Of a stretch of DNA of 64,000 nt, positions 1 to 64,000 are shown piece by piece. The notes under the pieces are model-generated. The model was not told where the DNA came from. It saw only the letters and a list, made by a program, of their open reading frames with translations, and ran no database searches. The stretch spans positions 19,344-83,343 of the forward strand of contig DIER01000011.1 of NCBI GenBank assembly GCA_002418725.1. Reading direction: 5' to 3'. Origin of the DNA: Acholeplasmataceae bacterium UBA5769 (GTDB lineage: Bacteria; Bacillota_I; Bacilli_A; Acholeplasmatales; Acholeplasmataceae). Both the position numbers and the translations under genes were made by a program. Each line of letters starts with the position of its first letter. Within the stretch, counting starts at the first letter, position 1.

Positions 1-1
1 T

Positions 2-634
2 GACCGCAAGATCATAAAAGATATCTTCTACATCTTTAGGGTAATGCGTCATCCCATGGATAGTTTTTATGAGATTAAAAAAGGTCATCGAGCGACCTTG
101 ACTTCAGCTTTGATTCTCTACTTTATCTTGTTCTTGGTTTATTTGAATTTCAGTATCAATAAAGGCTTTATCTATCAATTCGTAGCAGCTGAGGACATGG
201 ACTTATCTGCGATTGTGATCGGGTTCTTCTCGATTACATTGGCTTTAATCATCAGCAACTACTTAGATACTTCGATTCATGATGGTCTTGGCGGTATTAA
301 ACAAATCTTTATTATGTTTATTTATGCTGTTGGTCCCTTAATGGTTGCACTTTTATCAACGACGATGCTCTCGTTTGTCTTAACGTATAACGAAGTTTTC
401 TTCCTTGATTTATTGATGTTCATTGGGATTGGATGGAGTTTCGTCAATATCTTCCTAGGTATTATTGAGATTCATGATTATACCGCAAAACAAACCATTA
501 AAAGCTTATTGATGACCGTTTTATTTACCATCATTATCGCCGTTGTTATCATCATCCTAGTGATGATGTGGGAACAACTTTACATGTTCTTAGAAGCACT
601 GATCAAGGAGGTGATTCGCAATGTTATTTCCTAA
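2..634 (+). CDS. YIP1-like multi-pass membrane protein, C-terminal part (5' truncated by window)
   Basis: Frame is open from base 2 (DRKIIKDIFYIFRVMRHPMDSFYEIK), so ATG 44 is probably internal. About five hydrophobic segments. HPxDxFYxIK resembles the start of the YIP1 domain in NHL/YIP1 proteins of Firmicute sugar loci. Stop overlaps the next start. Confidence 0.65.
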   Translation, partial: DRKIIKDIFYIFRVMRHPMDSFYEIKKGHRATLTSALILYFILFLVYLNFSINKGFIYQFVAAEDMDLSAIVIGFFSITLALIISNYLDTSIHDGLGGIKQIFIMFIYAVGPLMVALLSTTMLSFVLTYNEVFFLDLLMFIGIGWSFVNIFLGIIEIHDYTAKQTIKSLLMTVLFTIIIAVVIIILVMMWEQLYMFLEALIKEVIRNVIS

Positions 635-3020
635 AAAAAGAATCTTAATCATTGTGTTATTCTTCCTTTTTTCATTCACCGTAAATGCAGCATATATCGA
701 ATCATCGAAAGATACGAAAATGCCACCCGATACATACTCCTATATCATTGATGAACCCACCGATATGCAGTTTTTAGCAGAAGTTGGTGATCTGACGTTT
801 TATTATCGTGATTCAAGAGATGTTTTCGCGATTTATGACACAAGAAATGGCTATACCTGGAAGACAGGTTTAGACATTGCCGGTGAAGATGAATTAAAAG
901 ATGCTTGTGAAGCACTCTTTGCACAAGAAGTGCCACCGACAGAAGAAGAAATTGATCAGGTGTGTTTACCTTTCGAAGATTTCATGAATACGCGATTTGA
1001 AGCATTTTCAAATTCACTTTTAACACTTGAGTATTACAACAACTCCAATAACGTCAACAGAACACCATCAACGCATCCTACGGAAGCTGGTTTTTCAACG
1101 CTGATGATGGTCAATAATGACCCCACACATTACCGTTTAGAAATTCCTTTTTACGTGGTTGATGTGACGGTTTATGTTCACATTTATTTGACTCCTGAAG
1201 GATTAAGCTTAGAAATAAGAGATGATGAATTAGAAGGAAGAGATTTAAACCTGATCTCATCATTTATCTTAACACCACTGATGGGAGCATCAGGAGGTGC
1301 GACTATATCGTTTAATAAAGAGACGAATACATACGGAAGAGCAGCAGATGCTGTTAAAAAGCCGCAAATACCAGGGTATATCTTTGTACCTGATGGCAGT
1401 GGTTCTTTAATTCGTTTCCAAGATTATGCAACCAGTATTGCATCTTACTATGGAAGTATTTATGGTAAAGATTTAAGCACACAAACTTATCATGAACAAG
1501 TTGAAACCACATTTGTTCCACTGAAAGAACCCGGACTACCCCTCTACGGTATTGCCCATGGTAACCGTCAAGCGGCTTTCTTTGCACATGCAACGAGTGG
1601 TGCTGAGCATATGGAACTTGTTGTTTCTCCGCAAAATGGGATTGCGCCTAACCGTTCTGGTTATACGTTTGCTTTTGCTAGATTTAATTACAACACCTTG
1701 ATATATCAAGTGTATAACAATGCAGGAGCAGGTTATACCACGATGATGAGTGAACGTCCGAAATACGATATTAAACAACATTACATTTTCTTAGCAGGTG
1801 ACGGATCAACCGATGGTTATCCAGCAGATTATGTGGGTATGGCTAAAAAATATAGAGATATCTTAATTGAAAATGATGTGTTAAAACCTCTTACAGATAC
1901 CCCTGAACACATGCCCATTCGCCTTGATTTTATCATGGCTGATGCCATGGATTCACTGGTTGGAACAACCGATGTTGTTGTCACCACGATTGATCAGGTC
2001 AAAGAGATCTTATCAAAACTTCAAGACGATGGCATTTATAACATTAATTCTGGACTTTATGGTTATCAAAAAGGTGGAATCACGCTTGGTAAGAAAGATA
2101 AACCAAGATTTGTTTCTAGTATTGGGACAAAACGCGAATTTGACCACGTGATTGAAGATCTTAATGAAAAGGGAATTGATGTTTCATTAGCCATGGATTA
2201 TACGACCATCTACAAAGAACAGATGGCTCTCATTGGAAATGCGACCAAACATGCCAATGGTTGGTACATCAGAGAATATTTAAGAAATGAAGTCGGTCCA
2301 GTCAGTGAACGCTATTTTGCAAGACCTAGACTTGTCGCTTCATGGATTTTATCGCATGAAAAAGCAACCAGAAGTTTAGGGTTATCCAGTTATACCTATG
2401 AAGGTGTGACCAACACCCTTTACAGTGATTTCGGTAAAAATGGGGCATCCATAACCGATACGATGGGGCTCTACCAAGATGCATTAGCGCAAATCAATCA
2501 ACAATACAAAGTCAATGGTGTCAAGCCAAACATGTATTTATGGCCATACATTGATCGCTATTTACAAGCACCGATGTTTACCTCTCAGCACTTAATTGAA
2601 ACCGATACTGTACCTTTCTTGCAAATGGTTCTCAATAATACCATGGAAGTATATGCGGTCTATTCAAACTTCTCATTTTATACGCAACAAGATATTTTAC
2701 GCATGATTGATTACAACGTATACCCATCATTTATGCTCACGCATGACCCAGCATACAAACTGATTTCAACAAACTCTTCTAATTTCTATTCCACCGAGTT
2801 TTCACTTTATGAAGATTTGATCCATAACATCTATCATCAAATGAATCGTGCATACGAAGATGTCTTAGGTGCCGAATGGATTGATCGTGAAGTCATTATG
2901 CCAGGCGTCATTGTGAATACCTACGACAATGGGGTTCAAATTGTGATCAATTACACCGAAGATTTAGTTTATTATGATGATAAGGTAGTGACATCGATGT
3001 CCTACCGTGTCATCAGTTAG
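621..3020 (+). CDS. DUF5696-like exported protein (799 aa, glycoside-hydrolase-like fold suspected)
   Basis: N-terminal signal peptide (KKR, hydrophobic core, VNA). Motifs IPGYIFVPDGSGSLIRF, PLYGIAH and PFLQMVL. Lies between a YIP1 gene and ABC permeases, the usual DUF5696 context. Confidence 0.7.
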   Translation: MLFPKKRILIIVLFFLFSFTVNAAYIESSKDTKMPPDTYSYIIDEPTDMQFLAEVGDLTFYYRDSRDVFAIYDTRNGYTWKTGLDIAGEDELKDACEALFAQEVPPTEEEIDQVCLPFEDFMNTRFEAFSNSLLTLEYYNNSNNVNRTPSTHPTEAGFSTLMMVNNDPTHYRLEIPFYVVDVTVYVHIYLTPEGLSLEIRDDELEGRDLNLISSFILTPLMGASGGATISFNKETNTYGRAADAVKKPQIPGYIFVPDGSGSLIRFQDYATSIASYYGSIYGKDLSTQTYHEQVETTFVPLKEPGLPLYGIAHGNRQAAFFAHATSGAEHMELVVSPQNGIAPNRSGYTFAFARFNYNTLIYQVYNNAGAGYTTMMSERPKYDIKQHYIFLAGDGSTDGYPADYVGMAKKYRDILIENDVLKPLTDTPEHMPIRLDFIMADAMDSLVGTTDVVVTTIDQVKEILSKLQDDGIYNINSGLYGYQKGGITLGKKDKPRFVSSIGTKREFDHVIEDLNEKGIDVSLAMDYTTIYKEQMALIGNATKHANGWYIREYLRNEVGPVSERYFARPRLVASWILSHEKATRSLGLSSYTYEGVTNTLYSDFGKNGASITDTMGLYQDALAQINQQYKVNGVKPNMYLWPYIDRYLQAPMFTSQHLIETDTVPFLQMVLNNTMEVYAVYSNFSFYTQQDILRMIDYNVYPSFMLTHDPAYKLISTNSSNFYSTEFSLYEDLIHNIYHQMNRAYEDVLGAEWIDREVIMPGVIVNTYDNGVQIVINYTEDLVYYDDKVVTSMSYRVIS

Positions 3021-3029
3021 GGGGTCAAC

Positions 3030-4061
3030 ATGAAAAAGAAGAAACAAGCTTCAACGTTGACCAAGCATACCAATAAAGCAGCCTATCTTTTTCTGCTTCC
3101 TTGGTTAATCGGATTTCTCATTTTTGTCGCTTATCCATTTTTCTACACCATCTATCTCTCACTTTTCTCAGTGGTTCGAGATGTGACAGGGTGGACCTAT
3201 ACCTTTATCGGTTTAGGCAATTATGAGACAGCCTTCTTTAAGAATACGACATTTTCACCACTGATATTAGACTTTATCATCGTGGAGTTGACGTATGTTC
3301 CTGCCATTTTGGTGCTGTCATTAATCTTGAGTTTACTTTTAAATACAAACATCAAATTTCGTGCAGGGTTTAGAATGATTTATTTCTTCCCTGTGGTTGT
3401 TTTGTCAGGACCGGTGATGTCGCAATTGATGAATTCAAATTCAACGTCTACCATCGACGTCACTGATATCATCGTCTACCGCATGATTGAAAATTTTAGT
3501 CCTTTTATCGCAGAGATGATTGGCGGCATTTTTAACAACTTTACCATGATCTTATGGTTTACGGGTATTCCAATTATCTTGTTTATGAATGGTCTTCAAA
3601 AGATGAATGCACAGCTCTATGAAGCTGCCCAAATTGATGGTGCGAATTCATGGCAGATCTTATGGAAAATAACGTTACCCAACTTGAAATCAACTGCACT
3701 TGTGGTTGCTATCTTTTCAGTTGTCCAAATCGCTATCTTCCAGATCAATCCGATTTATTCCTTCGTTGTAGGTACCATCACAGGCAATTACACGAGAGGT
3801 TTAGGATTTGCAGGAGCAGTCGTCTTGGTTTATTCATTTATCGTCTTGATCTTTGTGGGTATCGTCTTCATGTTACTTAAAGATCGTGATAAGGTGATTT
3901 ATGAAGAATCGCTTCGTGAAAGAAAAGAACGCATGCGTTTAAAGATGGTTAAGTTACAACAACAACGTAACCAAAAATCGTTAAAAACGCAGTTCAAAGA
4001 ACTGTTTGAAAACATGAAACGCAAATTATTCAAGAAGGAGGTGGCTGAACATGATGAGTAA
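3030..4061 (+). CDS. Carbohydrate ABC transporter permease (MalF-like)
   Basis: EAA motif LYEAAQIDGANSWQILWKITLP; multiple TM segments; RBS GGGG. Confidence 0.9.
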   Translation: MKKKKQASTLTKHTNKAAYLFLLPWLIGFLIFVAYPFFYTIYLSLFSVVRDVTGWTYTFIGLGNYETAFFKNTTFSPLILDFIIVELTYVPAILVLSLILSLLLNTNIKFRAGFRMIYFFPVVVLSGPVMSQLMNSNSTSTIDVTDIIVYRMIENFSPFIAEMIGGIFNNFTMILWFTGIPIILFMNGLQKMNAQLYEAAQIDGANSWQILWKITLPNLKSTALVVAIFSVVQIAIFQINPIYSFVVGTITGNYTRGLGFAGAVVLVYSFIVLIFVGIVFMLLKDRDKVIYEESLRERKERMRLKMVKLQQQRNQKSLKTQFKELFENMKRKLFKKEVAEHDE

Positions 4062-5121
4062 ACTTAACATGGTTAAGCTTAAAAAGATTTTTGTTGGACA
4101 CAAAGCAACCTCTGGTATTGTTGGTAAAATTGCGGTATATGCGCTTTTAATTGGCGTCAGCTACATTTTCTTATACCCCTTGATTCGTATGATTTCTCTT
4201 TCATTTTTAACACAAGCAGATATCGTCAATCCTGAGGTTGACTGGATTCCAACTCAACTGAATTTCGCGAATTATGTCGTTGCAAATCGTGTACTGCAGT
4301 TATTTCCACCTTCGCTAGCAACATTTTCAGACAACGCATTCCGCGCTATTTTTGGCATTTTCAAAGATGGTGGGAATTTATGGAAATCGATGAAAAATAC
4401 CGCGATTTTAGCGATTATTCAAACGATTATTGCATCATTTACGGGTTTCGCATTTGCACGTTATGAATTTAAGTTTAAGAAATTTTGGTTCGCGATGGTC
4501 TTGATTTCCTTTATTATTCCCCTACCGATGGTCACCATTCCACGCGTCATGATTTTCTTTGACCTACAGGATACGGTATGGATTCCATTTATTGAACTCA
4601 TTAAAGGCTCCTTCTTAGAATCAATTTTTAAACCTAGATTGTTTAATACGATTTTCCCACAAGCGACTTTAACCTTCTTTGGTCAAGGGATCAATGGGGC
4701 GATCTTAATTCTTATTTTCTATAACTTTTTTAAGATGATTCCAATTTCACTGGATGAAGCTGCACGTATCGATGGCGCGACATCACCTCAAGTGTTTTGG
4801 CATATTTATGTGAAGTTAGTTGTACCTATTATCATTACCGTATTCTTGTTCTCCTTCGTTTGGAACTGGAACGATGTCTATTCCGCACAAGTTTATTATT
4901 GGGATAAAAACCCACTCATTACCACAAGACTTGGTGCATTTGATTCACAGTTTGGCGATCTTGCAGGTGCTATTCCTGGCCAAGGTGGCGAAGCAAGACT
5001 GAATGAGGCATACCGTATGGCTGCGACCTTCTTATCAATCTTACCGTTACTGATTATGTATGTCTTAGCACAACGTAAGTTTATTGAAGGTATTGAACGC
5101 ACCGGTATGACAGGTGAATAG
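4051..5121 (+). CDS. Carbohydrate ABC transporter permease (MalG-like)
   Basis: EAA motif LDEAARIDGA; FSFVWNWND; C-terminal QRKFIEGIERTGMTGE; RBS AAGGAGG. Confidence 0.9.
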   Translation: MMSKLNMVKLKKIFVGHKATSGIVGKIAVYALLIGVSYIFLYPLIRMISLSFLTQADIVNPEVDWIPTQLNFANYVVANRVLQLFPPSLATFSDNAFRAIFGIFKDGGNLWKSMKNTAILAIIQTIIASFTGFAFARYEFKFKKFWFAMVLISFIIPLPMVTIPRVMIFFDLQDTVWIPFIELIKGSFLESIFKPRLFNTIFPQATLTFFGQGINGAILILIFYNFFKMIPISLDEAARIDGATSPQVFWHIYVKLVVPIIITVFLFSFVWNWNDVYSAQVYYWDKNPLITTRLGAFDSQFGDLAGAIPGQGGEARLNEAYRMAATFLSILPLLIMYVLAQRKFIEGIERTGMTGE

Positions 5122-5122
5122 A

Positions 5123-6025
5123 ATGAAAAAAACATATATCAGTATGCTGATGATCCTTTTTATCATGGGATTATCAGCATGCCAGAATAACGATACCCCT
5201 ACACCACCAGAAGAAACTGATTACTCACTTTGTAAGGCTGCAGGGTATGACTATGATCCAACACTCATCGATGATTATGAGCTGGTTTGGTCTGATGAGT
5301 TTGATGTGGATGGTACGATTGATAAAACCAAGTGGGGCTACGATATCGGTGGCTCTGGATGGGGAAATAATGAACTTCAATATTACACGCAAGACTTAAA
5401 TTCCTGGGTAGAAGATGGCAAAATGGTCATTGAAGCCAGAAAAGAAAACTACATGGGAAGAAACTATACATCTGCCCGCGTGATTAGCAAAAACAAAGGT
5501 GATTTTCTCTATGGTCGAATCGATATCATGGCGAAACTTCCCTCCGGTCGTGGCACATGGCCAGCGATTTGGATGCTGCCGACCGATTGGCGTTATGGTG
5601 GATGGCCAAACAGTGGCGAAATTGATATCATGGAGCACGTTGGTTATGATCAAAACAAAGTCCATGGTTCCATTCATACCAAGATATTTAATCATAAATT
5701 AGGGACCCAACGTTCTGGCACGAGGATCATTGAAACAGCGTCTACTGAATTTCATAAATACAGCATTGAGTGGTTACCAGATCGCATCAAGTTTTTTATC
5801 GATGACCACAACTATTTTACCTTTCATCCGAACCGTCAAGTCGATTGTCCAACCTCTGGACAGTGGCCTTTTGACATGCGTTTCCATTTGTTATTAAACA
5901 TTGCCATTGGCGGTGATTGGGGTGGAGCACAAGGTGTTGACGATGAAATTTTTCCACAGCGCATGGAAATTGACTATGTCAGAGTATATCAATCAGAATT
6001 TATTACGAACTTACAGAAGGGATAG
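5123..6025 (+). CDS. GH16 endo-beta-1,3-glucanase (laminarinase-like), lipoprotein
   Basis: Catalytic EIDIME motif; WSDEF, WGNNELQYY and WPAIWML. Lipobox LSAC. Start placed at ATG 5123 (track start is GTG 5114). Confidence 0.9.
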   Translation: MKKTYISMLMILFIMGLSACQNNDTPTPPEETDYSLCKAAGYDYDPTLIDDYELVWSDEFDVDGTIDKTKWGYDIGGSGWGNNELQYYTQDLNSWVEDGKMVIEARKENYMGRNYTSARVISKNKGDFLYGRIDIMAKLPSGRGTWPAIWMLPTDWRYGGWPNSGEIDIMEHVGYDQNKVHGSIHTKIFNHKLGTQRSGTRIIETASTEFHKYSIEWLPDRIKFFIDDHNYFTFHPNRQVDCPTSGQWPFDMRFHLLLNIAIGGDWGGAQGVDDEIFPQRMEIDYVRVYQSEFITNLQKG

Positions 6026-6033
6026 GTGTCAAA

Positions 6034-9000
6034 ATGTCATCTTCATTTACATTTAAAGAAGGACGTCTTTGGATTGATCGTTATGATCAAAAAAAGCCGT
6101 TTGCTTCATTTTTACCAGGTGTTGCTGGAAAGTATGGTATTCCCATGTGGGTGTACTATGTCAACAGGGGACAACTCATTTCAAGCTTTGGTCTTGAATC
6201 GAAAGATCAACCCATGCTTGACTTTAGTCCTGCAAACATGGCGTATCGCAGAACAGAAATTGATGGATTTCGAACATTATTAAAAGTTAATGGAAAACTT
6301 TACGAACCCTTTAGTTCGACACAAAATCAAAAACGACGGATGTTCATTGAAATGAACGCGATCGGTTTAGTTGAAGAACAAGAAACCTTTAGCATTGAAG
6401 TCAAATATGTAAACGTCGTGGAACAACCTTATCCTGGTTTAGTCAGAAAAGTAAATATTACCAACAAGACTTCATCGCCGTTAAAAGTTGAAATCATTGA
6501 TGGACTCGCAACGCTTTGGCCATTTGGAACCAATCAGTTTATGATCAAAAACATGAGCAATCTTGCGGTTGCTTGGTTTGATGTGTTTAATCAGGAAAGA
6601 AAAATGCCTTTACTGAAGAACCGTTCAACAACAGAAGATACAACCGAAGTGGAAGGCGTTGAAGCAGGACATTTCTATGTATCTCTTGACGAGCACAATG
6701 AAAAACTGGATGTCATCTATGATCCAACCCTACCTTTTGGTTTTGATACAGCTTTAAGAGAAGCAAAACGTTTTAGTGAGTATGCACTTTCTGACTTATT
6801 AAAAGAAGAACAAGTCTCTGTCAATCAATTGATGAGTGCTTTTTCAGCGAAAGCATTGACTTTAAACGATGCCTATACATTCTATACCCTCTTTGGTAAA
6901 GTGAATCACATGGATGAACTCCATGCACTAGAGCAATCTTTGACTTTCCAAAAACTTTCTGAAAACGAGAAGAATGCTGAACGTTTAATCGATGAAATCA
7001 CAAAACCATTGACGATCAAAACGAATTACCCCATCTTTGATGCTTACATGAAACAAAGCTTTTTGGATAATTTATTACGTGGTGGTTACCCCTTGGTTTT
7101 TAAAGGTAAAGACCAAGATATCATTTATCACATCTATTCACGTATCCATGGCGACATGGAACGCGAATACAACAATTTCTACGTTGAACCAGCTTATTTC
7201 TCACACGGAAATGGCTCTTATCGTGACGTAAATCAAAACAGAAGAAATGATGCCTACTTCGTTCCTGAAGCAGCTCTTTTTAACATTCGTCAATTTATGG
7301 ATCTCATTCAAGTAGATGGACATAACCCTTTGACGATTCAAGGAAGCAAACTTGTCATTGAAAAAGAAGATGTAGCATCTCTTGTCAAAGGATTTAAAGA
7401 AAGTGATCAAAAACGTATCGAAAAGATACTCTCACAACCCTTTACACCAGGTGCATTGATGACACATATCGATCATCATGGTGTTTCATTACCTATGAGT
7501 AGAGATGAATTTCTTAAGAAAGTGATGCTTGTATCTAGACAAGAGATTCAATCGGTTTATGGCACTGGTTATTGGTCCGATCACTGGATGTATAACATGG
7601 ATTTAATCGATTCTTATTTAAATATTTATCCAGATCGCTTAAGATCATTGATGTTAACCAAACAGTATCGTTTCTACCAAAACCATATCTCTGTTTATCC
7701 AAGAAGTATCAAGTATGTCATCAACTCAAAAGGTGAAGTTAGACAACTTGAACCACTTTTCCATGACCACGAAAAGGTAAGTAAGACCAAACTAGTCGTC
7801 AATCAAACCAATTTCCAAAAGAACACGAGAGGTGAAATTGTCAAGGTTGATCTATTAACCAAACTCATCCATTTAGCACTCATCAAATTTAGTAGTTTAG
7901 ACCCTGAACTGATCGGTATCATGATGGACAGCGAAAAGCCGGGTTGGAATGATGCGATGAATGGTTTACCTGCCATCTTTGGATCAGGTGTCACCGAAAC
8001 GTTAACCTTAAAGAGACTTATTGTTTTCTTAATGGAATCTCTACCCATGCTTGAAGAAGATAGTTTCCATATGCACGTTGAATTTGTAAACTTCTTCAAA
8101 GAAGTTGTTCAAGGAGCTAAAGAAGGCTTTGATAAGTTACAAGATACACGTGAGCATTTTGTTGAACTCACAAGATTCTTCTTAGATACACATGAAGTAA
8201 ACATCACCACTAAAGAGATCCTTGAAGGTCTTCATATCATGCATCAAACCATCTTAAAAGGGCTTGATAAGGCTAAAAAAATTGGTAATGGTTTATTGCC
8301 AACCTATTTAACATACCATGCCACTTCATATAAAGAAAATGGCGGGAAACACCCAGTACTTCAATATCCTACGGTTCAAGTTACAGCATGGAGCGTGAGA
8401 ATGTTACCTCATTACTTGGAAGCCCCTGCAACGTATATGAAGCAACTTCATGATCCAAAAGAAGCAAAAGAAATGTATGAGATGATCAAAAAAACAGAGA
8501 TGTATGATAAAAAACTAGGTCTTTATCAAACATCATGTTCATTAGATAATGAAACACTTGAAATTGGAAGAGCGAGAGCTTTCACCAAAGGATGGTTGGA
8601 GCGTGAAGCATGCTTCATGCACATGGCATATAAATATTTGATTGGTATTCTTAAGAGTGGTTTATATGAAGAATATTATCAGGATATGAAAACATCGATG
8701 CCACCATTTATGGATCCTGAAGTGTACGGCAGATCACCACTTGAAAATGCATCGTTTATCGCGACATCAAGCAATCCAAACCAACAAAATCACGGTCGTG
8801 GTTTTGTCGCAAGATTAACTGGAACAACTTCAGAAGCGATGACGCTTTTGATGCTGATGATGACTGGTAAAAAACTGTTTAGCTATCAACATCAAGTGTT
8901 AAGATTCCAAATTAAGCCCATTTTAACTGCTGATTTCTTTGATGCGCAAAACGAGGTTTCTTTTACCCTGTTTGAGTCTGTTCATGTTAAGGTCATCAAC

Positions 9001-9162
9001 CCAGAAAGAAAAGATACCTTTAAGGGCTTGAAGCCGGTATCCTATCGCCTAGAAAATGATGTAGATTCTGTCGTTATTGAAGGTGAATATATCGAAGGAC
9101 ATCTTGCGGAACAAGTAAGAAATAAACACTTTAAAAACATCATCGTTACACTTAAGTCTTAA
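6034..9162 (+). CDS. Beta-1,3-glucan phosphorylase, GH161-like (1042 aa)
   Basis: Motifs FLPGVAGKYGIPMWVYYVNRGQ, RIHGDMEREYN, YRDVNQNRR, GYWSDHW, KPGWNDAMNGLP and GWLEREACFMHM match my recollection of GH161 rather than GH94 or GH149. No signal peptide. Confidence 0.8.
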   Translation: MSSSFTFKEGRLWIDRYDQKKPFASFLPGVAGKYGIPMWVYYVNRGQLISSFGLESKDQPMLDFSPANMAYRRTEIDGFRTLLKVNGKLYEPFSSTQNQKRRMFIEMNAIGLVEEQETFSIEVKYVNVVEQPYPGLVRKVNITNKTSSPLKVEIIDGLATLWPFGTNQFMIKNMSNLAVAWFDVFNQERKMPLLKNRSTTEDTTEVEGVEAGHFYVSLDEHNEKLDVIYDPTLPFGFDTALREAKRFSEYALSDLLKEEQVSVNQLMSAFSAKALTLNDAYTFYTLFGKVNHMDELHALEQSLTFQKLSENEKNAERLIDEITKPLTIKTNYPIFDAYMKQSFLDNLLRGGYPLVFKGKDQDIIYHIYSRIHGDMEREYNNFYVEPAYFSHGNGSYRDVNQNRRNDAYFVPEAALFNIRQFMDLIQVDGHNPLTIQGSKLVIEKEDVASLVKGFKESDQKRIEKILSQPFTPGALMTHIDHHGVSLPMSRDEFLKKVMLVSRQEIQSVYGTGYWSDHWMYNMDLIDSYLNIYPDRLRSLMLTKQYRFYQNHISVYPRSIKYVINSKGEVRQLEPLFHDHEKVSKTKLVVNQTNFQKNTRGEIVKVDLLTKLIHLALIKFSSLDPELIGIMMDSEKPGWNDAMNGLPAIFGSGVTETLTLKRLIVFLMESLPMLEEDSFHMHVEFVNFFKEVVQGAKEGFDKLQDTREHFVELTRFFLDTHEVNITTKEILEGLHIMHQTILKGLDKAKKIGNGLLPTYLTYHATSYKENGGKHPVLQYPTVQVTAWSVRMLPHYLEAPATYMKQLHDPKEAKEMYEMIKKTEMYDKKLGLYQTSCSLDNETLEIGRARAFTKGWLEREACFMHMAYKYLIGILKSGLYEEYYQDMKTSMPPFMDPEVYGRSPLENASFIATSSNPNQQNHGRGFVARLTGTTSEAMTLLMLMMTGKKLFSYQHQVLRFQIKPILTADFFDAQNEVSFTLFESVHVKVINPERKDTFKGLKPVSYRLENDVDSVVIEGEYIEGHLAEQVRNKHFKNIIVTLKS

Positions 9163-9194
9163 TTAAGGGGGGCACGGTTTAACGTGCAGAAAGT

Positions 9195-11042
9195 ATGAAA
9201 AAACTTATCATTCTTTTTACGCTGCTTCTTACTAGCTTTACTTTGATCGCTTGCAAGGATCAAATCGATACAGAAGATGTCACACCAACGTATCCAGATC
9301 ATCTTTTAACGATTGAAGAAAAGGTTAATTGGTGGCTTGAAAACTTGACTTTGGCTGAAAAAGCAGGACAAATGATCCAAGCTGAACGTACCACCAACAA
9401 TGGTATCACTGGTGCTACTGCGATACAAACCACAAATTACAACTTGGGGTCCATTTTAAATGGCGGTGGAAACGTACCACCTGTGAACACCGTAAGTGGT
9501 TGGAAAACGATGGCGAATACGTATCGTCAAGCCAGCTTAAAGTCATCATCAGGTATTCCAATCATCTATGGCATTGATGCCGTGCATGGACATAACAATT
9601 TAAAAAATGCCACCATCTTTCCACTCAACATTGGGCTTGCAGCTGCAAACAACAAAGAACTCATGAGAGCCATTGGTGAAGCAACAGCATATGAAGTGAG
9701 TCAAACAGGCATGAACATGAATTTTAGCCCGTCGATCGGTTTGATTAAAGACAAAAGATGGGGGAGAACCTATGAAACGTTTGGTGAGAACCCTGAAGTC
9801 GTTTTGGAACTGATTGGACCTTATATCGAAGGGCTACAACGTTTTGGTGTGATTGCTACTGCAAAACACTTTATCGCAGATGGCTATACGATATATGGCA
9901 CAGGCATGGATGGCGGTCTTGACCGCGGCAATGTCGAGATGAGCGAAGAAGAGTTAATTAACATTCATCTTCCTCTTTATCAAGAAGCCATCGACGCAGG
10001 TGTGAAGAGCATTATGATTTCTTATTCAAGTTTAAATGGCATTCGGATGCATGAACATAAAACCATGATCACCGATGTTTTAAAAGGTGATCTTGGGTTT
10101 CAAGGTTTTGTTATCTCGGATTATCAAGCAACAAACGACGTGACCGGAGCGACTTTTAAAGATAAAATTATCACAACCGTAAACGCAGGTATCGACATGT
10201 TGATGGAACCTCACCAGTTTAGAGAAGCACATCAAGCGATCTTAGCTGGTGTGAATGAAGGTAGAATCACGATGGCACGGATCGATGATGCAGTTTCAAG
10301 AATTTTAACTGTGAAGTATGAGATGGGTCTTTTTGAAGAACCCGAAAACATACCAGCTGATCTTCGAAATATTGAAAACTTAAATCTTGCGCGACAAGCG
10401 GTTCGAGAGTCGTTAGTTTTACTTAAAAACAACAACGTTTTACCTTTTTCTAAAGATCAAAATCTCCTTGTTATCGGACCAGGTTCAAACAACATAGGCA
10501 TTCAATCAGGTGGCTGGACCATCACCTGGCAAGGTCAATCAGGAGATATCACCGAAGGGACAACCATTTTAGAAGCTTTTCAAGAGGTCTCACAAGGACA
10601 AATCTATACCTCGTTAAACGACTTGGATAAGGTTGATGCCGTGGTCTTAGTTTTAGCTGAGAAACCATCCGCAGAATGGTTTGGTGATTCCAATGATTTA
10701 GCCTTAGACGGTAAAACAGGTTATGTTGAAAACGTACAACTTCTCAACCAATTAAGATCAAGCGGAAAACCGGTAATCGCTATTTTAGTATCTGGAAAAC
10801 CTTTACTGATGACCGATTATATCGATGATCTTGATGGTTTTGTCATGGCATTTTTACCGGGCACAGAAGGTCTAGGTATCACCGATGTCCTCTATGGAGA
10901 TTATAACTTTACGGGTCGTCTACCGTACACATATCCTAAACTTTTGAGTCAGGTGACAGAGACCATGCTTGATGCTTCATATCACCCATCAGCCTATTTA
11001 TTTCCTTATGGCTATGGTCTATCTTATGGGGAGGTTACTTAA
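9195..11042 (+). CDS. GH3 beta-glucan exohydrolase / beta-glucosidase, lipoprotein
   Basis: Lipobox LIAC; DAVHGHNN, ATAKHF and the nucleophile region VISDY. Two-domain form without Fn3, like barley ExoI. Confidence 0.9.
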   Translation: MKKLIILFTLLLTSFTLIACKDQIDTEDVTPTYPDHLLTIEEKVNWWLENLTLAEKAGQMIQAERTTNNGITGATAIQTTNYNLGSILNGGGNVPPVNTVSGWKTMANTYRQASLKSSSGIPIIYGIDAVHGHNNLKNATIFPLNIGLAAANNKELMRAIGEATAYEVSQTGMNMNFSPSIGLIKDKRWGRTYETFGENPEVVLELIGPYIEGLQRFGVIATAKHFIADGYTIYGTGMDGGLDRGNVEMSEEELINIHLPLYQEAIDAGVKSIMISYSSLNGIRMHEHKTMITDVLKGDLGFQGFVISDYQATNDVTGATFKDKIITTVNAGIDMLMEPHQFREAHQAILAGVNEGRITMARIDDAVSRILTVKYEMGLFEEPENIPADLRNIENLNLARQAVRESLVLLKNNNVLPFSKDQNLLVIGPGSNNIGIQSGGWTITWQGQSGDITEGTTILEAFQEVSQGQIYTSLNDLDKVDAVVLVLAEKPSAEWFGDSNDLALDGKTGYVENVQLLNQLRSSGKPVIAILVSGKPLLMTDYIDDLDGFVMAFLPGTEGLGITDVLYGDYNFTGRLPYTYPKLLSQVTETMLDASYHPSAYLFPYGYGLSYGEVT

Positions 11043-12368
11043 ATGACATTTAAGATGTTAGAATCACGCTTATCTGAAGGTCTTTTTTGGCAAGCAGTAA
11101 ACAAGTTTAAAAGCGAACAGGTGAAACCACATGAATCATCAATATTGACCATCAATCCTCATCAAACCTACCAAACACACATAGGATTTGGTGGTGCTTT
11201 TACAGAATCAGCTGCATACACATGGTCAAAACTATCAAAAGATAAACAACAAGACATTATCAATCTGTATTTTTCTCAATCAGGTCTAGCATACACTATG
11301 GGAAGAACGCACATCAATTCCTGTGATTTTTCTTTAGAAAATTATGATTATGTAAAACCATTTGATAGTGAACTTAAATCTTTTGATATCTCAAGAGAAG
11401 AGGCCTATGTCATTCCCATGATCAAAGAGGCGATGAAGCATGTGCCAAACATCAAATTATTAGCCTCACCTTGGTCACCACCCTATTGGATGAAAACCAA
11501 CCAAAACATGAATCATGGTGGGAAATTATTACCTGAATACAAGCAAGTTTGGGCAAACTATTACGTGAAATACCTTGATGAAATGTTAAAAAGAGGCATT
11601 CCTTATTGGGCAATTTCGGTTCAAAATGAACCTGCAGCTGTGCAAACGTGGGATTCATGTATCTACAGTGCTGAAGAAGAAAGAGATTTCATCAAAGAAG
11701 CACTCGGTCCAACCATCAAAGCATACAACAAAGACATCCGTATCTTAGGTTGGGATCATAACCGAGATATTATCGTCCAAAGAGCAAAAACACTGCTGGA
11801 AGATGAAGTGTCCGCATCTTATACATGGGGGATTGCCAATCACTGGTATGTCAGTGAAGATTTTAAGCAGTTATCCATCGTGAAAGAGATGTTTCCAGAC
11901 ACACACCTTATCTTTACCGAAGGTTGTATCGAAGGTGGACCCAAACCAGGTGCATGGTTAACAGGACTTCGTTATGCCAGAAATATGATTGGTGACTTAT
12001 CTAATCATGTCGAGGGTTGGATTGAATGGAATTTAACACTGGATCTACAAGGTGGTCCCAATCATGTTGGAAATTTTTGTGATGCACCCATCTTAATAGA
12101 TACCGATCATAATAGGTATATCATCAATTCATCGTATTATGCGATTGGACATTTTTCTAAGTTCATTCGTGAAGGTGCGAAACGTATCCATGTCGAAGGT
12201 GATTATCCAAAAGGTGTATCCATGGTTGCTTACCAAAACAAAGATCAATCCATCGTTATGGTTTTATTAAATGAAAGTGATGAATTAAAAAAGGTAAACA
12301 TTGCCATCGTACATGAGATTATGGCAGTAGAACTTCATCCACATTCGCTTTTGACTCTTTTTGAGTAA
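11043..12368 (+). CDS. GH30 glycoside hydrolase (glucosylceramidase / beta-1,6-glucanase type), cytoplasmic
   Basis: GFGGAFTE, SCDFS, ASPWSPP, acid/base VQNEP and nucleophile FTEGC. Starts immediately after the GH3 stop (TAAATG). Confidence 0.88.
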   Translation: MTFKMLESRLSEGLFWQAVNKFKSEQVKPHESSILTINPHQTYQTHIGFGGAFTESAAYTWSKLSKDKQQDIINLYFSQSGLAYTMGRTHINSCDFSLENYDYVKPFDSELKSFDISREEAYVIPMIKEAMKHVPNIKLLASPWSPPYWMKTNQNMNHGGKLLPEYKQVWANYYVKYLDEMLKRGIPYWAISVQNEPAAVQTWDSCIYSAEEERDFIKEALGPTIKAYNKDIRILGWDHNRDIIVQRAKTLLEDEVSASYTWGIANHWYVSEDFKQLSIVKEMFPDTHLIFTEGCIEGGPKPGAWLTGLRYARNMIGDLSNHVEGWIEWNLTLDLQGGPNHVGNFCDAPILIDTDHNRYIINSSYYAIGHFSKFIREGAKRIHVEGDYPKGVSMVAYQNKDQSIVMVLLNESDELKKVNIAIVHEIMAVELHPHSLLTLFE

Positions 12369-12446
12369 TTCATAAAAAAAACAATATAGTGACATGAAAT
12401 GTCATGTGATTTGATACAATATATGTGGAATGGAAGTGGATAAAGC

Positions 12447-13466
12447 ATGGTAACTATTGATGAAATAGCTAAACTTTCAAAAGTTTCAGTATCAACCGTA
12501 TCCAAAGCACTGAATGGGTACACGGAAATCAGTCAAAAAACGCGCGATCGCATCATTGGTATCGCCGATGAACTGGGCTACATGCCGAATGCGACCGCAC
12601 AAAGTTTGGTTCGAAAGCGTTCGAATACCATCGGTGTTGTTTATGAAGTTGAATATGGTTTAAAAAATTTATTCTTCTCTGGCGTTTTAGAATCGTTTCG
12701 CAAAAATGTGGAATCCATCGGGTATGATATCTTATTGTTATCACACAATACGGAATCAGGACTAGACTATTTAAGACACTGTCAGTCCAAAAATGTGGAT
12801 GCTGTTTTAGTCGTTTCTGGTGGTGATAACCAAGAATCACTTGAAAAACTATACAAAAGCAACCTCGCTGTCCTCACCCTAGATCCACACGAAAAGAGTC
12901 CGAACTCCATTTTTTCTGACTCTTATACATCCATTAGAAGAAGTTGTAAGTATTTATACGACTTAGGGCATAAAAAAATTGCCTTTATCAATGGTTCATA
13001 CACGAACTATATTGGTCGTGAGCGTCTTAAGGCATACCTTGATTTCATGCGTGAGAAAGGTTTAGAGCCACTCTACCTTCCCGATAAGTCAAATGAATCC
13101 TATAGTTACGAAGAGGGTCATCACACGATGAAACTCCTGTTTGAAACATATGGATTACCCGAAGCCGTTTGTTCGGTTTCTGATTTGATGGCTGTCGGTG
13201 CGATGAACTATTTGAAAGCACATGGTTTTTCTGTCCCAGATGATGTTTCCATCATCGGTTTTGATGATCTACAAGTCTGTGAGATCGTATCACCTAAACT
13301 GACGACGGTTAGACAAAACTATGAAGCCTTTGGTGAACTTGCCTGTGATACCCTTAAAGGGATGATTGAAGGCAAAATGAGAAAGATTGACCCCATCATT
13401 GTAGATACGGAAATCATTGTCAGAGATTCATGTAAAAAAAGACGCTTGAAGGAAGTTAATGAATAA
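12447..13466 (+). CDS. LacI-family transcriptional regulator
   Basis: N-terminal HTH TIDEIAKLSKVSVSTVSKALN; YMPNATAQSL; C-terminal SIIGFDD and PKLTTVRQ. TGnTACAAT at 12412-12420 upstream. Confidence 0.92.
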   Translation: MVTIDEIAKLSKVSVSTVSKALNGYTEISQKTRDRIIGIADELGYMPNATAQSLVRKRSNTIGVVYEVEYGLKNLFFSGVLESFRKNVESIGYDILLLSHNTESGLDYLRHCQSKNVDAVLVVSGGDNQESLEKLYKSNLAVLTLDPHEKSPNSIFSDSYTSIRRSCKYLYDLGHKKIAFINGSYTNYIGRERLKAYLDFMREKGLEPLYLPDKSNESYSYEEGHHTMKLLFETYGLPEAVCSVSDLMAVGAMNYLKAHGFSVPDDVSIIGFDDLQVCEIVSPKLTTVRQNYEAFGELACDTLKGMIEGKMRKIDPIIVDTEIIVRDSCKKRRLKEVNE

Positions 13467-13477
13467 AAGAATACGCC

Positions 13478-13507
13478 TTGTTTTATGGTGAACACTTAAG
13501 ATATAAT
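13478..13507 (+). promoter_or_regulatory. Putative sigma70 promoter of the candidate sRNA
   Basis: TTGTTT (13478-83), 18 nt spacer, TATAAT (13502-07). Confidence 0.5.
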
Positions 13508-13512
13508 AACCT

Positions 13513-13627
13513 TATCGAGTTAGGCGGAAACATCATCACAACATACTTCCTTTCGAAGTCATTGTGGTTTCTTCTTCAACTCGATAGCCTTGGCTGCCAT
13601 ACCCCCCGCGCAGTCAAGGCGTTTTTT
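13513..13627 (+). ncRNA. Candidate ~115-nt structured small RNA (unknown family)
   Basis: Long rod hairpin 13513-13586 closed by a perfect 9-bp helix TATCGAGTT/AACTCGATA. It abuts an 11-bp terminator hairpin (13587-13620) with a C-rich loop and a T6 tract. Promoter-like element upstream; no plus-strand ORF. Confidence 0.55.
13587..13627 (+). terminator. Intrinsic terminator
   Basis: GCCTTGGCTGC / GCAGTCAAGGC stem followed by GTTTTTT. Confidence 0.8.
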
Positions 13628-13724
13628 ATAGTTGTTTTTTATAAATACATGATATAATTAAGATAATATTAAGCAGTCATTTTTAAGAAAACGAAGCGTG
13701 TTATTGAGTGTAGGAGGATATCTT

Positions 13725-14429
13725 ATGGGTCAAAAAATCTTAATTGTAGAAGATAATGTCTTGATTAGCCGTAGTATAGAATCAAAACTCAAGGAAGAAA
13801 TGTTCGAAGTCAAAGCTGTCTTTGATGGTGAAGAGGCGGTAAAGCAATTTGATATCATCAGCTATGATGCTGTCTTGCTTGACTTGATGTTGCCGAAAGT
13901 CAGTGGAGAAAATGTGCTAAAGCACATCCGCTCAAAAGGGGATGTACCTGTCATCATCATTTCAACCAAAGATACCGATGTTGAAAAAGCGATAAACCTT
14001 GGTCTTGGTGCTGATGATTACCTCGCGAAACCTTTTTCGATGCTTGAACTTATTGCACGTGTCAAGGCTGTGTTAAGAAGAGCACATAAAGTAAGTGAAA
14101 AAGAAACGAAACAACGTTTTACCATTGGCAATCTCGATGTGAACTTAAGCAGTTTTGAAGTGAAGAAACACGATGTTACTGTCGATTTAACACTCAAAGA
14201 GTTCGAAATATTAAAATTATTACTCACCCATCCCGATCAAACGTTTTCGAAACAACAAATGTATCGAACCGTTTGGGGCGAAGAATATTATTATAACGAT
14301 AACGTCATCAATGTCCATATCAGACGATTACGTGAAAAGATTGAAGATGATCCGTCCAATCCTAAGATTGTCATTACCATGTGGGGATTTGGCTATAAAC
14401 TAGGTGATTTTGCAAAACAGGAGTTATAG
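13725..14429 (+). CDS. OmpR/PhoB-family response regulator, no adjacent cognate kinase
   Basis: ILIVED, LLDLMLP, ADDYLAKPF and the wHTH NVHIRRLREKIE. RBS AGGAGG before ATG 13725. TGnTATAAT at 13650-58. Confidence 0.92.
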   Translation: MGQKILIVEDNVLISRSIESKLKEEMFEVKAVFDGEEAVKQFDIISYDAVLLDLMLPKVSGENVLKHIRSKGDVPVIIISTKDTDVEKAINLGLGADDYLAKPFSMLELIARVKAVLRRAHKVSEKETKQRFTIGNLDVNLSSFEVKKHDVTVDLTLKEFEILKLLLTHPDQTFSKQQMYRTVWGEEYYYNDNVINVHIRRLREKIEDDPSNPKIVITMWGFGYKLGDFAKQEL

Positions 14430-14491
14430 TCAAACAAAAAAGTGTCCATGTTCACACACATAAACCTTGGACTTTTATCTAATATCTATAT

Positions 14492-14524
14492 AAAAACTGC
14501 GTTTATAATAGATGCAGTTTTTTT
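14492..14524. terminator. Bidirectional terminator between convergent regulators
   Basis: AAAAACTGC...GCAGTTTTTTT inverted repeat with A and T tracts. Confidence 0.65.
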
Positions 14525-14693
14525 AAAGGTTTTTTATAAAAAAAGATCCAAACCCAAATAAAATTGAAATGTTTGGATTGGATCTCGAAAATAGGTTAAA
14601 AAAACGTACTTATGTCAAAAAAACGGAATCTCATCTTGAATAAATATAATCTAAATACTATCGATTATAACTTGATAAGAAGCACATGATTTA

Positions 14694-15380
14694 CTACTCA
14701 TCTTTAAAACGATAGCCTACACCAACCTCTGTTAAAATGTAACTACTATTCGTGTTCGTTTGGCCTAACTTTTTTCGGATACTTGCCATAAACACTCTGA
14801 GCGACTGATAATCATCAACCGTATGATAACCCCATATTTCTTCTTGGATAAAACGATGCGTTAATACTTTACCTTGATGCTTAACCAAAAGTTCGAGTAA
14901 TTTAAATTCGATGGGTGTTAAATGTATATCAGTACCATTAACGGAGACAAGATATTTATCAAAATCTATCGTTAAATTTTGATATGTAAACTCTTTTTCG
15001 GTTTGCATAGGGAGATTTCTAAGAGCTACTCTAATTCGAGCTAAAACTTCACCAATGTTGAAAGGCTTAGTAACATAATCGTTTGCACCCATATCAAGAG
15101 CACTGACTTTATCGAATTCTTTACCTCGTGCGGAAATGATAATGACTGGAACGAGTGATACTTTCTTTATGTTTTCTAAGACTTCAAAACCATCGATATC
15201 AGGTAAGCCTAAATCGAGAAGCACTAAATCAACATGCTGGTTAATGACCACTGATAATCCAATCGCACCTTCTTTAGCCTGCAACACGCGATACCCATTT
15301 GTCTTGAGTGCAAGAGATAAAAATCGCTGCAATACTTCATCATCTTCAATGAGTAAGATGGTATGTTCTTGGTTATTCAT
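14694..15380 (-). CDS. kdpE: KdpE-like response regulator
   Basis: LLIEDD, LLDLGLPDIDG, ANDYVTKPF and DYQSLRVFMASIRKKL. ATG 15380 with RBS AGGAGG overlaps the kinase stop. Confidence 0.85.
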   Translation of the reverse strand: MNNQEHTILLIEDDEVLQRFLSLALKTNGYRVLQAKEGAIGLSVVINQHVDLVLLDLGLPDIDGFEVLENIKKVSLVPVIIISARGKEFDKVSALDMGANDYVTKPFNIGEVLARIRVALRNLPMQTEKEFTYQNLTIDFDKYLVSVNGTDIHLTPIEFKLLELLVKHQGKVLTHRFIQEEIWGYHTVDDYQSLRVFMASIRKKLGQTNTNSSYILTEVGVGYRFKDE

Positions 15381-16857
15381 GTTCTTGGACACCTCCTGTT
15401 TTTGGAATCACTAAACGAAATGTTGCACCACCTATATCATTGTTTACGGCTTCAATTGAACCCATATGAGCATTCAAGATAGATTTGCAAATCGATAGAC
15501 CTAAGCCTATACCACGATGCATGTCACCGGAATGATGTTGAAATGTCTGATAATCATCGAAAATATGAGCAAGATGATCAGGTGGAATTCCTCCACCATT
15601 ATCAACCACCTCGATGATATAATCCTCATCATTTGAAGCAAAAGACAAGCAAATGATTGAATCGTTTTTTGTGTGTGCAATAGCATTATCAATGAGATTA
15701 ACGAGAACCTGAACAATCAATTGACCATCAACCTCTATATAGGCATCATCAACATTTTCGATAGTGAGTTGATGTTGACCCAAGCGATGTTGTGTTCTTT
15801 CTTTAGCTTCATTAAATATATCTCCAATGAGTTCTTGTTTGATATGCAACACTTGGTTTTTTGAACTTAATCTTGTCATATATAAAATGTTCTCAATAAA
15901 AACACTTAATTGGGCAGATTCATCATATAAATCTTTTATGATTGTTAACTTATTTTTATCATCAATTTGAAAGAAACTCTCTTCGAGAAAACTCAATCCT
16001 GTTTGGAGTGTTGTTAATGGAGTTCTTAAATCATGTGATATGCTTCTTAGTAACATGGTTTTAAAACGTTCTTTTTCAAATTCGAGTTTGGATATTTGCT
16101 CAATCTCACGGCTGTGTTCTTGGTCAAGTAAACCGCTGACTAGCAAGATCACTGTTTGAATAAATTCTTCATCTTCTTTAGAAAGATCACCAGAAAGACA
16201 ATCAATACATAATGCACCATAGAAACGTTCTTTAGATTGAATGATTAAGACTTTATAGCCTAACTCGCGATGTACAAGTTCATATGCACCACCATTTATT
16301 TGCTCCTTAATCATTTGTCTAACAATCTGTTTTTGATGTTCTTCGATGAGAGGATCTCCGAGCAATTGGTCATTAAGATCATAAAAACATAGATTTCGAT
16401 TTATATCACCCTTGATAGCATCTAGCATGATATAAATGGTTTCATCCCGATTTTTTGCATGATGTAGATCGTTCGATAAATGGTACAAAAGCTCAATTTT
16501 GAGAGCGTTTGTCTTTGCATAATTGATCTGATATTGTAATTTAGCTGTTTGAGAACCAATAATTACGATGGTAATCACAAAAATAACAAGCGTGATGATG
16601 TAATTCACATCATCAATCAAGAATGTGAATTTAGGTTCTGTAAAGAAGAAGTTAAAAATAAAGACGAGGAAAAATGTGGAAATCAACCCGTTTTGAGTGC
16701 TTTTCGTTTGAACGATAATTAATATAATTGAAGCAATATACACAAGAAGAATGTTTTCTTTTCTTAATTGCAACTGTTCAAAAGCAAAAGATAGAAGCGT
16801 TGATAGACTTAATACAATGAGTACAAAGATGAGTTGGTGTATCCAGCGTTTTTTCAA
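15373..16857 (-). CDS. kdpD: Short KdpD-like sensor histidine kinase (DUF4118-type TM, GAF-like, HisKA, HATPase)
   Basis: FNFFFTEPKFT TM motif, H-box SISHDLRTPL, N-box LVNLIDNA, DNGGGI and GLGLSICK. No N-terminal KdpD or Usp domain. Confidence 0.8.
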   Translation of the reverse strand: MKKRWIHQLIFVLIVLSLSTLLSFAFEQLQLRKENILLVYIASIILIIVQTKSTQNGLISTFFLVFIFNFFFTEPKFTFLIDDVNYIITLVIFVITIVIIGSQTAKLQYQINYAKTNALKIELLYHLSNDLHHAKNRDETIYIMLDAIKGDINRNLCFYDLNDQLLGDPLIEEHQKQIVRQMIKEQINGGAYELVHRELGYKVLIIQSKERFYGALCIDCLSGDLSKEDEEFIQTVILLVSGLLDQEHSREIEQISKLEFEKERFKTMLLRSISHDLRTPLTTLQTGLSFLEESFFQIDDKNKLTIIKDLYDESAQLSVFIENILYMTRLSSKNQVLHIKQELIGDIFNEAKERTQHRLGQHQLTIENVDDAYIEVDGQLIVQVLVNLIDNAIAHTKNDSIICLSFASNDEDYIIEVVDNGGGIPPDHLAHIFDDYQTFQHHSGDMHRGIGLGLSICKSILNAHMGSIEAVNNDIGGATFRLVIPKTGGVQEHE

Positions 16858-18321
16858 TTACAATACCTTCTTTTTTGTAATTTTTAAAATCATACTTGAA
16901 AAAGCTATAATAACAACAAAGAATTCTAGTCTCCCAATAAACATACCAATCATAGATGTCCATAGCAGTGGTGCAGGTGTTTCGATGCCTATGATTCCAA
17001 TAGATAGGCCAACAGTGCCTAAAGATGAAGAAAATTCGAATAATGAAGACTCTAGGGAGTGACCATAAAACATAAACATTGATGTTCCAACCATAAGTGT
17101 AAGCAGATAGACCATAATAAATGAGTGATTATGATACAAATCTTCGGGTTCAATATCGTATTTTTTGCCAAATTTCATAATGTCGTAGGTATGAATTGTC
17201 CGTTGATGTGATAAACGATCACGAATATTCCAATACAACTCTTTAAGCATGATGCCTACTCGATATTGTTTAATACCTCCTGATGTTGAGCCTGCTTGTC
17301 CACCAATAATCATTAATATTATAACACTAAAGTTAAAAACGTATGGCATCTCTTGGAAAGAGGTTATCGTTTGAAATCCTGTTGTGGTGATCGCACTTAC
17401 ATATTGAAATAATGCTGTTCTCAAACCGAAAAGCCCTGTATGTGTAGTTAAAGTTAGCCATAATATACCGATAAAAATGATAGTTAAGACCACAAATAAC
17501 TTCGTTTCGATGTGTTGAAATGCTTTTTTGAATTTACCTTTGATGATATAAAGATGGATGATCATGTTTGTACTTCCCAGTAGCATCAACACTATGGTGA
17601 TAATTTCAATGGGAAAACTATGATAGTAACCAACAGATTCTGGATGGGTAGAAAAACCTCCTGTGGATAAACTTGCAATGGCATGATTGATTGCATCAAA
17701 AAATGTGACACCAAAAATCATATAGGATACTGTACCTAGAATAATGTATATCGTATACATGGATAAAATCAACCTTGCAGAACGGGCTAGATTAGGTAAT
17801 AGTTTATCGTTATGACCTTCTGCGTGATATAAACGCATTCCGTATTTATCTGAAATAGTGGAAGTTAAGATAAGAACTAAACCAATACCTCCAATAAACT
17901 GCATGATACTGCGATAGAGCAGAAGCATTTTTGATGCATTTGCTACATCAACCACAGTCAATCCAGTCGTTGAGTAACCACTTGTTGCTTCAAATAGACT
18001 TTGAGTTAGCGTATATTTTCCACTTAACAGCAAGGGTAATGAAGAAATAACGATAGCCAATATCCAAATAAAAACTAAAAGCACAGCATCTTGATGACGC
18101 TCCAATTTTTCTGGTTTTTTACCTCTGATTGTTTGACTCATTAAATAACCTAGTACCAATGAAGTTACACCAGGAATTATCCAATAATAAGCATCGGCTA
18201 TTTCGCTAGAATCAAAGAAAAGAACGATCAATGGAAGAAGTGTGATTGCTCCAATAAGCATCATAAAAACACCGAGATACCCAAAAATCATTGGGTATCC
18301 CTTTACTTGATTACTTTTCAT
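16858..18321 (-). CDS. trkH: TrkH-family potassium uptake membrane protein
   Basis: Four pore motifs SGYSTTG, TGGFST, TTTGF and LGTVG; GGQAGSTSGGIK. Start ATG 18321 overlaps the trkA stop; the track start is over-extended. Confidence 0.9.
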   Translation of the reverse strand: MKSNQVKGYPMIFGYLGVFMMLIGAITLLPLIVLFFDSSEIADAYYWIIPGVTSLVLGYLMSQTIRGKKPEKLERHQDAVLLVFIWILAIVISSLPLLLSGKYTLTQSLFEATSGYSTTGLTVVDVANASKMLLLYRSIMQFIGGIGLVLILTSTISDKYGMRLYHAEGHNDKLLPNLARSARLILSMYTIYIILGTVSYMIFGVTFFDAINHAIASLSTGGFSTHPESVGYYHSFPIEIITIVLMLLGSTNMIIHLYIIKGKFKKAFQHIETKLFVVLTIIFIGILWLTLTTHTGLFGLRTALFQYVSAITTTGFQTITSFQEMPYVFNFSVIILMIIGGQAGSTSGGIKQYRVGIMLKELYWNIRDRLSHQRTIHTYDIMKFGKKYDIEPEDLYHNHSFIMVYLLTLMVGTSMFMFYGHSLESSLFEFSSSLGTVGLSIGIIGIETPAPLLWTSMIGMFIGRLEFFVVIIAFSSMILKITKKKVL

Positions 18322-18988
18322 TTGCTTCAACCTTCCCTTGGATAAAATCAATCGCTTGTTTCTGTTTTTGTGGTGTTGAAATAAGAACAAGACGATCCTG
18401 TGGATAAATGGTTGTTTCCCCATTAACAATGATGACATCTGGGTCACGATAGATACACCCTATGTTAATAAAATCTGGAATATGTGCATCTCTAACTTTA
18501 AGATTTGCAATGGAGGACGTTTCTTCGACGATTATTTCAGTAATCATGATTTTCTCGTTTTCAATTGTCATCGTCTTCATGAAATCTTCAATAATGGACT
18601 CATTTTTGATGCTTTCACCTAATAAATAAGTAGAACTTATAACCGAGTCAATTCCCAGTTTCTTAAAAATGTCAACTCTTTTTGGATTTCTTACAACGCA
18701 TACGACTCTCTTAGCATTGAATAACTGCTTTGCTGTTATGCATGCCACATAATTATCGATATCATTGGTTGATAGAGCAATGAAAACATCTGCATCATAT
18801 GCGGCAGCATCTTCTAAGACATAAGCTTTTGTCGAATCTCCATAGAGGACAGGTATACGATTCGAACTACTGATATAAGTACCAAAGTCTCTATCAGAAT
18901 TGATGACAGTGAGATCATGTTTCTCTTGCTTGAACTTCTTAATGATGAAATCAGCCTCGTGTGTTCCATTGACAATTACAATTTTCAT
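18311..18988 (-). CDS. trkA: TrkA-family regulatory subunit (RCK_N plus RCK_C), degenerate GxGxxG
   Basis: GDST...LEDA, DVFIALSTNDIDN and a C-terminal TrkA_C-like segment. N-terminus reads IVIVNGTHEA. Confidence 0.8.
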   Translation of the reverse strand: MKIVIVNGTHEADFIIKKFKQEKHDLTVINSDRDFGTYISSSNRIPVLYGDSTKAYVLEDAAAYDADVFIALSTNDIDNYVACITAKQLFNAKRVVCVVRNPKRVDIFKKLGIDSVISSTYLLGESIKNESIIEDFMKTMTIENEKIMITEIIVEETSSIANLKVRDAHIPDFINIGCIYRDPDVIIVNGETTIYPQDRLVLISTPQKQKQAIDFIQGKVEANEK

Positions 18989-19404
18989 TTCTTCACCTTC
19001 TCACGTTTTTGACAAAAATCATCTATGGATAAAACAAACGGATAGATAGTCTGTATATTTGTTTTCTTGACTAAAACACCTTTATCATTATCTGTGAAGC
19101 GAACGTATATATTAGGAACGTGATATACATAAAAACAAAGGTGAGCAATAAATAAGTTGACATTGTCACTATCTGTTGTGATAATCACTTCATCAGCTTC
19201 ACGAATACTTGCTTCATTTTCTAGTATACTCATATCAGTTGCATCTCCGATGATGTCATAACCACTAAATGTCTCATTAAGCTTTCTAAATGATGTTTGT
19301 TCTTTGTCAACAATCAAAACATCTCTGCCTTGATCAGAAAGCATGGTAGCTATACTCGCACCTAACCTACCAGAACCAATGATGACACTTTTAGTTTTTT
19401 TCAT
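18985..19404 (-). CDS. TrkA-family protein, RCK_N domain only (139 aa)
   Basis: IIGSGRLG Rossmann motif, GDATD and ADEVIITTDSDNVN. ATG at 19404. Confidence 0.8.
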   Translation of the reverse strand: MKKTKSVIIGSGRLGASIATMLSDQGRDVLIVDKEQTSFRKLNETFSGYDIIGDATDMSILENEASIREADEVIITTDSDNVNLFIAHLCFYVYHVPNIYVRFTDNDKGVLVKKTNIQTIYPFVLSIDDFCQKREKVKK

Positions 19405-19582
19405 GGATTTCACCCACGACTTGAATCGTTTTGATGGCTGAAAAAGCCACATAATACGGACCATTGGTCGATTCAATTAATACGAATTGATCATATATAT
19501 CAATAACTTTCCCAACTAATGTTATGAATCCAGTTGTAGCATTTAAAGCGATTTTAATTTTTAAGCCAATTAACTCTTTCAT
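19391..19582 (-). CDS. Small 63-aa protein, Sm/Hfq-like or DUF2642-like beta fold suspected
   Basis: RBS AAGGAGG then ATG 19582; first gene of the trk-kdp operon. Sequence GKVIDIYDQFVLIES...YVAFSAIKTI. Confidence 0.7.
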   Translation of the reverse strand: MKELIGLKIKIALNATTGFITLVGKVIDIYDQFVLIESTNGPYYVAFSAIKTIQVVGEIHEKN

Positions 19583-19628
19583 TTCACAAACCTCCTTGAA
19601 ATACATATTTAGTTTATTCTTCTCAGTA

Positions 19629-19706
19629 TTAAGATTCTATTCATATTTTGCGTATTGATGTTAAGATTGCATTAAGATGCTTTTTAAGCAATACTTAAGA
19701 TTTAAG
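19629..19706. promoter_or_regulatory. Array of TTAAG(AT) direct repeats, probable OmpR-family binding sites
   Basis: TTAAG starts at 19629, 19661, 19672, 19684, 19695 and 19702, with 11, 12 and 11 bp spacing in the core. Confidence 0.6.
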
Positions 19707-19759
19707 TAAGGGATAAGATAGTTCTTTTTGGTAGACTAAAAACCAAAGGAGGGGAGAAA

Positions 19760-20248
19760 ATGCAACCATTTGTTGTACCATGGTCGTTTTTTATGACGTA
19801 TGATTATGAACAAAATGAACTCAAAATCTATCCTTCAGAAGAATTTAAGCGTAAAATGAAATTAGAAAGCGATACGTTTCTTGTTCAGGGTGATGAGATT
19901 AGAGAACTCATCCATAAATACGACTACCGCAAACTCATTTATTTTAGTCAAAATCCACTGGTTCAACCTTTTGATACGGTGTTAAGGATGAGACTATCTG
20001 TCGACATGTCATATTTAAGAACGCAAGCGATTTGTCAAAGCCATACCAAAGGATTTCATTGTTTGCTCATTGAAGACAAATATCTACATAGGCTTCGTCC
20101 ACTTTGGCACCTCGAAAGACATGAGATCAAACAGATTGCCCTGTTAGATCCATCTATCTATTCCATTGATCAAGCAGCTGAAGTTGAGCTTTTTAAAGCA
20201 CATTTATTGAAAATACTTGATAAACCTAACGAATTAATAAATACGTAA
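19760..20248 (+). CDS. Hypothetical protein (162 aa)
   Basis: RBS AAGGAGGGG; no recognised motif. Confidence 0.7.
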   Translation: MQPFVVPWSFFMTYDYEQNELKIYPSEEFKRKMKLESDTFLVQGDEIRELIHKYDYRKLIYFSQNPLVQPFDTVLRMRLSVDMSYLRTQAICQSHTKGFHCLLIEDKYLHRLRPLWHLERHEIKQIALLDPSIYSIDQAAEVELFKAHLLKILDKPNELINT

Positions 20249-20323
20249 TAATCCCGTCAGTTGGTCGTAATATATTCTATGTATAATGAAGGCATCCTAG
20301 ATCAAAAGGAAGAGGTGCATGGT

Positions 20324-20638
20324 ATGAAATATATCATCATGGCACTCACAGTGATGCTCGCAGCTATGTTATTTCTATTAGAGGTGTCTAAAACACAAGC
20401 GACAACCGTTGACATTAATGAAATCATTTTTGAAGACGCACAAGGGAATATCGTTTACCATGAACATGTTGCCTCTGGCGCATCGTTAGAAGGTTTTCAA
20501 TTACCAGAAGGTCCACAAAGAGCAGGTTATGTGTTCGTGGGTTGGAGTGGTGAGTTACCAGAGTATATGCCTCATGCTGATTTGGTTTATGTAGCCATCT
20601 ACTTAGAACAAGTCTTAAGTTTAAATGTAGCCATTTAA
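20324..20638 (+). CDS. Small exported/membrane-anchored protein with a single InlB B-repeat (Listeria-Bacteroides repeat)-like unit
   Basis: N-terminal hydrophobic segment, then IIFED.QG...P.RAGYVFVGWSGELPEYMPHADLVYVAIY. ATG 20324 with RBS GAGGTG. Confidence 0.65.
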   Translation: MKYIIMALTVMLAAMLFLLEVSKTQATTVDINEIIFEDAQGNIVYHEHVASGASLEGFQLPEGPQRAGYVFVGWSGELPEYMPHADLVYVAIYLEQVLSLNVAI

Positions 20639-20639
20639 G

Positions 20640-20697
20640 AAAGCACGCAAGTGCTTTTTATTTTCATCATATAAAGAAGGCTACAAAGCCTTTTTTT
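20640..20697 (+). terminator. Two tandem terminator-like hairpins
   Basis: AAAGCAC-GCAA-GTGCTTTTT (20640-59) and AAGGCT-ACAA-AGCCTTTTTTT (20677-97). Confidence 0.55.
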
Positions 20698-20814
20698 GTT
20701 AAGATAAGTATGAAGTCGAATGCCTGAAGATAAGGCTTATGATGATATAATAAAGGCTAATAGAAAGGGGATTCATGTGATTCTTTCAATTTAGGATTCA
20801 TATGATATGCAATC

Positions 20815-21549
20815 ATGTATATAGCAAGTATTAACTTAAGAATAAATGTTGATGTTGATGGCTTAAATGCTTGGCCCTACCGCAAGAAGAAGATGATTGA
20901 TTTTATCTTAAAAGAGAATTTTGATTTTATAGGATGTCAAGAAGCTTCGCCACTGATGATAAGTGATCTTACAGAAGGGATCGGTCATCTTTATGATGTG
21001 GTTTTTGAACCAAGAGATGAACGCGGCGAAAGCACACCCATCTTTTATAAAAAAACGAACCAACCGGTCGCATGTGGTACGAAGTGGCTGACAGATACAC
21101 CAAATGTTTTATCTCAAATCAAAGGCAGTCATTTTCCTAGAATCGTCACCTATGCAAGATTTAAAGATGTTTTATTATTTAATACCCATCTGGATTATGC
21201 CTCTGATGATGTTTGTCATAAACAAGCAACTTTCTTAGTGGATATCATCAAACACATCGCTTACGAAAAGGAACCTATCGTCATTACTGGTGATTTTAAT
21301 ATGAAGCCACATTCAAAGACGATATCCTTCATGGAAACAGAGTTTAAAACATGTTATCATCAGCCATCGGATCATCTGTTAACGTATCACGCTTTTACTG
21401 ATGAAACAAAAGGACAACCGATTGACTATATTTTTTACTCAAATCATTTCTACCCAGAGCGTTTCAATATCCATCATCACGAAAAGAAGCATGTTTACAT
21501 GAGTGATCATTACCCCATCTCTGTATATTTAAGCAAATTTAGATTTTAA
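20815..21549 (+). CDS. Endonuclease/exonuclease/phosphatase family protein
   Basis: SINLR, GCQE, FNTHLD, ITGDFN, IDYIF and SDHYP motifs. Confidence 0.88.
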   Translation: MYIASINLRINVDVDGLNAWPYRKKKMIDFILKENFDFIGCQEASPLMISDLTEGIGHLYDVVFEPRDERGESTPIFYKKTNQPVACGTKWLTDTPNVLSQIKGSHFPRIVTYARFKDVLLFNTHLDYASDDVCHKQATFLVDIIKHIAYEKEPIVITGDFNMKPHSKTISFMETEFKTCYHQPSDHLLTYHAFTDETKGQPIDYIFYSNHFYPERFNIHHHEKKHVYMSDHYPISVYLSKFRF

Positions 21550-21554
21550 AATAT

Positions 21555-21587
21555 AAAAAAAGCACAGGTCAAATGACGTGTGCTTTT
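21555..21587. terminator. Bidirectional terminator (EEP gene / tRNA)
   Basis: AAAAGCACA...TGTGCTTTT inverted repeat. Confidence 0.7.
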
Positions 21588-21598
21588 GGTTTATAAAG

Positions 21599-21674
21599 TG
21601 GTACCCCCTGTAGGGCTCGAACCTACGACCCACTGATTAAGAGTCAGTTGCTCTACCAACTGAGCTAAGGAGGC
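21599..21674 (-). tRNA. trnK: tRNA-Lys (anticodon CTT), 76 nt, CCA encoded
   Basis: Reverse complement is GCCTCCTTAGCTCAGTTGGTAGAGCAACTGACTCTTAATCAGTGGGTCGTAGGTTCGAGCCCTACAGGGGGTACCA, with D-arm, CTT anticodon loop and GTTCGA T-loop. Confidence 0.97.
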
Positions 21675-21695
21675 ACATGAAACCGTGCACTGATA

Positions 21696-21723
21696 ATTAT
21701 AACATAGGATTTTTAAATTGCAA
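21696..21723 (-). promoter_or_regulatory. tRNA promoter
   Basis: Minus strand TTGCAA, 16 nt, TATAAT with extended TG. Confidence 0.65.
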
Positions 21724-21768
21724 GACAAAACCGCATAAAAAATCCATTTTTATTAGGCACTTTCATGC

Positions 21769-22128
21769 TCACATCTTGGCGCGTTCAATGACCTCATCAC
21801 ACACGCGGTATGCAAGGTTTATATAATCAGGTTTTTCCAAAGGAAAAAGAATAGCTGATTTACCAAACTTTATGCGAGGGATCTTTCGTTCTTTAAAAGA
21901 CTCGACGTATGAAAAATCAGTTGTATATAAAGAGAAGTGTTGTTTTCCTCCGCCTAACATGATGAACAGTTTAGGCTTTAATTTTAGCATAGGTCTTTGA
22001 TAGGATAAGACGATGTCATAAGTTGGGTAATTTTTCTTTAAGTAAGTCAAAACCTGCTCTGTCCACGTACGCAAAGGATTTTCAAGGGTATTTAAATAAT
22101 CATCGATCGTTTTAAACAAGAGCGTCAC
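21769..22128 (-). CDS. DUF1801/YdhG-like protein
   Basis: IDDYL...LSYQRP...KQHFSLY pattern. Start uncertain (GTG 22128 or a downstream TTG). Confidence 0.65.
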   Translation of the reverse strand: MTLLFKTIDDYLNTLENPLRTWTEQVLTYLKKNYPTYDIVLSYQRPMLKLKPKLFIMLGGGKQHFSLYTTDFSYVESFKERKIPRIKFGKSAILFPLEKPDYINLAYRVCDEVIERAKM

Positions 22129-23323
22129 TCTCCTTTTGTTTCTTTAATGTCTTCGATAAATAAATGAGCACTGCGATACCTGCACATTCCATTAAAATCA
22201 CAAATCCAACAACAAGGTAGAGGTTCATATCATAGGTGATACCGATGATTAGACTACCGATAAACCAAAACAAGCCAAATACGGTAGCGAAAATACCATA
22301 ACCTCTCGCACGGTGTGTTTTAGGAATCAGTTTTGCAACAACAGCCTTTAAAACGGATTCTTGAGCTCCCATACCAATACCCCATAAAATAACACCTAAA
22401 ACAAGGCTCCATGTCTGTTGAAAAAGAAGGATGAATAAAGGTGCCAAACTGGAAAGAAAAATGGGGAAGGTCAATGTAATGATACCCTTTTTATCAAACC
22501 AGTGTCCAGCAATAAGTGCTGCAATTGCATCAACACCCATCGCGAGTGCGTAAAGCAGTGGGATGGCAGTGCTTGTGATCAATTGATTCGAATCGATATG
22601 GTATGCGATGACAGGATAATCCATAAATCCCATGGCGATCAAGGAAATGGCAACCATATAAATGACAAAAGTACGGTATTTTTTAATATCTTTGACTTCT
22701 GTTTTGGTTTGTTCAAATTGATCAGGATTGGGATATTTAAATCGTGCGAAAACCAAAATACATAACGTTACAATCGCGAAAATTCCTAAAATAAGAAAAG
22801 CAAATCGGTAATTATCGAGTGAACCCCCACCACGTGAGGATAAGATAAAGAAGACAATAAGTGGTCCTAAAAATGCACCCAGTTGATCTAAAGCTTCGTT
22901 GATAGCAAAAGCTTTGCCTGCACCTAAATGGGGTTGTGTAAACGAGGTTAATGTGGATTTTGCTGGGGCCCTGATGGCTTTACCAACACGTTCTAGTAAA
23001 ATAAGAATAATCGCAACTTCCCAAAAAGATTCTCCAACAAGACCTAATAGCGGAATGGCAAGTAAATTAATGGCATATCCCACGATCATCATGGTCCAAT
23101 ATTTCTTCGTTTTATCTGCAATCCAACCGGTCAAAAGTCTTAACGCTTGCCCAATAAATTCACCTAAACCTGCAGTAAATGAAATAATGAGTGCAGATGC
23201 ACCAATGATGCCTAAATAAGGGCCGTAAATACTTCTAGCACCCTCATGTGTAAAATCAGAGAAAAAAGAAATAATACCTAAAAGCAGAATGAATAGCAAA
23301 GCACGCTTTTTCATATCTTTCAT
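22112..23323 (-). CDS. MFS transporter
   Basis: About 12 TM segments; GWIADKTKK; RVGKAIRAP; RARGYG. Confidence 0.88.
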   Translation of the reverse strand: MKDMKKRALLFILLLGIISFFSDFTHEGARSIYGPYLGIIGASALIISFTAGLGEFIGQALRLLTGWIADKTKKYWTMMIVGYAINLLAIPLLGLVGESFWEVAIILILLERVGKAIRAPAKSTLTSFTQPHLGAGKAFAINEALDQLGAFLGPLIVFFILSSRGGGSLDNYRFAFLILGIFAIVTLCILVFARFKYPNPDQFEQTKTEVKDIKKYRTFVIYMVAISLIAMGFMDYPVIAYHIDSNQLITSTAIPLLYALAMGVDAIAALIAGHWFDKKGIITLTFPIFLSSLAPLFILLFQQTWSLVLGVILWGIGMGAQESVLKAVVAKLIPKTHRARGYGIFATVFGLFWFIGSLIIGITYDMNLYLVVGFVILMECAGIAVLIYLSKTLKKQKESDALV

Positions 23324-23445
23324 CGATCATCACCCCTATTACTTTTTATTATAAGTTATAAACGTCATCCGTGTTTCAGAAAATCTCCTTTTTTTAGCTA
23401 TCCTTATCATGATATAATGATTTTAGTGTGAAAGAAGGCTTAACT

Positions 23446-23922
23446 ATGTATGCGTACACCTTAGCTTTTATTCAAAAAGAAGATCACATCTTAATGATAA
23501 ACCGTGAAAAGAAGCCTTGGAAAGGCTGCTGGAATGGTTTAGGTGGTAAACTTAAAGTCGGAGAAGATCCCGTAAACAGTGTGATTCGTGAGCTTTTTGA
23601 GGAAACGAGTTATCAGATTACATCAGAACAAGTGAAAGATTGTGGGTATTTGACGTGGAACACGTTTGATGCAAACGGACAAGGATTGTATCTCTATTTG
23701 ATTGATGGTAAACATCTGCCTGATTTAAAGACACCTATGCACACCGCTGAAGGTATTTTAGACTGGAAAATGATTTCCTGGATTAATGATGATGCTAATG
23801 TAGGCGTCGCACATAACATTAAATACTTTCTACCAACGATGATTTCATCCAATCATCGCTATCATTATCATTGTCATTTTGAAGGTGAGACTTTAGTCTC
23901 AGTGACCAAGGAGTTGATTTAA
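23446..23922 (+). CDS. NUDIX hydrolase (MutT/8-oxo-dGTPase-like)
   Basis: Nudix box GGKLKVGEDPVNSVIRELFEET. ATG 23446 follows RBS AGAAGG. Confidence 0.85.
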   Translation: MYAYTLAFIQKEDHILMINREKKPWKGCWNGLGGKLKVGEDPVNSVIRELFEETSYQITSEQVKDCGYLTWNTFDANGQGLYLYLIDGKHLPDLKTPMHTAEGILDWKMISWINDDANVGVAHNIKYFLPTMISSNHRYHYHCHFEGETLVSVTKELI

Positions 23923-24393
23923 GTGACTATTTTATATATTTCGCTTGGTGCCATTGCCGTTGCCCTCATCGTCTATATCGTCATGCACATCCATCAGCAG
24001 AAGATGAGTAAAGAAGTTCAAGAAAAAACTGAAAAAAGTTTAAAAACATATGGCGAAGTCACCAAAGAACATCACCATACGTTTTTAACCATCGATGATG
24101 TAACCTACCAAATTGTTTATGTCCATGTATCATCAAGTGCAGAATTAACCATCAATTCAACAACGATTTGGGAAGTTAGAGAATACGGAAAATCAAGACT
24201 GATCCATCAGGGACATCTCATGACATCAAAAACACCAAAGATTGTTGTGGTCTATCCTTTGACACAAGTCATTAAACGTTATATCAATGAAAATGAAATG
24301 GAATTTGTGAAATATAACAAGATGTTTTATAACATGTATGTGGTGCGCCACTTTGAACTTGATTCCCTTTTAGAGGAATTGACTCATGCGTAA
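23923..24393 (+). CDS. Hypothetical N-terminally anchored membrane protein
   Basis: One N-terminal TM helix; tightly packed in an operon. Confidence 0.7.
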   Translation: MTILYISLGAIAVALIVYIVMHIHQQKMSKEVQEKTEKSLKTYGEVTKEHHHTFLTIDDVTYQIVYVHVSSSAELTINSTTIWEVREYGKSRLIHQGHLMTSKTPKIVVVYPLTQVIKRYINENEMEFVKYNKMFYNMYVVRHFELDSLLEELTHA

Positions 24394-25333
24394 GACAGCG
24401 GTTTTTCTCATCCTTTTAGGCTTGCCTTTCTTGCTTTCAGCCTGTCAATCCTACGAGATTGTTTACACCGATGACGATCCTTTTATCCTAGAGATGAAAG
24501 GTGATGATTTAAACATATTACAAATCACTGATCTACATTTAACATACGGTTATGATTATCGTGACAGACAAACGTTTCAATTGATTGAAACATTAAATCA
24601 AAAAGATGATTATGATTTAATCGTCATCACGGGTGATTTAACGATGTCACCTTCAGGTCCCGCTATTTTTGCGAAGTTGATTGATTTTATGGAAAGCTTA
24701 AGAACGCCATGGACGTTTGTCTTTGGAAATCACGAAACTGATTTTCATACGTATGGTGATTTTCTAAGACGTATACCTAAAGATACAACCTATTTATATT
24801 TCAAAGTGGGTCCAGAGATAGAAAATGGTGGTGTAGGCAATTTTCACTTCACCATCACAAAGGAAGGCATACCATTTTATAGATTATACATGCTTGATTC
24901 GAAAGCAGAACGTAAAGTTTATACCGAAGAAGAAGGTGTCTATGATTATCTTTCAACAAGTCAAGTCGATTGGTATAAACATCATGTAACAACCGATACG
25001 ACAAAAAGCATCGTCTTCATGCACATTCCTTTAAGACAGTTTATTGACGTGGAAACCTATGATGGTAATTTTTTGGAAGATAAAGTTTATGCACAAGGTG
25101 TAGATACCGGATTTTTTGATGCCATGGTTTTCCATGGTAAATCGGTTGCAGTTTTTGTGGGTCATGACCATTTAAATGATTTTTCTTTCATGAAAGATGG
25201 TGTTTTGTTAGCCTATGGACGTGCTACAGGTCTTAATGGTTACGGTAATTTAGAAAAGGGTGGCAGACACATCGAAGTCAAACAGGATGGCACGCTTTAC
25301 ACAATCATCATGACAGGAGTGAGTCAACCATGA
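24386..25333 (+). CDS. Calcineurin-like metallophosphoesterase, lipoprotein
   Basis: Lipobox LSAC; DLH, TGD, GNHE, HIP and GHDH motifs. Confidence 0.88.
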   Translation: MRKTAVFLILLGLPFLLSACQSYEIVYTDDDPFILEMKGDDLNILQITDLHLTYGYDYRDRQTFQLIETLNQKDDYDLIVITGDLTMSPSGPAIFAKLIDFMESLRTPWTFVFGNHETDFHTYGDFLRRIPKDTTYLYFKVGPEIENGGVGNFHFTITKEGIPFYRLYMLDSKAERKVYTEEEGVYDYLSTSQVDWYKHHVTTDTTKSIVFMHIPLRQFIDVETYDGNFLEDKVYAQGVDTGFFDAMVFHGKSVAVFVGHDHLNDFSFMKDGVLLAYGRATGLNGYGNLEKGGRHIEVKQDGTLYTIIMTGVSQP

Positions 25334-25476
25334 ATTTAAAACATCGTTTTTATGTGTTTTTCTCATCGTTTACATGGGCGATTATAGGCTTGTTTTTAAC
25401 GGGTTCGCTTCTGTTTTTGATGTTGCCATTATTCGCCATACTCTATGTTATTGTAGGAGGTAAAAAACATGTTTGA
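25330..25476 (+). CDS. Small 48-aa hydrophobic protein (missing from the ORF track)
   Basis: MNLKHRFYVFFSSFTWAIIGLFLTGSLLFLMLPLFAILYVIVGGKKHV*. ATGA overlap with the upstream stop; its own stop overlaps the next start. RBS-like GGAGTGAG. Confidence 0.6.
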   Translation: MNLKHRFYVFFSSFTWAIIGLFLTGSLLFLMLPLFAILYVIVGGKKHV

Positions 25477-25756
25477 GTTCTTGATTGCAACCTTCTATTA
25501 TAGTTTTTATCTCGGTGTTTCAGGTATCTTGATATTATTTCTCATCCGTTTATACATCGGTTTATCAACAAAATTAAGTAAGAATGATTTCTTATGTGTA
25601 CTCTTTATCCCTGGTTCAATCGGTTTAGCACTAAAAGTAAAAAAAACCTATCCACTTGAACGGTTGTACTTTATCTTGAACATTATTTTCTTTGTTGCGA
25701 TGTTTATGGGGTCAATCTTTATTCTATACATGAAATTGGAGCTTAACATCATATGA
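25469..25756 (+). CDS. Hypothetical small membrane protein (95 aa)
   Basis: RBS AGGAGG; three hydrophobic segments. Confidence 0.7.
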   Translation: MFEFLIATFYYSFYLGVSGILILFLIRLYIGLSTKLSKNDFLCVLFIPGSIGLALKVKKTYPLERLYFILNIIFFVAMFMGSIFILYMKLELNII

Positions 25757-26265
25757 AATACCGCGTCATGAAAAAACAGAATAATTCATCCATGTGTTTT
25801 GTATGTGGTATGGATAACGAAGCCAGTTTGAGAACCAAATATTATGAACTTGAAAACAAGTCTATCTTAGGACTTTTTCAAGGTGCTGAATTACACCAAA
25901 GCTACCCGAAAAGAATGCACGGTGGGATTATCACTGCGCTACTCGATGAAACCATTGGAAGATCGATTCAAATTGATGAACCGCAAACCTTTGGCGTTAC
26001 GGTTGAACTAACCGTGCGCTATTTAAAACCTGTCCCACTTGATGAGACCTTATATTGTGTGGGAAAGATTACAGATTTACGCAAAATTTTATTTTATGGT
26101 GAAGGTTATATCGCAAACACATCGGGTGATATCCTTGCAACATGCCATGCAAAATACATGAAACAAGATGTGAATAAAATTGTTTCAGGTGATCATTTTA
26201 TAAAGGAGCAATGGATCTATGTGGCTGACGATGTTAGCCCAGAGTTCTTTGAATTACCACAATGA
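25753..26265 (+). CDS. PaaI-family (hotdog) thioesterase
   Basis: CFVCG; HQSYP..MHGGIITALLDETIG; TVELTVRYLKP. Confidence 0.85.
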   Translation: MKYRVMKKQNNSSMCFVCGMDNEASLRTKYYELENKSILGLFQGAELHQSYPKRMHGGIITALLDETIGRSIQIDEPQTFGVTVELTVRYLKPVPLDETLYCVGKITDLRKILFYGEGYIANTSGDILATCHAKYMKQDVNKIVSGDHFIKEQWIYVADDVSPEFFELPQ

Positions 26266-27800
26266 GTTTATTAGAAGTCGAAAATTTAAGCTTTAGCTAT
26301 AGCGGAGAAAACTTATACGAAAGTGCAAACATGCGTTTATTTGACGGTGAACACGCCGTTTTAGTTGGTCCCAATGGCACAGGAAAGTCAACATTATTAA
26401 AATTACTTGATCGTTCGCTTTCACCTGATACAGGAAAAATCAACTGGTTACCAGGAAGAAAAGTCGGTTATCTCGATCAGTATGCTCAAATACCACCTGA
26501 CTTAAGCGTTAAGTCGTATTTATATGACGTCTTTTTACCTTTATTCGAAAAAGAAAAAGAGATGGAAAGGCTTTATGAAAGTGTCGCAACCGCGAAGGAA
26601 AAAGATCACGATCGGATATTAAATTGGGCAGCGGAACTCGGTGAACAACTTTTAGCATCTGATTTTTACGCGATTAAATCAAAGATTGGCAATGTCATTC
26701 ACGGTCTTGGTTTAACCATGGATCTCTTAGATCGTCCGATCAAACATCTTTCTGGAGGTATGCGCGCTAAAATCATTTTAGCCAAATTACTTTTAGGTGA
26801 TTCTGATGTTTTATTATTAGATGAACCTACCAACTTCCTCGATGTAAAACATATTGAGTGGTTGGCCAAGTTTCTTCAAAACTATCCCAAAGCGTTTTTA
26901 GTAGTTTCTCATCTTGAAGCCTTCTTAATGGATATTGCAAACACAGTGTTCGCTTTAGAGAATGGTCAAATCACGCGTTATAAGGGGGATTACAGCTATT
27001 ATTTAAAGGAAAGAGAACTCAGATATGAACAGCAAGAAAAAGCGTTTATATCGCAGCAAAAATTTATTAAAAAGACAGAAGAATTTATTCAAAAAAATAT
27101 TGTCAGAGCAACCACAACCAAAAGAGCACAATCCAGACGAAAGATGCTTGAAAAAGTAGAACGCATCGCTGCACCACAAAAATCCAAGATGTATCATTTT
27201 CAATTTCCATTTTCTACAGCTACCGGTAAGGATGTATTGGTGACGAAAGACTTAGAAATAGGTTATCAAGAATCTTTATTAGAACCACTGAATGTGCACG
27301 TGTTAAAACAAGATAAAGTGGCGATCACAGGTAAAAACGGGATTGGTAAATCAACATTCATCAAAACCATTATGGGGATTATCCCTGAGATATCAGGCGA
27401 GTTTAAGTGGATTGATACAGCTAAGATTGCTTACTTCCAACAAGATCAAATCTTTGAAGAACGTATCACACCATTTCAACTCATTCATTACCATTACCCC
27501 CACTTTACCAAAAAAGATGTGATGAGTTTGCTTGGAAATCACGGTATTGATTTTGAGATGGCAAATCGAGAATTAAACAGTTTATCAGGTGGTGAGCAGA
27601 CCAAGGTTAGATTAGCCATTTTAAGACACCAAAAAGGGAACGTTTTAATTTTAGACGAACCGACCAACCATTTGGATGTCGCAGCGAAAGAAGCCCTTAA
27701 GGATGCACTCATCGCTTATCAAGGTACACTGATTTTAGTATCCCATGAGAAAGAGTTTTATCAAGACATCTGTGATTATGAGATTACGTTATATGAATAG
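26262..27800 (+). CDS. ABC-F family ATP-binding protein
   Basis: Two ATPase domains (GPNGTGKST/LSGGMR/LLDEPTN and GKNGIGKST/LSGGEQ/LDEPTNHLD); no TM segments. Confidence 0.92.
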   Translation: MSLLEVENLSFSYSGENLYESANMRLFDGEHAVLVGPNGTGKSTLLKLLDRSLSPDTGKINWLPGRKVGYLDQYAQIPPDLSVKSYLYDVFLPLFEKEKEMERLYESVATAKEKDHDRILNWAAELGEQLLASDFYAIKSKIGNVIHGLGLTMDLLDRPIKHLSGGMRAKIILAKLLLGDSDVLLLDEPTNFLDVKHIEWLAKFLQNYPKAFLVVSHLEAFLMDIANTVFALENGQITRYKGDYSYYLKERELRYEQQEKAFISQQKFIKKTEEFIQKNIVRATTTKRAQSRRKMLEKVERIAAPQKSKMYHFQFPFSTATGKDVLVTKDLEIGYQESLLEPLNVHVLKQDKVAITGKNGIGKSTFIKTIMGIIPEISGEFKWIDTAKIAYFQQDQIFEERITPFQLIHYHYPHFTKKDVMSLLGNHGIDFEMANRELNSLSGGEQTKVRLAILRHQKGNVLILDEPTNHLDVAAKEALKDALIAYQGTLILVSHEKEFYQDICDYEITLYE

Positions 27801-27802
27801 AC

Positions 27803-27835
27803 AAAAAAAGGCGCTTTTCATTAAGCGCCTTTTTC
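27803..27835. terminator. Bidirectional terminator overlapping the ispG 3' end
   Basis: AAAAAAAGGCGC...GCGCCTTTTT. Confidence 0.7.
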
Positions 27836-28891
27836 ATGATCTTGTATAGAGTCATCAAAATTGTTAATCTCTTCAACTAAAACATCATATACTTCGGATT
27901 CTTTAATCTTTTTAATGATTTTACCACGTCTAAAGAGGATAGCTTCACCTTTACCACCTGCAATACCAATATCGGCATGTGTAGCCTCACCTGGTCCATT
28001 GACTGCGCATCCCATGATGGCAACATTAATGGTTTTATTGACTTTGAGTAAATACTGCTCAATACGTTTTGCAATATCGATCATATCGTATTGAATACGA
28101 CCGCAGGTAGGACAACTGATCAAGTTGGGTACCTTATCTTTTAAGCCAAGATTTTTTAGTATTTCTTTCGCGGCTTGAATCTCTAAAATAGGATTATCTG
28201 TCAGAGAAACACGAATCGTATTTCCGATGCCTTCAGCAAGTAAAATACCGATGCCCATCGCACTCTTGATTGCACCGCTAAAAGCTGTACCAGCCTCTGT
28301 TACACCTAAATGGAGTGGATAGGGAAAAGTTTTGGCAGCTAACCGGTAAGCCTCAATCATAAGGTTCATGTCGGTTGCTTTTAGGGACAAGACAATATCA
28401 TAAAAACCCATGGACTCTAAAATATCTACGTGATGTTTTGCAGTTGCAACCATGTTTTCAGGCGTAGGTGCCATTCGGTTTGGAAGTGATCCACTGTTGA
28501 CACCGATGCGGATGGGAATGTTTTTTGCCTTGCAGGCTTCAACAACTTCCATGACGTGCTCACGCTTGGGGATGTTTCCTGGGTTTAACCGAATCTTATC
28601 AACACCCTGGTTGATCGCCTCCAAGGCTAAACGATAATCGAAGTGGATATCTGCCACTAAGGGGATTGAAATTTGCTTTTTAATCTCACCTAAAGCGTGT
28701 GCATCCACCATATCTAAAACAGCAACTCTCACGATTTCACAACCAGCTTCTGTCAGCTGCTTGATCTGTTTGACGGTTGCTTCAACGTCTTTTGTGTATG
28801 TATTGGTCATACTTTGAATATAAACTTTTGTGTTGCCACCGAGTTGGTATTTACCAACGGTTACGGGACGACTTGATTCTCGCTGTGTCAT
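27821..28891 (-). CDS. ispG: (E)-4-hydroxy-3-methylbut-2-enyl-diphosphate synthase (MEP pathway)
   Basis: IQSMTNT, ADIHFDY, IRLNPGNI, RIGVNSGSL, ISCPTCGR and MGCAVNGPGE. Confidence 0.96.
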   Translation of the reverse strand: MTQRESSRPVTVGKYQLGGNTKVYIQSMTNTYTKDVEATVKQIKQLTEAGCEIVRVAVLDMVDAHALGEIKKQISIPLVADIHFDYRLALEAINQGVDKIRLNPGNIPKREHVMEVVEACKAKNIPIRIGVNSGSLPNRMAPTPENMVATAKHHVDILESMGFYDIVLSLKATDMNLMIEAYRLAAKTFPYPLHLGVTEAGTAFSGAIKSAMGIGILLAEGIGNTIRVSLTDNPILEIQAAKEILKNLGLKDKVPNLISCPTCGRIQYDMIDIAKRIEQYLLKVNKTINVAIMGCAVNGPGEATHADIGIAGGKGEAILFRRGKIIKKIKESEVYDVLVEEINNFDDSIQDHEKGA

Positions 28892-28998
28892 TTTTTATCA
28901 CCTAGGTCAATTATACGTCAAAAGAGGACAAACATAAAGGCGAAATGCTTCAAACTTTGGCATTTGAATCATCAAATAAAAATTAAGTCATAAAACGA

Positions 28999-29027
28999 TT
29001 GAAAAAGAAAGTGCGATTTGTTATAAT
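28999..29027 (+). promoter_or_regulatory. rpmG promoter
   Basis: TTGAAA, 17 nt, TATAAT with extended TG. Confidence 0.7.
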
Positions 29028-29052
29028 GTTTACGTATGTTTGGAGGGATATT

Positions 29053-29202
29053 ATGCGCGACCTAGTTAAATTGGTTTGTACCGAATGCGGCGAAGAAAAC
29101 TACCATACAAATAAGAATAAAAAAGCTCATCCTGAGCGCATGGAAGTTAAAAAGTATTGCCCGCGTGAAAGAAAGTACACCATCCACAAGGAAAAGAAAT
29201 AA
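29053..29202 (+). CDS. rpmG: 50S ribosomal protein L33
   Basis: [24 protein letters not shown]...[17 protein letters not shown]; RBS GGAGG. Confidence 0.96.
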
Positions 29203-29239
29203 GCTATTCTTGGAATAGTTTTTTTTCTATCATGAAACC

Positions 29240-29854
29240 ATGATTCAGTTCAAAGGAAATGAAGATTTATCCCATGTTTATCTCGTTTGTCGTTTTGATA
29301 CGTGCGTTTTGATCGATCCATCCCACAGTTATGATGCTATTGTGGATGCCATCGGTGATAAAACATTAGCAGGTATCCTTTTAACGCATGCACACAACGA
29401 TCATGTGGAATTGATTGGCTATTTTGATGTTCCTATATATTTGCATATAGACGATGCCCACCTCCTTTTTGAAGATTCATACAACGGGTATGCACCTAAA
29501 GTTCATCCTTATAAACGAAAAGCACTCGATTTAAGATATGTAAAAGATGGCGATCACATTCCTTTTGCAGATCACACCATTCAGGTACTTCACACACCAG
29601 GACATACCAAAGGAAGTCTTTCGTTTCTTTATGAACAAAAACTTTTCACCGGAGACACCTTGTTTAAAGAATCCGTGGGGAGACACGATTTATATTCAGG
29701 GAACTTACCTGACTTGAGAAAAAGTATCCTCACACTTTTGGCACTCCCAAGTAACACAAAGATATATCCGGGGCATGATGAGGTGACCACGGTTCGATAT
29801 GAACAGAAGTATAATCCCTTTTATGCCAAATGGATGAAGCAGAAATCTAAATAA
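29240..29854 (+). CDS. MBL-fold metallo-hydrolase (glyoxalase II-like)
   Basis: THAHNDH, HTPGHT, FTGDTLF and PGH motifs. Confidence 0.9.
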   Translation: MIQFKGNEDLSHVYLVCRFDTCVLIDPSHSYDAIVDAIGDKTLAGILLTHAHNDHVELIGYFDVPIYLHIDDAHLLFEDSYNGYAPKVHPYKRKALDLRYVKDGDHIPFADHTIQVLHTPGHTKGSLSFLYEQKLFTGDTLFKESVGRHDLYSGNLPDLRKSILTLLALPSNTKIYPGHDEVTTVRYEQKYNPFYAKWMKQKSK

Positions 29855-29877
29855 GACACTATGTGTCTTTTATTTTT
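29853..29877 (+). terminator. Intrinsic terminator
   Basis: AAGACAC-TAT-GTGTCTT followed by TTATTTTT. Confidence 0.6.
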
Positions 29878-29886
29878 CATCACAAA

Positions 29887-29913
29887 ATAGCACATAATCC
29901 TTGACAGTGCCAA
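29887..29913 (+). promoter_or_regulatory. CIRCE element 1 (HrcA operator) overlapping the -35
   Basis: ATAGCACAT-N9-CAGTGCCAA versus consensus TTAGCACTC-N9-GAGTGCTAA. Promoter TTGACA (29901-06), 17 nt, TACAAT (29924-29). Confidence 0.75.
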
Positions 29914-29933
29914 TCTGTTCATGTACAATAAAA

Positions 29934-29960
29934 TTGGCACAAATCCAGAAGGAGTGCTAA
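29934..29960 (+). promoter_or_regulatory. CIRCE element 2 (HrcA operator)
   Basis: TTGGCACAA-N9-GAGTGCTAA directly upstream of the hrcA RBS. Confidence 0.85.
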
Positions 29961-29973
29961 TCGAGGTGGATGC

Positions 29974-30987
29974 ATGATTACCAGTCGTCAGAAGTTAATC
30001 TTGAAGGCAATCATTGAAGCGTATGTGAAAGATGCTCAACCCGTTGGATCAAAAACATTGACCAACATGCCTTATCTCAATTTCTCAAGTGCAACCTTGC
30101 GTTATGACATGGCACAGCTTGAAGAACTAGGATATCTTGAAAAAACACACACATCTTCAGGACGTGTACCTTCAGAGAAAGGGTATCGTTACTATGTGGA
30201 ACATCTGGTCACGAGAGACAGTGATGTTCAAATGCAATTTCCCCTGATTGATGAAGTTTTCATGAAAAACACGATTGCGCGTGAAGCAGCTGTTGAACAA
30301 GCGATTCACCTGCTCTCAGAACTTACCAATTACACAGCTATGGCTGTAGGTCCTTCATCGCATCAAAGTTTGATTAAAAAAATCGACTTCATCCCACTTT
30401 CGGAGAAAGATGCAGTCGTTTTGATTGTCACAGATCAAGGCCATGTGCAGCATCAAAACTTTCGTATCCCTGAGGATATGAACATTAATGAATTAAAAGA
30501 AGTGATTAAAACCTTGGATGATTTGCTTAAAAACCGTAAGATTTCAGAAGCAAGTCAAATTCTTGAAGCAGAATTCGCACAAACCGAAATTCAGTCTTTC
30601 ATGGAATACCAAGCACAGCTGATTCATTCCTTTATCCACGCATTCTCAAAGTTTGCGCAAGATAATTTCTATTTATCCGGTGTCACCAATGTTTTTGATC
30701 AACCGGAGTTTCATAACGTTAAACATATCAAGAGTTTCGTGGATATGCTAGACCGAAGGGAACTGGTGAAATTGATTGGTGATCACGAAGGGTTAAGCAT
30801 CAGGTTTGGAAGTGAATTACAACTCATTCCGATGGAAAATTGTACCATCATCTCCGTCCCGTATCGTATCAGTGAATTTGAACATGGCACGATTGCGGTG
30901 GTAGGACCAACACGCATGGAATATAACAAAGTCATACCTTTGGTTGAATATATCGCAAGCAATCTAGGTAAACTATATAAAAAATAG
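29974..30987 (+). CDS. hrcA: Heat-inducible transcription repressor HrcA
   Basis: PVGSKTL, SSATLRYDMAQLEELGYLEKTHTSSGRVPS and VVGPTRMEY. Confidence 0.96.
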   Translation: MITSRQKLILKAIIEAYVKDAQPVGSKTLTNMPYLNFSSATLRYDMAQLEELGYLEKTHTSSGRVPSEKGYRYYVEHLVTRDSDVQMQFPLIDEVFMKNTIAREAAVEQAIHLLSELTNYTAMAVGPSSHQSLIKKIDFIPLSEKDAVVLIVTDQGHVQHQNFRIPEDMNINELKEVIKTLDDLLKNRKISEASQILEAEFAQTEIQSFMEYQAQLIHSFIHAFSKFAQDNFYLSGVTNVFDQPEFHNVKHIKSFVDMLDRRELVKLIGDHEGLSIRFGSELQLIPMENCTIISVPYRISEFEHGTIAVVGPTRMEYNKVIPLVEYIASNLGKLYKK

Positions 30988-31002
30988 CAAAGAGGGATAG
31001 AC

Positions 31003-33367
<2,365 letters not shown>

Positions 33368-33411
33368 TCTGTTGAGGGGCATTGCCCCTCAATTACATTG
33401 GAGTTGAAGTT

Positions 33412-34527
33412 ATGGCAGATAAACGTGATTATTACGACGTCTTAGGTATCCAGAAGGGTGCAAATGACGACGAGATCAAAAAAGCGTATCGCACGCTAGC
33501 GAAAAAATACCATCCAGATGTCTCAAAAGAATCGGATGCAGAAGCAAAATTTAAAGAAGTTCAGGAAGCTTATGATACGCTATCTGATCCACAAAAACGT
33601 GCAGCATATGATCAGTATGGTCACCAAGGGAACCCCTTTGGTGGTGCTGGTTCAGGTTTCTCAGGTTTTGGTGATTTTGGTGGTTTCTCGGACATCTTCA
33701 GTCAGTTTTTTGGTGGCGGAAGAAAGCGAAACGAATCTTATCATGGCCCACAACGTGGCGATGATCTTGAGCGCACCATCACCATTGATTTTATGGAAGC
33801 TGTCTTAGGTACCAAAAAACCGATCAGTGTTGAAGTAGAAGAAGAATGTCATGTTTGCCATGGCTCTGGTGCTGAATCGTCGAAGGATATTGAAGTGTGT
33901 GATCGTTGTCATGGCGATGGCTTCATCAATGTCGAGCAACGTACCATGTTTGGTGCGATGCGCAGTCAGCAAGCATGTCCTAAGTGCGGAGGCGCTGGTA
34001 AAATCATTAAGAAACGTTGTCAAACATGTAATGGACGTGGCCTTGAAAAGAATGTTAAAAACGTTGAGGTCAATATTCCAGCAGGTGTTGATAACAACAT
34101 GTCCTTAAAAGTTGCCGGTTATGGTAACGGTGGTGCAAAAGGTGGAACTCCTGGTGATTTATACTTAAATTTCAGAGTTCGCCCACACAAAGTGTTTAAA
34201 CGCCAAGATGATGATATCATTTTAGAAGTTCCCATCACCATCACACAAGCTGTATTAGGAACGAGCGTGGACATCCCTACCATTTATGGGGACGTCAGCT
34301 TGAAAATTCCTGCAGGTATTGAGCATGGAACCATTCTTAGAATGAGAGAAAAGGGTATTCAGAACGTAAGAACGAAACGTAAAGGCGATCAACAAGTCGT
34401 TGTTCAAATCAAAGTTCCTAAAACCCTATCAGCTCAGGAAAAGAAACTTTATGAACAACTTGAAAACTTAGAATCGAAGGAAAAAGATTCAAGTTGGCAA
34501 AAATTTAAAAACCTATTTAAAAATTAA
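33412..34527 (+). CDS. dnaJ: Chaperone DnaJ
   Basis: J-domain HPD and four CxxCxGxG repeats. ATG 33412 follows RBS GGAG. Confidence 0.97.
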   Translation: MADKRDYYDVLGIQKGANDDEIKKAYRTLAKKYHPDVSKESDAEAKFKEVQEAYDTLSDPQKRAAYDQYGHQGNPFGGAGSGFSGFGDFGGFSDIFSQFFGGGRKRNESYHGPQRGDDLERTITIDFMEAVLGTKKPISVEVEEECHVCHGSGAESSKDIEVCDRCHGDGFINVEQRTMFGAMRSQQACPKCGGAGKIIKKRCQTCNGRGLEKNVKNVEVNIPAGVDNNMSLKVAGYGNGGAKGGTPGDLYLNFRVRPHKVFKRQDDDIILEVPITITQAVLGTSVDIPTIYGDVSLKIPAGIEHGTILRMREKGIQNVRTKRKGDQQVVVQIKVPKTLSAQEKKLYEQLENLESKEKDSSWQKFKNLFKN

Positions 34528-34556
34528 AGACGTCATGCGTGACGTCTTATTTTTTT
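34527..34556. terminator. Terminator after dnaJ (convergent with DUF1295)
   Basis: AAGACGTCA-TGCG-TGACGTCTT then ATTTTTTT. Confidence 0.75.
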
Positions 34557-35326
34557 GGTGGTAACGGGAAGAAAATCGATGTTTTCTTCGCGTAAGCTTG
34601 AAAAGCTTCGTTATCCTTATATTTCTTTTCTAAAAGAGGAACTCCTGAAACAAAGAGGAGTAGATAGGTAATAAAGAGAGGACCGATGATACCCAAAATA
34701 TTGATCCAAGAAAGAGTGCTCATGCTGATGATCCATATGGCCCACCACATGAGTGCTTCACCAAAATAATTGGGGTGTCTGGTGTATTTCCAGAGACCAG
34801 ATTGCATAATTTTACCTTTGTTTTCGGGGTTTGACTTAAATGTTTTTAATTGAGCATCTCCCACAGCTTCAAAGATGAAACCGATGATCCATAAGATCAC
34901 ACCGATGATCAAGATGATGTAGCCAGTTTGGTTGATCAAAACATCAGTGTTTGCAGAAAGGAGAATCGGTAAAGCCACGATGAGTAAAAAAGTCATTTGC
35001 AACATGAAAACGATGAAGTATGCTTTGAGATGTACATGCTTCCCCCATTTTTTTCGCATGTTAACATATCTAAAATCTTCAGGTTTAGACCAGTTTCTAA
35101 GACCGATATAAAAGAAGAGACGAAGACCCCAAAGTAAAACAAGTCCAGTGATAACCAGTTGATAGAGGTGATAGGTTTGTGCAACCAACAGTGATGTGAC
35201 TGCAACCACGACAAACCCTAACCCCCAAGCCATGTCGGCTAGGCCATTATTTTTTTTGAGTTGCGCTACAATAAATGCCAGATTAAAAAATGCAAAGAGA
35301 ATAACAATCGGAATAATCCAAATCAT
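34547..35326 (-). CDS. DUF1295 / steroid 5-alpha-reductase-like membrane protein
   Basis: [27 protein letters not shown] and SGVPLLE. Confidence 0.85.
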
Positions 35327-37092
35327 GATTGATCCTTTCTGATATAGGCAATCGCAACGGTACCGATACCTGCGTTCATCGCAACAACCGTTGAAATATC
35401 CATCACATAAGCGGGTGGAAAGCCAATCAATGCTTCATAAGCCTTTTGATAGTCTTTTGCACGATCTTCAGCATTGGCATGGACGATGGCATACGTGTCA
35501 ATACCGTAAGTTGATACAATATCTTGCATGTGTGCGTAAATTTTCTTATTGGCAGATTCAACCGATAAGGCTTTCGCAAAAATGATACCAGCCCCATCTT
35601 CATCGATGGAAATGACAGGTTTTAAATGCATAAGGTTCGCGAGGGTGCCACTGACTTTAGTGAGTCTACCCGAACGCACCATATATTTTAAAACTTTCAC
35701 ACTGACTAAAATTTTTGATTTCGTCGTTAATGCTTCAATTTTTTCGGTTACTTCAGGTAAAGATAAACCCTGATCGATCAACTGAGCAGCCTTGAGGACT
35801 AAAAGGCCTTCAGCTCCTGAATTTTGTTTGCTGTTCACGACGTGGATGTTCACGTGTGGAAATCTCTTTTTCGCTTCAACAAAGGATTGATAGGTACCGC
35901 TCATTTTTTCTGATACGGTGATCACAAGAATATCTTTATAATAGGTTGATAAGAAAGAGAAGAAATTTTCGAGTGACTTTACATTGGGTTGTGCCGAGGT
36001 TGGATAAACTTTAAGTTCATCCATCATTTCATAAAAGCGACTGCTTTGAATGGTCACTTTATCGAGATAATCACTGTCGTTTATTTTTAAGTTAATGGGT
36101 ATCTGATGAATTTGATAGTGATCAATCAGATCACTTGGTAGATCAGCAATCGAGTCAGTGACAAGCGCAACCGGATATTTACGGTGATTTACCGCTTCAA
36201 ATTGTCTTCGCATGTCATCCACTTTTTGTTCAGCAATGCGTGCAACACCATCCAGATAAGCAAATACTTTGGCGGGTTCATCGGTATGGATATGAATTCT
36301 AACCGTTTTTTTACTGCCAGCAACAACCAGTGAATCCCCAAGCGGTGTTAATGTTTCTCGCACTTTTTCGATATCAAGGTTTTCACCTCTAATCAGTGCT
36401 TCTGTACAATATCTAAATTGTGAATCTTCTAAATGATCGACATGAATCGCTTCAACAGCTTCATGTTGTTCGATAACGACATCTTCGCCCTTTAGTGCTT
36501 TGATAAAACCCTCAATAAAATGGACAAAACCTTTCGCACCAGCATCCACCACGTGATTTTCTTTTAAGACAGCAAGTTTTTCAGGTGTTTGAGCGAGCTC
36601 TTCTTTTAAAACCTCAAAAGCACGCATAAAAACGTCAATGGCATTAGAGGTCGCTTTTTTAAACTCCCTCAAGGCATGAGCCCATGCACGCATGACCGTA
36701 ATCATGGTACCTTCAACAGGTTTACTGATGGCATGATATGCATAATCATATGCTTTTTCTGAGGTTTCAATCAACGTGTTTAAATCAGGTTGATCCGTTT
36801 TTAGACCATCAGCGAATCCGTTGATGTATGATGCGAAAATGATACCAGAGTTTCCTCTCGCACCGACAATGGCAGCATCGACAATGGATTGCATTGTTTC
36901 TGTTAAAGTTTGACCTAAACGTGATTTTTCCAGGATGGCGAGCATCATGGATGCTAAGTTGGTACCTGTATCTCCATCTGGTACTGGAAATACATTGATC
37001 GCATTCAGTTCATTCTTTTCGGAAATAACGTTTTTAGCACCAACCATAAACGACTTGTAAATCACTTCATTGGTTAAAGTTAATGTAGACAT
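35323..37092 (-). CDS. DAK2-domain / DegV fusion (fatty-acid kinase FakA-FakB-like)
   Basis: [26 protein letters not shown] and VVDAG in DAK2. [18 protein letters not shown]-like MSGT and LVRSGR-like MVRSGR in DegV. Confidence 0.88.
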
Positions 37093-37103
37093 ATGTGTTC
37101 TCC

Positions 37104-37505
37104 TTAGCTAAGCCATTGATTGACAAAAAAAGTTAATGTTGAGACAGAAGCACCTAAAAAGGTACCCCACGTAAGATCAATGAGTGTGATTTGAATAGGC
37201 CAGTCTTTTAGGGTGGCTAAATTGGTCAAATCGTATGTGGCGTAGGTTAAAAATCCCAAAAGGGCTCCTAATAGAAGTGCTTTGGTCCAAACACCTTCGC
37301 TCACCGCGGGTGATATCGCAAAGAAAACAAGACCACCAATAAAGAGTAGGTAAAAAATGATTGCAGCAACCCAGTTGACGTTATCTGACATCAAATGACC
37401 CAATTGTTTTTGATATAAGTTTTTCGCAATAAATCCTAACCATACTAAATCAATTACTAGAAATAAAACAAAGGCTATGCCGTAAAGCTTCAAAAAGGGT
37501 AACAT
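37104..37505 (-). CDS. DUF2177 family membrane protein
   Basis: IDLVWLG..AK.LY..QLG, YATYDLTNLATLKDWP and IDLTWG. Confidence 0.85.
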   Translation of the reverse strand: MLPFLKLYGIAFVLFLVIDLVWLGFIAKNLYQKQLGHLMSDNVNWVAAIIFYLLFIGGLVFFAISPAVSEGVWTKALLLGALLGFLTYATYDLTNLATLKDWPIQITLIDLTWGTFLGASVSTLTFFVNQWLS

Positions 37506-37663
37506 GATAAAGCCTCCTTATCTATCTTTATCATATCATAAATATATGTAAAGTACGTGATACTTACTTAGGAAAAGCAGTTATCCATCGATAGAGAATC
37601 ATGTCATTTTATGGATGGCCTTACCTATGGTATAATGAAAATGGAATTGACAAGGAGGGTCCT

Positions 37664-38653
37664 ATGATACTGATTAGACACCATAACGAAGGACAATTAA
37701 AGCCTTATTTCTATTTTGCACTTGAAGAATATGTTTTAACAAAATTACTCAAAGATGATGAAACCTATTTTTTTACATGGGAAATCCACGGTGTGGTCAT
37801 CGGTAAAAACCAGGTGATTGAAAATGAAGTTAACCTGGCTTATTTGAAAGAACATCAGATCGATGTTTATCGAAGACCTACAGGTGGTGGGTGTGTCTAT
37901 GCCGATCATAGAAATACGATGTTTTCCATCATCACCAAACGGACCAATAAAGAGTTTACTTTTAAAACTTATTTATCTAAAATCATTGACTCCATGAAAC
38001 TTCTTGATATCAACATTGAGTTTTCTGGTAGAAACGATCTCTTGTTTGAGGGTAAAAAGATTTCAGGAAACGCCTTTTTACAAAACAAGTATGGCATGTT
38101 AATGCATGGTACATTTCTCTATGATTGTGATTTAGAGACCATGGTTCGTGCCATCACACCATCGGATGAAAAATTGGTATCCAAAGGCATTGATTCGGTT
38201 AGATCTCGTGTCACCAACTTAAAACCTTACCTTAAGGGTTTATCACAAGAACAGTTGATCAAGCATTTTGAGAATACTTTAACCTTTCAAACCTATGAAC
38301 TTAGTGATGAAGAGGTCGCACTCATTTTCGACATGGCTAAAAAGTATGAAACCAAAGAGTGGATCTATAAGAAACAACCTGCTTATACGAAAATTCTTAA
38401 AAAGAGAATCACTGGTGGCTTATTTGAGATTAAACTTGATTTAGAAGAAGGTATCATCAGAAATCTTGCAGTTCAAGGTGATTTTTTTGACACACAAGCT
38501 TTAAAACCGTTTGAGGATGCATTTAAAGATCAACACTATGATAAGAAAACCGTTGAACATATTTTGAATGAGTTTAAAGTCGAAGATTATATCTTAGATG
38601 CCAAAACTGAAGATTTTAAAAATCTTTTGTTTGAAGGAATCTTAGGTGAATAG
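37664..38653 (+). CDS. lplA: Lipoate-protein ligase A
   Basis: VIGKNQ, RRPTGGGCVY, GRNDL, KISGNA and HGTFL. ATG 37664 follows RBS AAGGAGG. Confidence 0.9.
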   Translation: MILIRHHNEGQLKPYFYFALEEYVLTKLLKDDETYFFTWEIHGVVIGKNQVIENEVNLAYLKEHQIDVYRRPTGGGCVYADHRNTMFSIITKRTNKEFTFKTYLSKIIDSMKLLDINIEFSGRNDLLFEGKKISGNAFLQNKYGMLMHGTFLYDCDLETMVRAITPSDEKLVSKGIDSVRSRVTNLKPYLKGLSQEQLIKHFENTLTFQTYELSDEEVALIFDMAKKYETKEWIYKKQPAYTKILKKRITGGLFEIKLDLEEGIIRNLAVQGDFFDTQALKPFEDAFKDQHYDKKTVEHILNEFKVEDYILDAKTEDFKNLLFEGILGE

Positions 38654-38702
38654 TCACTTATTTGCAGATATTGTCGTTATTCCAGCAAAAGCGCTTAAAA
38701 AA

Positions 38703-38732
38703 TTGACACCATTTTTAAATATTCGTTATAAT
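38703..38732 (+). promoter_or_regulatory. sigma70 promoter
   Basis: TTGACA, 18 nt, TATAAT. Confidence 0.65.
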
Positions 38733-38760
38733 AGAAGAGAAGGCGAAAGGTGGTTAAAGT

Positions 38761-39456
38761 ATGAAGGAAAAGAAACAAAAGAAACAATCCATCGACACTG
38801 AAATCGCAACCGAGGATGGCATCGTTGAAATTAAGAAACCTAAAGTTAAAGAAGCTAAATTAGCGAAAAACCGTCAAAAGTACACACAAAAGTATTTTAA
38901 CAAATTTGCAGGACGTTCACAGGATTCTTATGACAAAATGCTTCAAGATGATTATCGAAAAATTGTTGAACGAGCACACGATCTTTCAAGCATTACCGAA
39001 GCAGATTATCATGAAGTCATGATGATCACCATTCCAGATGCATTTGATCAAACAAGCAAAGTCAATTACCGACTCGATAAAAAAGATGATGACACGTATA
39101 CACTGCTTTACGATCAGGCTTTAGTCACGATTCTTTTCTTTGGTGATGATGTGCTTTATTACCATCAAGCAAACGTTGATCATCGCAATGGTCATATCGC
39201 TTATGATGTCTCTGGTGAGTTCAATTACTTTGATGTGGTACACATGGAAACAGCAATCAAATACGACCGCCCCATCAATCCCAAATACGTCACTTTAGAT
39301 CTTGAGGTTGGCTTAGCTGACGGAACAATCGTTCCTTTCCATCTGCGTAATCACCGTATCCATGAGGAATACGATTTGCATGCTTTTATCACGGATCAGG
39401 AGAAAAAGTTCCTTGATACCTTGAAGCAACACGTGAGAGAAAGCAGAAAACTTTAG
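38761..39456 (+). CDS. Hypothetical protein (231 aa, Lys-rich N-terminus)
   Basis: Own promoter and terminator (AAACCC-TTAG-GGGTTTTT, 39457-74); no recognised motif. Confidence 0.75.
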   Translation: MKEKKQKKQSIDTEIATEDGIVEIKKPKVKEAKLAKNRQKYTQKYFNKFAGRSQDSYDKMLQDDYRKIVERAHDLSSITEADYHEVMMITIPDAFDQTSKVNYRLDKKDDDTYTLLYDQALVTILFFGDDVLYYHQANVDHRNGHIAYDVSGEFNYFDVVHMETAIKYDRPINPKYVTLDLEVGLADGTIVPFHLRNHRIHEEYDLHAFITDQEKKFLDTLKQHVRESRKL

Positions 39457-39493
39457 AAACCCTTAGGGGTTTTTAAATAATGTACAGTATCAA

Positions 39494-39522
39494 TTGACAT
39501 TTACCCCATTATTTTGTATAAT
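39494..39522 (+). promoter_or_regulatory. Consensus sigma70 promoter of yceD-rpmF
   Basis: TTGACA, 17 nt, TATAAT with extended TG. Confidence 0.85.
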
Positions 39523-39543
39523 ACTTTCGTTGAGGTGATATTG

Positions 39544-39975
39544 ATGACATTTTCAATCCATCAGTTAAAAGAAGTCTCAAAATTAGACTTCACATACGAC
39601 TATAAACATCATCTCAAACATGTCATTGACATCTTGGATATTGGTCCAGCACACATCACATGTGAGCTCAAATGGATTCAAGATGAATTAGTGATGGATG
39701 TTCATATCGATGTAAACATGGTTTTAGCATGTTCTAAAACATTAAAACCTGTGCCGTATGTTATGAAGATGGATGAACAGATAATCTTCGGACCTACTGA
39801 AGATAGTGATTATCCATTAACGGATCCACTCGAACTGACCGATATTCTCTTCGGATATATCGTTTCAGAAAAACCTTTTACCATCTATCATCCAGATGCG
39901 ATGAATACCTCTTTTGAAAAAGAAAGAAGTCCACATCCCGCATTTGCAGATTTAGATAAGACTTTCAAGAAATAG
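39544..39975 (+). CDS. YceD/DUF177 family protein
   Basis: [10 protein letters not shown] and terminal HPAFADL; canonical position upstream of rpmF. ATG 39544. Confidence 0.8.
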
Positions 39976-39986
39976 GAGGTGAACAG

Positions 39987-40178
39987 ATGGCTGTTCCATT
40001 TCGTAGAACGGGTAAGACTGCTAAGAGAAAGAGAAGAACTCATTTCAAGTTAACTGCTCCTGCATTAGTTGTATGCCCACAAACCGGTGAATTCACATTG
40101 CCACATCGTGTGACACCAAACAGTGGTTACTACAAGGGTCAACAAGTATTAACCAAGAAAGAATCCAAGAAGGATTAA
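39987..40178 (+). CDS. rpmF: 50S ribosomal protein L32
   Basis: [19 protein letters not shown]...PHRV...GYYKG; terminator 40182-40207. Confidence 0.96.
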
Positions 40179-40261
40179 GGAAGGGTGCCTTAGGCACCTT
40201 TTTCTTTCATGAATTGACAAGATTCTTCTTTTCATAGATAATGAAGATGTTGAGGTGTAGG

Positions 40262-41161
40262 ATGAAACATATCACAGTTTTAAAACAAGAAGCGATTGAC
40301 TATTTAAATATTAAACCTGATGGTATCTATGTCGATGGTACTTTGGGTGGGGCCGGTCACAGCAAATGTATTTTAGAAAAGCTTGATCAAGGCTTTCTTT
40401 ACGCATTTGATCAAGATCAATTTGCCATTGATTATGCCAAAAATGTGTTAAAGGATTTCAAGCGCTATGAAATCATCAAATCGAATTTTCGCTATTTAAA
40501 ACAAGAATTAGAAAAAAGAGATGTGCACGCCATTGATGGCTTGCTTTTAGATTTGGGTTTATCCTCCTTTCAAATCGATGATGAATCCAGAGGGTTTACC
40601 TATCTCAAAGAGACATCCTTGGATATGCGGATGGATCAAAGCCAAACACTCACTGCAGCGGTTATCTTGAACACGTTTAGTTTGGATGAGCTTGCTAAAA
40701 TATTTTATGTGTATGGTGAAGAAAAAAACAGTTATAAGATTGCCCGCAAAGTGATCGATCATCGACCGCTCAACACCACGATGGATTTGGTTAAGATTTG
40801 TGATCAGGTGAATTATAAAGAAAAAGGACACAGTTCAAAGCGTGTCTTTCAAGCTTTAAGAATCGCGGTTAACGATGAACTTCGTGTCCTTGAAGATGTT
40901 TTAAAAGATGCAGTTCAGATGTTAAAGCCAGATGGGCGTTTGGTTGTTATCACCTTTCATTCGCTTGAAGATCGTATCGTGAAACATTTCTTCCGTGACG
41001 AATCAGATGTTGATCCTGTTTTGAAAAAACTGCCTATGGTTATGGATCAAGAAGGTAAAACAGAAGTATTAACGCGTAAACCGGTTTATCCCAGTGAAAC
41101 AGAAATGAGTGAAAATTCTAGAAGTAAATCTGCGAAACTGAGAGCACTTCGTAAAAGATAA
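40262..41161 (+). CDS. rsmH: 16S rRNA m4C1402 methyltransferase RsmH
   Basis: HITVL, DGTLGGAGHS, DLGLSSFQID, FQALRIAVNDEL, ITFHSLEDR and SRSKSAKLR. ATG 40262. Terminator 41168-41192. Confidence 0.95.
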   Translation: MKHITVLKQEAIDYLNIKPDGIYVDGTLGGAGHSKCILEKLDQGFLYAFDQDQFAIDYAKNVLKDFKRYEIIKSNFRYLKQELEKRDVHAIDGLLLDLGLSSFQIDDESRGFTYLKETSLDMRMDQSQTLTAAVILNTFSLDELAKIFYVYGEEKNSYKIARKVIDHRPLNTTMDLVKICDQVNYKEKGHSSKRVFQALRIAVNDELRVLEDVLKDAVQMLKPDGRLVVITFHSLEDRIVKHFFRDESDVDPVLKKLPMVMDQEGKTEVLTRKPVYPSETEMSENSRSKSAKLRALRKR

Positions 41162-41291
41162 AAAAAGAAGTCACGCGAGTGACTTTTTGTTTAGTGGTGT
41201 GATCATCAAACGGATAAGCCTTGAACAAATCTTTTCTGAGAAAAAAGCCATATGAAAAAACGAACACATGATCACTTTTTCATGTAAATAC

Positions 41292-41714
41292 TTATTTTTT
41301 CTTATTTGAAGCCGAGATAATGATACGGATGTAATCTAGATCAAGATGTTTAAATGCAGGATGTTTACTGACAAATTCAAAGATATCCGGGCTGTTAACT
41401 TCCGTGATTTCATTAGTATCTCTATTCATAATATGGATATGACTATCAGCATTGTGCATCGGATTACCAAGTGATAGATCATAATATTTAACGTTGTTAA
41501 TGTAAATTTCAACAACAATTTTTTGTTCCATCAGGAACTCTAGGTTGTTATAAATGGTTGACACATTATAAAAACCTCTTGCTGCCAATGCTTTTTGAAT
41601 TTCTTTGAATGTTAAATGTTGATTTTCCAAGATTTCAATCATGGCTTTTCTACTCTTGGTTAATCTCATTTTATCATCACGAATTTTTTGAAAATAACGA
41701 TCTTTAAGTTCCAT
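41292..41714 (-). CDS. Fur-family transcriptional regulator lacking cysteines
   Basis: RLTKSRKAMIEIL, STIYNNL..L and the HIHI metal-site region. Confidence 0.75.
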   Translation of the reverse strand: MELKDRYFQKIRDDKMRLTKSRKAMIEILENQHLTFKEIQKALAARGFYNVSTIYNNLEFLMEQKIVVEIYINNVKYYDLSLGNPMHNADSHIHIMNRDTNEITEVNSPDIFEFVSKHPAFKHLDLDYIRIIISASNKKK

Positions 41715-41876
41715 CTAATCTCATTCCCTTCGGGATTCTATTAATCTATATTGATACATATGTATTATATCAGTATTTAGAATTGATTTAAAGAAAAATG
41801 CTTGCTGAAAATCAAGCATCTCGCTATCAATCATCCTATTTTATCATGAACATGATATAATAAAAAGGGTGATGTC

Positions 41877-42452
41877 ATGCATATCGTATTTGGGGGTTCA
41901 TTTAACCCACCAACCAAGGCACATGTTCAAATCATTAAATACTTATGTGCGGTTTTCCCATCTTCTAAAGTCATTATTGTTCCAGTAGGAGATGATTACC
42001 GGAAACCCGAACTTGCTCCATTTCACATGCGTTTTGACATGTTGAAACTTGCAGTAAATGATCTTGATCGTGTTATTCTTTCACCAATTGAATCCAATCA
42101 AGGTTATCAAGGAACGTTACGCACACTTGATGATTTATCGAAAACATATCAAGACATCCATTTTGTCATTGGCTCAGACCATCTTAAAGGTTTAAGGGCT
42201 TGGATCAAGTATGAAGAACTTTTGAGAAGATATCCGTTTATCGTAATCAATCGCCGTGGTTATTTGTCTCAAGAAGAAGCGGAAGCGATGTATAAAGATG
42301 TTGAGCATCGGTTTATCTATTTGCCTTTTGATGATATATCTGCCTCTACATTGATCAGAAAAAATAAACATCAATTTAAAGATATGTTAGATCCTAACGT
42401 CTATGAATATATTTTGAAGCATCAACTCTACGAGGTGAACACACATGTATAA
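41877..42452 (+). CDS. nadD: Nicotinate-nucleotide adenylyltransferase
   Basis: FGGSFNPPTKAH, FVIGSD and ISASTLIR; directly upstream of nadE. Confidence 0.9.
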   Translation: MHIVFGGSFNPPTKAHVQIIKYLCAVFPSSKVIIVPVGDDYRKPELAPFHMRFDMLKLAVNDLDRVILSPIESNQGYQGTLRTLDDLSKTYQDIHFVIGSDHLKGLRAWIKYEELLRRYPFIVINRRGYLSQEEAEAMYKDVEHRFIYLPFDDISASTLIRKNKHQFKDMLDPNVYEYILKHQLYEVNTHV

Positions 42453-44301
42453 ACACGGTATTTTAAAAGTTGCAGCTGCGACACCTAAAATTGTTGTAGG
42501 CGATATTGATCACAACAAAAACGAGATTTTATCTATTTTAAATGCATCAGATGCAGGCATCATCGTTTTTCCTGAACTAACCATCACAGGTTATACAGCG
42601 AGTGATTTGTTTTATCAAGAAGCGTTTATTGATGAAGCGAAACAAGCCATTTTAGCCATTATGGAGCATACGACATTTGAAGGCATTTTTATCTTAGGCG
42701 CTCCCCTCGATCTTTATGGTATTTTATATAACTGTGCCCTCGTGATCCAAAACAAACACATCTTAGGCGTTGTGCCAAAGCACTATTTGCCTAATTACCA
42801 TGAATTTTATGAAAAAAGATGGTTTCATACCGGATTTAAAACACAAATGAAATCGATCAAGTTATTTGGAAAATCTGTACCCTTTGGTTATTTAATTTTT
42901 GAAGATGCTGATGAAAACATCCGTTTTGGTGTTGAGGTATGTCAAGATTTATGGGCAGCGTATAGTCCTAGCGATGACATGAGCTTAGCTGGAGCTAATT
43001 TGTTTTTCAATTTATCCGCATCACCAGAACGTGTTGGAAAACTCTCTGTTCGAAGAAACCTCGTTTTAGATCATTCTAGAAAACAAATGGCTGCCTATGT
43101 TTATACATCGACAGGTCATTTTGAGTCTTCCTCCGAAGTGGTTTTCTCTAACCATAAATTGATTGCATCACAAGGTACACTGATCGCTGAGGATGTCCAA
43201 TTTCACATGCAAGGCTCTGTTTTAGCTGCGGATATTGATATTGCAGCCATCAACTATCAAAAAAGACAAGATTCAACCTATCGTGATATGCACATGTTGA
43301 TTCAAAATCAATATCAGTTTATTCCGGTATCATTTAAGGAATCAGAAACATTTAGATTTGAGAAAAAACTCTCACAAAAACCATTTATTCCTGAATTTGA
43401 CCAAGAAGAAGAAATCGAACTGGCAAACCATTTGCAAACCTTTGGTTTAATCAAACGTATTGAATCACTTCCAGAAAGTGCCTCTAAGATTATATTAGGT
43501 ATTTCTGGCGGATTGGACTCTGCGCTTGCGCTCCTTGTGAGTCATCAAGCGATGACGATCTTAGGAAGAAATCCCCAAGATATTATTGCAGTGACGATGC
43601 CAGCACAAGCAACATCGAAACAATCTTTTTCGATTGCTAAAGATCTTATGCAAGCTTTAGGCGTGACAGCTCTTGAAATTCCGATTGCAGAATCTGTTGA
43701 TTTACATCTAAAATCTATTGATCACAACACGAAAGATGTCACCTATGAAAATGCACAGGCGAGAATGAGAACACTCATTTTAATGGATCTGGCGAACAAG
43801 CATGGTGGCTTTGTCTTGGGGACAGGTGATTTATCTGAGATTGCACTTGGATGGATGACCTATAATGGTGATCAAATGAGTATGTATGCCGTTAATGCGG
43901 GTCTACCTAAGACGTGGGTACAACTTTTGATTGGTTACCACGCGAAGCATAAGTATCAGATGATTGCACCTTTACTAACCGCCATCTTGAATGCACCTAT
44001 CACCCCTGAACTTTTAGAAAATCAAGATACAGAAAAATCGATTGGACGTTATGATGTCAATGATTTCATCTTATACCATCATTTAGAGCATGGTGCAGAT
44101 GAAGAAAAATGCATCTATCTTGTCCAACACGCCTTTGACATGTCGTTAGCAGAAGCTAAACTTTATGTCGAACGCTTTATGAAACGTTTTTACTCACAAC
44201 AGTTTAAACGGCAAACTTTACCTGAAGGACCCAAAATTTTAGGCATATCACTCTCCCCTCGTGGACAGTACCGCATGCCTAGCGATGTTAAAAGAAAGTG
44301 A
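42445..44301 (+). CDS. nadE: Glutamine-dependent NAD+ synthetase
   Basis: CN-hydrolase domain (FPEL, PK..LPNY.EFYEKRWF, EVCQDLW) plus SGGLDS, ENAQARMR and GTGDLSE. Confidence 0.95.
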   Translation: MYKHGILKVAAATPKIVVGDIDHNKNEILSILNASDAGIIVFPELTITGYTASDLFYQEAFIDEAKQAILAIMEHTTFEGIFILGAPLDLYGILYNCALVIQNKHILGVVPKHYLPNYHEFYEKRWFHTGFKTQMKSIKLFGKSVPFGYLIFEDADENIRFGVEVCQDLWAAYSPSDDMSLAGANLFFNLSASPERVGKLSVRRNLVLDHSRKQMAAYVYTSTGHFESSSEVVFSNHKLIASQGTLIAEDVQFHMQGSVLAADIDIAAINYQKRQDSTYRDMHMLIQNQYQFIPVSFKESETFRFEKKLSQKPFIPEFDQEEEIELANHLQTFGLIKRIESLPESASKIILGISGGLDSALALLVSHQAMTILGRNPQDIIAVTMPAQATSKQSFSIAKDLMQALGVTALEIPIAESVDLHLKSIDHNTKDVTYENAQARMRTLILMDLANKHGGFVLGTGDLSEIALGWMTYNGDQMSMYAVNAGLPKTWVQLLIGYHAKHKYQMIAPLLTAILNAPITPELLENQDTEKSIGRYDVNDFILYHHLEHGADEEKCIYLVQHAFDMSLAEAKLYVERFMKRFYSQQFKRQTLPEGPKILGISLSPRGQYRMPSDVKRK

Positions 44302-44305
44302 TGTT

Positions 44306-45436
44306 ATGAAGAAAGAAAAAGTAATTATTGGCTTAAGTGGTGGCGTGGACTCAAGCGTCGCTGCATATCTCTTAAAAAAAGACGGCTACGATGTAGAAGC
44401 CGTTTTTATGCGCAATTGGGATAGTGCAACCAATCGCGATATCAAAGGTAACCCGACCGTATTTGATGAGGTTTGTGAACAAGAAAAAGATTATCAAGAT
44501 GCGAAAGCAGTGGCCGATAAGCTTGGAATTGTACTTCACAAGGTAGACTTCATCGAAGATTATTGGGATAGAGTATTTTCTTATTTCTTAGATGAATATA
44601 AGAAAAATAGAACACCCAATCCTGATGTTTTATGTAACAATGAAATCAAGTTTAAGGCATTCGTTGATTATGTCAAGAAACTTGATGCAGATTATATCGC
44701 TATGGGCCATTATGCTCAAGTGGATTTAACAGGAGCCTATCCCAAGTTATTGCGTGCATTTGATCAAAACAAAGACCAAACCTATTTCTTATCACAGTTA
44801 AGAGAAGAACAATTGAAGAATGTCATGTTTCCGATTGGGCATATGGATAAGAAAGAAGTGCGTAAAATCGCTTTAGAACAAGGTTTAATCACAGCAACGA
44901 AGAAGGATTCAACCGGAATTTGTTTCATCGGAGAACGCCATTTTGCAGACTTTTTATCGAACTATTTACCCGCACAAAAGGGGTTAATGAAACGTCTTGA
45001 TGGTACGGTGATTAAAGAACATTTTGGTTTAATGAACTATACCATTGGACAACGTAAAGGCTTAGGTATTGGTGGATCAAAAGAAGAACTATCGGCTTGG
45101 TATGTGGTGGGTAAAGATTTAAAAACCAATACTCTTTTGGTGGAACCGGGGTTTCATCATCCCCACTTGTATTCAGATGAAGCTTTGATTACCGATGTGG
45201 TTTGGCGTGGTCCTAAAACGGAAGGTCCCATGACTGCGAAGTTTCGATACCGTCAACCCGATCAAGATGTTATCGTGACATGGATCGAAGATCAAACACT
45301 CACCGTAAGTTACCCACAAACCATTCGTGCAGTGACACCTGGTCAGGTTTGTGCGTTTTATCAAGGCGATGTCTGTGTGGGTTCTGGTTTTATTGCAGAA
45401 GTTTATATGGATAAAAAACGAAGACAATATAGTTAA
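44306..45436 (+). CDS. mnmA: tRNA 2-thiouridylase MnmA
   Basis: SGGVDSSV, TPNPDVLCN.EIKF, KDQTYFL, KKDSTGICFIG and TPGQ. ATG 44306. Terminator 45435-58. Confidence 0.96.
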   Translation: MKKEKVIIGLSGGVDSSVAAYLLKKDGYDVEAVFMRNWDSATNRDIKGNPTVFDEVCEQEKDYQDAKAVADKLGIVLHKVDFIEDYWDRVFSYFLDEYKKNRTPNPDVLCNNEIKFKAFVDYVKKLDADYIAMGHYAQVDLTGAYPKLLRAFDQNKDQTYFLSQLREEQLKNVMFPIGHMDKKEVRKIALEQGLITATKKDSTGICFIGERHFADFLSNYLPAQKGLMKRLDGTVIKEHFGLMNYTIGQRKGLGIGGSKEELSAWYVVGKDLKTNTLLVEPGFHHPHLYSDEALITDVVWRGPKTEGPMTAKFRYRQPDQDVIVTWIEDQTLTVSYPQTIRAVTPGQVCAFYQGDVCVGSGFIAEVYMDKKRRQYS

Positions 45437-45508
45437 AGGAACTCTTGTTCCTTTTTTTAAAAGGGTTTAAATGATATAATTTGAGTAAACATAAAAGATG
45501 AGGTAGGC

Positions 45509-47725
45509 ATGGATCAAGTACGCGGGAAAATCAAAAACTACGTGTTTCATAACGATGAAAACAGTTATTCCATCGCACGTTTAATCACGGAAGATTTAAA
45601 AACCGTCACCATTGTCGGTTATTTTCCTGTTGTCAGTGAAGACATGACCTATGAGTTCTCGGGAACATGGGTAAAGCATAACACGTATGGCGAACAGCTT
45701 AAAGTCGAATCGTTTAAAAAGTGTGAACAGCAGAGTAAATCAGGATTAATCAGTTATTTATCGTCGCCTTTTTTTCATGGCATAGGGCCTAAAACGGCAG
45801 AAAAAATTGTCGATCTTTTAGGAGTCGATGCGATACAGTTGATCACAAAAGATAAAACGGTGTTAAAAGAGATTGGACTTTCTGCGATACGCATTGAAAA
45901 GTTTTATCAACAACTCATTGAAAATCAAACCAATGAACACATTTTGGTTGCCTTATATGGTTATGAATTATCTGGAAAACTAGCGATGAAGCTGCTCAAT
46001 AAATACCAGATGTTGACCCTAGAAAAACTGGAAGAAAACCCTTATCGTTTGATTGATGATTTAGAAGGTATCGGGTTTATTAAAGCCGATGAAATAGCAC
46101 GTAAATTTCATATCGCTAAAGATGATCCAAGACGCATCAGAGCTGCCATTTTATATGCTATTGAGCAGATAGCTTATCAAAATGGAGATCTTTATTTGAC
46201 CAGGGAACAACTCGAAAATGATGCTTATCAAGCCTTAGGCGATGTGATGGATCTAACGAGTGCAATTCAATCACTTATGGATGAAAAAAGATTAGTGCTT
46301 GAAGAAAATCGTTATTATTTAAGCATGACTTATTATACTGAAATAGGCTTAGCAGAGAAGATGAAAGAACTGATGGGTAAACCTGTTATTTCTGACATCG
46401 ATTACATAGAGACATTACTGGATGCGACTGAAATCCAAAAGAATATCACGTACACAGACGTTCAAAAAGAAGCGATTGTAACGGCCTTAACGCAAAGGTT
46501 TACCATCATTACCGGTGGTCCTGGAACCGGGAAAACCACGATCATTGATGGCTTACTCGATGTCTATCGAAAATACCATCAACTCAATTTTAAAAATCCA
46601 GCCATCTATGAAAAAATAGGGCTCATGGCACCCACAGGACGTGCAGCCAAACGGATGAAAGAACTGCTTGATATGGATGCGAAAACCATTCATAGGCATT
46701 TAGGTTTTAGTTATGATGGTGATTTTTTATACGATGAAAAACATCAATTACCTCAGGACTTAATCATCATTGATGAAGCATCGATGATCGACTTATTTTT
46801 AGCGAAAAAATTATTTGGAGCTATCAAAGATGGTGCACAAGTCATTGTTGTTGGCGATGTTGACCAACTTCCTTCTGTCGGACCTGGACAAATCTTATCG
46901 GACATGATTGAAAGTGGTGTGATTCCAACCGTGAGATTAACGCAAATCCACCGACAAGCAAAAGATTCCAAAATCATACGTTTATCAAGAGCGGTAAATG
47001 AACAACAAGTTTCCTATGATGATTTAGTCAGTGAACAAGATGTTTATCTTTACAAATCCTCTTCTGACCGCATCAAAAAAACGATTATTCAGCAAATTCA
47101 AGGTGCACTCCAAGAAGGTTATTCACTTATTGAAGACATTCAAGTGTTAGCTCCGATGTATAAAGGAGATCTTGGTATCGATAATCTCAACATCGCTTTG
47201 CAAGAAGCGTTTAATACCAAGAAAGACCGTAAAATGGTTTATGGTGATAAAACCTATTATGTCGGTGACAAAGTGATACAACTCGTCAATGATCCAGAGC
47301 GACTCATCATGAATGGTGATATTGGTGTAATCAAAGATATTAAAACCAACGCGCAAGATGAACTTTACATGATTGTCAGCTATGATGATAATGAAGTGAT
47401 GTATGAAAAAACAGATTTAGATGAAATCAATCTAGCCTATGCCATCAGCATTCATAAATCCCAGGGTAGTGAGTATAAAATTGTCATGATGCCTATGGTG
47501 AAAAGTTACATGCATATGCTTAAGAAAGAATTGATTTATACAGCCATGACGCGGGCGAAAAAATTCTTAATCATTTTAGGTGATATGCAACTCTTGATCT
47601 ATGCAGCCAATCATTTATCTGAAAAAAGACAGACCACACTCGCGCTTCGTTTAAAGGGAGATCTCATCACAGAAGACGCCCAGTTTGATCCACTCGAAGA
47701 ACTATCACCATATGACTTTATGTAG
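45509..47725 (+). CDS. recD2: ATP-dependent RecD-like helicase
   Basis: HhH GIGPKTA, Walker A GGPGTGKTT, APTGRAAKR, IDEASM, GDVDQLPSVG and HKSQGSE. Terminator 47729-57. Confidence 0.95.
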   Translation: MDQVRGKIKNYVFHNDENSYSIARLITEDLKTVTIVGYFPVVSEDMTYEFSGTWVKHNTYGEQLKVESFKKCEQQSKSGLISYLSSPFFHGIGPKTAEKIVDLLGVDAIQLITKDKTVLKEIGLSAIRIEKFYQQLIENQTNEHILVALYGYELSGKLAMKLLNKYQMLTLEKLEENPYRLIDDLEGIGFIKADEIARKFHIAKDDPRRIRAAILYAIEQIAYQNGDLYLTREQLENDAYQALGDVMDLTSAIQSLMDEKRLVLEENRYYLSMTYYTEIGLAEKMKELMGKPVISDIDYIETLLDATEIQKNITYTDVQKEAIVTALTQRFTIITGGPGTGKTTIIDGLLDVYRKYHQLNFKNPAIYEKIGLMAPTGRAAKRMKELLDMDAKTIHRHLGFSYDGDFLYDEKHQLPQDLIIIDEASMIDLFLAKKLFGAIKDGAQVIVVGDVDQLPSVGPGQILSDMIESGVIPTVRLTQIHRQAKDSKIIRLSRAVNEQQVSYDDLVSEQDVYLYKSSSDRIKKTIIQQIQGALQEGYSLIEDIQVLAPMYKGDLGIDNLNIALQEAFNTKKDRKMVYGDKTYYVGDKVIQLVNDPERLIMNGDIGVIKDIKTNAQDELYMIVSYDDNEVMYEKTDLDEINLAYAISIHKSQGSEYKIVMMPMVKSYMHMLKKELIYTAMTRAKKFLIILGDMQLLIYAANHLSEKRQTTLALRLKGDLITEDAQFDPLEELSPYDFM

Positions 47726-47840
47726 TCTAAAAGAAGCGCTTTCTTCGCTTCTTTTTTGATGAAATGCACTTGAAATGGCTTAACATACACATCACCTATG
47801 ATATACTGTTTAAGAATGTATGTAAAGGAAGTCATGAATC

Positions 47841-48647
47841 ATGCAAAATCTACTCGAATTTTTAAATGGACAAATGAATCAACCGCAACTCTTTTCCGAC
47901 TTTAAGTCATCTTGGTTTCAATACCTATCCTTAACGCTAGTGATCTTAGGATCGATACTTGCTGTAACGCGAATGAAACGGATATCTGAGAAAAAATTAA
48001 ACCTTGTTTTAATTGGTTTTTCAAGCATACTTCTTGTTTTTGAGATCTATAAACAAATCATTTTCTCGTATCAAGCGTCATGGTCTTATCAGTGGTATGC
48101 ATTTCCCTTTCAGTTTTGTTCGACACCGATGTATGTCGCACTTGTCGCAGGCTTGATGAAAAAAGGAAAAGTCAAGGAAGCATTACTTAGTTTCTTAGCA
48201 ACCTTTGGTCTTTTTGCGGCTTTAGCTGTTGTGATTTACCCAGCAACCGTATTTGTAACAACAACTGGCATAAACATTCAGACCATGGTTCACCATGGGG
48301 GTATGGCTATTCTTGGGATAGGGTTACTTGCACATCATGTTAAACTCAAGTGGTCAAGTTTATTAAAAGCATCTATGGTATTTGCCTTTCTTATGGTGAT
48401 TGCGATGATCTTAAATGGTGTGCATAACACATGGATTGGGCAAGGCACATTTAACATGTTTTTCATTAACCCACGATTTGAAAACGGTATTCCAGTCTTA
48501 TCTTTGTTTCAACCATTAGTTCCACACGTCGTATTTCTGATGATATACTTGTTTGGCTTTACCCTTTGTGCAGGTATCATGATTGGTATCCGTATGATAA
48601 TCGATCATATCAAGTTAACTAAAGAACCCCTTTATCAAGGAGTATAA
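47841..48647 (+). CDS. YwaF/TMEM164-like integral membrane protein
   Basis: EIYKQ, WYAFPFQFCS and HHG motifs; about seven TM segments. Confidence 0.65.
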   Translation: MQNLLEFLNGQMNQPQLFSDFKSSWFQYLSLTLVILGSILAVTRMKRISEKKLNLVLIGFSSILLVFEIYKQIIFSYQASWSYQWYAFPFQFCSTPMYVALVAGLMKKGKVKEALLSFLATFGLFAALAVVIYPATVFVTTTGINIQTMVHHGGMAILGIGLLAHHVKLKWSSLLKASMVFAFLMVIAMILNGVHNTWIGQGTFNMFFINPRFENGIPVLSLFQPLVPHVVFLMIYLFGFTLCAGIMIGIRMIIDHIKLTKEPLYQGV

Positions 48648-48650
48648 ACA

Positions 48651-48683
48651 AAAAATGGCCATCATTGTGGCCATTTTATTTTT
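48651..48683. terminator. Bidirectional terminator
   Basis: AAAATGGCCA...TGGCCATTTT. Confidence 0.75.
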
Positions 48684-48692
48684 AACGTCTTA

Positions 48693-49919
48693 TTAAAGTA
48701 GTGTGTATCCACTAGGAACAATTTTATCAGTGTAGGTTGCTGTTCTAAAAATACGACAATTACGTCCAATCTTTGTATCTGAAGGGATGATAGCTCCCTT
48801 TTCAATCACAGTAATACCTGACTGCAGAAGATCAGGTTTATCTATGTTTGGTGTATAGTCTTCACCAAAACCAAGATATGCACCGCGACCTACGGTCACT
48901 TTTTTATCTAAGATACAGCGGTCGATAGTTACATCGGTGCTAATGATGACATTGTTAAGAATCACGGAATTCTTGACAACAGATCCTTTACCAACACGAA
49001 CCCCTGGAGATAACACAGAATTGATGACAGTACCTTCGATGACACACCCATTGGATACGAGTGAGTTTTGAATTTTGGCATCACTACCAACCTTCACTGG
49101 AGGTAGGTCTTCGCTCTTTGTAAATACTTTCCAAGTGGGATCGTATAAGTCTAGTGCTGTAAAGTCTTTTGTCATTTGAATGTTGGTATCTAAATAAGAA
49201 TCATAGGTACCTACGTCCATCCAGTAATCCTCAAATAAGTAAGCATAAACTTGTTTTTGGGTGGTTTTAATTAAATGAGGGATAATGTGTTTACCAAAAT
49301 CCAAATCTTCTTGCTTAATCGATTGTAAAACCTGTTTTAAAAGAGCATAGTCGAACAAGTAAATTCCCATTGAGGCGAGATTTGATTTTGAGGTTTTAGG
49401 TTTTTCCTCGAACTCAACAATCTCTTTATCTTGATTGATGGACATAATACCAAAGCGTGATACTTCTTTAAAATCAACTGGCTGACACGCAATCGTTAAG
49501 GTTGCTTTTGATTCTTTATGCTGCTGAATCATTTTACGGTAATCCATTTTATAGATGTGATCACCAGACAAGATTAAGACATATTTGGGGTCTTTACGTT
49601 GAATAAACTCCATGTTCTTTAAGACAGCATCTGCAGTACCTAAATACCAGTAGTTGTGTGGTTGAAGAAGTGTCACACTGGAATCTCTTCTGTCTAAATC
49701 CCAAGGTTTACCAGAACCGATGTGTTCATTTAAGGATAAGGGGAGGTATTGTGTTAAAATACCGATGTTATAGATGCCTGACTGTGTGCAGTTACTTAAC
49801 GTAAAATCAATAATACGAAATTTTCCAGCAAAAGGCATCGCAGGTTTACTACGTCTTTGTGACAAAATGTCTAGGCGGGATCCTTTACCACCAGCAAGGA
49901 TTAAGGCTAACGTTTCCAT
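48693..49919 (-). CDS. glgC: Glucose-1-phosphate adenylyltransferase
   Basis: LAGGKGSRL, RSKPAMPFAGKFRIIDFTLSN, GTADAV, LSGDHIYKMDY, FEEKP and a C-terminal beta-helix. Confidence 0.93.
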   Translation of the reverse strand: METLALILAGGKGSRLDILSQRRSKPAMPFAGKFRIIDFTLSNCTQSGIYNIGILTQYLPLSLNEHIGSGKPWDLDRRDSSVTLLQPHNYWYLGTADAVLKNMEFIQRKDPKYVLILSGDHIYKMDYRKMIQQHKESKATLTIACQPVDFKEVSRFGIMSINQDKEIVEFEEKPKTSKSNLASMGIYLFDYALLKQVLQSIKQEDLDFGKHIIPHLIKTTQKQVYAYLFEDYWMDVGTYDSYLDTNIQMTKDFTALDLYDPTWKVFTKSEDLPPVKVGSDAKIQNSLVSNGCVIEGTVINSVLSPGVRVGKGSVVKNSVILNNVIISTDVTIDRCILDKKVTVGRGAYLGFGEDYTPNIDKPDLLQSGITVIEKGAIIPSDTKIGRNCRIFRTATYTDKIVPSGYTLL

Positions 49920-49922
49920 GGT

Positions 49923-51350
49923 TTACACTCCTAATATGATATGGTATAAATTTTCATAAGCAGATGCCATATGATTGAGACTAAAATCTTGTTTCATTGC
50001 ACGTTTGACAAGCATGTTCCAATGTCTTGGGTTATCGTGGTAAAGCGAGATGGCTTCAAAGAGTTTTTCTTTAAACTCATAGGCATCATAATTAGCAAAG
50101 CTAAACCCAGTGCCTTCTCCTGTAAACTTGTTATAGGGGATGACGGTATCTTTTAAACCACCAGTTTCACGTACGATAGGCAGTGAGCCGTAGCGCATCG
50201 CAATCATTTGACCTAAGCCACAAGGTTCAAATCTTGAAGGCATCATGAAAATGTCGGATGCTGCGTAAAGTTTATGTGCGATTTCTTCATTGAATCCGAT
50301 GTAATGTCCAACTTTTGAAGGGTATTTATAAGTTAAGTACCGGAAATAATCCTGATAAGAATCGTTTCCTGAACCCATCAAAATAAACCTTGCATTACCG
50401 TATTCGATGACTTCCTCTAAAGATTTTGTCATCAAGTTAATCCCTTTTTGTGTGGCAAGTCTTCCGACATAGACAATTAAGGGTACTTTCACATCGACAT
50501 CAAGATCAAAATGATGCAAGATAGCTTCTTTGTTTTTGGTTTTACCAACCTTTGTTTTTTGTGCATCATAATTGGCATATATCAGATGGTCTGTCATCGG
50601 ATTGAAGACTTGATCATCAATTCCATTGAGAATACCAACAAAGTCATGGGCTCTTCGTTCAAGGGCACCATCCAATGAGAATCCGTATTCATTGGTTAAA
50701 ACCTCGTCGCGGTATGTAGGGCTAACAGTGTTAATTTTCGTCGCTCTTTCAATACCAGCTTTTAAGAAGTTCACACGATCAAAATGAATATAGGTATAAT
50801 TATAATCGGTATTAAAGAAACGTGCGACATAGGAATCAAAAGATCCCTGGTATTCAAGGTTATGAATCGATAGCAAGGTATGAATGGAATAATAGTAATC
50901 ATTTTGATGACGATAATGTTCATCAAGTAAATAAGGAATCATGCCGGTTTGCCAGTCATTTAAATGGAGAATGTTTGGATAAAAATGAATGGCTTTTAAA
51001 CCTTCTAGAATCGCATAAGAGAAACACGCAAAACGTTCAGCATCATCGTTATAACCATAGAGTTGATCACGTTCAAAGTAGTGCATGTTTTGAACGAAAA
51101 TGTAAGGAATGCCTTGATGAATTAACTCATAATAATGGACGATGGTTTCAATACCGCCCATGCCAATGGTTGCTGATCCCAAAAAGGTCATATCCTTGTG
51201 GAATTTTTGAATTTGCCGATAATAGGGTGTGATGATTCTTACATCATGCCCCAACTCACGGAGTGATTTGGGTAAGAAAAGCGCCATATCCGCTAAACCA
51301 CCGGTTTTGCTGAATGGAAATGCTTCGGAACTGCAGAATAAAACTTTCAT
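49923..51350 (-). CDS. glgA: Glycogen synthase
   Basis: KTGGLAD, HLNDWQT, TIHN-like SIHNLEYQG, RLATQKG, PSRFEPCGL and VRETGGL.DT. Confidence 0.95.
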   Translation of the reverse strand: MKVLFCSSEAFPFSKTGGLADMALFLPKSLRELGHDVRIITPYYRQIQKFHKDMTFLGSATIGMGGIETIVHYYELIHQGIPYIFVQNMHYFERDQLYGYNDDAERFACFSYAILEGLKAIHFYPNILHLNDWQTGMIPYLLDEHYRHQNDYYYSIHTLLSIHNLEYQGSFDSYVARFFNTDYNYTYIHFDRVNFLKAGIERATKINTVSPTYRDEVLTNEYGFSLDGALERRAHDFVGILNGIDDQVFNPMTDHLIYANYDAQKTKVGKTKNKEAILHHFDLDVDVKVPLIVYVGRLATQKGINLMTKSLEEVIEYGNARFILMGSGNDSYQDYFRYLTYKYPSKVGHYIGFNEEIAHKLYAASDIFMMPSRFEPCGLGQMIAMRYGSLPIVRETGGLKDTVIPYNKFTGEGTGFSFANYDAYEFKEKLFEAISLYHDNPRHWNMLVKRAMKQDFSLNHMASAYENLYHIILGV

Positions 51351-51530
51351 GTAAAGTCACCTCAGATCAAGCACTTCTAATGATTCATATTACCTTCATT
51401 ATACATGATGGTACCGGTTTTATCAACGTAACTTTAGCGTAAAAAAAGGATAAAAATAGGATTCACATTTGATGATGTATGGATAATCTTGTGATATACT
51501 TGAATAAAGTATGGAAAAGAAGGTGATGAT

Positions 51531-51944
51531 ATGACGAAAGAAAAATCCTGCGGAGCAGTTATCTTTCGAAAGCACCAAGACACCTACCAGTTTGTTTTAG
51601 TACAACAACGTCACGGATTACACTTTGGTTTCCCCAAAGGACATGTTGAAAAAGACGAAAGCGAGAAAATGACAGCTAAACGTGAAGTGAAAGAAGAAAC
51701 TGGTTTAGATGTAGAGATTTATGATGACCTGAAGGCTAAGACAACATATTCACCTAAAAAAGGTGTCATCAAAGATGTTGTTTACTTTCTAGCGCGTGCA
51801 TTAAATCAGGAAGTAAAACCTCAAGAAGAAGAGATCGCACATGTGATCTGGGTGGATGCTTCAGAGGTGTTAAATGTCTTAACGTATCAAACAGATAAAA
51901 AGATGTTTATGGATTTATTTGAAAAAGCCAACTTGCATTTTTGA
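51531..51944 (+). CDS. NUDIX hydrolase, Ap4A-hydrolase-like
   Basis: EKSCGAVIFR and FPKGHVEKDESEKMTAKREVKEETG. Confidence 0.85.
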   Translation: MTKEKSCGAVIFRKHQDTYQFVLVQQRHGLHFGFPKGHVEKDESEKMTAKREVKEETGLDVEIYDDLKAKTTYSPKKGVIKDVVYFLARALNQEVKPQEEEIAHVIWVDASEVLNVLTYQTDKKMFMDLFEKANLHF

Positions 51945-52600
51945 GGGTACCTGTGAGAAATCAACTGATTCAGTATTTAAACGAAAATATTCTTCCCATC
52001 TATCAAGCATTTGATCCTGCACATCGTATTGACCATGTGGAAAAGGTGATTCAACAGAGCTTAGACATCGCATCCAGTTATGATGTGAACCTAGACATGG
52101 TTTATACCATTGCTTGCTTTCATGATATTGGGATGCAGTTTGGCAGAGAGGATCACCATTTAACAGGTGGTCTATTTTTGTATCAACAAGAGAAATTAAA
52201 GGAATTTTTTACTGAAGATGAACGAATCATCATGAAAGAAGCGGTTGAGGATCACCGTGCATCAAATAAACAAGAACCTAGAACTCTTTACGGGAAAATA
52301 ATTGCAGAAGCAGATCGTGATATTTCATTAGAAATTGTCTTACGCCGTACAGTCCAGTTTGGTTTGAAGCACTATCCACATATCACAAAAGAAGAGCATG
52401 TTCAAAGAGCGTATCAACATATCTTAGAAAAGTATGGACCAGAAGGCTATTTAAAACTTTGGTTAGAGACTAAAAAGAACAAAGAAGGGCTTAAAGAAAT
52501 TCATGATTTGCTTAAGCAAAAGGAAGTCATGCAAATGAAAATTGAAACACTTTATGAAAACGAAAAAAATCATCAATCAGATGATTCATTTGAAGAATGA
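51941..52600 (+). CDS. HD-domain phosphohydrolase
   Basis: AHRIDH, FHDIG, EDHRAS and EADR. TTG start overlaps the upstream TGA. Confidence 0.82.
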   Translation: MRVPVRNQLIQYLNENILPIYQAFDPAHRIDHVEKVIQQSLDIASSYDVNLDMVYTIACFHDIGMQFGREDHHLTGGLFLYQQEKLKEFFTEDERIIMKEAVEDHRASNKQEPRTLYGKIIAEADRDISLEIVLRRTVQFGLKHYPHITKEEHVQRAYQHILEKYGPEGYLKLWLETKKNKEGLKEIHDLLKQKEVMQMKIETLYENEKNHQSDDSFEE

Positions 52601-52651
52601 TATGTTACAATAAACATGGAAGATACGATTATTTAAATGAAGGAGAAAAAT

Positions 52652-53752
52652 ATGATTATTGGAACAGTACGCGAAGTCAAAAACAAAGAATATCGCGTCG
52701 GTTTAACACCGAGTAGTATCAAAGAATATGTCCAACATGGACACAAGGTTTATGTAGAAGCTGGTGCAGGTGAATCTTCTGGATTTATGGATCAAGATTA
52801 CATCAATGCTGGCGCAGAGATTTTACCAACAGCGGCAGATGTTTGGCAAAAATCTGAAATGATCGTTAAAGTTAAGGAACCTCTCGCTTCTGAGTTTCAA
52901 TTTTTAAGAGAAGGGCTCATTTTATATACCTATCTCCATCTTGCAGCAAATGAAGACTTAACGCGCGCCTTAATGGATACAAAAACCCAATCTGTGGCAT
53001 ATGAAACCATTACACTTGAAGATGGGTCACTGCCATGCTTGAAACCCATGAGTGAAGTTGCAGGTCGTTTAAGTGCAATTGAAGGTTCAAAATACTTAGA
53101 AAAACCTTTTGGTGGCAGTGGTGTGTTAGTCTCTGGTGTTCCAGGAGTCGCTCCTGCAAAAGCATGTATTATTGGTGCGGGTGTTGTTGGTGAAAATGCA
53201 TTAAAAATGTTAGTCGGTTTAGGTGCTGATGTTACCATTTTAGATGTAAATTTAAAGAAACTCACCTATCTTGATGACATTTATGGAAACCGCATTAAGA
53301 CACTTTACAGCAGCCAAGATAACATTGAGAAAACAGTTAAACAAAGTGATTTGGTCATTTCAGCCGTTTTACTTCCTGGGGCGAAAGCACCTAAATTGAT
53401 CAAGCAAGCATATTATAAAGATATGCGTCCAGGTAGTGTGGTTGTGGATGTCGCGATTGACCAAGGTGGTTCAACAGAGCATGCGAAAGCAACTTATCAT
53501 GACAATCCTACCTATGAGGTGGATGGTGTCATTCATTACAGCGTCGCTAACATGCCTGGAGCAGTACCTAGATCTTCAACGATTGCTTTAAACAACTCAA
53601 CCTTAAAATACGGGTTAATGATTGCAAATCTAGGTCTTGATCAAGCCATTCAACGTTCAAAGGCTCTCAAACAAGGGGTGAATGTTTTCCACGGTGCCAT
53701 CACCTGTCAGGGTGTTGCAGAAGCATTTGATTTACCATATTTCGAAATCTAA
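52652..53752 (+). CDS. ald: Alanine dehydrogenase
   Basis: EVKNKEYRVGLTP, VKVKEP, YLHLAA, PMSEVAGR, VDVAIDQGG and VANMPGAVP. ATG 52652. Terminator 53765-95. Confidence 0.96.
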   Translation: MIIGTVREVKNKEYRVGLTPSSIKEYVQHGHKVYVEAGAGESSGFMDQDYINAGAEILPTAADVWQKSEMIVKVKEPLASEFQFLREGLILYTYLHLAANEDLTRALMDTKTQSVAYETITLEDGSLPCLKPMSEVAGRLSAIEGSKYLEKPFGGSGVLVSGVPGVAPAKACIIGAGVVGENALKMLVGLGADVTILDVNLKKLTYLDDIYGNRIKTLYSSQDNIEKTVKQSDLVISAVLLPGAKAPKLIKQAYYKDMRPGSVVVDVAIDQGGSTEHAKATYHDNPTYEVDGVIHYSVANMPGAVPRSSTIALNNSTLKYGLMIANLGLDQAIQRSKALKQGVNVFHGAITCQGVAEAFDLPYFEI

Positions 53753-53866
53753 AAAATCATGTACATGGGGGTTAACACATTAACCCCTATTTTTTATTTT
53801 TAAATTCAAACTATTTGCGTTATAATGTATTTAAATACATGAAAATGTCATATGAAGGAGAACACC

Positions 53867-55312
53867 ATGGTTACGAATTATGAATCCTTTGCAACATGGG
53901 GTATTATCATCTATGTTGCTATCTTGAGTTTACTGTTGTTAACTGGTAATGTGATTAGACGTAAAATCCCGATTTTAAAAAAATCATTATTGCCAACCTC
54001 CGTTATTGCTGGTTTATTAGGGCTTATCATTAAAGAAGCTATCGTGAGACCTTTGACGGGTCAAAGTTGGTGGATCAGTGAAACAGATATCATCACATTT
54101 AATACCTTTTTAAATTTAGTGACCTATCACACCATTGCCATTGGTTTTATTGCGATGGGACTTAAGGTGAATGAGAAATTTAAAATCAAAACCCAACGCG
54201 CACACAGTTATTACAACGGGATGGTCATTGTGTCTTCCTATATGCTCCAAGGGATTATCGGGATTGGTGTGACTGCGATTTTAGCATTTACCATTTTCCC
54301 TATTTTTAAAACAGGTCCTGGTCTAGCGAGTGGTATCTTAGTCCCATTCGGGTTTGGTCAAGGTCCAGGGCAAGCCAATAATTTTGGTGCTGTCTATGAA
54401 GGCTTTACCAATGCACAAGGCGTGCTCACTGGATTTGCAGGGGCACAATCTTATGGGTTGGCGATTGCTTCCATGGGTTTCATTTGGGCATGTATTGGTG
54501 GTGTCATCTACTTAAATAAAGTGTATAAAAAGAAAGTTACTGGTGAAGAACAATTGGTTCAAACCACAAGCGTTCAAGAAGTGGAATCACCAGATGAAAT
54601 TCCAGTGGCAGAGTCCATCGATAAGTTAACAGTCCAATTGACTTTGATTGCTGTCGTCTATGGTGTGACCTTACTGATCATGTTTGGTCTTACACGCTTA
54701 GCGTCCTTTAATGAAGGCATCTATCGTATGGTAGGTTCCTTAATCTGGGGCTTTAACTTTATTTTTGGTATGGTTGTTGCTTTATTTGCTAAAAAATTAT
54801 TTGGTTATTTACGTCAAAAAAATATCATGACCAGACAGTATCCAAACAATTATATGTTAAACCGTATCGCAGGTGTTGTCTTTGATTTTATGGTTGTCGC
54901 ATCCATCGTTTCGATCAACATTGAAGACCTTGCATCCCCGCAAGTATGGATCACCTTCTTCTTGATTACGACCATTGCAGGTCTATCGACGATGTTCTTC
55001 ATTCATAAGATTACAAAACGTGTTTACAAGCAGTATACGTTACCCGCATTCGCAGGAATGTATGGAACCATGACAGGAACGGTTTCTACAGGGATTGCCT
55101 TACTCAGAGAAGTAGACCCTTATTATGAAACCCCTGCAGCAACCGATTTAGTTACAGGAACAACGACTGCCATCATCTTTGGTTTTCCTATCTTATTATT
55201 AGCAAGCTTTGCTCCAAACGGTATTGTTCAAGCCCTGATTACACTGGGTATACTGATTGTTTTATTTAGTTTATTCGTCTTTATTTTATTAAAGAAAAAT
55301 CCCAAACCATAA
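53867..55312 (+). CDS. Sodium:glutamate symporter (GltS/ESS family)-like transporter
   Basis: LPTSVIAG, PFGFGQGPGQA and YGTMTGTVSTG..LL..VDP; about 12 TM segments. ATG 53867. Terminator 55314-48. Confidence 0.75.
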   Translation: MVTNYESFATWGIIIYVAILSLLLLTGNVIRRKIPILKKSLLPTSVIAGLLGLIIKEAIVRPLTGQSWWISETDIITFNTFLNLVTYHTIAIGFIAMGLKVNEKFKIKTQRAHSYYNGMVIVSSYMLQGIIGIGVTAILAFTIFPIFKTGPGLASGILVPFGFGQGPGQANNFGAVYEGFTNAQGVLTGFAGAQSYGLAIASMGFIWACIGGVIYLNKVYKKKVTGEEQLVQTTSVQEVESPDEIPVAESIDKLTVQLTLIAVVYGVTLLIMFGLTRLASFNEGIYRMVGSLIWGFNFIFGMVVALFAKKLFGYLRQKNIMTRQYPNNYMLNRIAGVVFDFMVVASIVSINIEDLASPQVWITFFLITTIAGLSTMFFIHKITKRVYKQYTLPAFAGMYGTMTGTVSTGIALLREVDPYYETPAATDLVTGTTTAIIFGFPILLLASFAPNGIVQALITLGILIVLFSLFVFILLKKNPKP

Positions 55313-55374
55313 CAAAAAGGGCACATTCTCTCCTGAATGTGCCTTTTTATGTGAAATGATAGCGTTATCATCAA

Positions 55375-55408
55375 TTGACTTGGCAAAGCATTATATCTAT
55401 GATATAAT
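55375..55408 (+). promoter_or_regulatory. Overlapping sigma70 promoters ahead of a ~180-nt leader
   Basis: TTGACT-17-TATGAT (55375-55403) and TTGGCA-17-TATAAT (55380-55408). Confidence 0.7.
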
Positions 55409-55589
55409 ATAAGTAGAAAAACGGAAAGACTTAAATCACATCGTTCAGCCATGAGTTCATGCTTTTTATGAGCGCTTTCAACCTGCGATGAAAACTGTTT
55501 TTCGCCTGTCATCGACCATTTTTTGATGCATTTCATCAAAAGAAGTAAAACAGATGAAGCAAAGAAAAATGAAGAAAATGAGGAGACAT

Positions 55590-56012
55590 ATGAACGTATT
55601 ATTTTGTTTAACACCCAAAGAAAAGGTGGCGTACATCTATCACGATTATACGATACGCCAAGCATTGGAGAAGATGCAGATTTACCGGTATAACTCGATT
55701 CCTATTCTCGATCGAAACGGTAAATACGTAGGAACACTATCAGAAGGCGATTTATTATGGTTTATTAAAGAGCATCAGTTGAGTTTTACAAAAACAGAAC
55801 AAGTACCGATTTACAAAGTACCAAGAAACAAAGACAATGTATCTGTGCCGATTCACACCAACATGGAAGACATCATCGATGTCGCAACAAGACAAAATTT
55901 CGTACCCGTTTTAGATGATTTTGGTGCATTTATCGGTATTATCACACGTAAAGAAATTTTTAATTACATGGTCAAACAAATGAATCCAAATGAAAGAGAA
56001 GAAAGCCGTTAA
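55590..56012 (+). CDS. Stand-alone tandem CBS-domain protein (YkuL/DarB-like)
   Basis: LTPKEKVAYI..DYTIRQALEKM, IPILD..GKYVGTLSEGDLL and FVPVLDD.G.FIGIITRK. ATG 55590 with RBS GAGGAG. Terminator 56002-23. Confidence 0.85.
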   Translation: MNVLFCLTPKEKVAYIYHDYTIRQALEKMQIYRYNSIPILDRNGKYVGTLSEGDLLWFIKEHQLSFTKTEQVPIYKVPRNKDNVSVPIHTNMEDIIDVATRQNFVPVLDDFGAFIGIITRKEIFNYMVKQMNPNEREESR

Positions 56013-56062
56013 GGCTTTTTTTTCATGGAAATGAGATAAAAAAAAGCGGAAATTTATCCGCC

Positions 56063-56728
56063 TTAGATGTGAAAACGTCTTCTAAACTCTTCCCTACTCG
56101 CTTTAGAGGGAAGAAAGATAATACCAAGCAATGTTACAATCGCGTAGGCAAAGCATGCGACAGATGGCCAAGTATCTTGTGTTATCTTTAGTAGATTAAA
56201 CAAACCAGGAATTAAACCGACAATGGTAATCACGATCAAACTTGAGAAATATTCAAACCATTTCTTTTTATTAAAAACGATTAATATCGATATCAGTAAG
56301 ATGTTTGCCATGATGGCAAACGGGAAGACATAATCGAGTGCCCAATGATGGTCTCTGATGGCAAGTCCGATCAAGATGAGTGATCCTGTTGTGACGATGA
56401 TGCTTTTCGTCAGTTTCGAAGTCCATATGGTTGGGACGGTTAATAAGATAAACATGACAACCGCATAGAAATTCGTGATAGAGACGATGAGTGACCAAGA
56501 TAGAGGTAGACCATCGGATAAATCGATAAACATCGAGATTAAAATCGAGACTATATTGACAAAGATGAAAAGGCGGTAGAAGAATTTTGATGTTCTTTTT
56601 TGTTTAATCTCAGTAAACTTATACGCAACTTCTTTTTGATCTTCATGTTCAAGTTCACCGTTACAAAGCATACAATGTTTTAATGGTGTATCGTAATGGA
56701 GATGGCATGTTTTACAATATTTCATCAT
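56063..56728 (-). CDS. DUF6320-like membrane protein with N-terminal CxxC...CxxC zinc ribbon
   Basis: YCKTCHLHYDTPLKHCMLCN followed by about five TM segments. Confidence 0.65.
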   Translation of the reverse strand: MMKYCKTCHLHYDTPLKHCMLCNGELEHEDQKEVAYKFTEIKQKRTSKFFYRLFIFVNIVSILISMFIDLSDGLPLSWSLIVSITNFYAVVMFILLTVPTIWTSKLTKSIIVTTGSLILIGLAIRDHHWALDYVFPFAIMANILLISILIVFNKKKWFEYFSSLIVITIVGLIPGLFNLLKITQDTWPSVACFAYAIVTLLGIIFLPSKASREEFRRRFHI

Positions 56729-57998
56729 AACCCTCCTTATAATTCGTATCTAGGGTGACATCAAGTCCTTCAGATACAAGAAATTGTACGATATGGTTCA
56801 TGATTGATAAATCCTTGAGTGGTGAACTCATGATAATGTTCGTATGTGATTTTAAAGAAATGAGTGTCATCGCTAAACCGTATCCAGCATTCACAAAATC
56901 AGCATCGACGATACGTGATTCTAATCCCGCAGGCAGGTCTACTACGCCTAAATTAGAAATGGAACAGCTAGAAATGGATTCACCTAAGATGTTATAGCCA
57001 ATCTTGAATGCAATCGTCTTAAGGACGAGAGGTAATATACGAATAAAGAAGTTCTTTTCGAAACCTACGAGTGAACTGATGCGTGACTGGAGTTTGTCCT
57101 TATCCAATTGATCAGAAAACTGTTCCTTTGTAATCTCAAGCATGTTTTCAAATGTCCAATCTGTGCGTTTTTGATCAAAAGTACTCTTGATGTATAACGA
57201 AAAGTTTCGTAGTGTGATTGAATCAAAATAAGGACGCAAATTAACGGGAATAAAAATCTTTAAAGGTTTTTTTCCACCAGTGAAATCGACGGTTTCCTTA
57301 AAGATGGAATAAGCTAAAAGAGCTGTGACAAACTGCGTCACTGTACAATGATATTTCGTCTTAACAAGGCTAAGGAGTGCCTTTGTTTCAAGTTTGATTT
57401 TGAGCATTAAAACCCAATGATTAGAGAATCTTTCGCCTTCTAAATGATAGGCTTTTTCTTCTTTAAGATTACGTCTTTTCTCTTTATCATAGTTTGAGAC
57501 AAAATTGTCTTCACTTTCTTTTCGTGATAAAGGTTTCTCACTTAAAATCTTATTTTCGTGCTCAATTTTACAGCCACGTAACTTATAGTAGTTGTAGACA
57601 ATGGATTTCAAGAAGTGCATAGCACCTGTACCATCTGTAATGGCGTGGAAGGTTTCTAAAGTGACTTTGTTCTCAAGATAATAGACTTTAAACAAGTACC
57701 CGTGATTGCGGTATACTTTGAAGTATTTGCAAACTTGAGAAGGTTCTGGTTCAACTTCAAAGTGACGCGTATTTGATGCGAAATAATTCCAAAAAAGACC
57801 GTTTTTTAACTGTACAGCAAACGGTTCAAATCTTGGAAGAACTTTATTGACTGCTTCCTCAAGAAGCGTAGAATCAATGGTCTCGTCTAGATAAAAAGAT
57901 AGCCGAAAGACATTGCTGCGTTCATCTTGTGAAACAGCGGGGAAAATCTTTCCAGCGTTATCGAGTTTGTACCAATATTTTTGTTTTTTCAATGACAT
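56712..57998 (-). CDS. Alcohol-acetyltransferase / CoA-dependent acyltransferase-fold protein
   Basis: WYKLDNAGKIFP, VFRLS, FHAITDGTG (HxxxD), IPVNLRPYF.S.TLRNF and SNLG. Start is ATG 57998 or TTG 57992; the track start is over-extended. Confidence 0.75.
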   Translation of the reverse strand: MSLKKQKYWYKLDNAGKIFPAVSQDERSNVFRLSFYLDETIDSTLLEEAVNKVLPRFEPFAVQLKNGLFWNYFASNTRHFEVEPEPSQVCKYFKVYRNHGYLFKVYYLENKVTLETFHAITDGTGAMHFLKSIVYNYYKLRGCKIEHENKILSEKPLSRKESEDNFVSNYDKEKRRNLKEEKAYHLEGERFSNHWVLMLKIKLETKALLSLVKTKYHCTVTQFVTALLAYSIFKETVDFTGGKKPLKIFIPVNLRPYFDSITLRNFSLYIKSTFDQKRTDWTFENMLEITKEQFSDQLDKDKLQSRISSLVGFEKNFFIRILPLVLKTIAFKIGYNILGESISSCSISNLGVVDLPAGLESRIVDADFVNAGYGLAMTLISLKSHTNIIMSSPLKDLSIMNHIVQFLVSEGLDVTLDTNYKEGYDEIL

Positions 57999-58093
57999 CA
58001 CCTGTTGATGACACACGATGTTATGTATGTCACCTTTAATTATACACTTTTTTAAGTTTTCATGAAACATTTTAGACATAAAAGATAAAATAG

Positions 58094-58105
58094 TTCGAAT
58101 TCGAA
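58094..58105. promoter_or_regulatory. Palindrome TTCGAATTCGAA, probable MhqR-type MarR operator
   Basis: Perfect 12-bp palindrome 9 bp upstream of TTGAAT-17-TATAAT (58115-58143). Confidence 0.6.
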
Positions 58106-58166
58106 GCATTATATTTGAATGACCTTTCAGTATAGACTATAATGAAAATGAAGGATGTGATTTTAG

Positions 58167-59180
58167 ATGAAACCACTTAATGGCATGCACCATGTGACTG
58201 CGATCACGAGTAGTGCAGAAAAAATTTATGATTTCTTTACCCATGTCTTAGGATTGCGTTTAGTTAAAAAAACGGTGAATCAAGATGATATTCAAACCTA
58301 CCATCTCTTTTTTGCTGATGATGTGGGTGGTCCAGGAACAGACATGACCTTTTTTGATTTCCCTGGCGCTATCAAAGCTGTAAAAGGAACGAATGAAATT
58401 GGTAAAACCTCATTTAGGGTACCAACTGATCTAGCACTTGAATATTGGATGAAAAGATTTGACGTTTTTAAGGTCAGTCACGAAGGGATTCAAGAATTGT
58501 TTGGCATTAAAATGTTGCCCTTTGTTGATTTTGATGAACAGGAGTATGTTTTAATCTCTGATCAGCAAGATCATGGCGTTAAACCTGGCATTCCATGGCA
58601 AAAGGGTCCTATTCCTTTAGAATTTGCGATCAGAGGGCTAGGACCAGTGTTCTTTCGTGTCAACCGATTTGACTTAATGGACCGTGTATTAAGTGAAAAA
58701 TTAACGTTTAAAAAGACACATGAGGAACATCCCTATTATTTATATCAAACAGGTCTCGGTGGAAATGGTGGTAGTGTCATTGTTCATGTAACCGATAATC
58801 TTTTAAATGCAAGACAAGGTTACGGTGGTGTACACCATGTTGCCTTTTCAGTAGATAATGAAACTGACATTATGTCTTGGATTAGTCGTCTAAATGAAAT
58901 GGGTGCAGGACACTCAGGCTATGTGGATCGTTTCTACTTTAGGTCACTCTACACAAGACTTTATCCAGGTATTCTCTTTGAGTTTGCAACCGATGGACCT
59001 GGATTCATTGATGATGAAGAGCCTTATGAAACATTGGGAGAAAGGCTTGCCTTGCCACCACGTTTTAGACATCAACGTGCTCAAATTGAAAAACTCGTGA
59101 GACACATAGATACAAAACGTAGTGATAAGGTTTATAATAAGGAATATATGGATGAAGTTGGTGATAAACATGCAACGTGA
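58167..59180 (+). CDS. Ring-cleaving dioxygenase, VOC/glyoxalase family (MhqO/MhqA-like)
   Basis: GMHHVTAI, LGLRLVKKTVNQDD..TYHLFF, VHHVAF, VDRFYFRSLY and LFEFATDGPGF. Confidence 0.9.
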   Translation: MKPLNGMHHVTAITSSAEKIYDFFTHVLGLRLVKKTVNQDDIQTYHLFFADDVGGPGTDMTFFDFPGAIKAVKGTNEIGKTSFRVPTDLALEYWMKRFDVFKVSHEGIQELFGIKMLPFVDFDEQEYVLISDQQDHGVKPGIPWQKGPIPLEFAIRGLGPVFFRVNRFDLMDRVLSEKLTFKKTHEEHPYYLYQTGLGGNGGSVIVHVTDNLLNARQGYGGVHHVAFSVDNETDIMSWISRLNEMGAGHSGYVDRFYFRSLYTRLYPGILFEFATDGPGFIDDEEPYETLGERLALPPRFRHQRAQIEKLVRHIDTKRSDKVYNKEYMDEVGDKHAT

Positions 59181-59619
59181 AAAAGACTATCTTAAACTGA
59201 CAACCGTCTTATTTCGTACGATGCAACATGTTGAATCAGTGATTAAAAAAGATATTCAATCTTATCAATTAAATACATCGGAGTTCGGGACACTAGAACT
59301 CCTTTATCATCGTGGTGCGCAACCGATGCAGTCGATTGCTTCAAGGCTTTTGATGGCAAACAGTTCGATGACTTATGTCATTGATAAACTCGAAGCGAAA
59401 GACATGATTCAACGTAGACAAGATGAAAGTGATAAACGCGTTATCATGGTTGAATTAACTAAAGCTGGACATGATTTTTTTGAAGGTATATTCAAACATC
59501 ATATTGAAGCCTTATCTTCGATGTATGGTCATTTAACGCAAGAGGAACTGCTACTGCTCATTCAAACACTAAAAAAAGTGGGATATCGCGCAAAAGAGTT
59601 ACAAGGTGAAAAATCATGA
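59170..59619 (+). CDS. MarR-family regulator (MhqR-like)
   Basis: LNTSEFGTLELLYHRG, SSMTYVIDKLE and DKRV..V.LT..G. ATG 59170. Confidence 0.85.
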   Translation: MQREKDYLKLTTVLFRTMQHVESVIKKDIQSYQLNTSEFGTLELLYHRGAQPMQSIASRLLMANSSMTYVIDKLEAKDMIQRRQDESDKRVIMVELTKAGHDFFEGIFKHHIEALSSMYGHLTQEELLLLIQTLKKVGYRAKELQGEKS

Positions 59620-60215
59620 AACATGTGTACGAACAAGGATCAAATGGTAAAACCCTCATCATGCTTCACGGTACAGGTGGTGATGAGTACGACTTAATAC
59701 CACTCGCTAAGCATATAGATCCGCACGCCAATATTTTATCGATACGTGGTAATGTCCAAGAATATGGCATGCCTCGATTTTTCAAACGTCTCGCGATGGG
59801 TGTTTTTGATATGGAGAGTCTTTCTGAAGAAACAGAAAACTTATATAACTTTATCCATGAATCTGCGATCAACTATGGATTTGAATTGTCATTAGCAACG
59901 GTCATTGGCTATTCGAATGGTGCAAACATTGCAGCATCTATCTTACTTACCTATGATGCAGTATTCGGAAAAGCTATCTTATTTCGCCCAATGGTTCCCA
60001 GACGTGATCAAGACATCACAAATCTTAATCAGGTAAGGATTGTGATGTATGCAGGGAAGCATGATCAAACCGTCCCTGAGTATGATCCAGATACTTTAAA
60101 AGGATTCTTTGAAGCGCGCCATGCCATGGTGGACTTAGTTTGGCTTAATGAAGGTCACCAACTGACAAGAGATGAACTTGAACAAGCTAAAACGTGGTAC
60201 CACGAACACGCATAA
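59616..60215 (+). CDS. Alpha/beta hydrolase (MhqD-like carboxylesterase)
   Basis: LHGTGGDE.DL, PRFFKR and GYSNGANIA. Confidence 0.88.
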   Translation: MKHVYEQGSNGKTLIMLHGTGGDEYDLIPLAKHIDPHANILSIRGNVQEYGMPRFFKRLAMGVFDMESLSEETENLYNFIHESAINYGFELSLATVIGYSNGANIAASILLTYDAVFGKAILFRPMVPRRDQDITNLNQVRIVMYAGKHDQTVPEYDPDTLKGFFEARHAMVDLVWLNEGHQLTRDELEQAKTWYHEHA

Positions 60216-60228
60216 AGGATGTGTTTCT

Positions 60229-60549
60229 ATGTTTTATGACATTACAGAAAAAGAGATCCATGATTTTAAAGAATCTTATATCTTATCGATTGAACCTCTT
60301 CGGTTTCGTGAAATACCGGCAAGAGAAAAAAGAAAGTATATCATGCTATGCATCATCATACATCAAATGGATAAAGATAAGATTTATCATGAAATAGAGC
60401 TGAATGCACTTTTAAAACCTATGGTTGAAGATTACGTTATGATTCGTAGATATTTGGTTGATTATGGGTTTTTAAAACGTGTGAAAGATGGCTCCAAATA
60501 TTGGCTTGACTGTGATGTTAAGACTTATCAACCATTTAAATTGTCATAA
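60229..60549 (+). CDS. DUF2087-like protein
   Basis: IPAREKRK, Y.E.ELN..LK and DYVMIRRYLVDYGFLKR..DGS.YW. ATG 60229. Confidence 0.8.
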   Translation: MFYDITEKEIHDFKESYILSIEPLRFREIPAREKRKYIMLCIIIHQMDKDKIYHEIELNALLKPMVEDYVMIRRYLVDYGFLKRVKDGSKYWLDCDVKTYQPFKLS

Positions 60550-60551
60550 AG

Positions 60552-60585
60552 AAAAACGGGATAATCACTTATCCCGAATTTTTTT
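60552..60585. terminator. Bidirectional terminator
   Basis: CGGGATAA-TCAC-TTATCCCG flanked by A and T tracts. Confidence 0.7.
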
Positions 60586-61641
60586 CATAGGTAACATGTT
60601 TACGATAAAAGCCTTGATATTAATTTTCTTTACCCGGTTTGCGTGCGCTAGCCATAACATCGTATCTTGTATGGTTTCTTCAATCGGTCTTGTATGGTAA
60701 CCCAGTTCTTTGGTCGCCTTTGTGTGATCAAAGAGAGAATTTGAAGAGAGTGTGTATAGTGAATAAGAAGAATAAATAGGTGGTAAATGTCTGATGCGAT
60801 AGTATAGTTCAGCAAGTGGTGCAGATATTTTTGCAAACCACCTTGGTAGCACATGGATGGAGTGTTTTTTTCCAGAATACTTTTTTAAGAGTTCAAAGAG
60901 TTCCTTTAATTGGATTTGAGCACCAGAAAGAAGGTAAGTTTCTCCAACAGTTCCTTTTTCAATGGCTAGAAGAATCCCTTTAGCCACATCTCTCACATCA
61001 ACAAAATCATAAACGCCATTGATGCGTGATGTCAATTTTCCATTTAAATAATCTTCAATCATCATGGTCATATGACCATGTCCTTGATCTTCTGGACCAA
61101 TGATACCCGATGGATGGACAATTATGGCAGGAAGTCCTTGTTCTATCGCTTCAATCACATGTTTTGAAGCGAGTGCTTTGGATTTTGCGTAGTTTCCAAT
61201 GACTAAATCTGGATCAAAAGATCGTGTTTCATGCATAAAAAGACCATGAGTTTTTTCAGGGATTGCATGTACAGAAGACACATAAATCATCAAACCAATG
61301 TGGTGTTCAAATGCTAACTGAATAAGATGTTTTGTTCCACCGACATTGACACTTTCAATCCAAGGATTTTTTCGTTGTGAAATAGACACGATACCTGCTG
61401 TATGGATTAACACAAGTTTCTCTTGACTAAAATGAGTATCTTCAAGCTTAAAAAAATCGAGAAGTGTCTCTGGTTTTGTTACATCTCCAAGGTAGACATC
61501 AACACCAAGAGCTTGTAATCTTTTGGGATCATCTTTGGGTAAAATCAATCCGCGAACATGTTTTGCCTGATCACGTAACATTTGACATAACGTATAGCCC
61601 AAATGACCGTTTGCTCCAGTGACCAAATAGAGGTGTTCCAT
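60565..61641 (-). CDS. NAD-dependent epimerase/dehydratase (extended SDR, 3-beta-HSD/DFR-like)
   Basis: TGANGHLG, HTAG, YVSSV, YAKSK and FVDVRDVA. Confidence 0.88.
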   Translation of the reverse strand: MEHLYLVTGANGHLGYTLCQMLRDQAKHVRGLILPKDDPKRLQALGVDVYLGDVTKPETLLDFFKLEDTHFSQEKLVLIHTAGIVSISQRKNPWIESVNVGGTKHLIQLAFEHHIGLMIYVSSVHAIPEKTHGLFMHETRSFDPDLVIGNYAKSKALASKHVIEAIEQGLPAIIVHPSGIIGPEDQGHGHMTMMIEDYLNGKLTSRINGVYDFVDVRDVAKGILLAIEKGTVGETYLLSGAQIQLKELFELLKKYSGKKHSIHVLPRWFAKISAPLAELYYRIRHLPPIYSSYSLYTLSSNSLFDHTKATKELGYHTRPIEETIQDTMLWLAHANRVKKINIKAFIVNMLPMKKIRDK

Positions 61642-61726
61642 AAGATCATCTCCTTCACCTTTAACATATAGCCGATTCTGTGAAAAAGCAAGACTTTAGA
61701 TAAGATAAACTTATCCGTGTGAAATT

Positions 61727-62347
61727 TCACACAGTTAGTGAATGAATGGTTTCAATTATGATAACCTCGAGAGCTTCTTTGATGACTTCAAGTTCAAGAC
61801 TAAATAGATGAGGTTTATGATGAACTTGTGAGGTTTCATAAGGCACATGAATAAACCCTGCTTTGACATTTGTTTTTTTGGTCACATCAAGTTCATGCAT
61901 GACACTATAAAAAATGTGATTACATATGTATGTTCCAGCCGTATAAGATAGTTCCGCTGGGATGTGTTTATCTTTTAACGATTGGCATAAATGTTTGACG
62001 GGTAAGGTGGAAAAATAAGCGGGAGGTCCAAAAACAGAAATAGGATCATCCATAGGAGAAACACCTTTGGCATCAGGTATCAATGAATCATCTAAATTGA
62101 TGGCAATCCGTTCGATGGAGATCGCTTTTCTTCCTCCTGCTTGTCCAACCATCAAGATAATATCAGGTTCAAGATCTTTGATTTTTTCAATTAATATCTT
62201 CGAAGATTCATAATAGACAACAGGGAGTTCAAGTGAATATAGCTCACAGGGCAATACTCTTGGATCAAGTTTTTTTATCGCTTCAAAAGAAGGATTGATG
62301 GTTTCACCACCAAAGGGTTGAAACCCAGTTATCAGAAGTTTTATCAT
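61727..62347 (-). CDS. pcp: Pyroglutamyl-peptidase I
   Basis: LITGFQPFGGETINPS, GQAGGR, IERIAIN, AGTYICN and GFIHVP. ATG 62347. Confidence 0.93.
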   Translation of the reverse strand: MIKLLITGFQPFGGETINPSFEAIKKLDPRVLPCELYSLELPVVYYESSKILIEKIKDLEPDIILMVGQAGGRKAISIERIAINLDDSLIPDAKGVSPMDDPISVFGPPAYFSTLPVKHLCQSLKDKHIPAELSYTAGTYICNHIFYSVMHELDVTKKTNVKAGFIHVPYETSQVHHKPHLFSLELEVIKEALEVIIIETIHSLTV

Positions 62348-62473
62348 TGCATTCACCTCAACTTCATTTTACCACAGGAATGAAATCTCTAGTCTTTGGC
62401 TTTCACCTTGAATGATACATCCTTTTCATATATAATGAAATTAATGTTTCGGTTCAAAAAGAAAGAGAATATC

Positions 62474-63007
62474 ATGCATAAAATTGTTGAGTTATCACCA
62501 ACTGAATACAAAGACTATAAACTTGAGTATGAATATCAAACCAAGTATTTTCATCATCTTTCGATCAAAATGAAAAAAGATGTAAAAATGACCATCAAAA
62601 GAAAACGGTTTGTAAAAAAACAAGAAAAAAAGTTCACGGATTTTCTTTTTCAAAACTATATCGAACAACCACAAGCTTTTGGTATTTTTGAGAAAAAGAA
62701 GTTGATTGCAGTCATTGAAGGATCACTCGAATCATGGAACAACAGATACCGCATTTGGAACTTTTTAGTGGATAAGAAATATAGAAGAGATGGTTATGGC
62801 AAATCTTTGTTTCAACATATGGTAGGTGTTGCAAAAGAGTTAAAGGCACGCGCTCTTGTTTTAGAATGTCAAAGTTGCAACGACCCAGCCATTCAGTTTT
62901 ATTTAGATCGTGGTATGCATTTTATTGGTTTTGACACCATGTCTTATACGAATAATGATATTGGACAAAAAGAAGTAAGACTCGAGATGGGTATGCGTCT
63001 CGATTAA
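62474..63007 (+). CDS. GNAT-family N-acetyltransferase (streptothricin acetyltransferase-like fold)
   Basis: FLVDKKYRRDGYG and LECQSCNDPAIQFY...G..F.GFD..Y. ATG 62474. Confidence 0.8.
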   Translation: MHKIVELSPTEYKDYKLEYEYQTKYFHHLSIKMKKDVKMTIKRKRFVKKQEKKFTDFLFQNYIEQPQAFGIFEKKKLIAVIEGSLESWNNRYRIWNFLVDKKYRRDGYGKSLFQHMVGVAKELKARALVLECQSCNDPAIQFYLDRGMHFIGFDTMSYTNNDIGQKEVRLEMGMRLD

Positions 63008-63020
63008 TCATGAGGTGAAC

Positions 63021-64000
63021 ATGGAGCGTTTATGGACTCGTAATTTTACTATATTAACCATAGGCTCATTCATCTCAGCACTTGGTAGTGCTGCAGCAAG
63101 CGTGGCATTTGGTATTTTGATCTATCAGCGCACAGGTTCACCATTGACCTTGGCGCTTTTTACGGTTGCGAATATTGTTCCTAGAATTATCACGGGCTTT
63201 TTAGCTGGTCCTTTTGTTGATAGGCATTCCAGAAGAAAAACGGTATATCGACTTGATTATCTATCCTCAATGTTGTTTTTTGGCATTGCATTTATCCTCT
63301 TTACTGGCTATTTTGATGTCTTGGTTTTCACGCTGTTAGCTGGTGTTTTTGGCATCATTGATACCGTGTATCAACTTTCGTTTATGAGTATGTTTCCTGA
63401 AGTTATCACGAGAGGAAATCATTCAAGAGCATACTCATTATCTAGCCTCATATGGCCATTGTCAGCTGCTATGATGGCACCTATTGCAGCATTCATGATT
63501 GATCAGATTGTTTATGGTATTGCCATTTTGATGGCGTTTAACGCAGTGACTCATTTTATAGCAGCAAGTGTTGAATCAACAATTCGATTGGATGAAAAAT
63601 TGAATCAAAAGAAAGTGAGTGGGTTACAGTTTGTTGAAGATTTAAAAGAAGGTTTCCATTACTATAAACTTGAAAAGGGCATCTTTGGGATTGCCATTTT
63701 GTTTGCTGCATTTAGTTTTGTATTTGCATCACATGATTTACTTCGCATGCCTTATTTTATTAACAGTGATGTCTATACTTTACAACACTTTTCCTTTTTG
63801 ATCACAGCAGCATCCGTTGGTAGAATTATAGGGGGAATTGTCCATTATACATTTAAATACCCACCACATAAACGCTACTTGATTGCAGTCAGTGTTTACC
63901 TAACTGTAGAACTGTTATCAGCAACCATGCTCTACATGCCTTATGTTTTAATGATTACAGTCAGTTTTATTGTTGGGCTTTTATCGGTGACATCGTTTAA
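63021..64000 (+). CDS. MFS transporter (DHA3/MefA-like), 3' truncated by window end
   Basis: RBS GAGGTG, then MERLWTRNFTILTIGSFISALG...GPFVDRHSRRK. Frame stays open to the window end; absent from the ORF track. Confidence 0.85.
   Translation, partial: MERLWTRNFTILTIGSFISALGSAAASVAFGILIYQRTGSPLTLALFTVANIVPRIITGFLAGPFVDRHSRRKTVYRLDYLSSMLFFGIAFILFTGYFDVLVFTLLAGVFGIIDTVYQLSFMSMFPEVITRGNHSRAYSLSSLIWPLSAAMMAPIAAFMIDQIVYGIAILMAFNAVTHFIAASVESTIRLDEKLNQKKVSGLQFVEDLKEGFHYYKLEKGIFGIAILFAAFSFVFASHDLLRMPYFINSDVYTLQHFSFLITAASVGRIIGGIVHYTFKYPPHKRYLIAVSVYLTVELLSATMLYMPYVLMITVSFIVGLLSVTSF

Follow-up and report, generated by a model that had tools for sequence, protein, structure and literature searches.

Sus-like loci of the Bacteroidota combine SusC/D with surface glycan-binding proteins and surface enzymes. 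The locus described here comes from a wall-less Acholeplasmataceae bacterium and would resemble them in placing surface lipoprotein enzymes and non-enzymatic or enzyme-like surface proteins beside a transporter in a substrate-specific locus, a likeness that implies no common ancestry; it differs in that there is no outer membrane, TonB-dependent transporter or SusD fold, and ABC importers carry out the transport. Like the CUT1 importers of Gram-positive polysaccharide loci (MalEFGK2/MsmEFGK, with their shared MsmX/MsmK ATPase), it combines EAA-loop type-I permeases with binding proteins of the MalE type, encodes no ATPase locally and sits with glycoside hydrolases and a LacI regulator. It departs from them in combining two permease pairs in a single fixed cassette, in having a multidomain protein of 1007 aa, anchored to the membrane, as one of its binding proteins, and in always carrying an NHL-TPR-Yip1 protein and a GH129-like ectoprotein between the permease pairs. 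A Yip1-family accessory is known from the Bacillus YknWXYZ system, where YknW is needed for, or modulates, the ABC transporter (PMC4887032). Both systems encode a bacterial Yip1-domain membrane protein with an ABC transporter, but YknYZ belongs to the MacB-type exporters and has a membrane-fusion protein, whereas here the partners are importers of type I and the Yip1 domain is joined in one chain to TPR repeats and an NHL propeller outside the cell. The nearest described locus is that of A. laidlawii PG-8A, whose GH94 (laminaribiose phosphorylase) and GH161 genes were drawn as two adjacent clusters, next to the characterised laminaribiose phosphorylase, by Kuhaudomlarp et al. 2019 (PMC6484121); the GH94 cluster had a binding protein, the GH161 cluster was said to lack one, and the Yip1 and DUF5696 genes were not discussed. 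The two loci are orthologous, with the same gene order at 46–85% identity in strain 8195, a GH94-like gene just upstream in both genomes and beta-1,3-glucan as the inferred substrate in both, yet we find a single conserved cassette where two clusters had been drawn.

The window (the whole 64,000-nucleotide stretch of DNA that was analysed) cuts this eight-gene cassette at its edge, the genes flagged in the initial annotation being its distal half; the cassette in turn sits inside a locus of ~27 kb. Retrieval of the upstream flank placed permease pair A and both binding proteins directly upstream of the window. The complete order is a lipoprotein binding protein (558 aa), a 1007-aa giant binding protein, permease pair A, an NHL-propeller/TPR/Yip1 membrane protein, a GH129-like DUF5696 ectoprotein and permease pair B. 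A hairpin lies 3′ of the first binding-protein gene. The window opens with the C-terminal 210 residues of the NHL/Yip1 gene (2..634; Pfam Yip1; 5′ end open at the window edge), followed by the 799-aa DUF5696 protein (621..3020; PF18952), ABC permease B1 (3030..4061; MalF/UgpA-like, BPD_transp_1) and ABC permease B2 (4051..5121; MalG-like, BPD_transp_1). These genes and the beta-glucan enzymes are all on the + strand at the coordinates first assigned to them, and the tight packing already noted was reproduced, with overlaps of 14 nt between the NHL/Yip1 and DUF5696 ORFs (621/634), 11 nt between the permeases (4051/4061) and 8 nt between permease B2 and the GH16 gene (5114/5121), and a single 9-nt gap between DUF5696 and permease B1 (3020/3030).

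Four enzyme genes follow on the + strand. The first encodes a laminarinase-type GH16 endo-beta-1,3-glucanase (5114..6025; Pfam GH16; E 5e-93 to the PDB laminarinase 3iln), predicted to be a surface lipoprotein from its LSAC lipobox, and the second a 1042-aa GH161 beta-1,3-glucan phosphorylase (6034..9162), which matches the solved GH161 structure 9qqk over its full length (E 7e-201) and has no predicted TM helix or signal peptide and is therefore probably cytoplasmic. Next are a GH3 beta-glucosidase (9195..11042; Pfam GH3 N- and C-terminal domains), also a predicted surface lipoprotein (lipobox LIAC), and a GH30 enzyme without a signal peptide (11043..12368; Pfam GH30 and GH30C), which is endo-beta-1,6-glucanase-like; their best NCBIfam resemblances, to exo-beta-1,3/1,6-glucosidase and endo-1,6-beta-glucanase respectively, both fall below the model's cut-off. 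A LacI-family regulator (12447..13466, +; Pfam LacI and Peripla_BP_3) forms the 3′ end of the locus, and its orthologue is also found 3′ of the locus in several relatives. The locus carries two GH30 genes in all and the upstream GH94-like gene, and the enzymes around the cassette (GH16, GH161, GH94-like, GH3 and GH30) point to beta-1,3/1,6-glucan (laminarin), in agreement with the beta-1,3-glucan originally proposed as substrate.

The EAA loop, which couples permeases to the ATPase, is kept in all four cassette permeases. In permease B1, which ends in a charged C-terminal tail of ~60 aa, E-A-A is invariant in 59/59 aligned sequences; in permease B2, whose best NCBIfam resemblance (MalG) lies far below the model's cut-off, the E, D, G and final A of EAAxIDGA occur in 72/72 sequences and the two other A positions in 70 and 68. 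The 1007-aa binding protein is membrane-anchored and comprises a TM helix, two beta-sandwich domains, a helical bundle and a CUT1-type binding fold (TM 0.82 in the model), with residues 582–899 matching the Lin1841 sophoro-oligosaccharide binding protein 5ysb (E 1.7e-16). The initial annotation had reported neither an ATPase nor a binding protein in the window. This is correct for the ORFs examined (every ORF of at least 150 aa in the first 22 kb, then the ten longest of the remainder), where no sugar-binding protein or MalK-type ATPase was found, but it does not extend to the module, which is not short of a binding protein because two binding-protein genes lie shortly upstream of the window. 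The sole ABC ATPase in the examined parts (26262–27800), with tandem ABC_tran domains and ABC_tran_Xtn, is presumably an ABC-F protein and not a transporter subunit. Two MalK/UgpC-type (MalK/MsmX-type) ATPases are encoded on other contigs of the genome and none in the locus.

Yip1, NHL and DUF5696, the three families named for an HMMER/InterPro check, were all matched. The Yip1 domain (ORF 2–634; PF04893, 43 bits, cut-off 28.6) does not belong to a separate small membrane protein, as had been supposed, but is one domain of a 681-aa protein whose gene starts 1412 nt 5′ of the window (G000:C29:17932), and whose full-length ORF also matches the NHL and TPR families. This protein has a signal peptide and combines an NHL propeller with TPR repeats, a single TM helix and the Yip1 domain, hydropathy predicting TM helices at residues 4–22 and 427–445 and five more in the Yip1 domain, and the fused form (674–787 aa) is present in 74/74 complete orthologues. 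ORF 621–3020 matches DUF5696 (PF18952) with 464 bits (E 9e-139). It begins with a hydrophobic helix without a lipobox, such a helix being found in 120/133 DUF5696 proteins, some of which also carry an N-terminal CBM_4_9 carbohydrate-binding module. In the AF2 model (pLDDT 86, pTM 0.88) the ectodomain has a (beta/alpha)8 barrel flanked by N- and C-terminal beta-sandwiches, and the Foldseek comparison with glycoside hydrolase folds that had been suggested gave GH129 enzymes as best matches, namely ZgGH129 (E 4e-28, TM 0.72) and NagBb. A broad family profile matches ZgGH129 chain 8rzk (E 6e-6), and hhalign returned a probability of 99.7%. Pfam DUF5696 does not entirely lack a demonstrated function, as ZgGH129 of Zobellia, a characterised enzyme, itself scores above the Pfam DUF5696 cut-off. 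Judged by fold and profile, the cassette DUF5696 proteins are remote homologues (~10–15% identity) of the GH129 glycosidases, sharing the three-domain fold and profile-level homology with ZgGH129/DagB 3,6-anhydro-D-galactosidase (5opq/8rzk) and NagBb alpha-N-acetylgalactosaminidase (5wzn); unlike these, they are membrane-tethered, always within an ABC cassette and linked to beta-glycans.

All eight cassette genes were present at 55/80 related loci, and the remaining 25 were all interrupted by contig ends. Gene order was identical in 55/55 complete loci, which come from Acholeplasmataceae, Haloplasmataceae, Izemoplasmatales, Erysipelotrichaceae, Lachnospiraceae, Defluviitaleaceae, Halanaerobiales and Treponema. 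Among 41 relatives, 29 had both NHL/Yip1 and DUF5696 and 12 had neither, with no mismatch, and NHL/Yip1 was directly 5′ of DUF5696 at 73/79 places, an arrangement which, with the complete loci, is far beyond chance. As the initial annotation stated for Firmicutes, the Yip1/NHL-DUF5696-permease unit is a recurring one in polysaccharide loci; it is conserved, and Mollicutes have it too. The 1.76-Mb genome holds three paralogous cassettes in the same order with different neighbouring enzymes, sharing 22–25% (DUF5696), 22–30% (NHL/Yip1) and 39–57% (permease pair A) identity; the outward-facing parts are the most divergent, which fits substrate contact. Some components of the cassette are fused (NHL to Yip1, permease B1 to B2). 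We found no paper describing the eight-gene cassette in the literature.

Our preferred reading, which we hold with somewhat better than even confidence, is that the cassette, set in a laminarin locus, encodes a twin CUT1 ABC importer whose two accessory proteins at the surface or membrane are obligate. The surface lipoprotein enzymes GH16, GH30 and GH3 would cleave beta-glucan extracellularly, and the two binding proteins would hand the oligosaccharides to two permease dimers, which probably differ in preferred oligosaccharide size or branching and may both be powered by one shared MsmX/MalK-type ATPase; the breakdown would be completed by the second GH30 together with the GH161 and GH94-like phosphorylases of the cytoplasm. 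The NHL/Yip1 and DUF5696 proteins would be obligate accessory subunits of the importer. The Yip1 helices would dock onto the permeases within the membrane, a role proposed by one distant analogy, with YknW of the YknWXYZ ABC pump; the DUF5696 ectoprotein would be held by the NHL/TPR ectodomain, and at the mouth of the transporter the pocket of its GH129-like barrel would bind, or possibly trim, the glycan chain. The Sus-like glycan-binding or processing complex feeding the transporter that the initial annotation proposed fits the location and conservation of the two genes. The substrates inferred for the cassette loci are all beta-linked, whereas GH129, GH101 and GH36 are families of enzymes for alpha-linked sugars, a mismatch that speaks against this explanation.

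A possible, though clearly less probable, alternative is that DUF5696 is an active enzyme (hydrolase, transglycosylase or debranching) of a new GH129-related family with a rebuilt catalytic centre, trimming oligosaccharides at the membrane until their size or shape suits the second importer, with NHL/Yip1 a mere anchor. The GH129-like three-domain fold is fully retained, and the family has its own conserved acidic set (D258 in 131/133, D436 as D or E in 117/133, D441 in 128/133, D662 in 126/133 and D697 in 133/133, with N683 also in 133/133), but D and E replace one another freely at conserved acidic positions, a pattern expected of metal or hydroxyl ligands more than of a nucleophile. The ZgGH129 family's invariant polar barrel residues are not conserved, including the nucleophile D486, aligned by hhalign to N598, and the acid/base E517, aligned to a gap or non-acidic column, and GH129 catalysis and ligand binding therefore cannot be transferred to the cassette family. 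The nucleophile position is kept in part: E594, a strand-end residue that may be its counterpart, is acidic in 32/36 members of the beta-glucan subfamily, yet the peptidoglycan-linked paralogue of the same genome has Gly there. Subfamily-specific polar residues vary with the enzymes flanking the cassette, and the CBM_4_9 of some members is a module usually attached to enzymes; against this, the loci come with dedicated endo- and exo-enzymes of their own, and the known relatives cut alpha-linkages.

The loss of the GH129 catalytic residues would also suit a former enzyme acting with NHL/Yip1 as a sensor, regulator or assembly factor without substrate handling, for example sensing external glycan and gating or stabilising both importers, or allotting the shared ATPase. 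NHL propellers and TPR repeats are typical protein–protein interaction modules, and YknW modulates ABC pump assembly (PMC4887032), but no cytoplasmic signalling domain can be recognised in the protein, LacI-type regulators are already present at each locus, and the fast divergence of DUF5696 between cassettes with different neighbouring enzymes and its occasional CBM fusions point to carbohydrate contact; we regard such a role as improbable. Least credible of all is that no single module exists and that what looks like a cassette is just two separate ABC systems next to two unrelated genes: the two adjacent clusters of PMC6484121 and the hairpin would suit this, but it is contradicted by the identical order in all complete loci, the same order in three in-genome paralogues at just 22–57% identity, the perfectly matched presence and absence, the coding overlaps at several junctions and the in-cassette fusions.

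Genes are tightly packed on the + strand from position 1 to 13466 of the window, with the overlapping or near-abutting start and stop codons described in the initial annotation. Pfam placed a Yip1 domain at 2-634 (+) and DUF5696 at 621-3020 (+), and Pfam together with NCBIfam identified two binding-protein-dependent ABC permeases at 3030-4061 and 4051-5121 (+), which we refer to as B1 and B2. Downstream on the same strand, Pfam/NCBIfam matches mark a GH16 gene (5114-6025), a 1042-aa phosphorylase (6034-9162), a GH3 (9195-11042), a GH30 (11043-12368) and a LacI regulator (12447-13466). Reading the 19.3 kb 5' of the window (which spans G000:C29:19344-83343) revealed four further same-strand genes ahead of the Yip1 gene, separated by gaps of 1-23 nt: a 558-aa lipoprotein, a 1007-aa protein that has a TM helix at its N-terminus, and two more permeases of 312 and 292 aa (pair A, with A1 and A2). 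Farther upstream than the 558-aa lipoprotein gene lie a GH30 (lipoprotein), a LacI regulator, a GH16 and a GH94-like 835-aa protein. A Gram-positive polysaccharide utilisation locus (gpPUL) is defined by enzymes that degrade glycans lying together with a transporter and a regulator. The locus fits this definition: the single strand from C29:5148 to window position 13466 holds enzyme genes of the GH16, GH30, GH3, GH161 and GH94-like types, as well as two ABC systems and a pair of LacI regulators. The best promoter-like site (11/12 matches, extended -10 TG) is directly 5' of the 558-aa binding-protein gene at C29:11345-11373, and right after the stop codon of this gene, 6.2 kb upstream of the window, is a 14-bp GC-rich hairpin with a T-rich tail (G000:C29:13078-13109). 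The hairpin could act as a partial terminator which yields an excess of binding-protein mRNA, and it also suggests that the 1007-aa gene begins downstream of its annotated TTG start.

Elsewhere in the window, a single 589-aa open-reading frame at 35323-37092 (-) joins fatty-acid kinase A domains (Dak2 and the FakA middle domain) to a DegV (FakB-like) lipid-binding domain; FakA-type and DegV/FakB-like domains are usually found on separate proteins. The block at 14694-19476 (-), from translations read by eye, resembles a response regulator and a histidine kinase whose N-terminal domain lies in the membrane, together with TrkH/TrkA-like genes for potassium uptake. Two open-reading frames of 486 aa (53852-55312, +) and 465 aa (56712-58109, -) had no Pfam match at E 1e-5.

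Both permease pairs belong to the CUT1 class (TC 3.A.1.1), as BPD_transp_1 pairs with EAA loops in Pfam and NCBIfam. In B1 the E-A-A residues were invariant in 59/59 aligned sequences; in the EAAxIDGA motif of B2 the E, D, G and final A were present in 72/72, with the two other A positions kept in 70 and 68, and the pair A motif was found in 69/70 and 72/72 aligned sequences. Because the EAA coupling loop is kept in all four permeases, both pairs look like working ABC importers. The initial annotation reported neither an ATPase nor a binding protein; the former holds for the locus, where no MalK/MsmX-type ATPase was found, whilst a system without a binding protein is ruled out by two such genes just upstream of the window, of the MalE type. 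In its C-terminal half the 1007-aa protein gives a sequence match to Lin1841, which binds sophoro-oligosaccharides (5ysb, E 1.7e-16), with weaker binding-protein matches for the 558-aa lipoprotein. When the 1007-aa protein was modelled with AF2 (pLDDT 83), its TM helix was followed by two beta-sandwich domains, then a helical bundle and lastly a CUT1 binding-protein fold, which dominated the Foldseek matches (TM 0.82 to 5ysb); the two N-terminal beta-sandwich domains had no Pfam match. Gram-positive CUT1 systems habitually use a shared ATPase, and two MalK/UgpC-like ATPases (376 and 360 aa) with C-terminal regulatory domains are encoded on contigs C8 and C22 of the genome, which fits this habit; these presumably serve the importers described here.

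The eight genes from the 558-aa lipoprotein to B2 form a cassette that is conserved far beyond this genome. We scanned one genome per species for DUF5696 relatives, retained the 80 best loci, and ran the 16 proteins of the window locus against them by tblastn. The order binding protein, giant binding protein, A1, A2, NHL/Yip1, DUF5696, B1, B2 was found in 55/55 loci with sufficient flank, the remaining 25 all being truncated by contig ends. Carriers include Acholeplasmataceae (among them A. laidlawii), Haloplasmataceae, Izemoplasmatales, Erysipelotrichaceae, Lachnospiraceae, Eubacterium, Defluviitaleaceae, Halanaerobiales and Treponema. DUF5696 and NHL/Yip1 occurred together in the same 29 of 41 relatives of the window's genome and were both absent from the other 12, and NHL/Yip1 was immediately upstream of DUF5696 on the same strand at 73/79 DUF5696 places, with the exceptions mostly at contig ends. 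The DUF5696 family as a whole comprised 4571 clusters at 50% identity when 1.84 billion representative proteins were scanned. These conservation data contradict a reading as two unrelated clusters that happen to be adjacent, a point that bears on A. laidlawii PG-8A, in which the locus was drawn as a GH94 (laminaribiose phosphorylase) cluster that includes a binding protein, beside a GH161 cluster "lacking" one, and the two were suggested to share the single binding protein (Kuhaudomlarp et al., PMC6484121). In the same study ATPase genes were absent from most such loci, and the Yip1 and DUF5696 genes of A. laidlawii were not discussed. The term "DUF5696" appeared in none of the papers searched and the cassette was described in none, the Paenibacillus JDR-2 transcriptome paper included; it is a real and conserved variant, apparently undescribed, of the Gram-positive ABC locus for glycan uptake.

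Two further proteins are set between the permease pairs. The Yip1 open-reading frame of the window (196/210 aa) is not a stand-alone gene, as the frame runs on upstream, and the full-length product, of 681 aa, begins with a signal peptide; NHL repeats forming a beta-propeller, TPR repeats and a single TM helix precede its five-TM Yip1 domain. This domain matches PF04893 at 43 bits (cut-off 28.6) over model positions 1-172 of 173, and hydropathy places its five TM segments at residues 505-658. By analogy, and from its gene context, this protein would be an accessory subunit of an ABC transporter, similar to the Yip1-family protein YknW. Its neighbour, the 799-aa DUF5696 protein, matches PF18952 at 464 bits (E 9e-139; cut-off 25.6) over model positions 9-612 of 612, and two paralogues in the genome score 369 and 528 bits. 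The YIP1-like and DUF5696-like labels of the initial annotation are thereby upheld, as is its mention of NHL repeats, found here in the full-length protein. An N-terminal hydrophobic helix was present in 120/133 DUF5696 members and a lipobox in only 17/133, the protein is therefore predicted to be exported, and anchored or cleaved. In a few members a CBM_4_9 module is present at the N-terminus, which argues for contact between DUF5696 and carbohydrate.

The AF2 model of the DUF5696 protein (pLDDT 86, pTM 0.88) has the three domains of the GH129 fold, with a (beta/alpha)8 barrel between N- and C-terminal beta-sandwiches. When the PDB was searched with Foldseek, as the initial annotation had proposed for glycoside hydrolase folds, GH129 enzymes ranked first: ZgGH129, the characterised enzyme of Zobellia, led (E 4e-28, target TM 0.72), then the alpha-N-acetylgalactosaminidase NagBb, with GH129 matches overall at E 1e-24 to 4e-28 and target TM 0.71-0.75, and GH101, GH36 and GH31 next. 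Sequence homology to GH129 was detected at the profile level only. A PDB sequence search with the single protein or a 36-sequence profile gave no useful relative, a 133-sequence profile (A2, including the three in-genome paralogues) recovered ZgGH129 (8rzk, E 6e-6) and NagBb (5wzn, E 5e-5), and hhalign of the cassette family against 35 ZgGH129 homologues, a family collected using a ZgGH129 sequence fragment as the search seed, gave a probability of 99.7% (E 9e-25, 633 columns). A PF11308 scan for GH129 homologues in 200 genomes of the phylum returned 0 matches. ZgGH129 itself (P0267, Zobellia galactanivorans), named "DUF5696 domain-containing protein" at NCBI, scores 41 bits against Pfam DUF5696 (cut-off 25.6) and 19.7 bits against Pfam Glyco_hydro_129, under the cut-off of 25.6. 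Pfam DUF5696 therefore already holds one characterised enzyme and overlaps with Glyco_hydro_129; describing it as of "unknown function" is partly outdated.

The main rival to a binding role is that DUF5696 is a true enzyme, a reading with which the GH129 fold agrees and which turns on the catalytic residues. The two ZgGH129 PDB chains differ solely at D486 (context GLEADITD486ITF), the D486N mutation of the Michaelis complex 8rzk, and we take D486 to be the nucleophile and E517 the catalytic acid/base. By hhalign D486 corresponds to N598 of the window protein (column N42, S32, Y12), whilst matching of beta-strand ends places it instead at E594, in a column that is acidic in 68/133 members (D47 and E21) and in 32/36 of the beta-glucan subfamily, with D and G, respectively, in the two further in-genome paralogues on contigs C20 and C11. 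E517 is invariant in 35/35 ZgGH129 homologues and lies opposite a gap in the cassette family; the strand-end columns 634 and 635 next to this gap are acidic in only 18/133 and 15/133 members, the window protein having V634 and K635. Of the remaining polar barrel positions that are invariant among ZgGH129 homologues, the cassette family conserves none. Because the acid/base falls in a gap, the nucleophile column is only partly acidic and no other invariant residue is kept, the canonical GH129 mechanism is, as far as the alignments can tell, not retained in the cassette DUF5696 family. The cassette family has conserved positions of its own: D258 in the PDGSG loop of the N-domain (131/133), D436 (D80, E37), D441 (D73, E55), D662 (D113, E13), D697 (D83, E50) and N683 (133/133). 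This set may form either a binding pocket or a rebuilt active site. An alpha-galactosaminidase or anhydrogalactosidase activity is unlikely, because of the beta-glucan context.

That context is set by the neighbouring enzymes. The laminarinase-like GH16 matches PDB 3iln (E 5e-93), and the 1042-aa protein matches 9qqk (GH161A) over residues 10-1035 (E 7e-201) and is on this match a GH161 beta-1,3-glucan phosphorylase. The best NCBIfam matches of the GH3 and GH30 proteins, all far under the model cut-offs, are to exo-beta-1,3/1,6-glucosidase and endo-beta-1,6-glucanase. In A. laidlawii strain 8195 the gene order is the same, with a GH94-like gene ~1.5 kb upstream. The beta-1,3-glucan substrate put forward in the initial annotation is therefore well supported by the GH16, GH161, GH3 and GH30 matches and the A. 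laidlawii layout, and we assign a laminarin-type beta-glucan to the window cassette with some confidence. Lipoboxes predict the GH16, the GH3, the upstream GH30 and the 558-aa binding protein to be surface lipoproteins, and no signal sequence was found in the GH161, the second GH30 or the other GH16. GlgC-like glucose-1-phosphate adenylyltransferase and GlgA-like glycogen synthase genes occur at 48693-51350 (-) of the window; glucose-1-phosphate from the GH161 and GH94-like phosphorylases could feed this pathway as a direct precursor.

The 1.76-Mb genome contains two further cassettes with the same gene order, both outside the window. In the second (G000:C20:44000-63900, locus L086), B1 and B2 are fused into one 629-aa open-reading frame, with an Ig-domain binding protein and a sulfatase upstream, and a PF10091 "glucoamylase" family protein, then a GH3, downstream. 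PF10091 has been linked to endo-beta-1,2-glucanases, and these two downstream genes suggest a beta-1,2-glucan version of the cassette. In the third (G000:C11:17000-36900, locus L087), NHL (493 aa) and Yip1 (213 aa) are separate genes, and downstream are a DUF624 gene, the exo-N-acetylmuramidase NamZ, a GH3, a BadF-type kinase and a SIS-domain protein; presumably the GH3 is NagZ-like and the SIS-domain protein MurQ-like. This gene set looks like a scavenging route for peptidoglycan sugars, in a host which, judged from its Acholeplasmataceae relatives, is probably wall-less itself. Identity among the three paralogues is highest in permease pair A (39-57%) and lowest in DUF5696 (22-25%) and NHL/Yip1 (22-30%), a pattern that fits what would be expected if the outward-facing parts touch different substrates. 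Two extra cassettes beside other enzymes in the same small genome offer a natural comparison set.

From the gene content, order, co-occurrence, folds and predicted locations observed for the cassette, we propose that surface GH16, GH30 and GH3 would fragment laminarin-type glucan extracellularly, the two binding proteins would supply the two importers, perhaps with different chain-length or branching preferences, and the GH161 and GH94-like phosphorylases with the cytoplasmic GH30 would complete the breakdown. The NHL-TPR-Yip1 protein and DUF5696 would be obligate accessory subunits, and we favour a tethered glycan-binding platform which the Yip1 helices may dock to the permeases; YknW of the Bacillus YknWXYZ pump is the only precedent for such docking of Yip1 to an ABC transporter (PMC4887032). 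The reading put forward in the initial annotation thus finds partial support. A bolder extension, which we consider rather unlikely, is that all eight proteins form one membrane supercomplex. Here the Yip1 helices would bridge the two ABC importers, whilst the NHL/TPR ectodomain and the GH129-derived DUF5696 barrel (non-catalytic or weakly catalytic) would grip a long glycan chain and pass it on, step by step, to the surface enzymes and the two binding proteins. If true, this would be an unrecognised counterpart of the Bacteroidota Sus machinery in single-membrane and wall-less bacteria, re-used for many glycans: in this one small genome for beta-1,3-glucan, for peptidoglycan sugars and probably for beta-1,2-glucan.

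ABC importers are the main uptake route for fragments of complex carbohydrates in Gram-positive and wall-less bacteria, in the gut and the environment. The textbook importer combines a single binding protein with two permeases and a shared ATPase, an arrangement from which the cassette departs in always having two importers, a propeller/Yip1 membrane protein and a glycosidase-shaped ectoprotein. The window copy is useful in that its orthologue in the culturable, wall-less A. laidlawii adjoins a biochemically characterised phosphorylase. The roles of the two accessory proteins would tell whether single-membrane bacteria own dedicated glycan-capture machinery, and working them out would also correct the published two-cluster reading of the A. 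laidlawii locus, in which one cluster was held to lack a binding protein.
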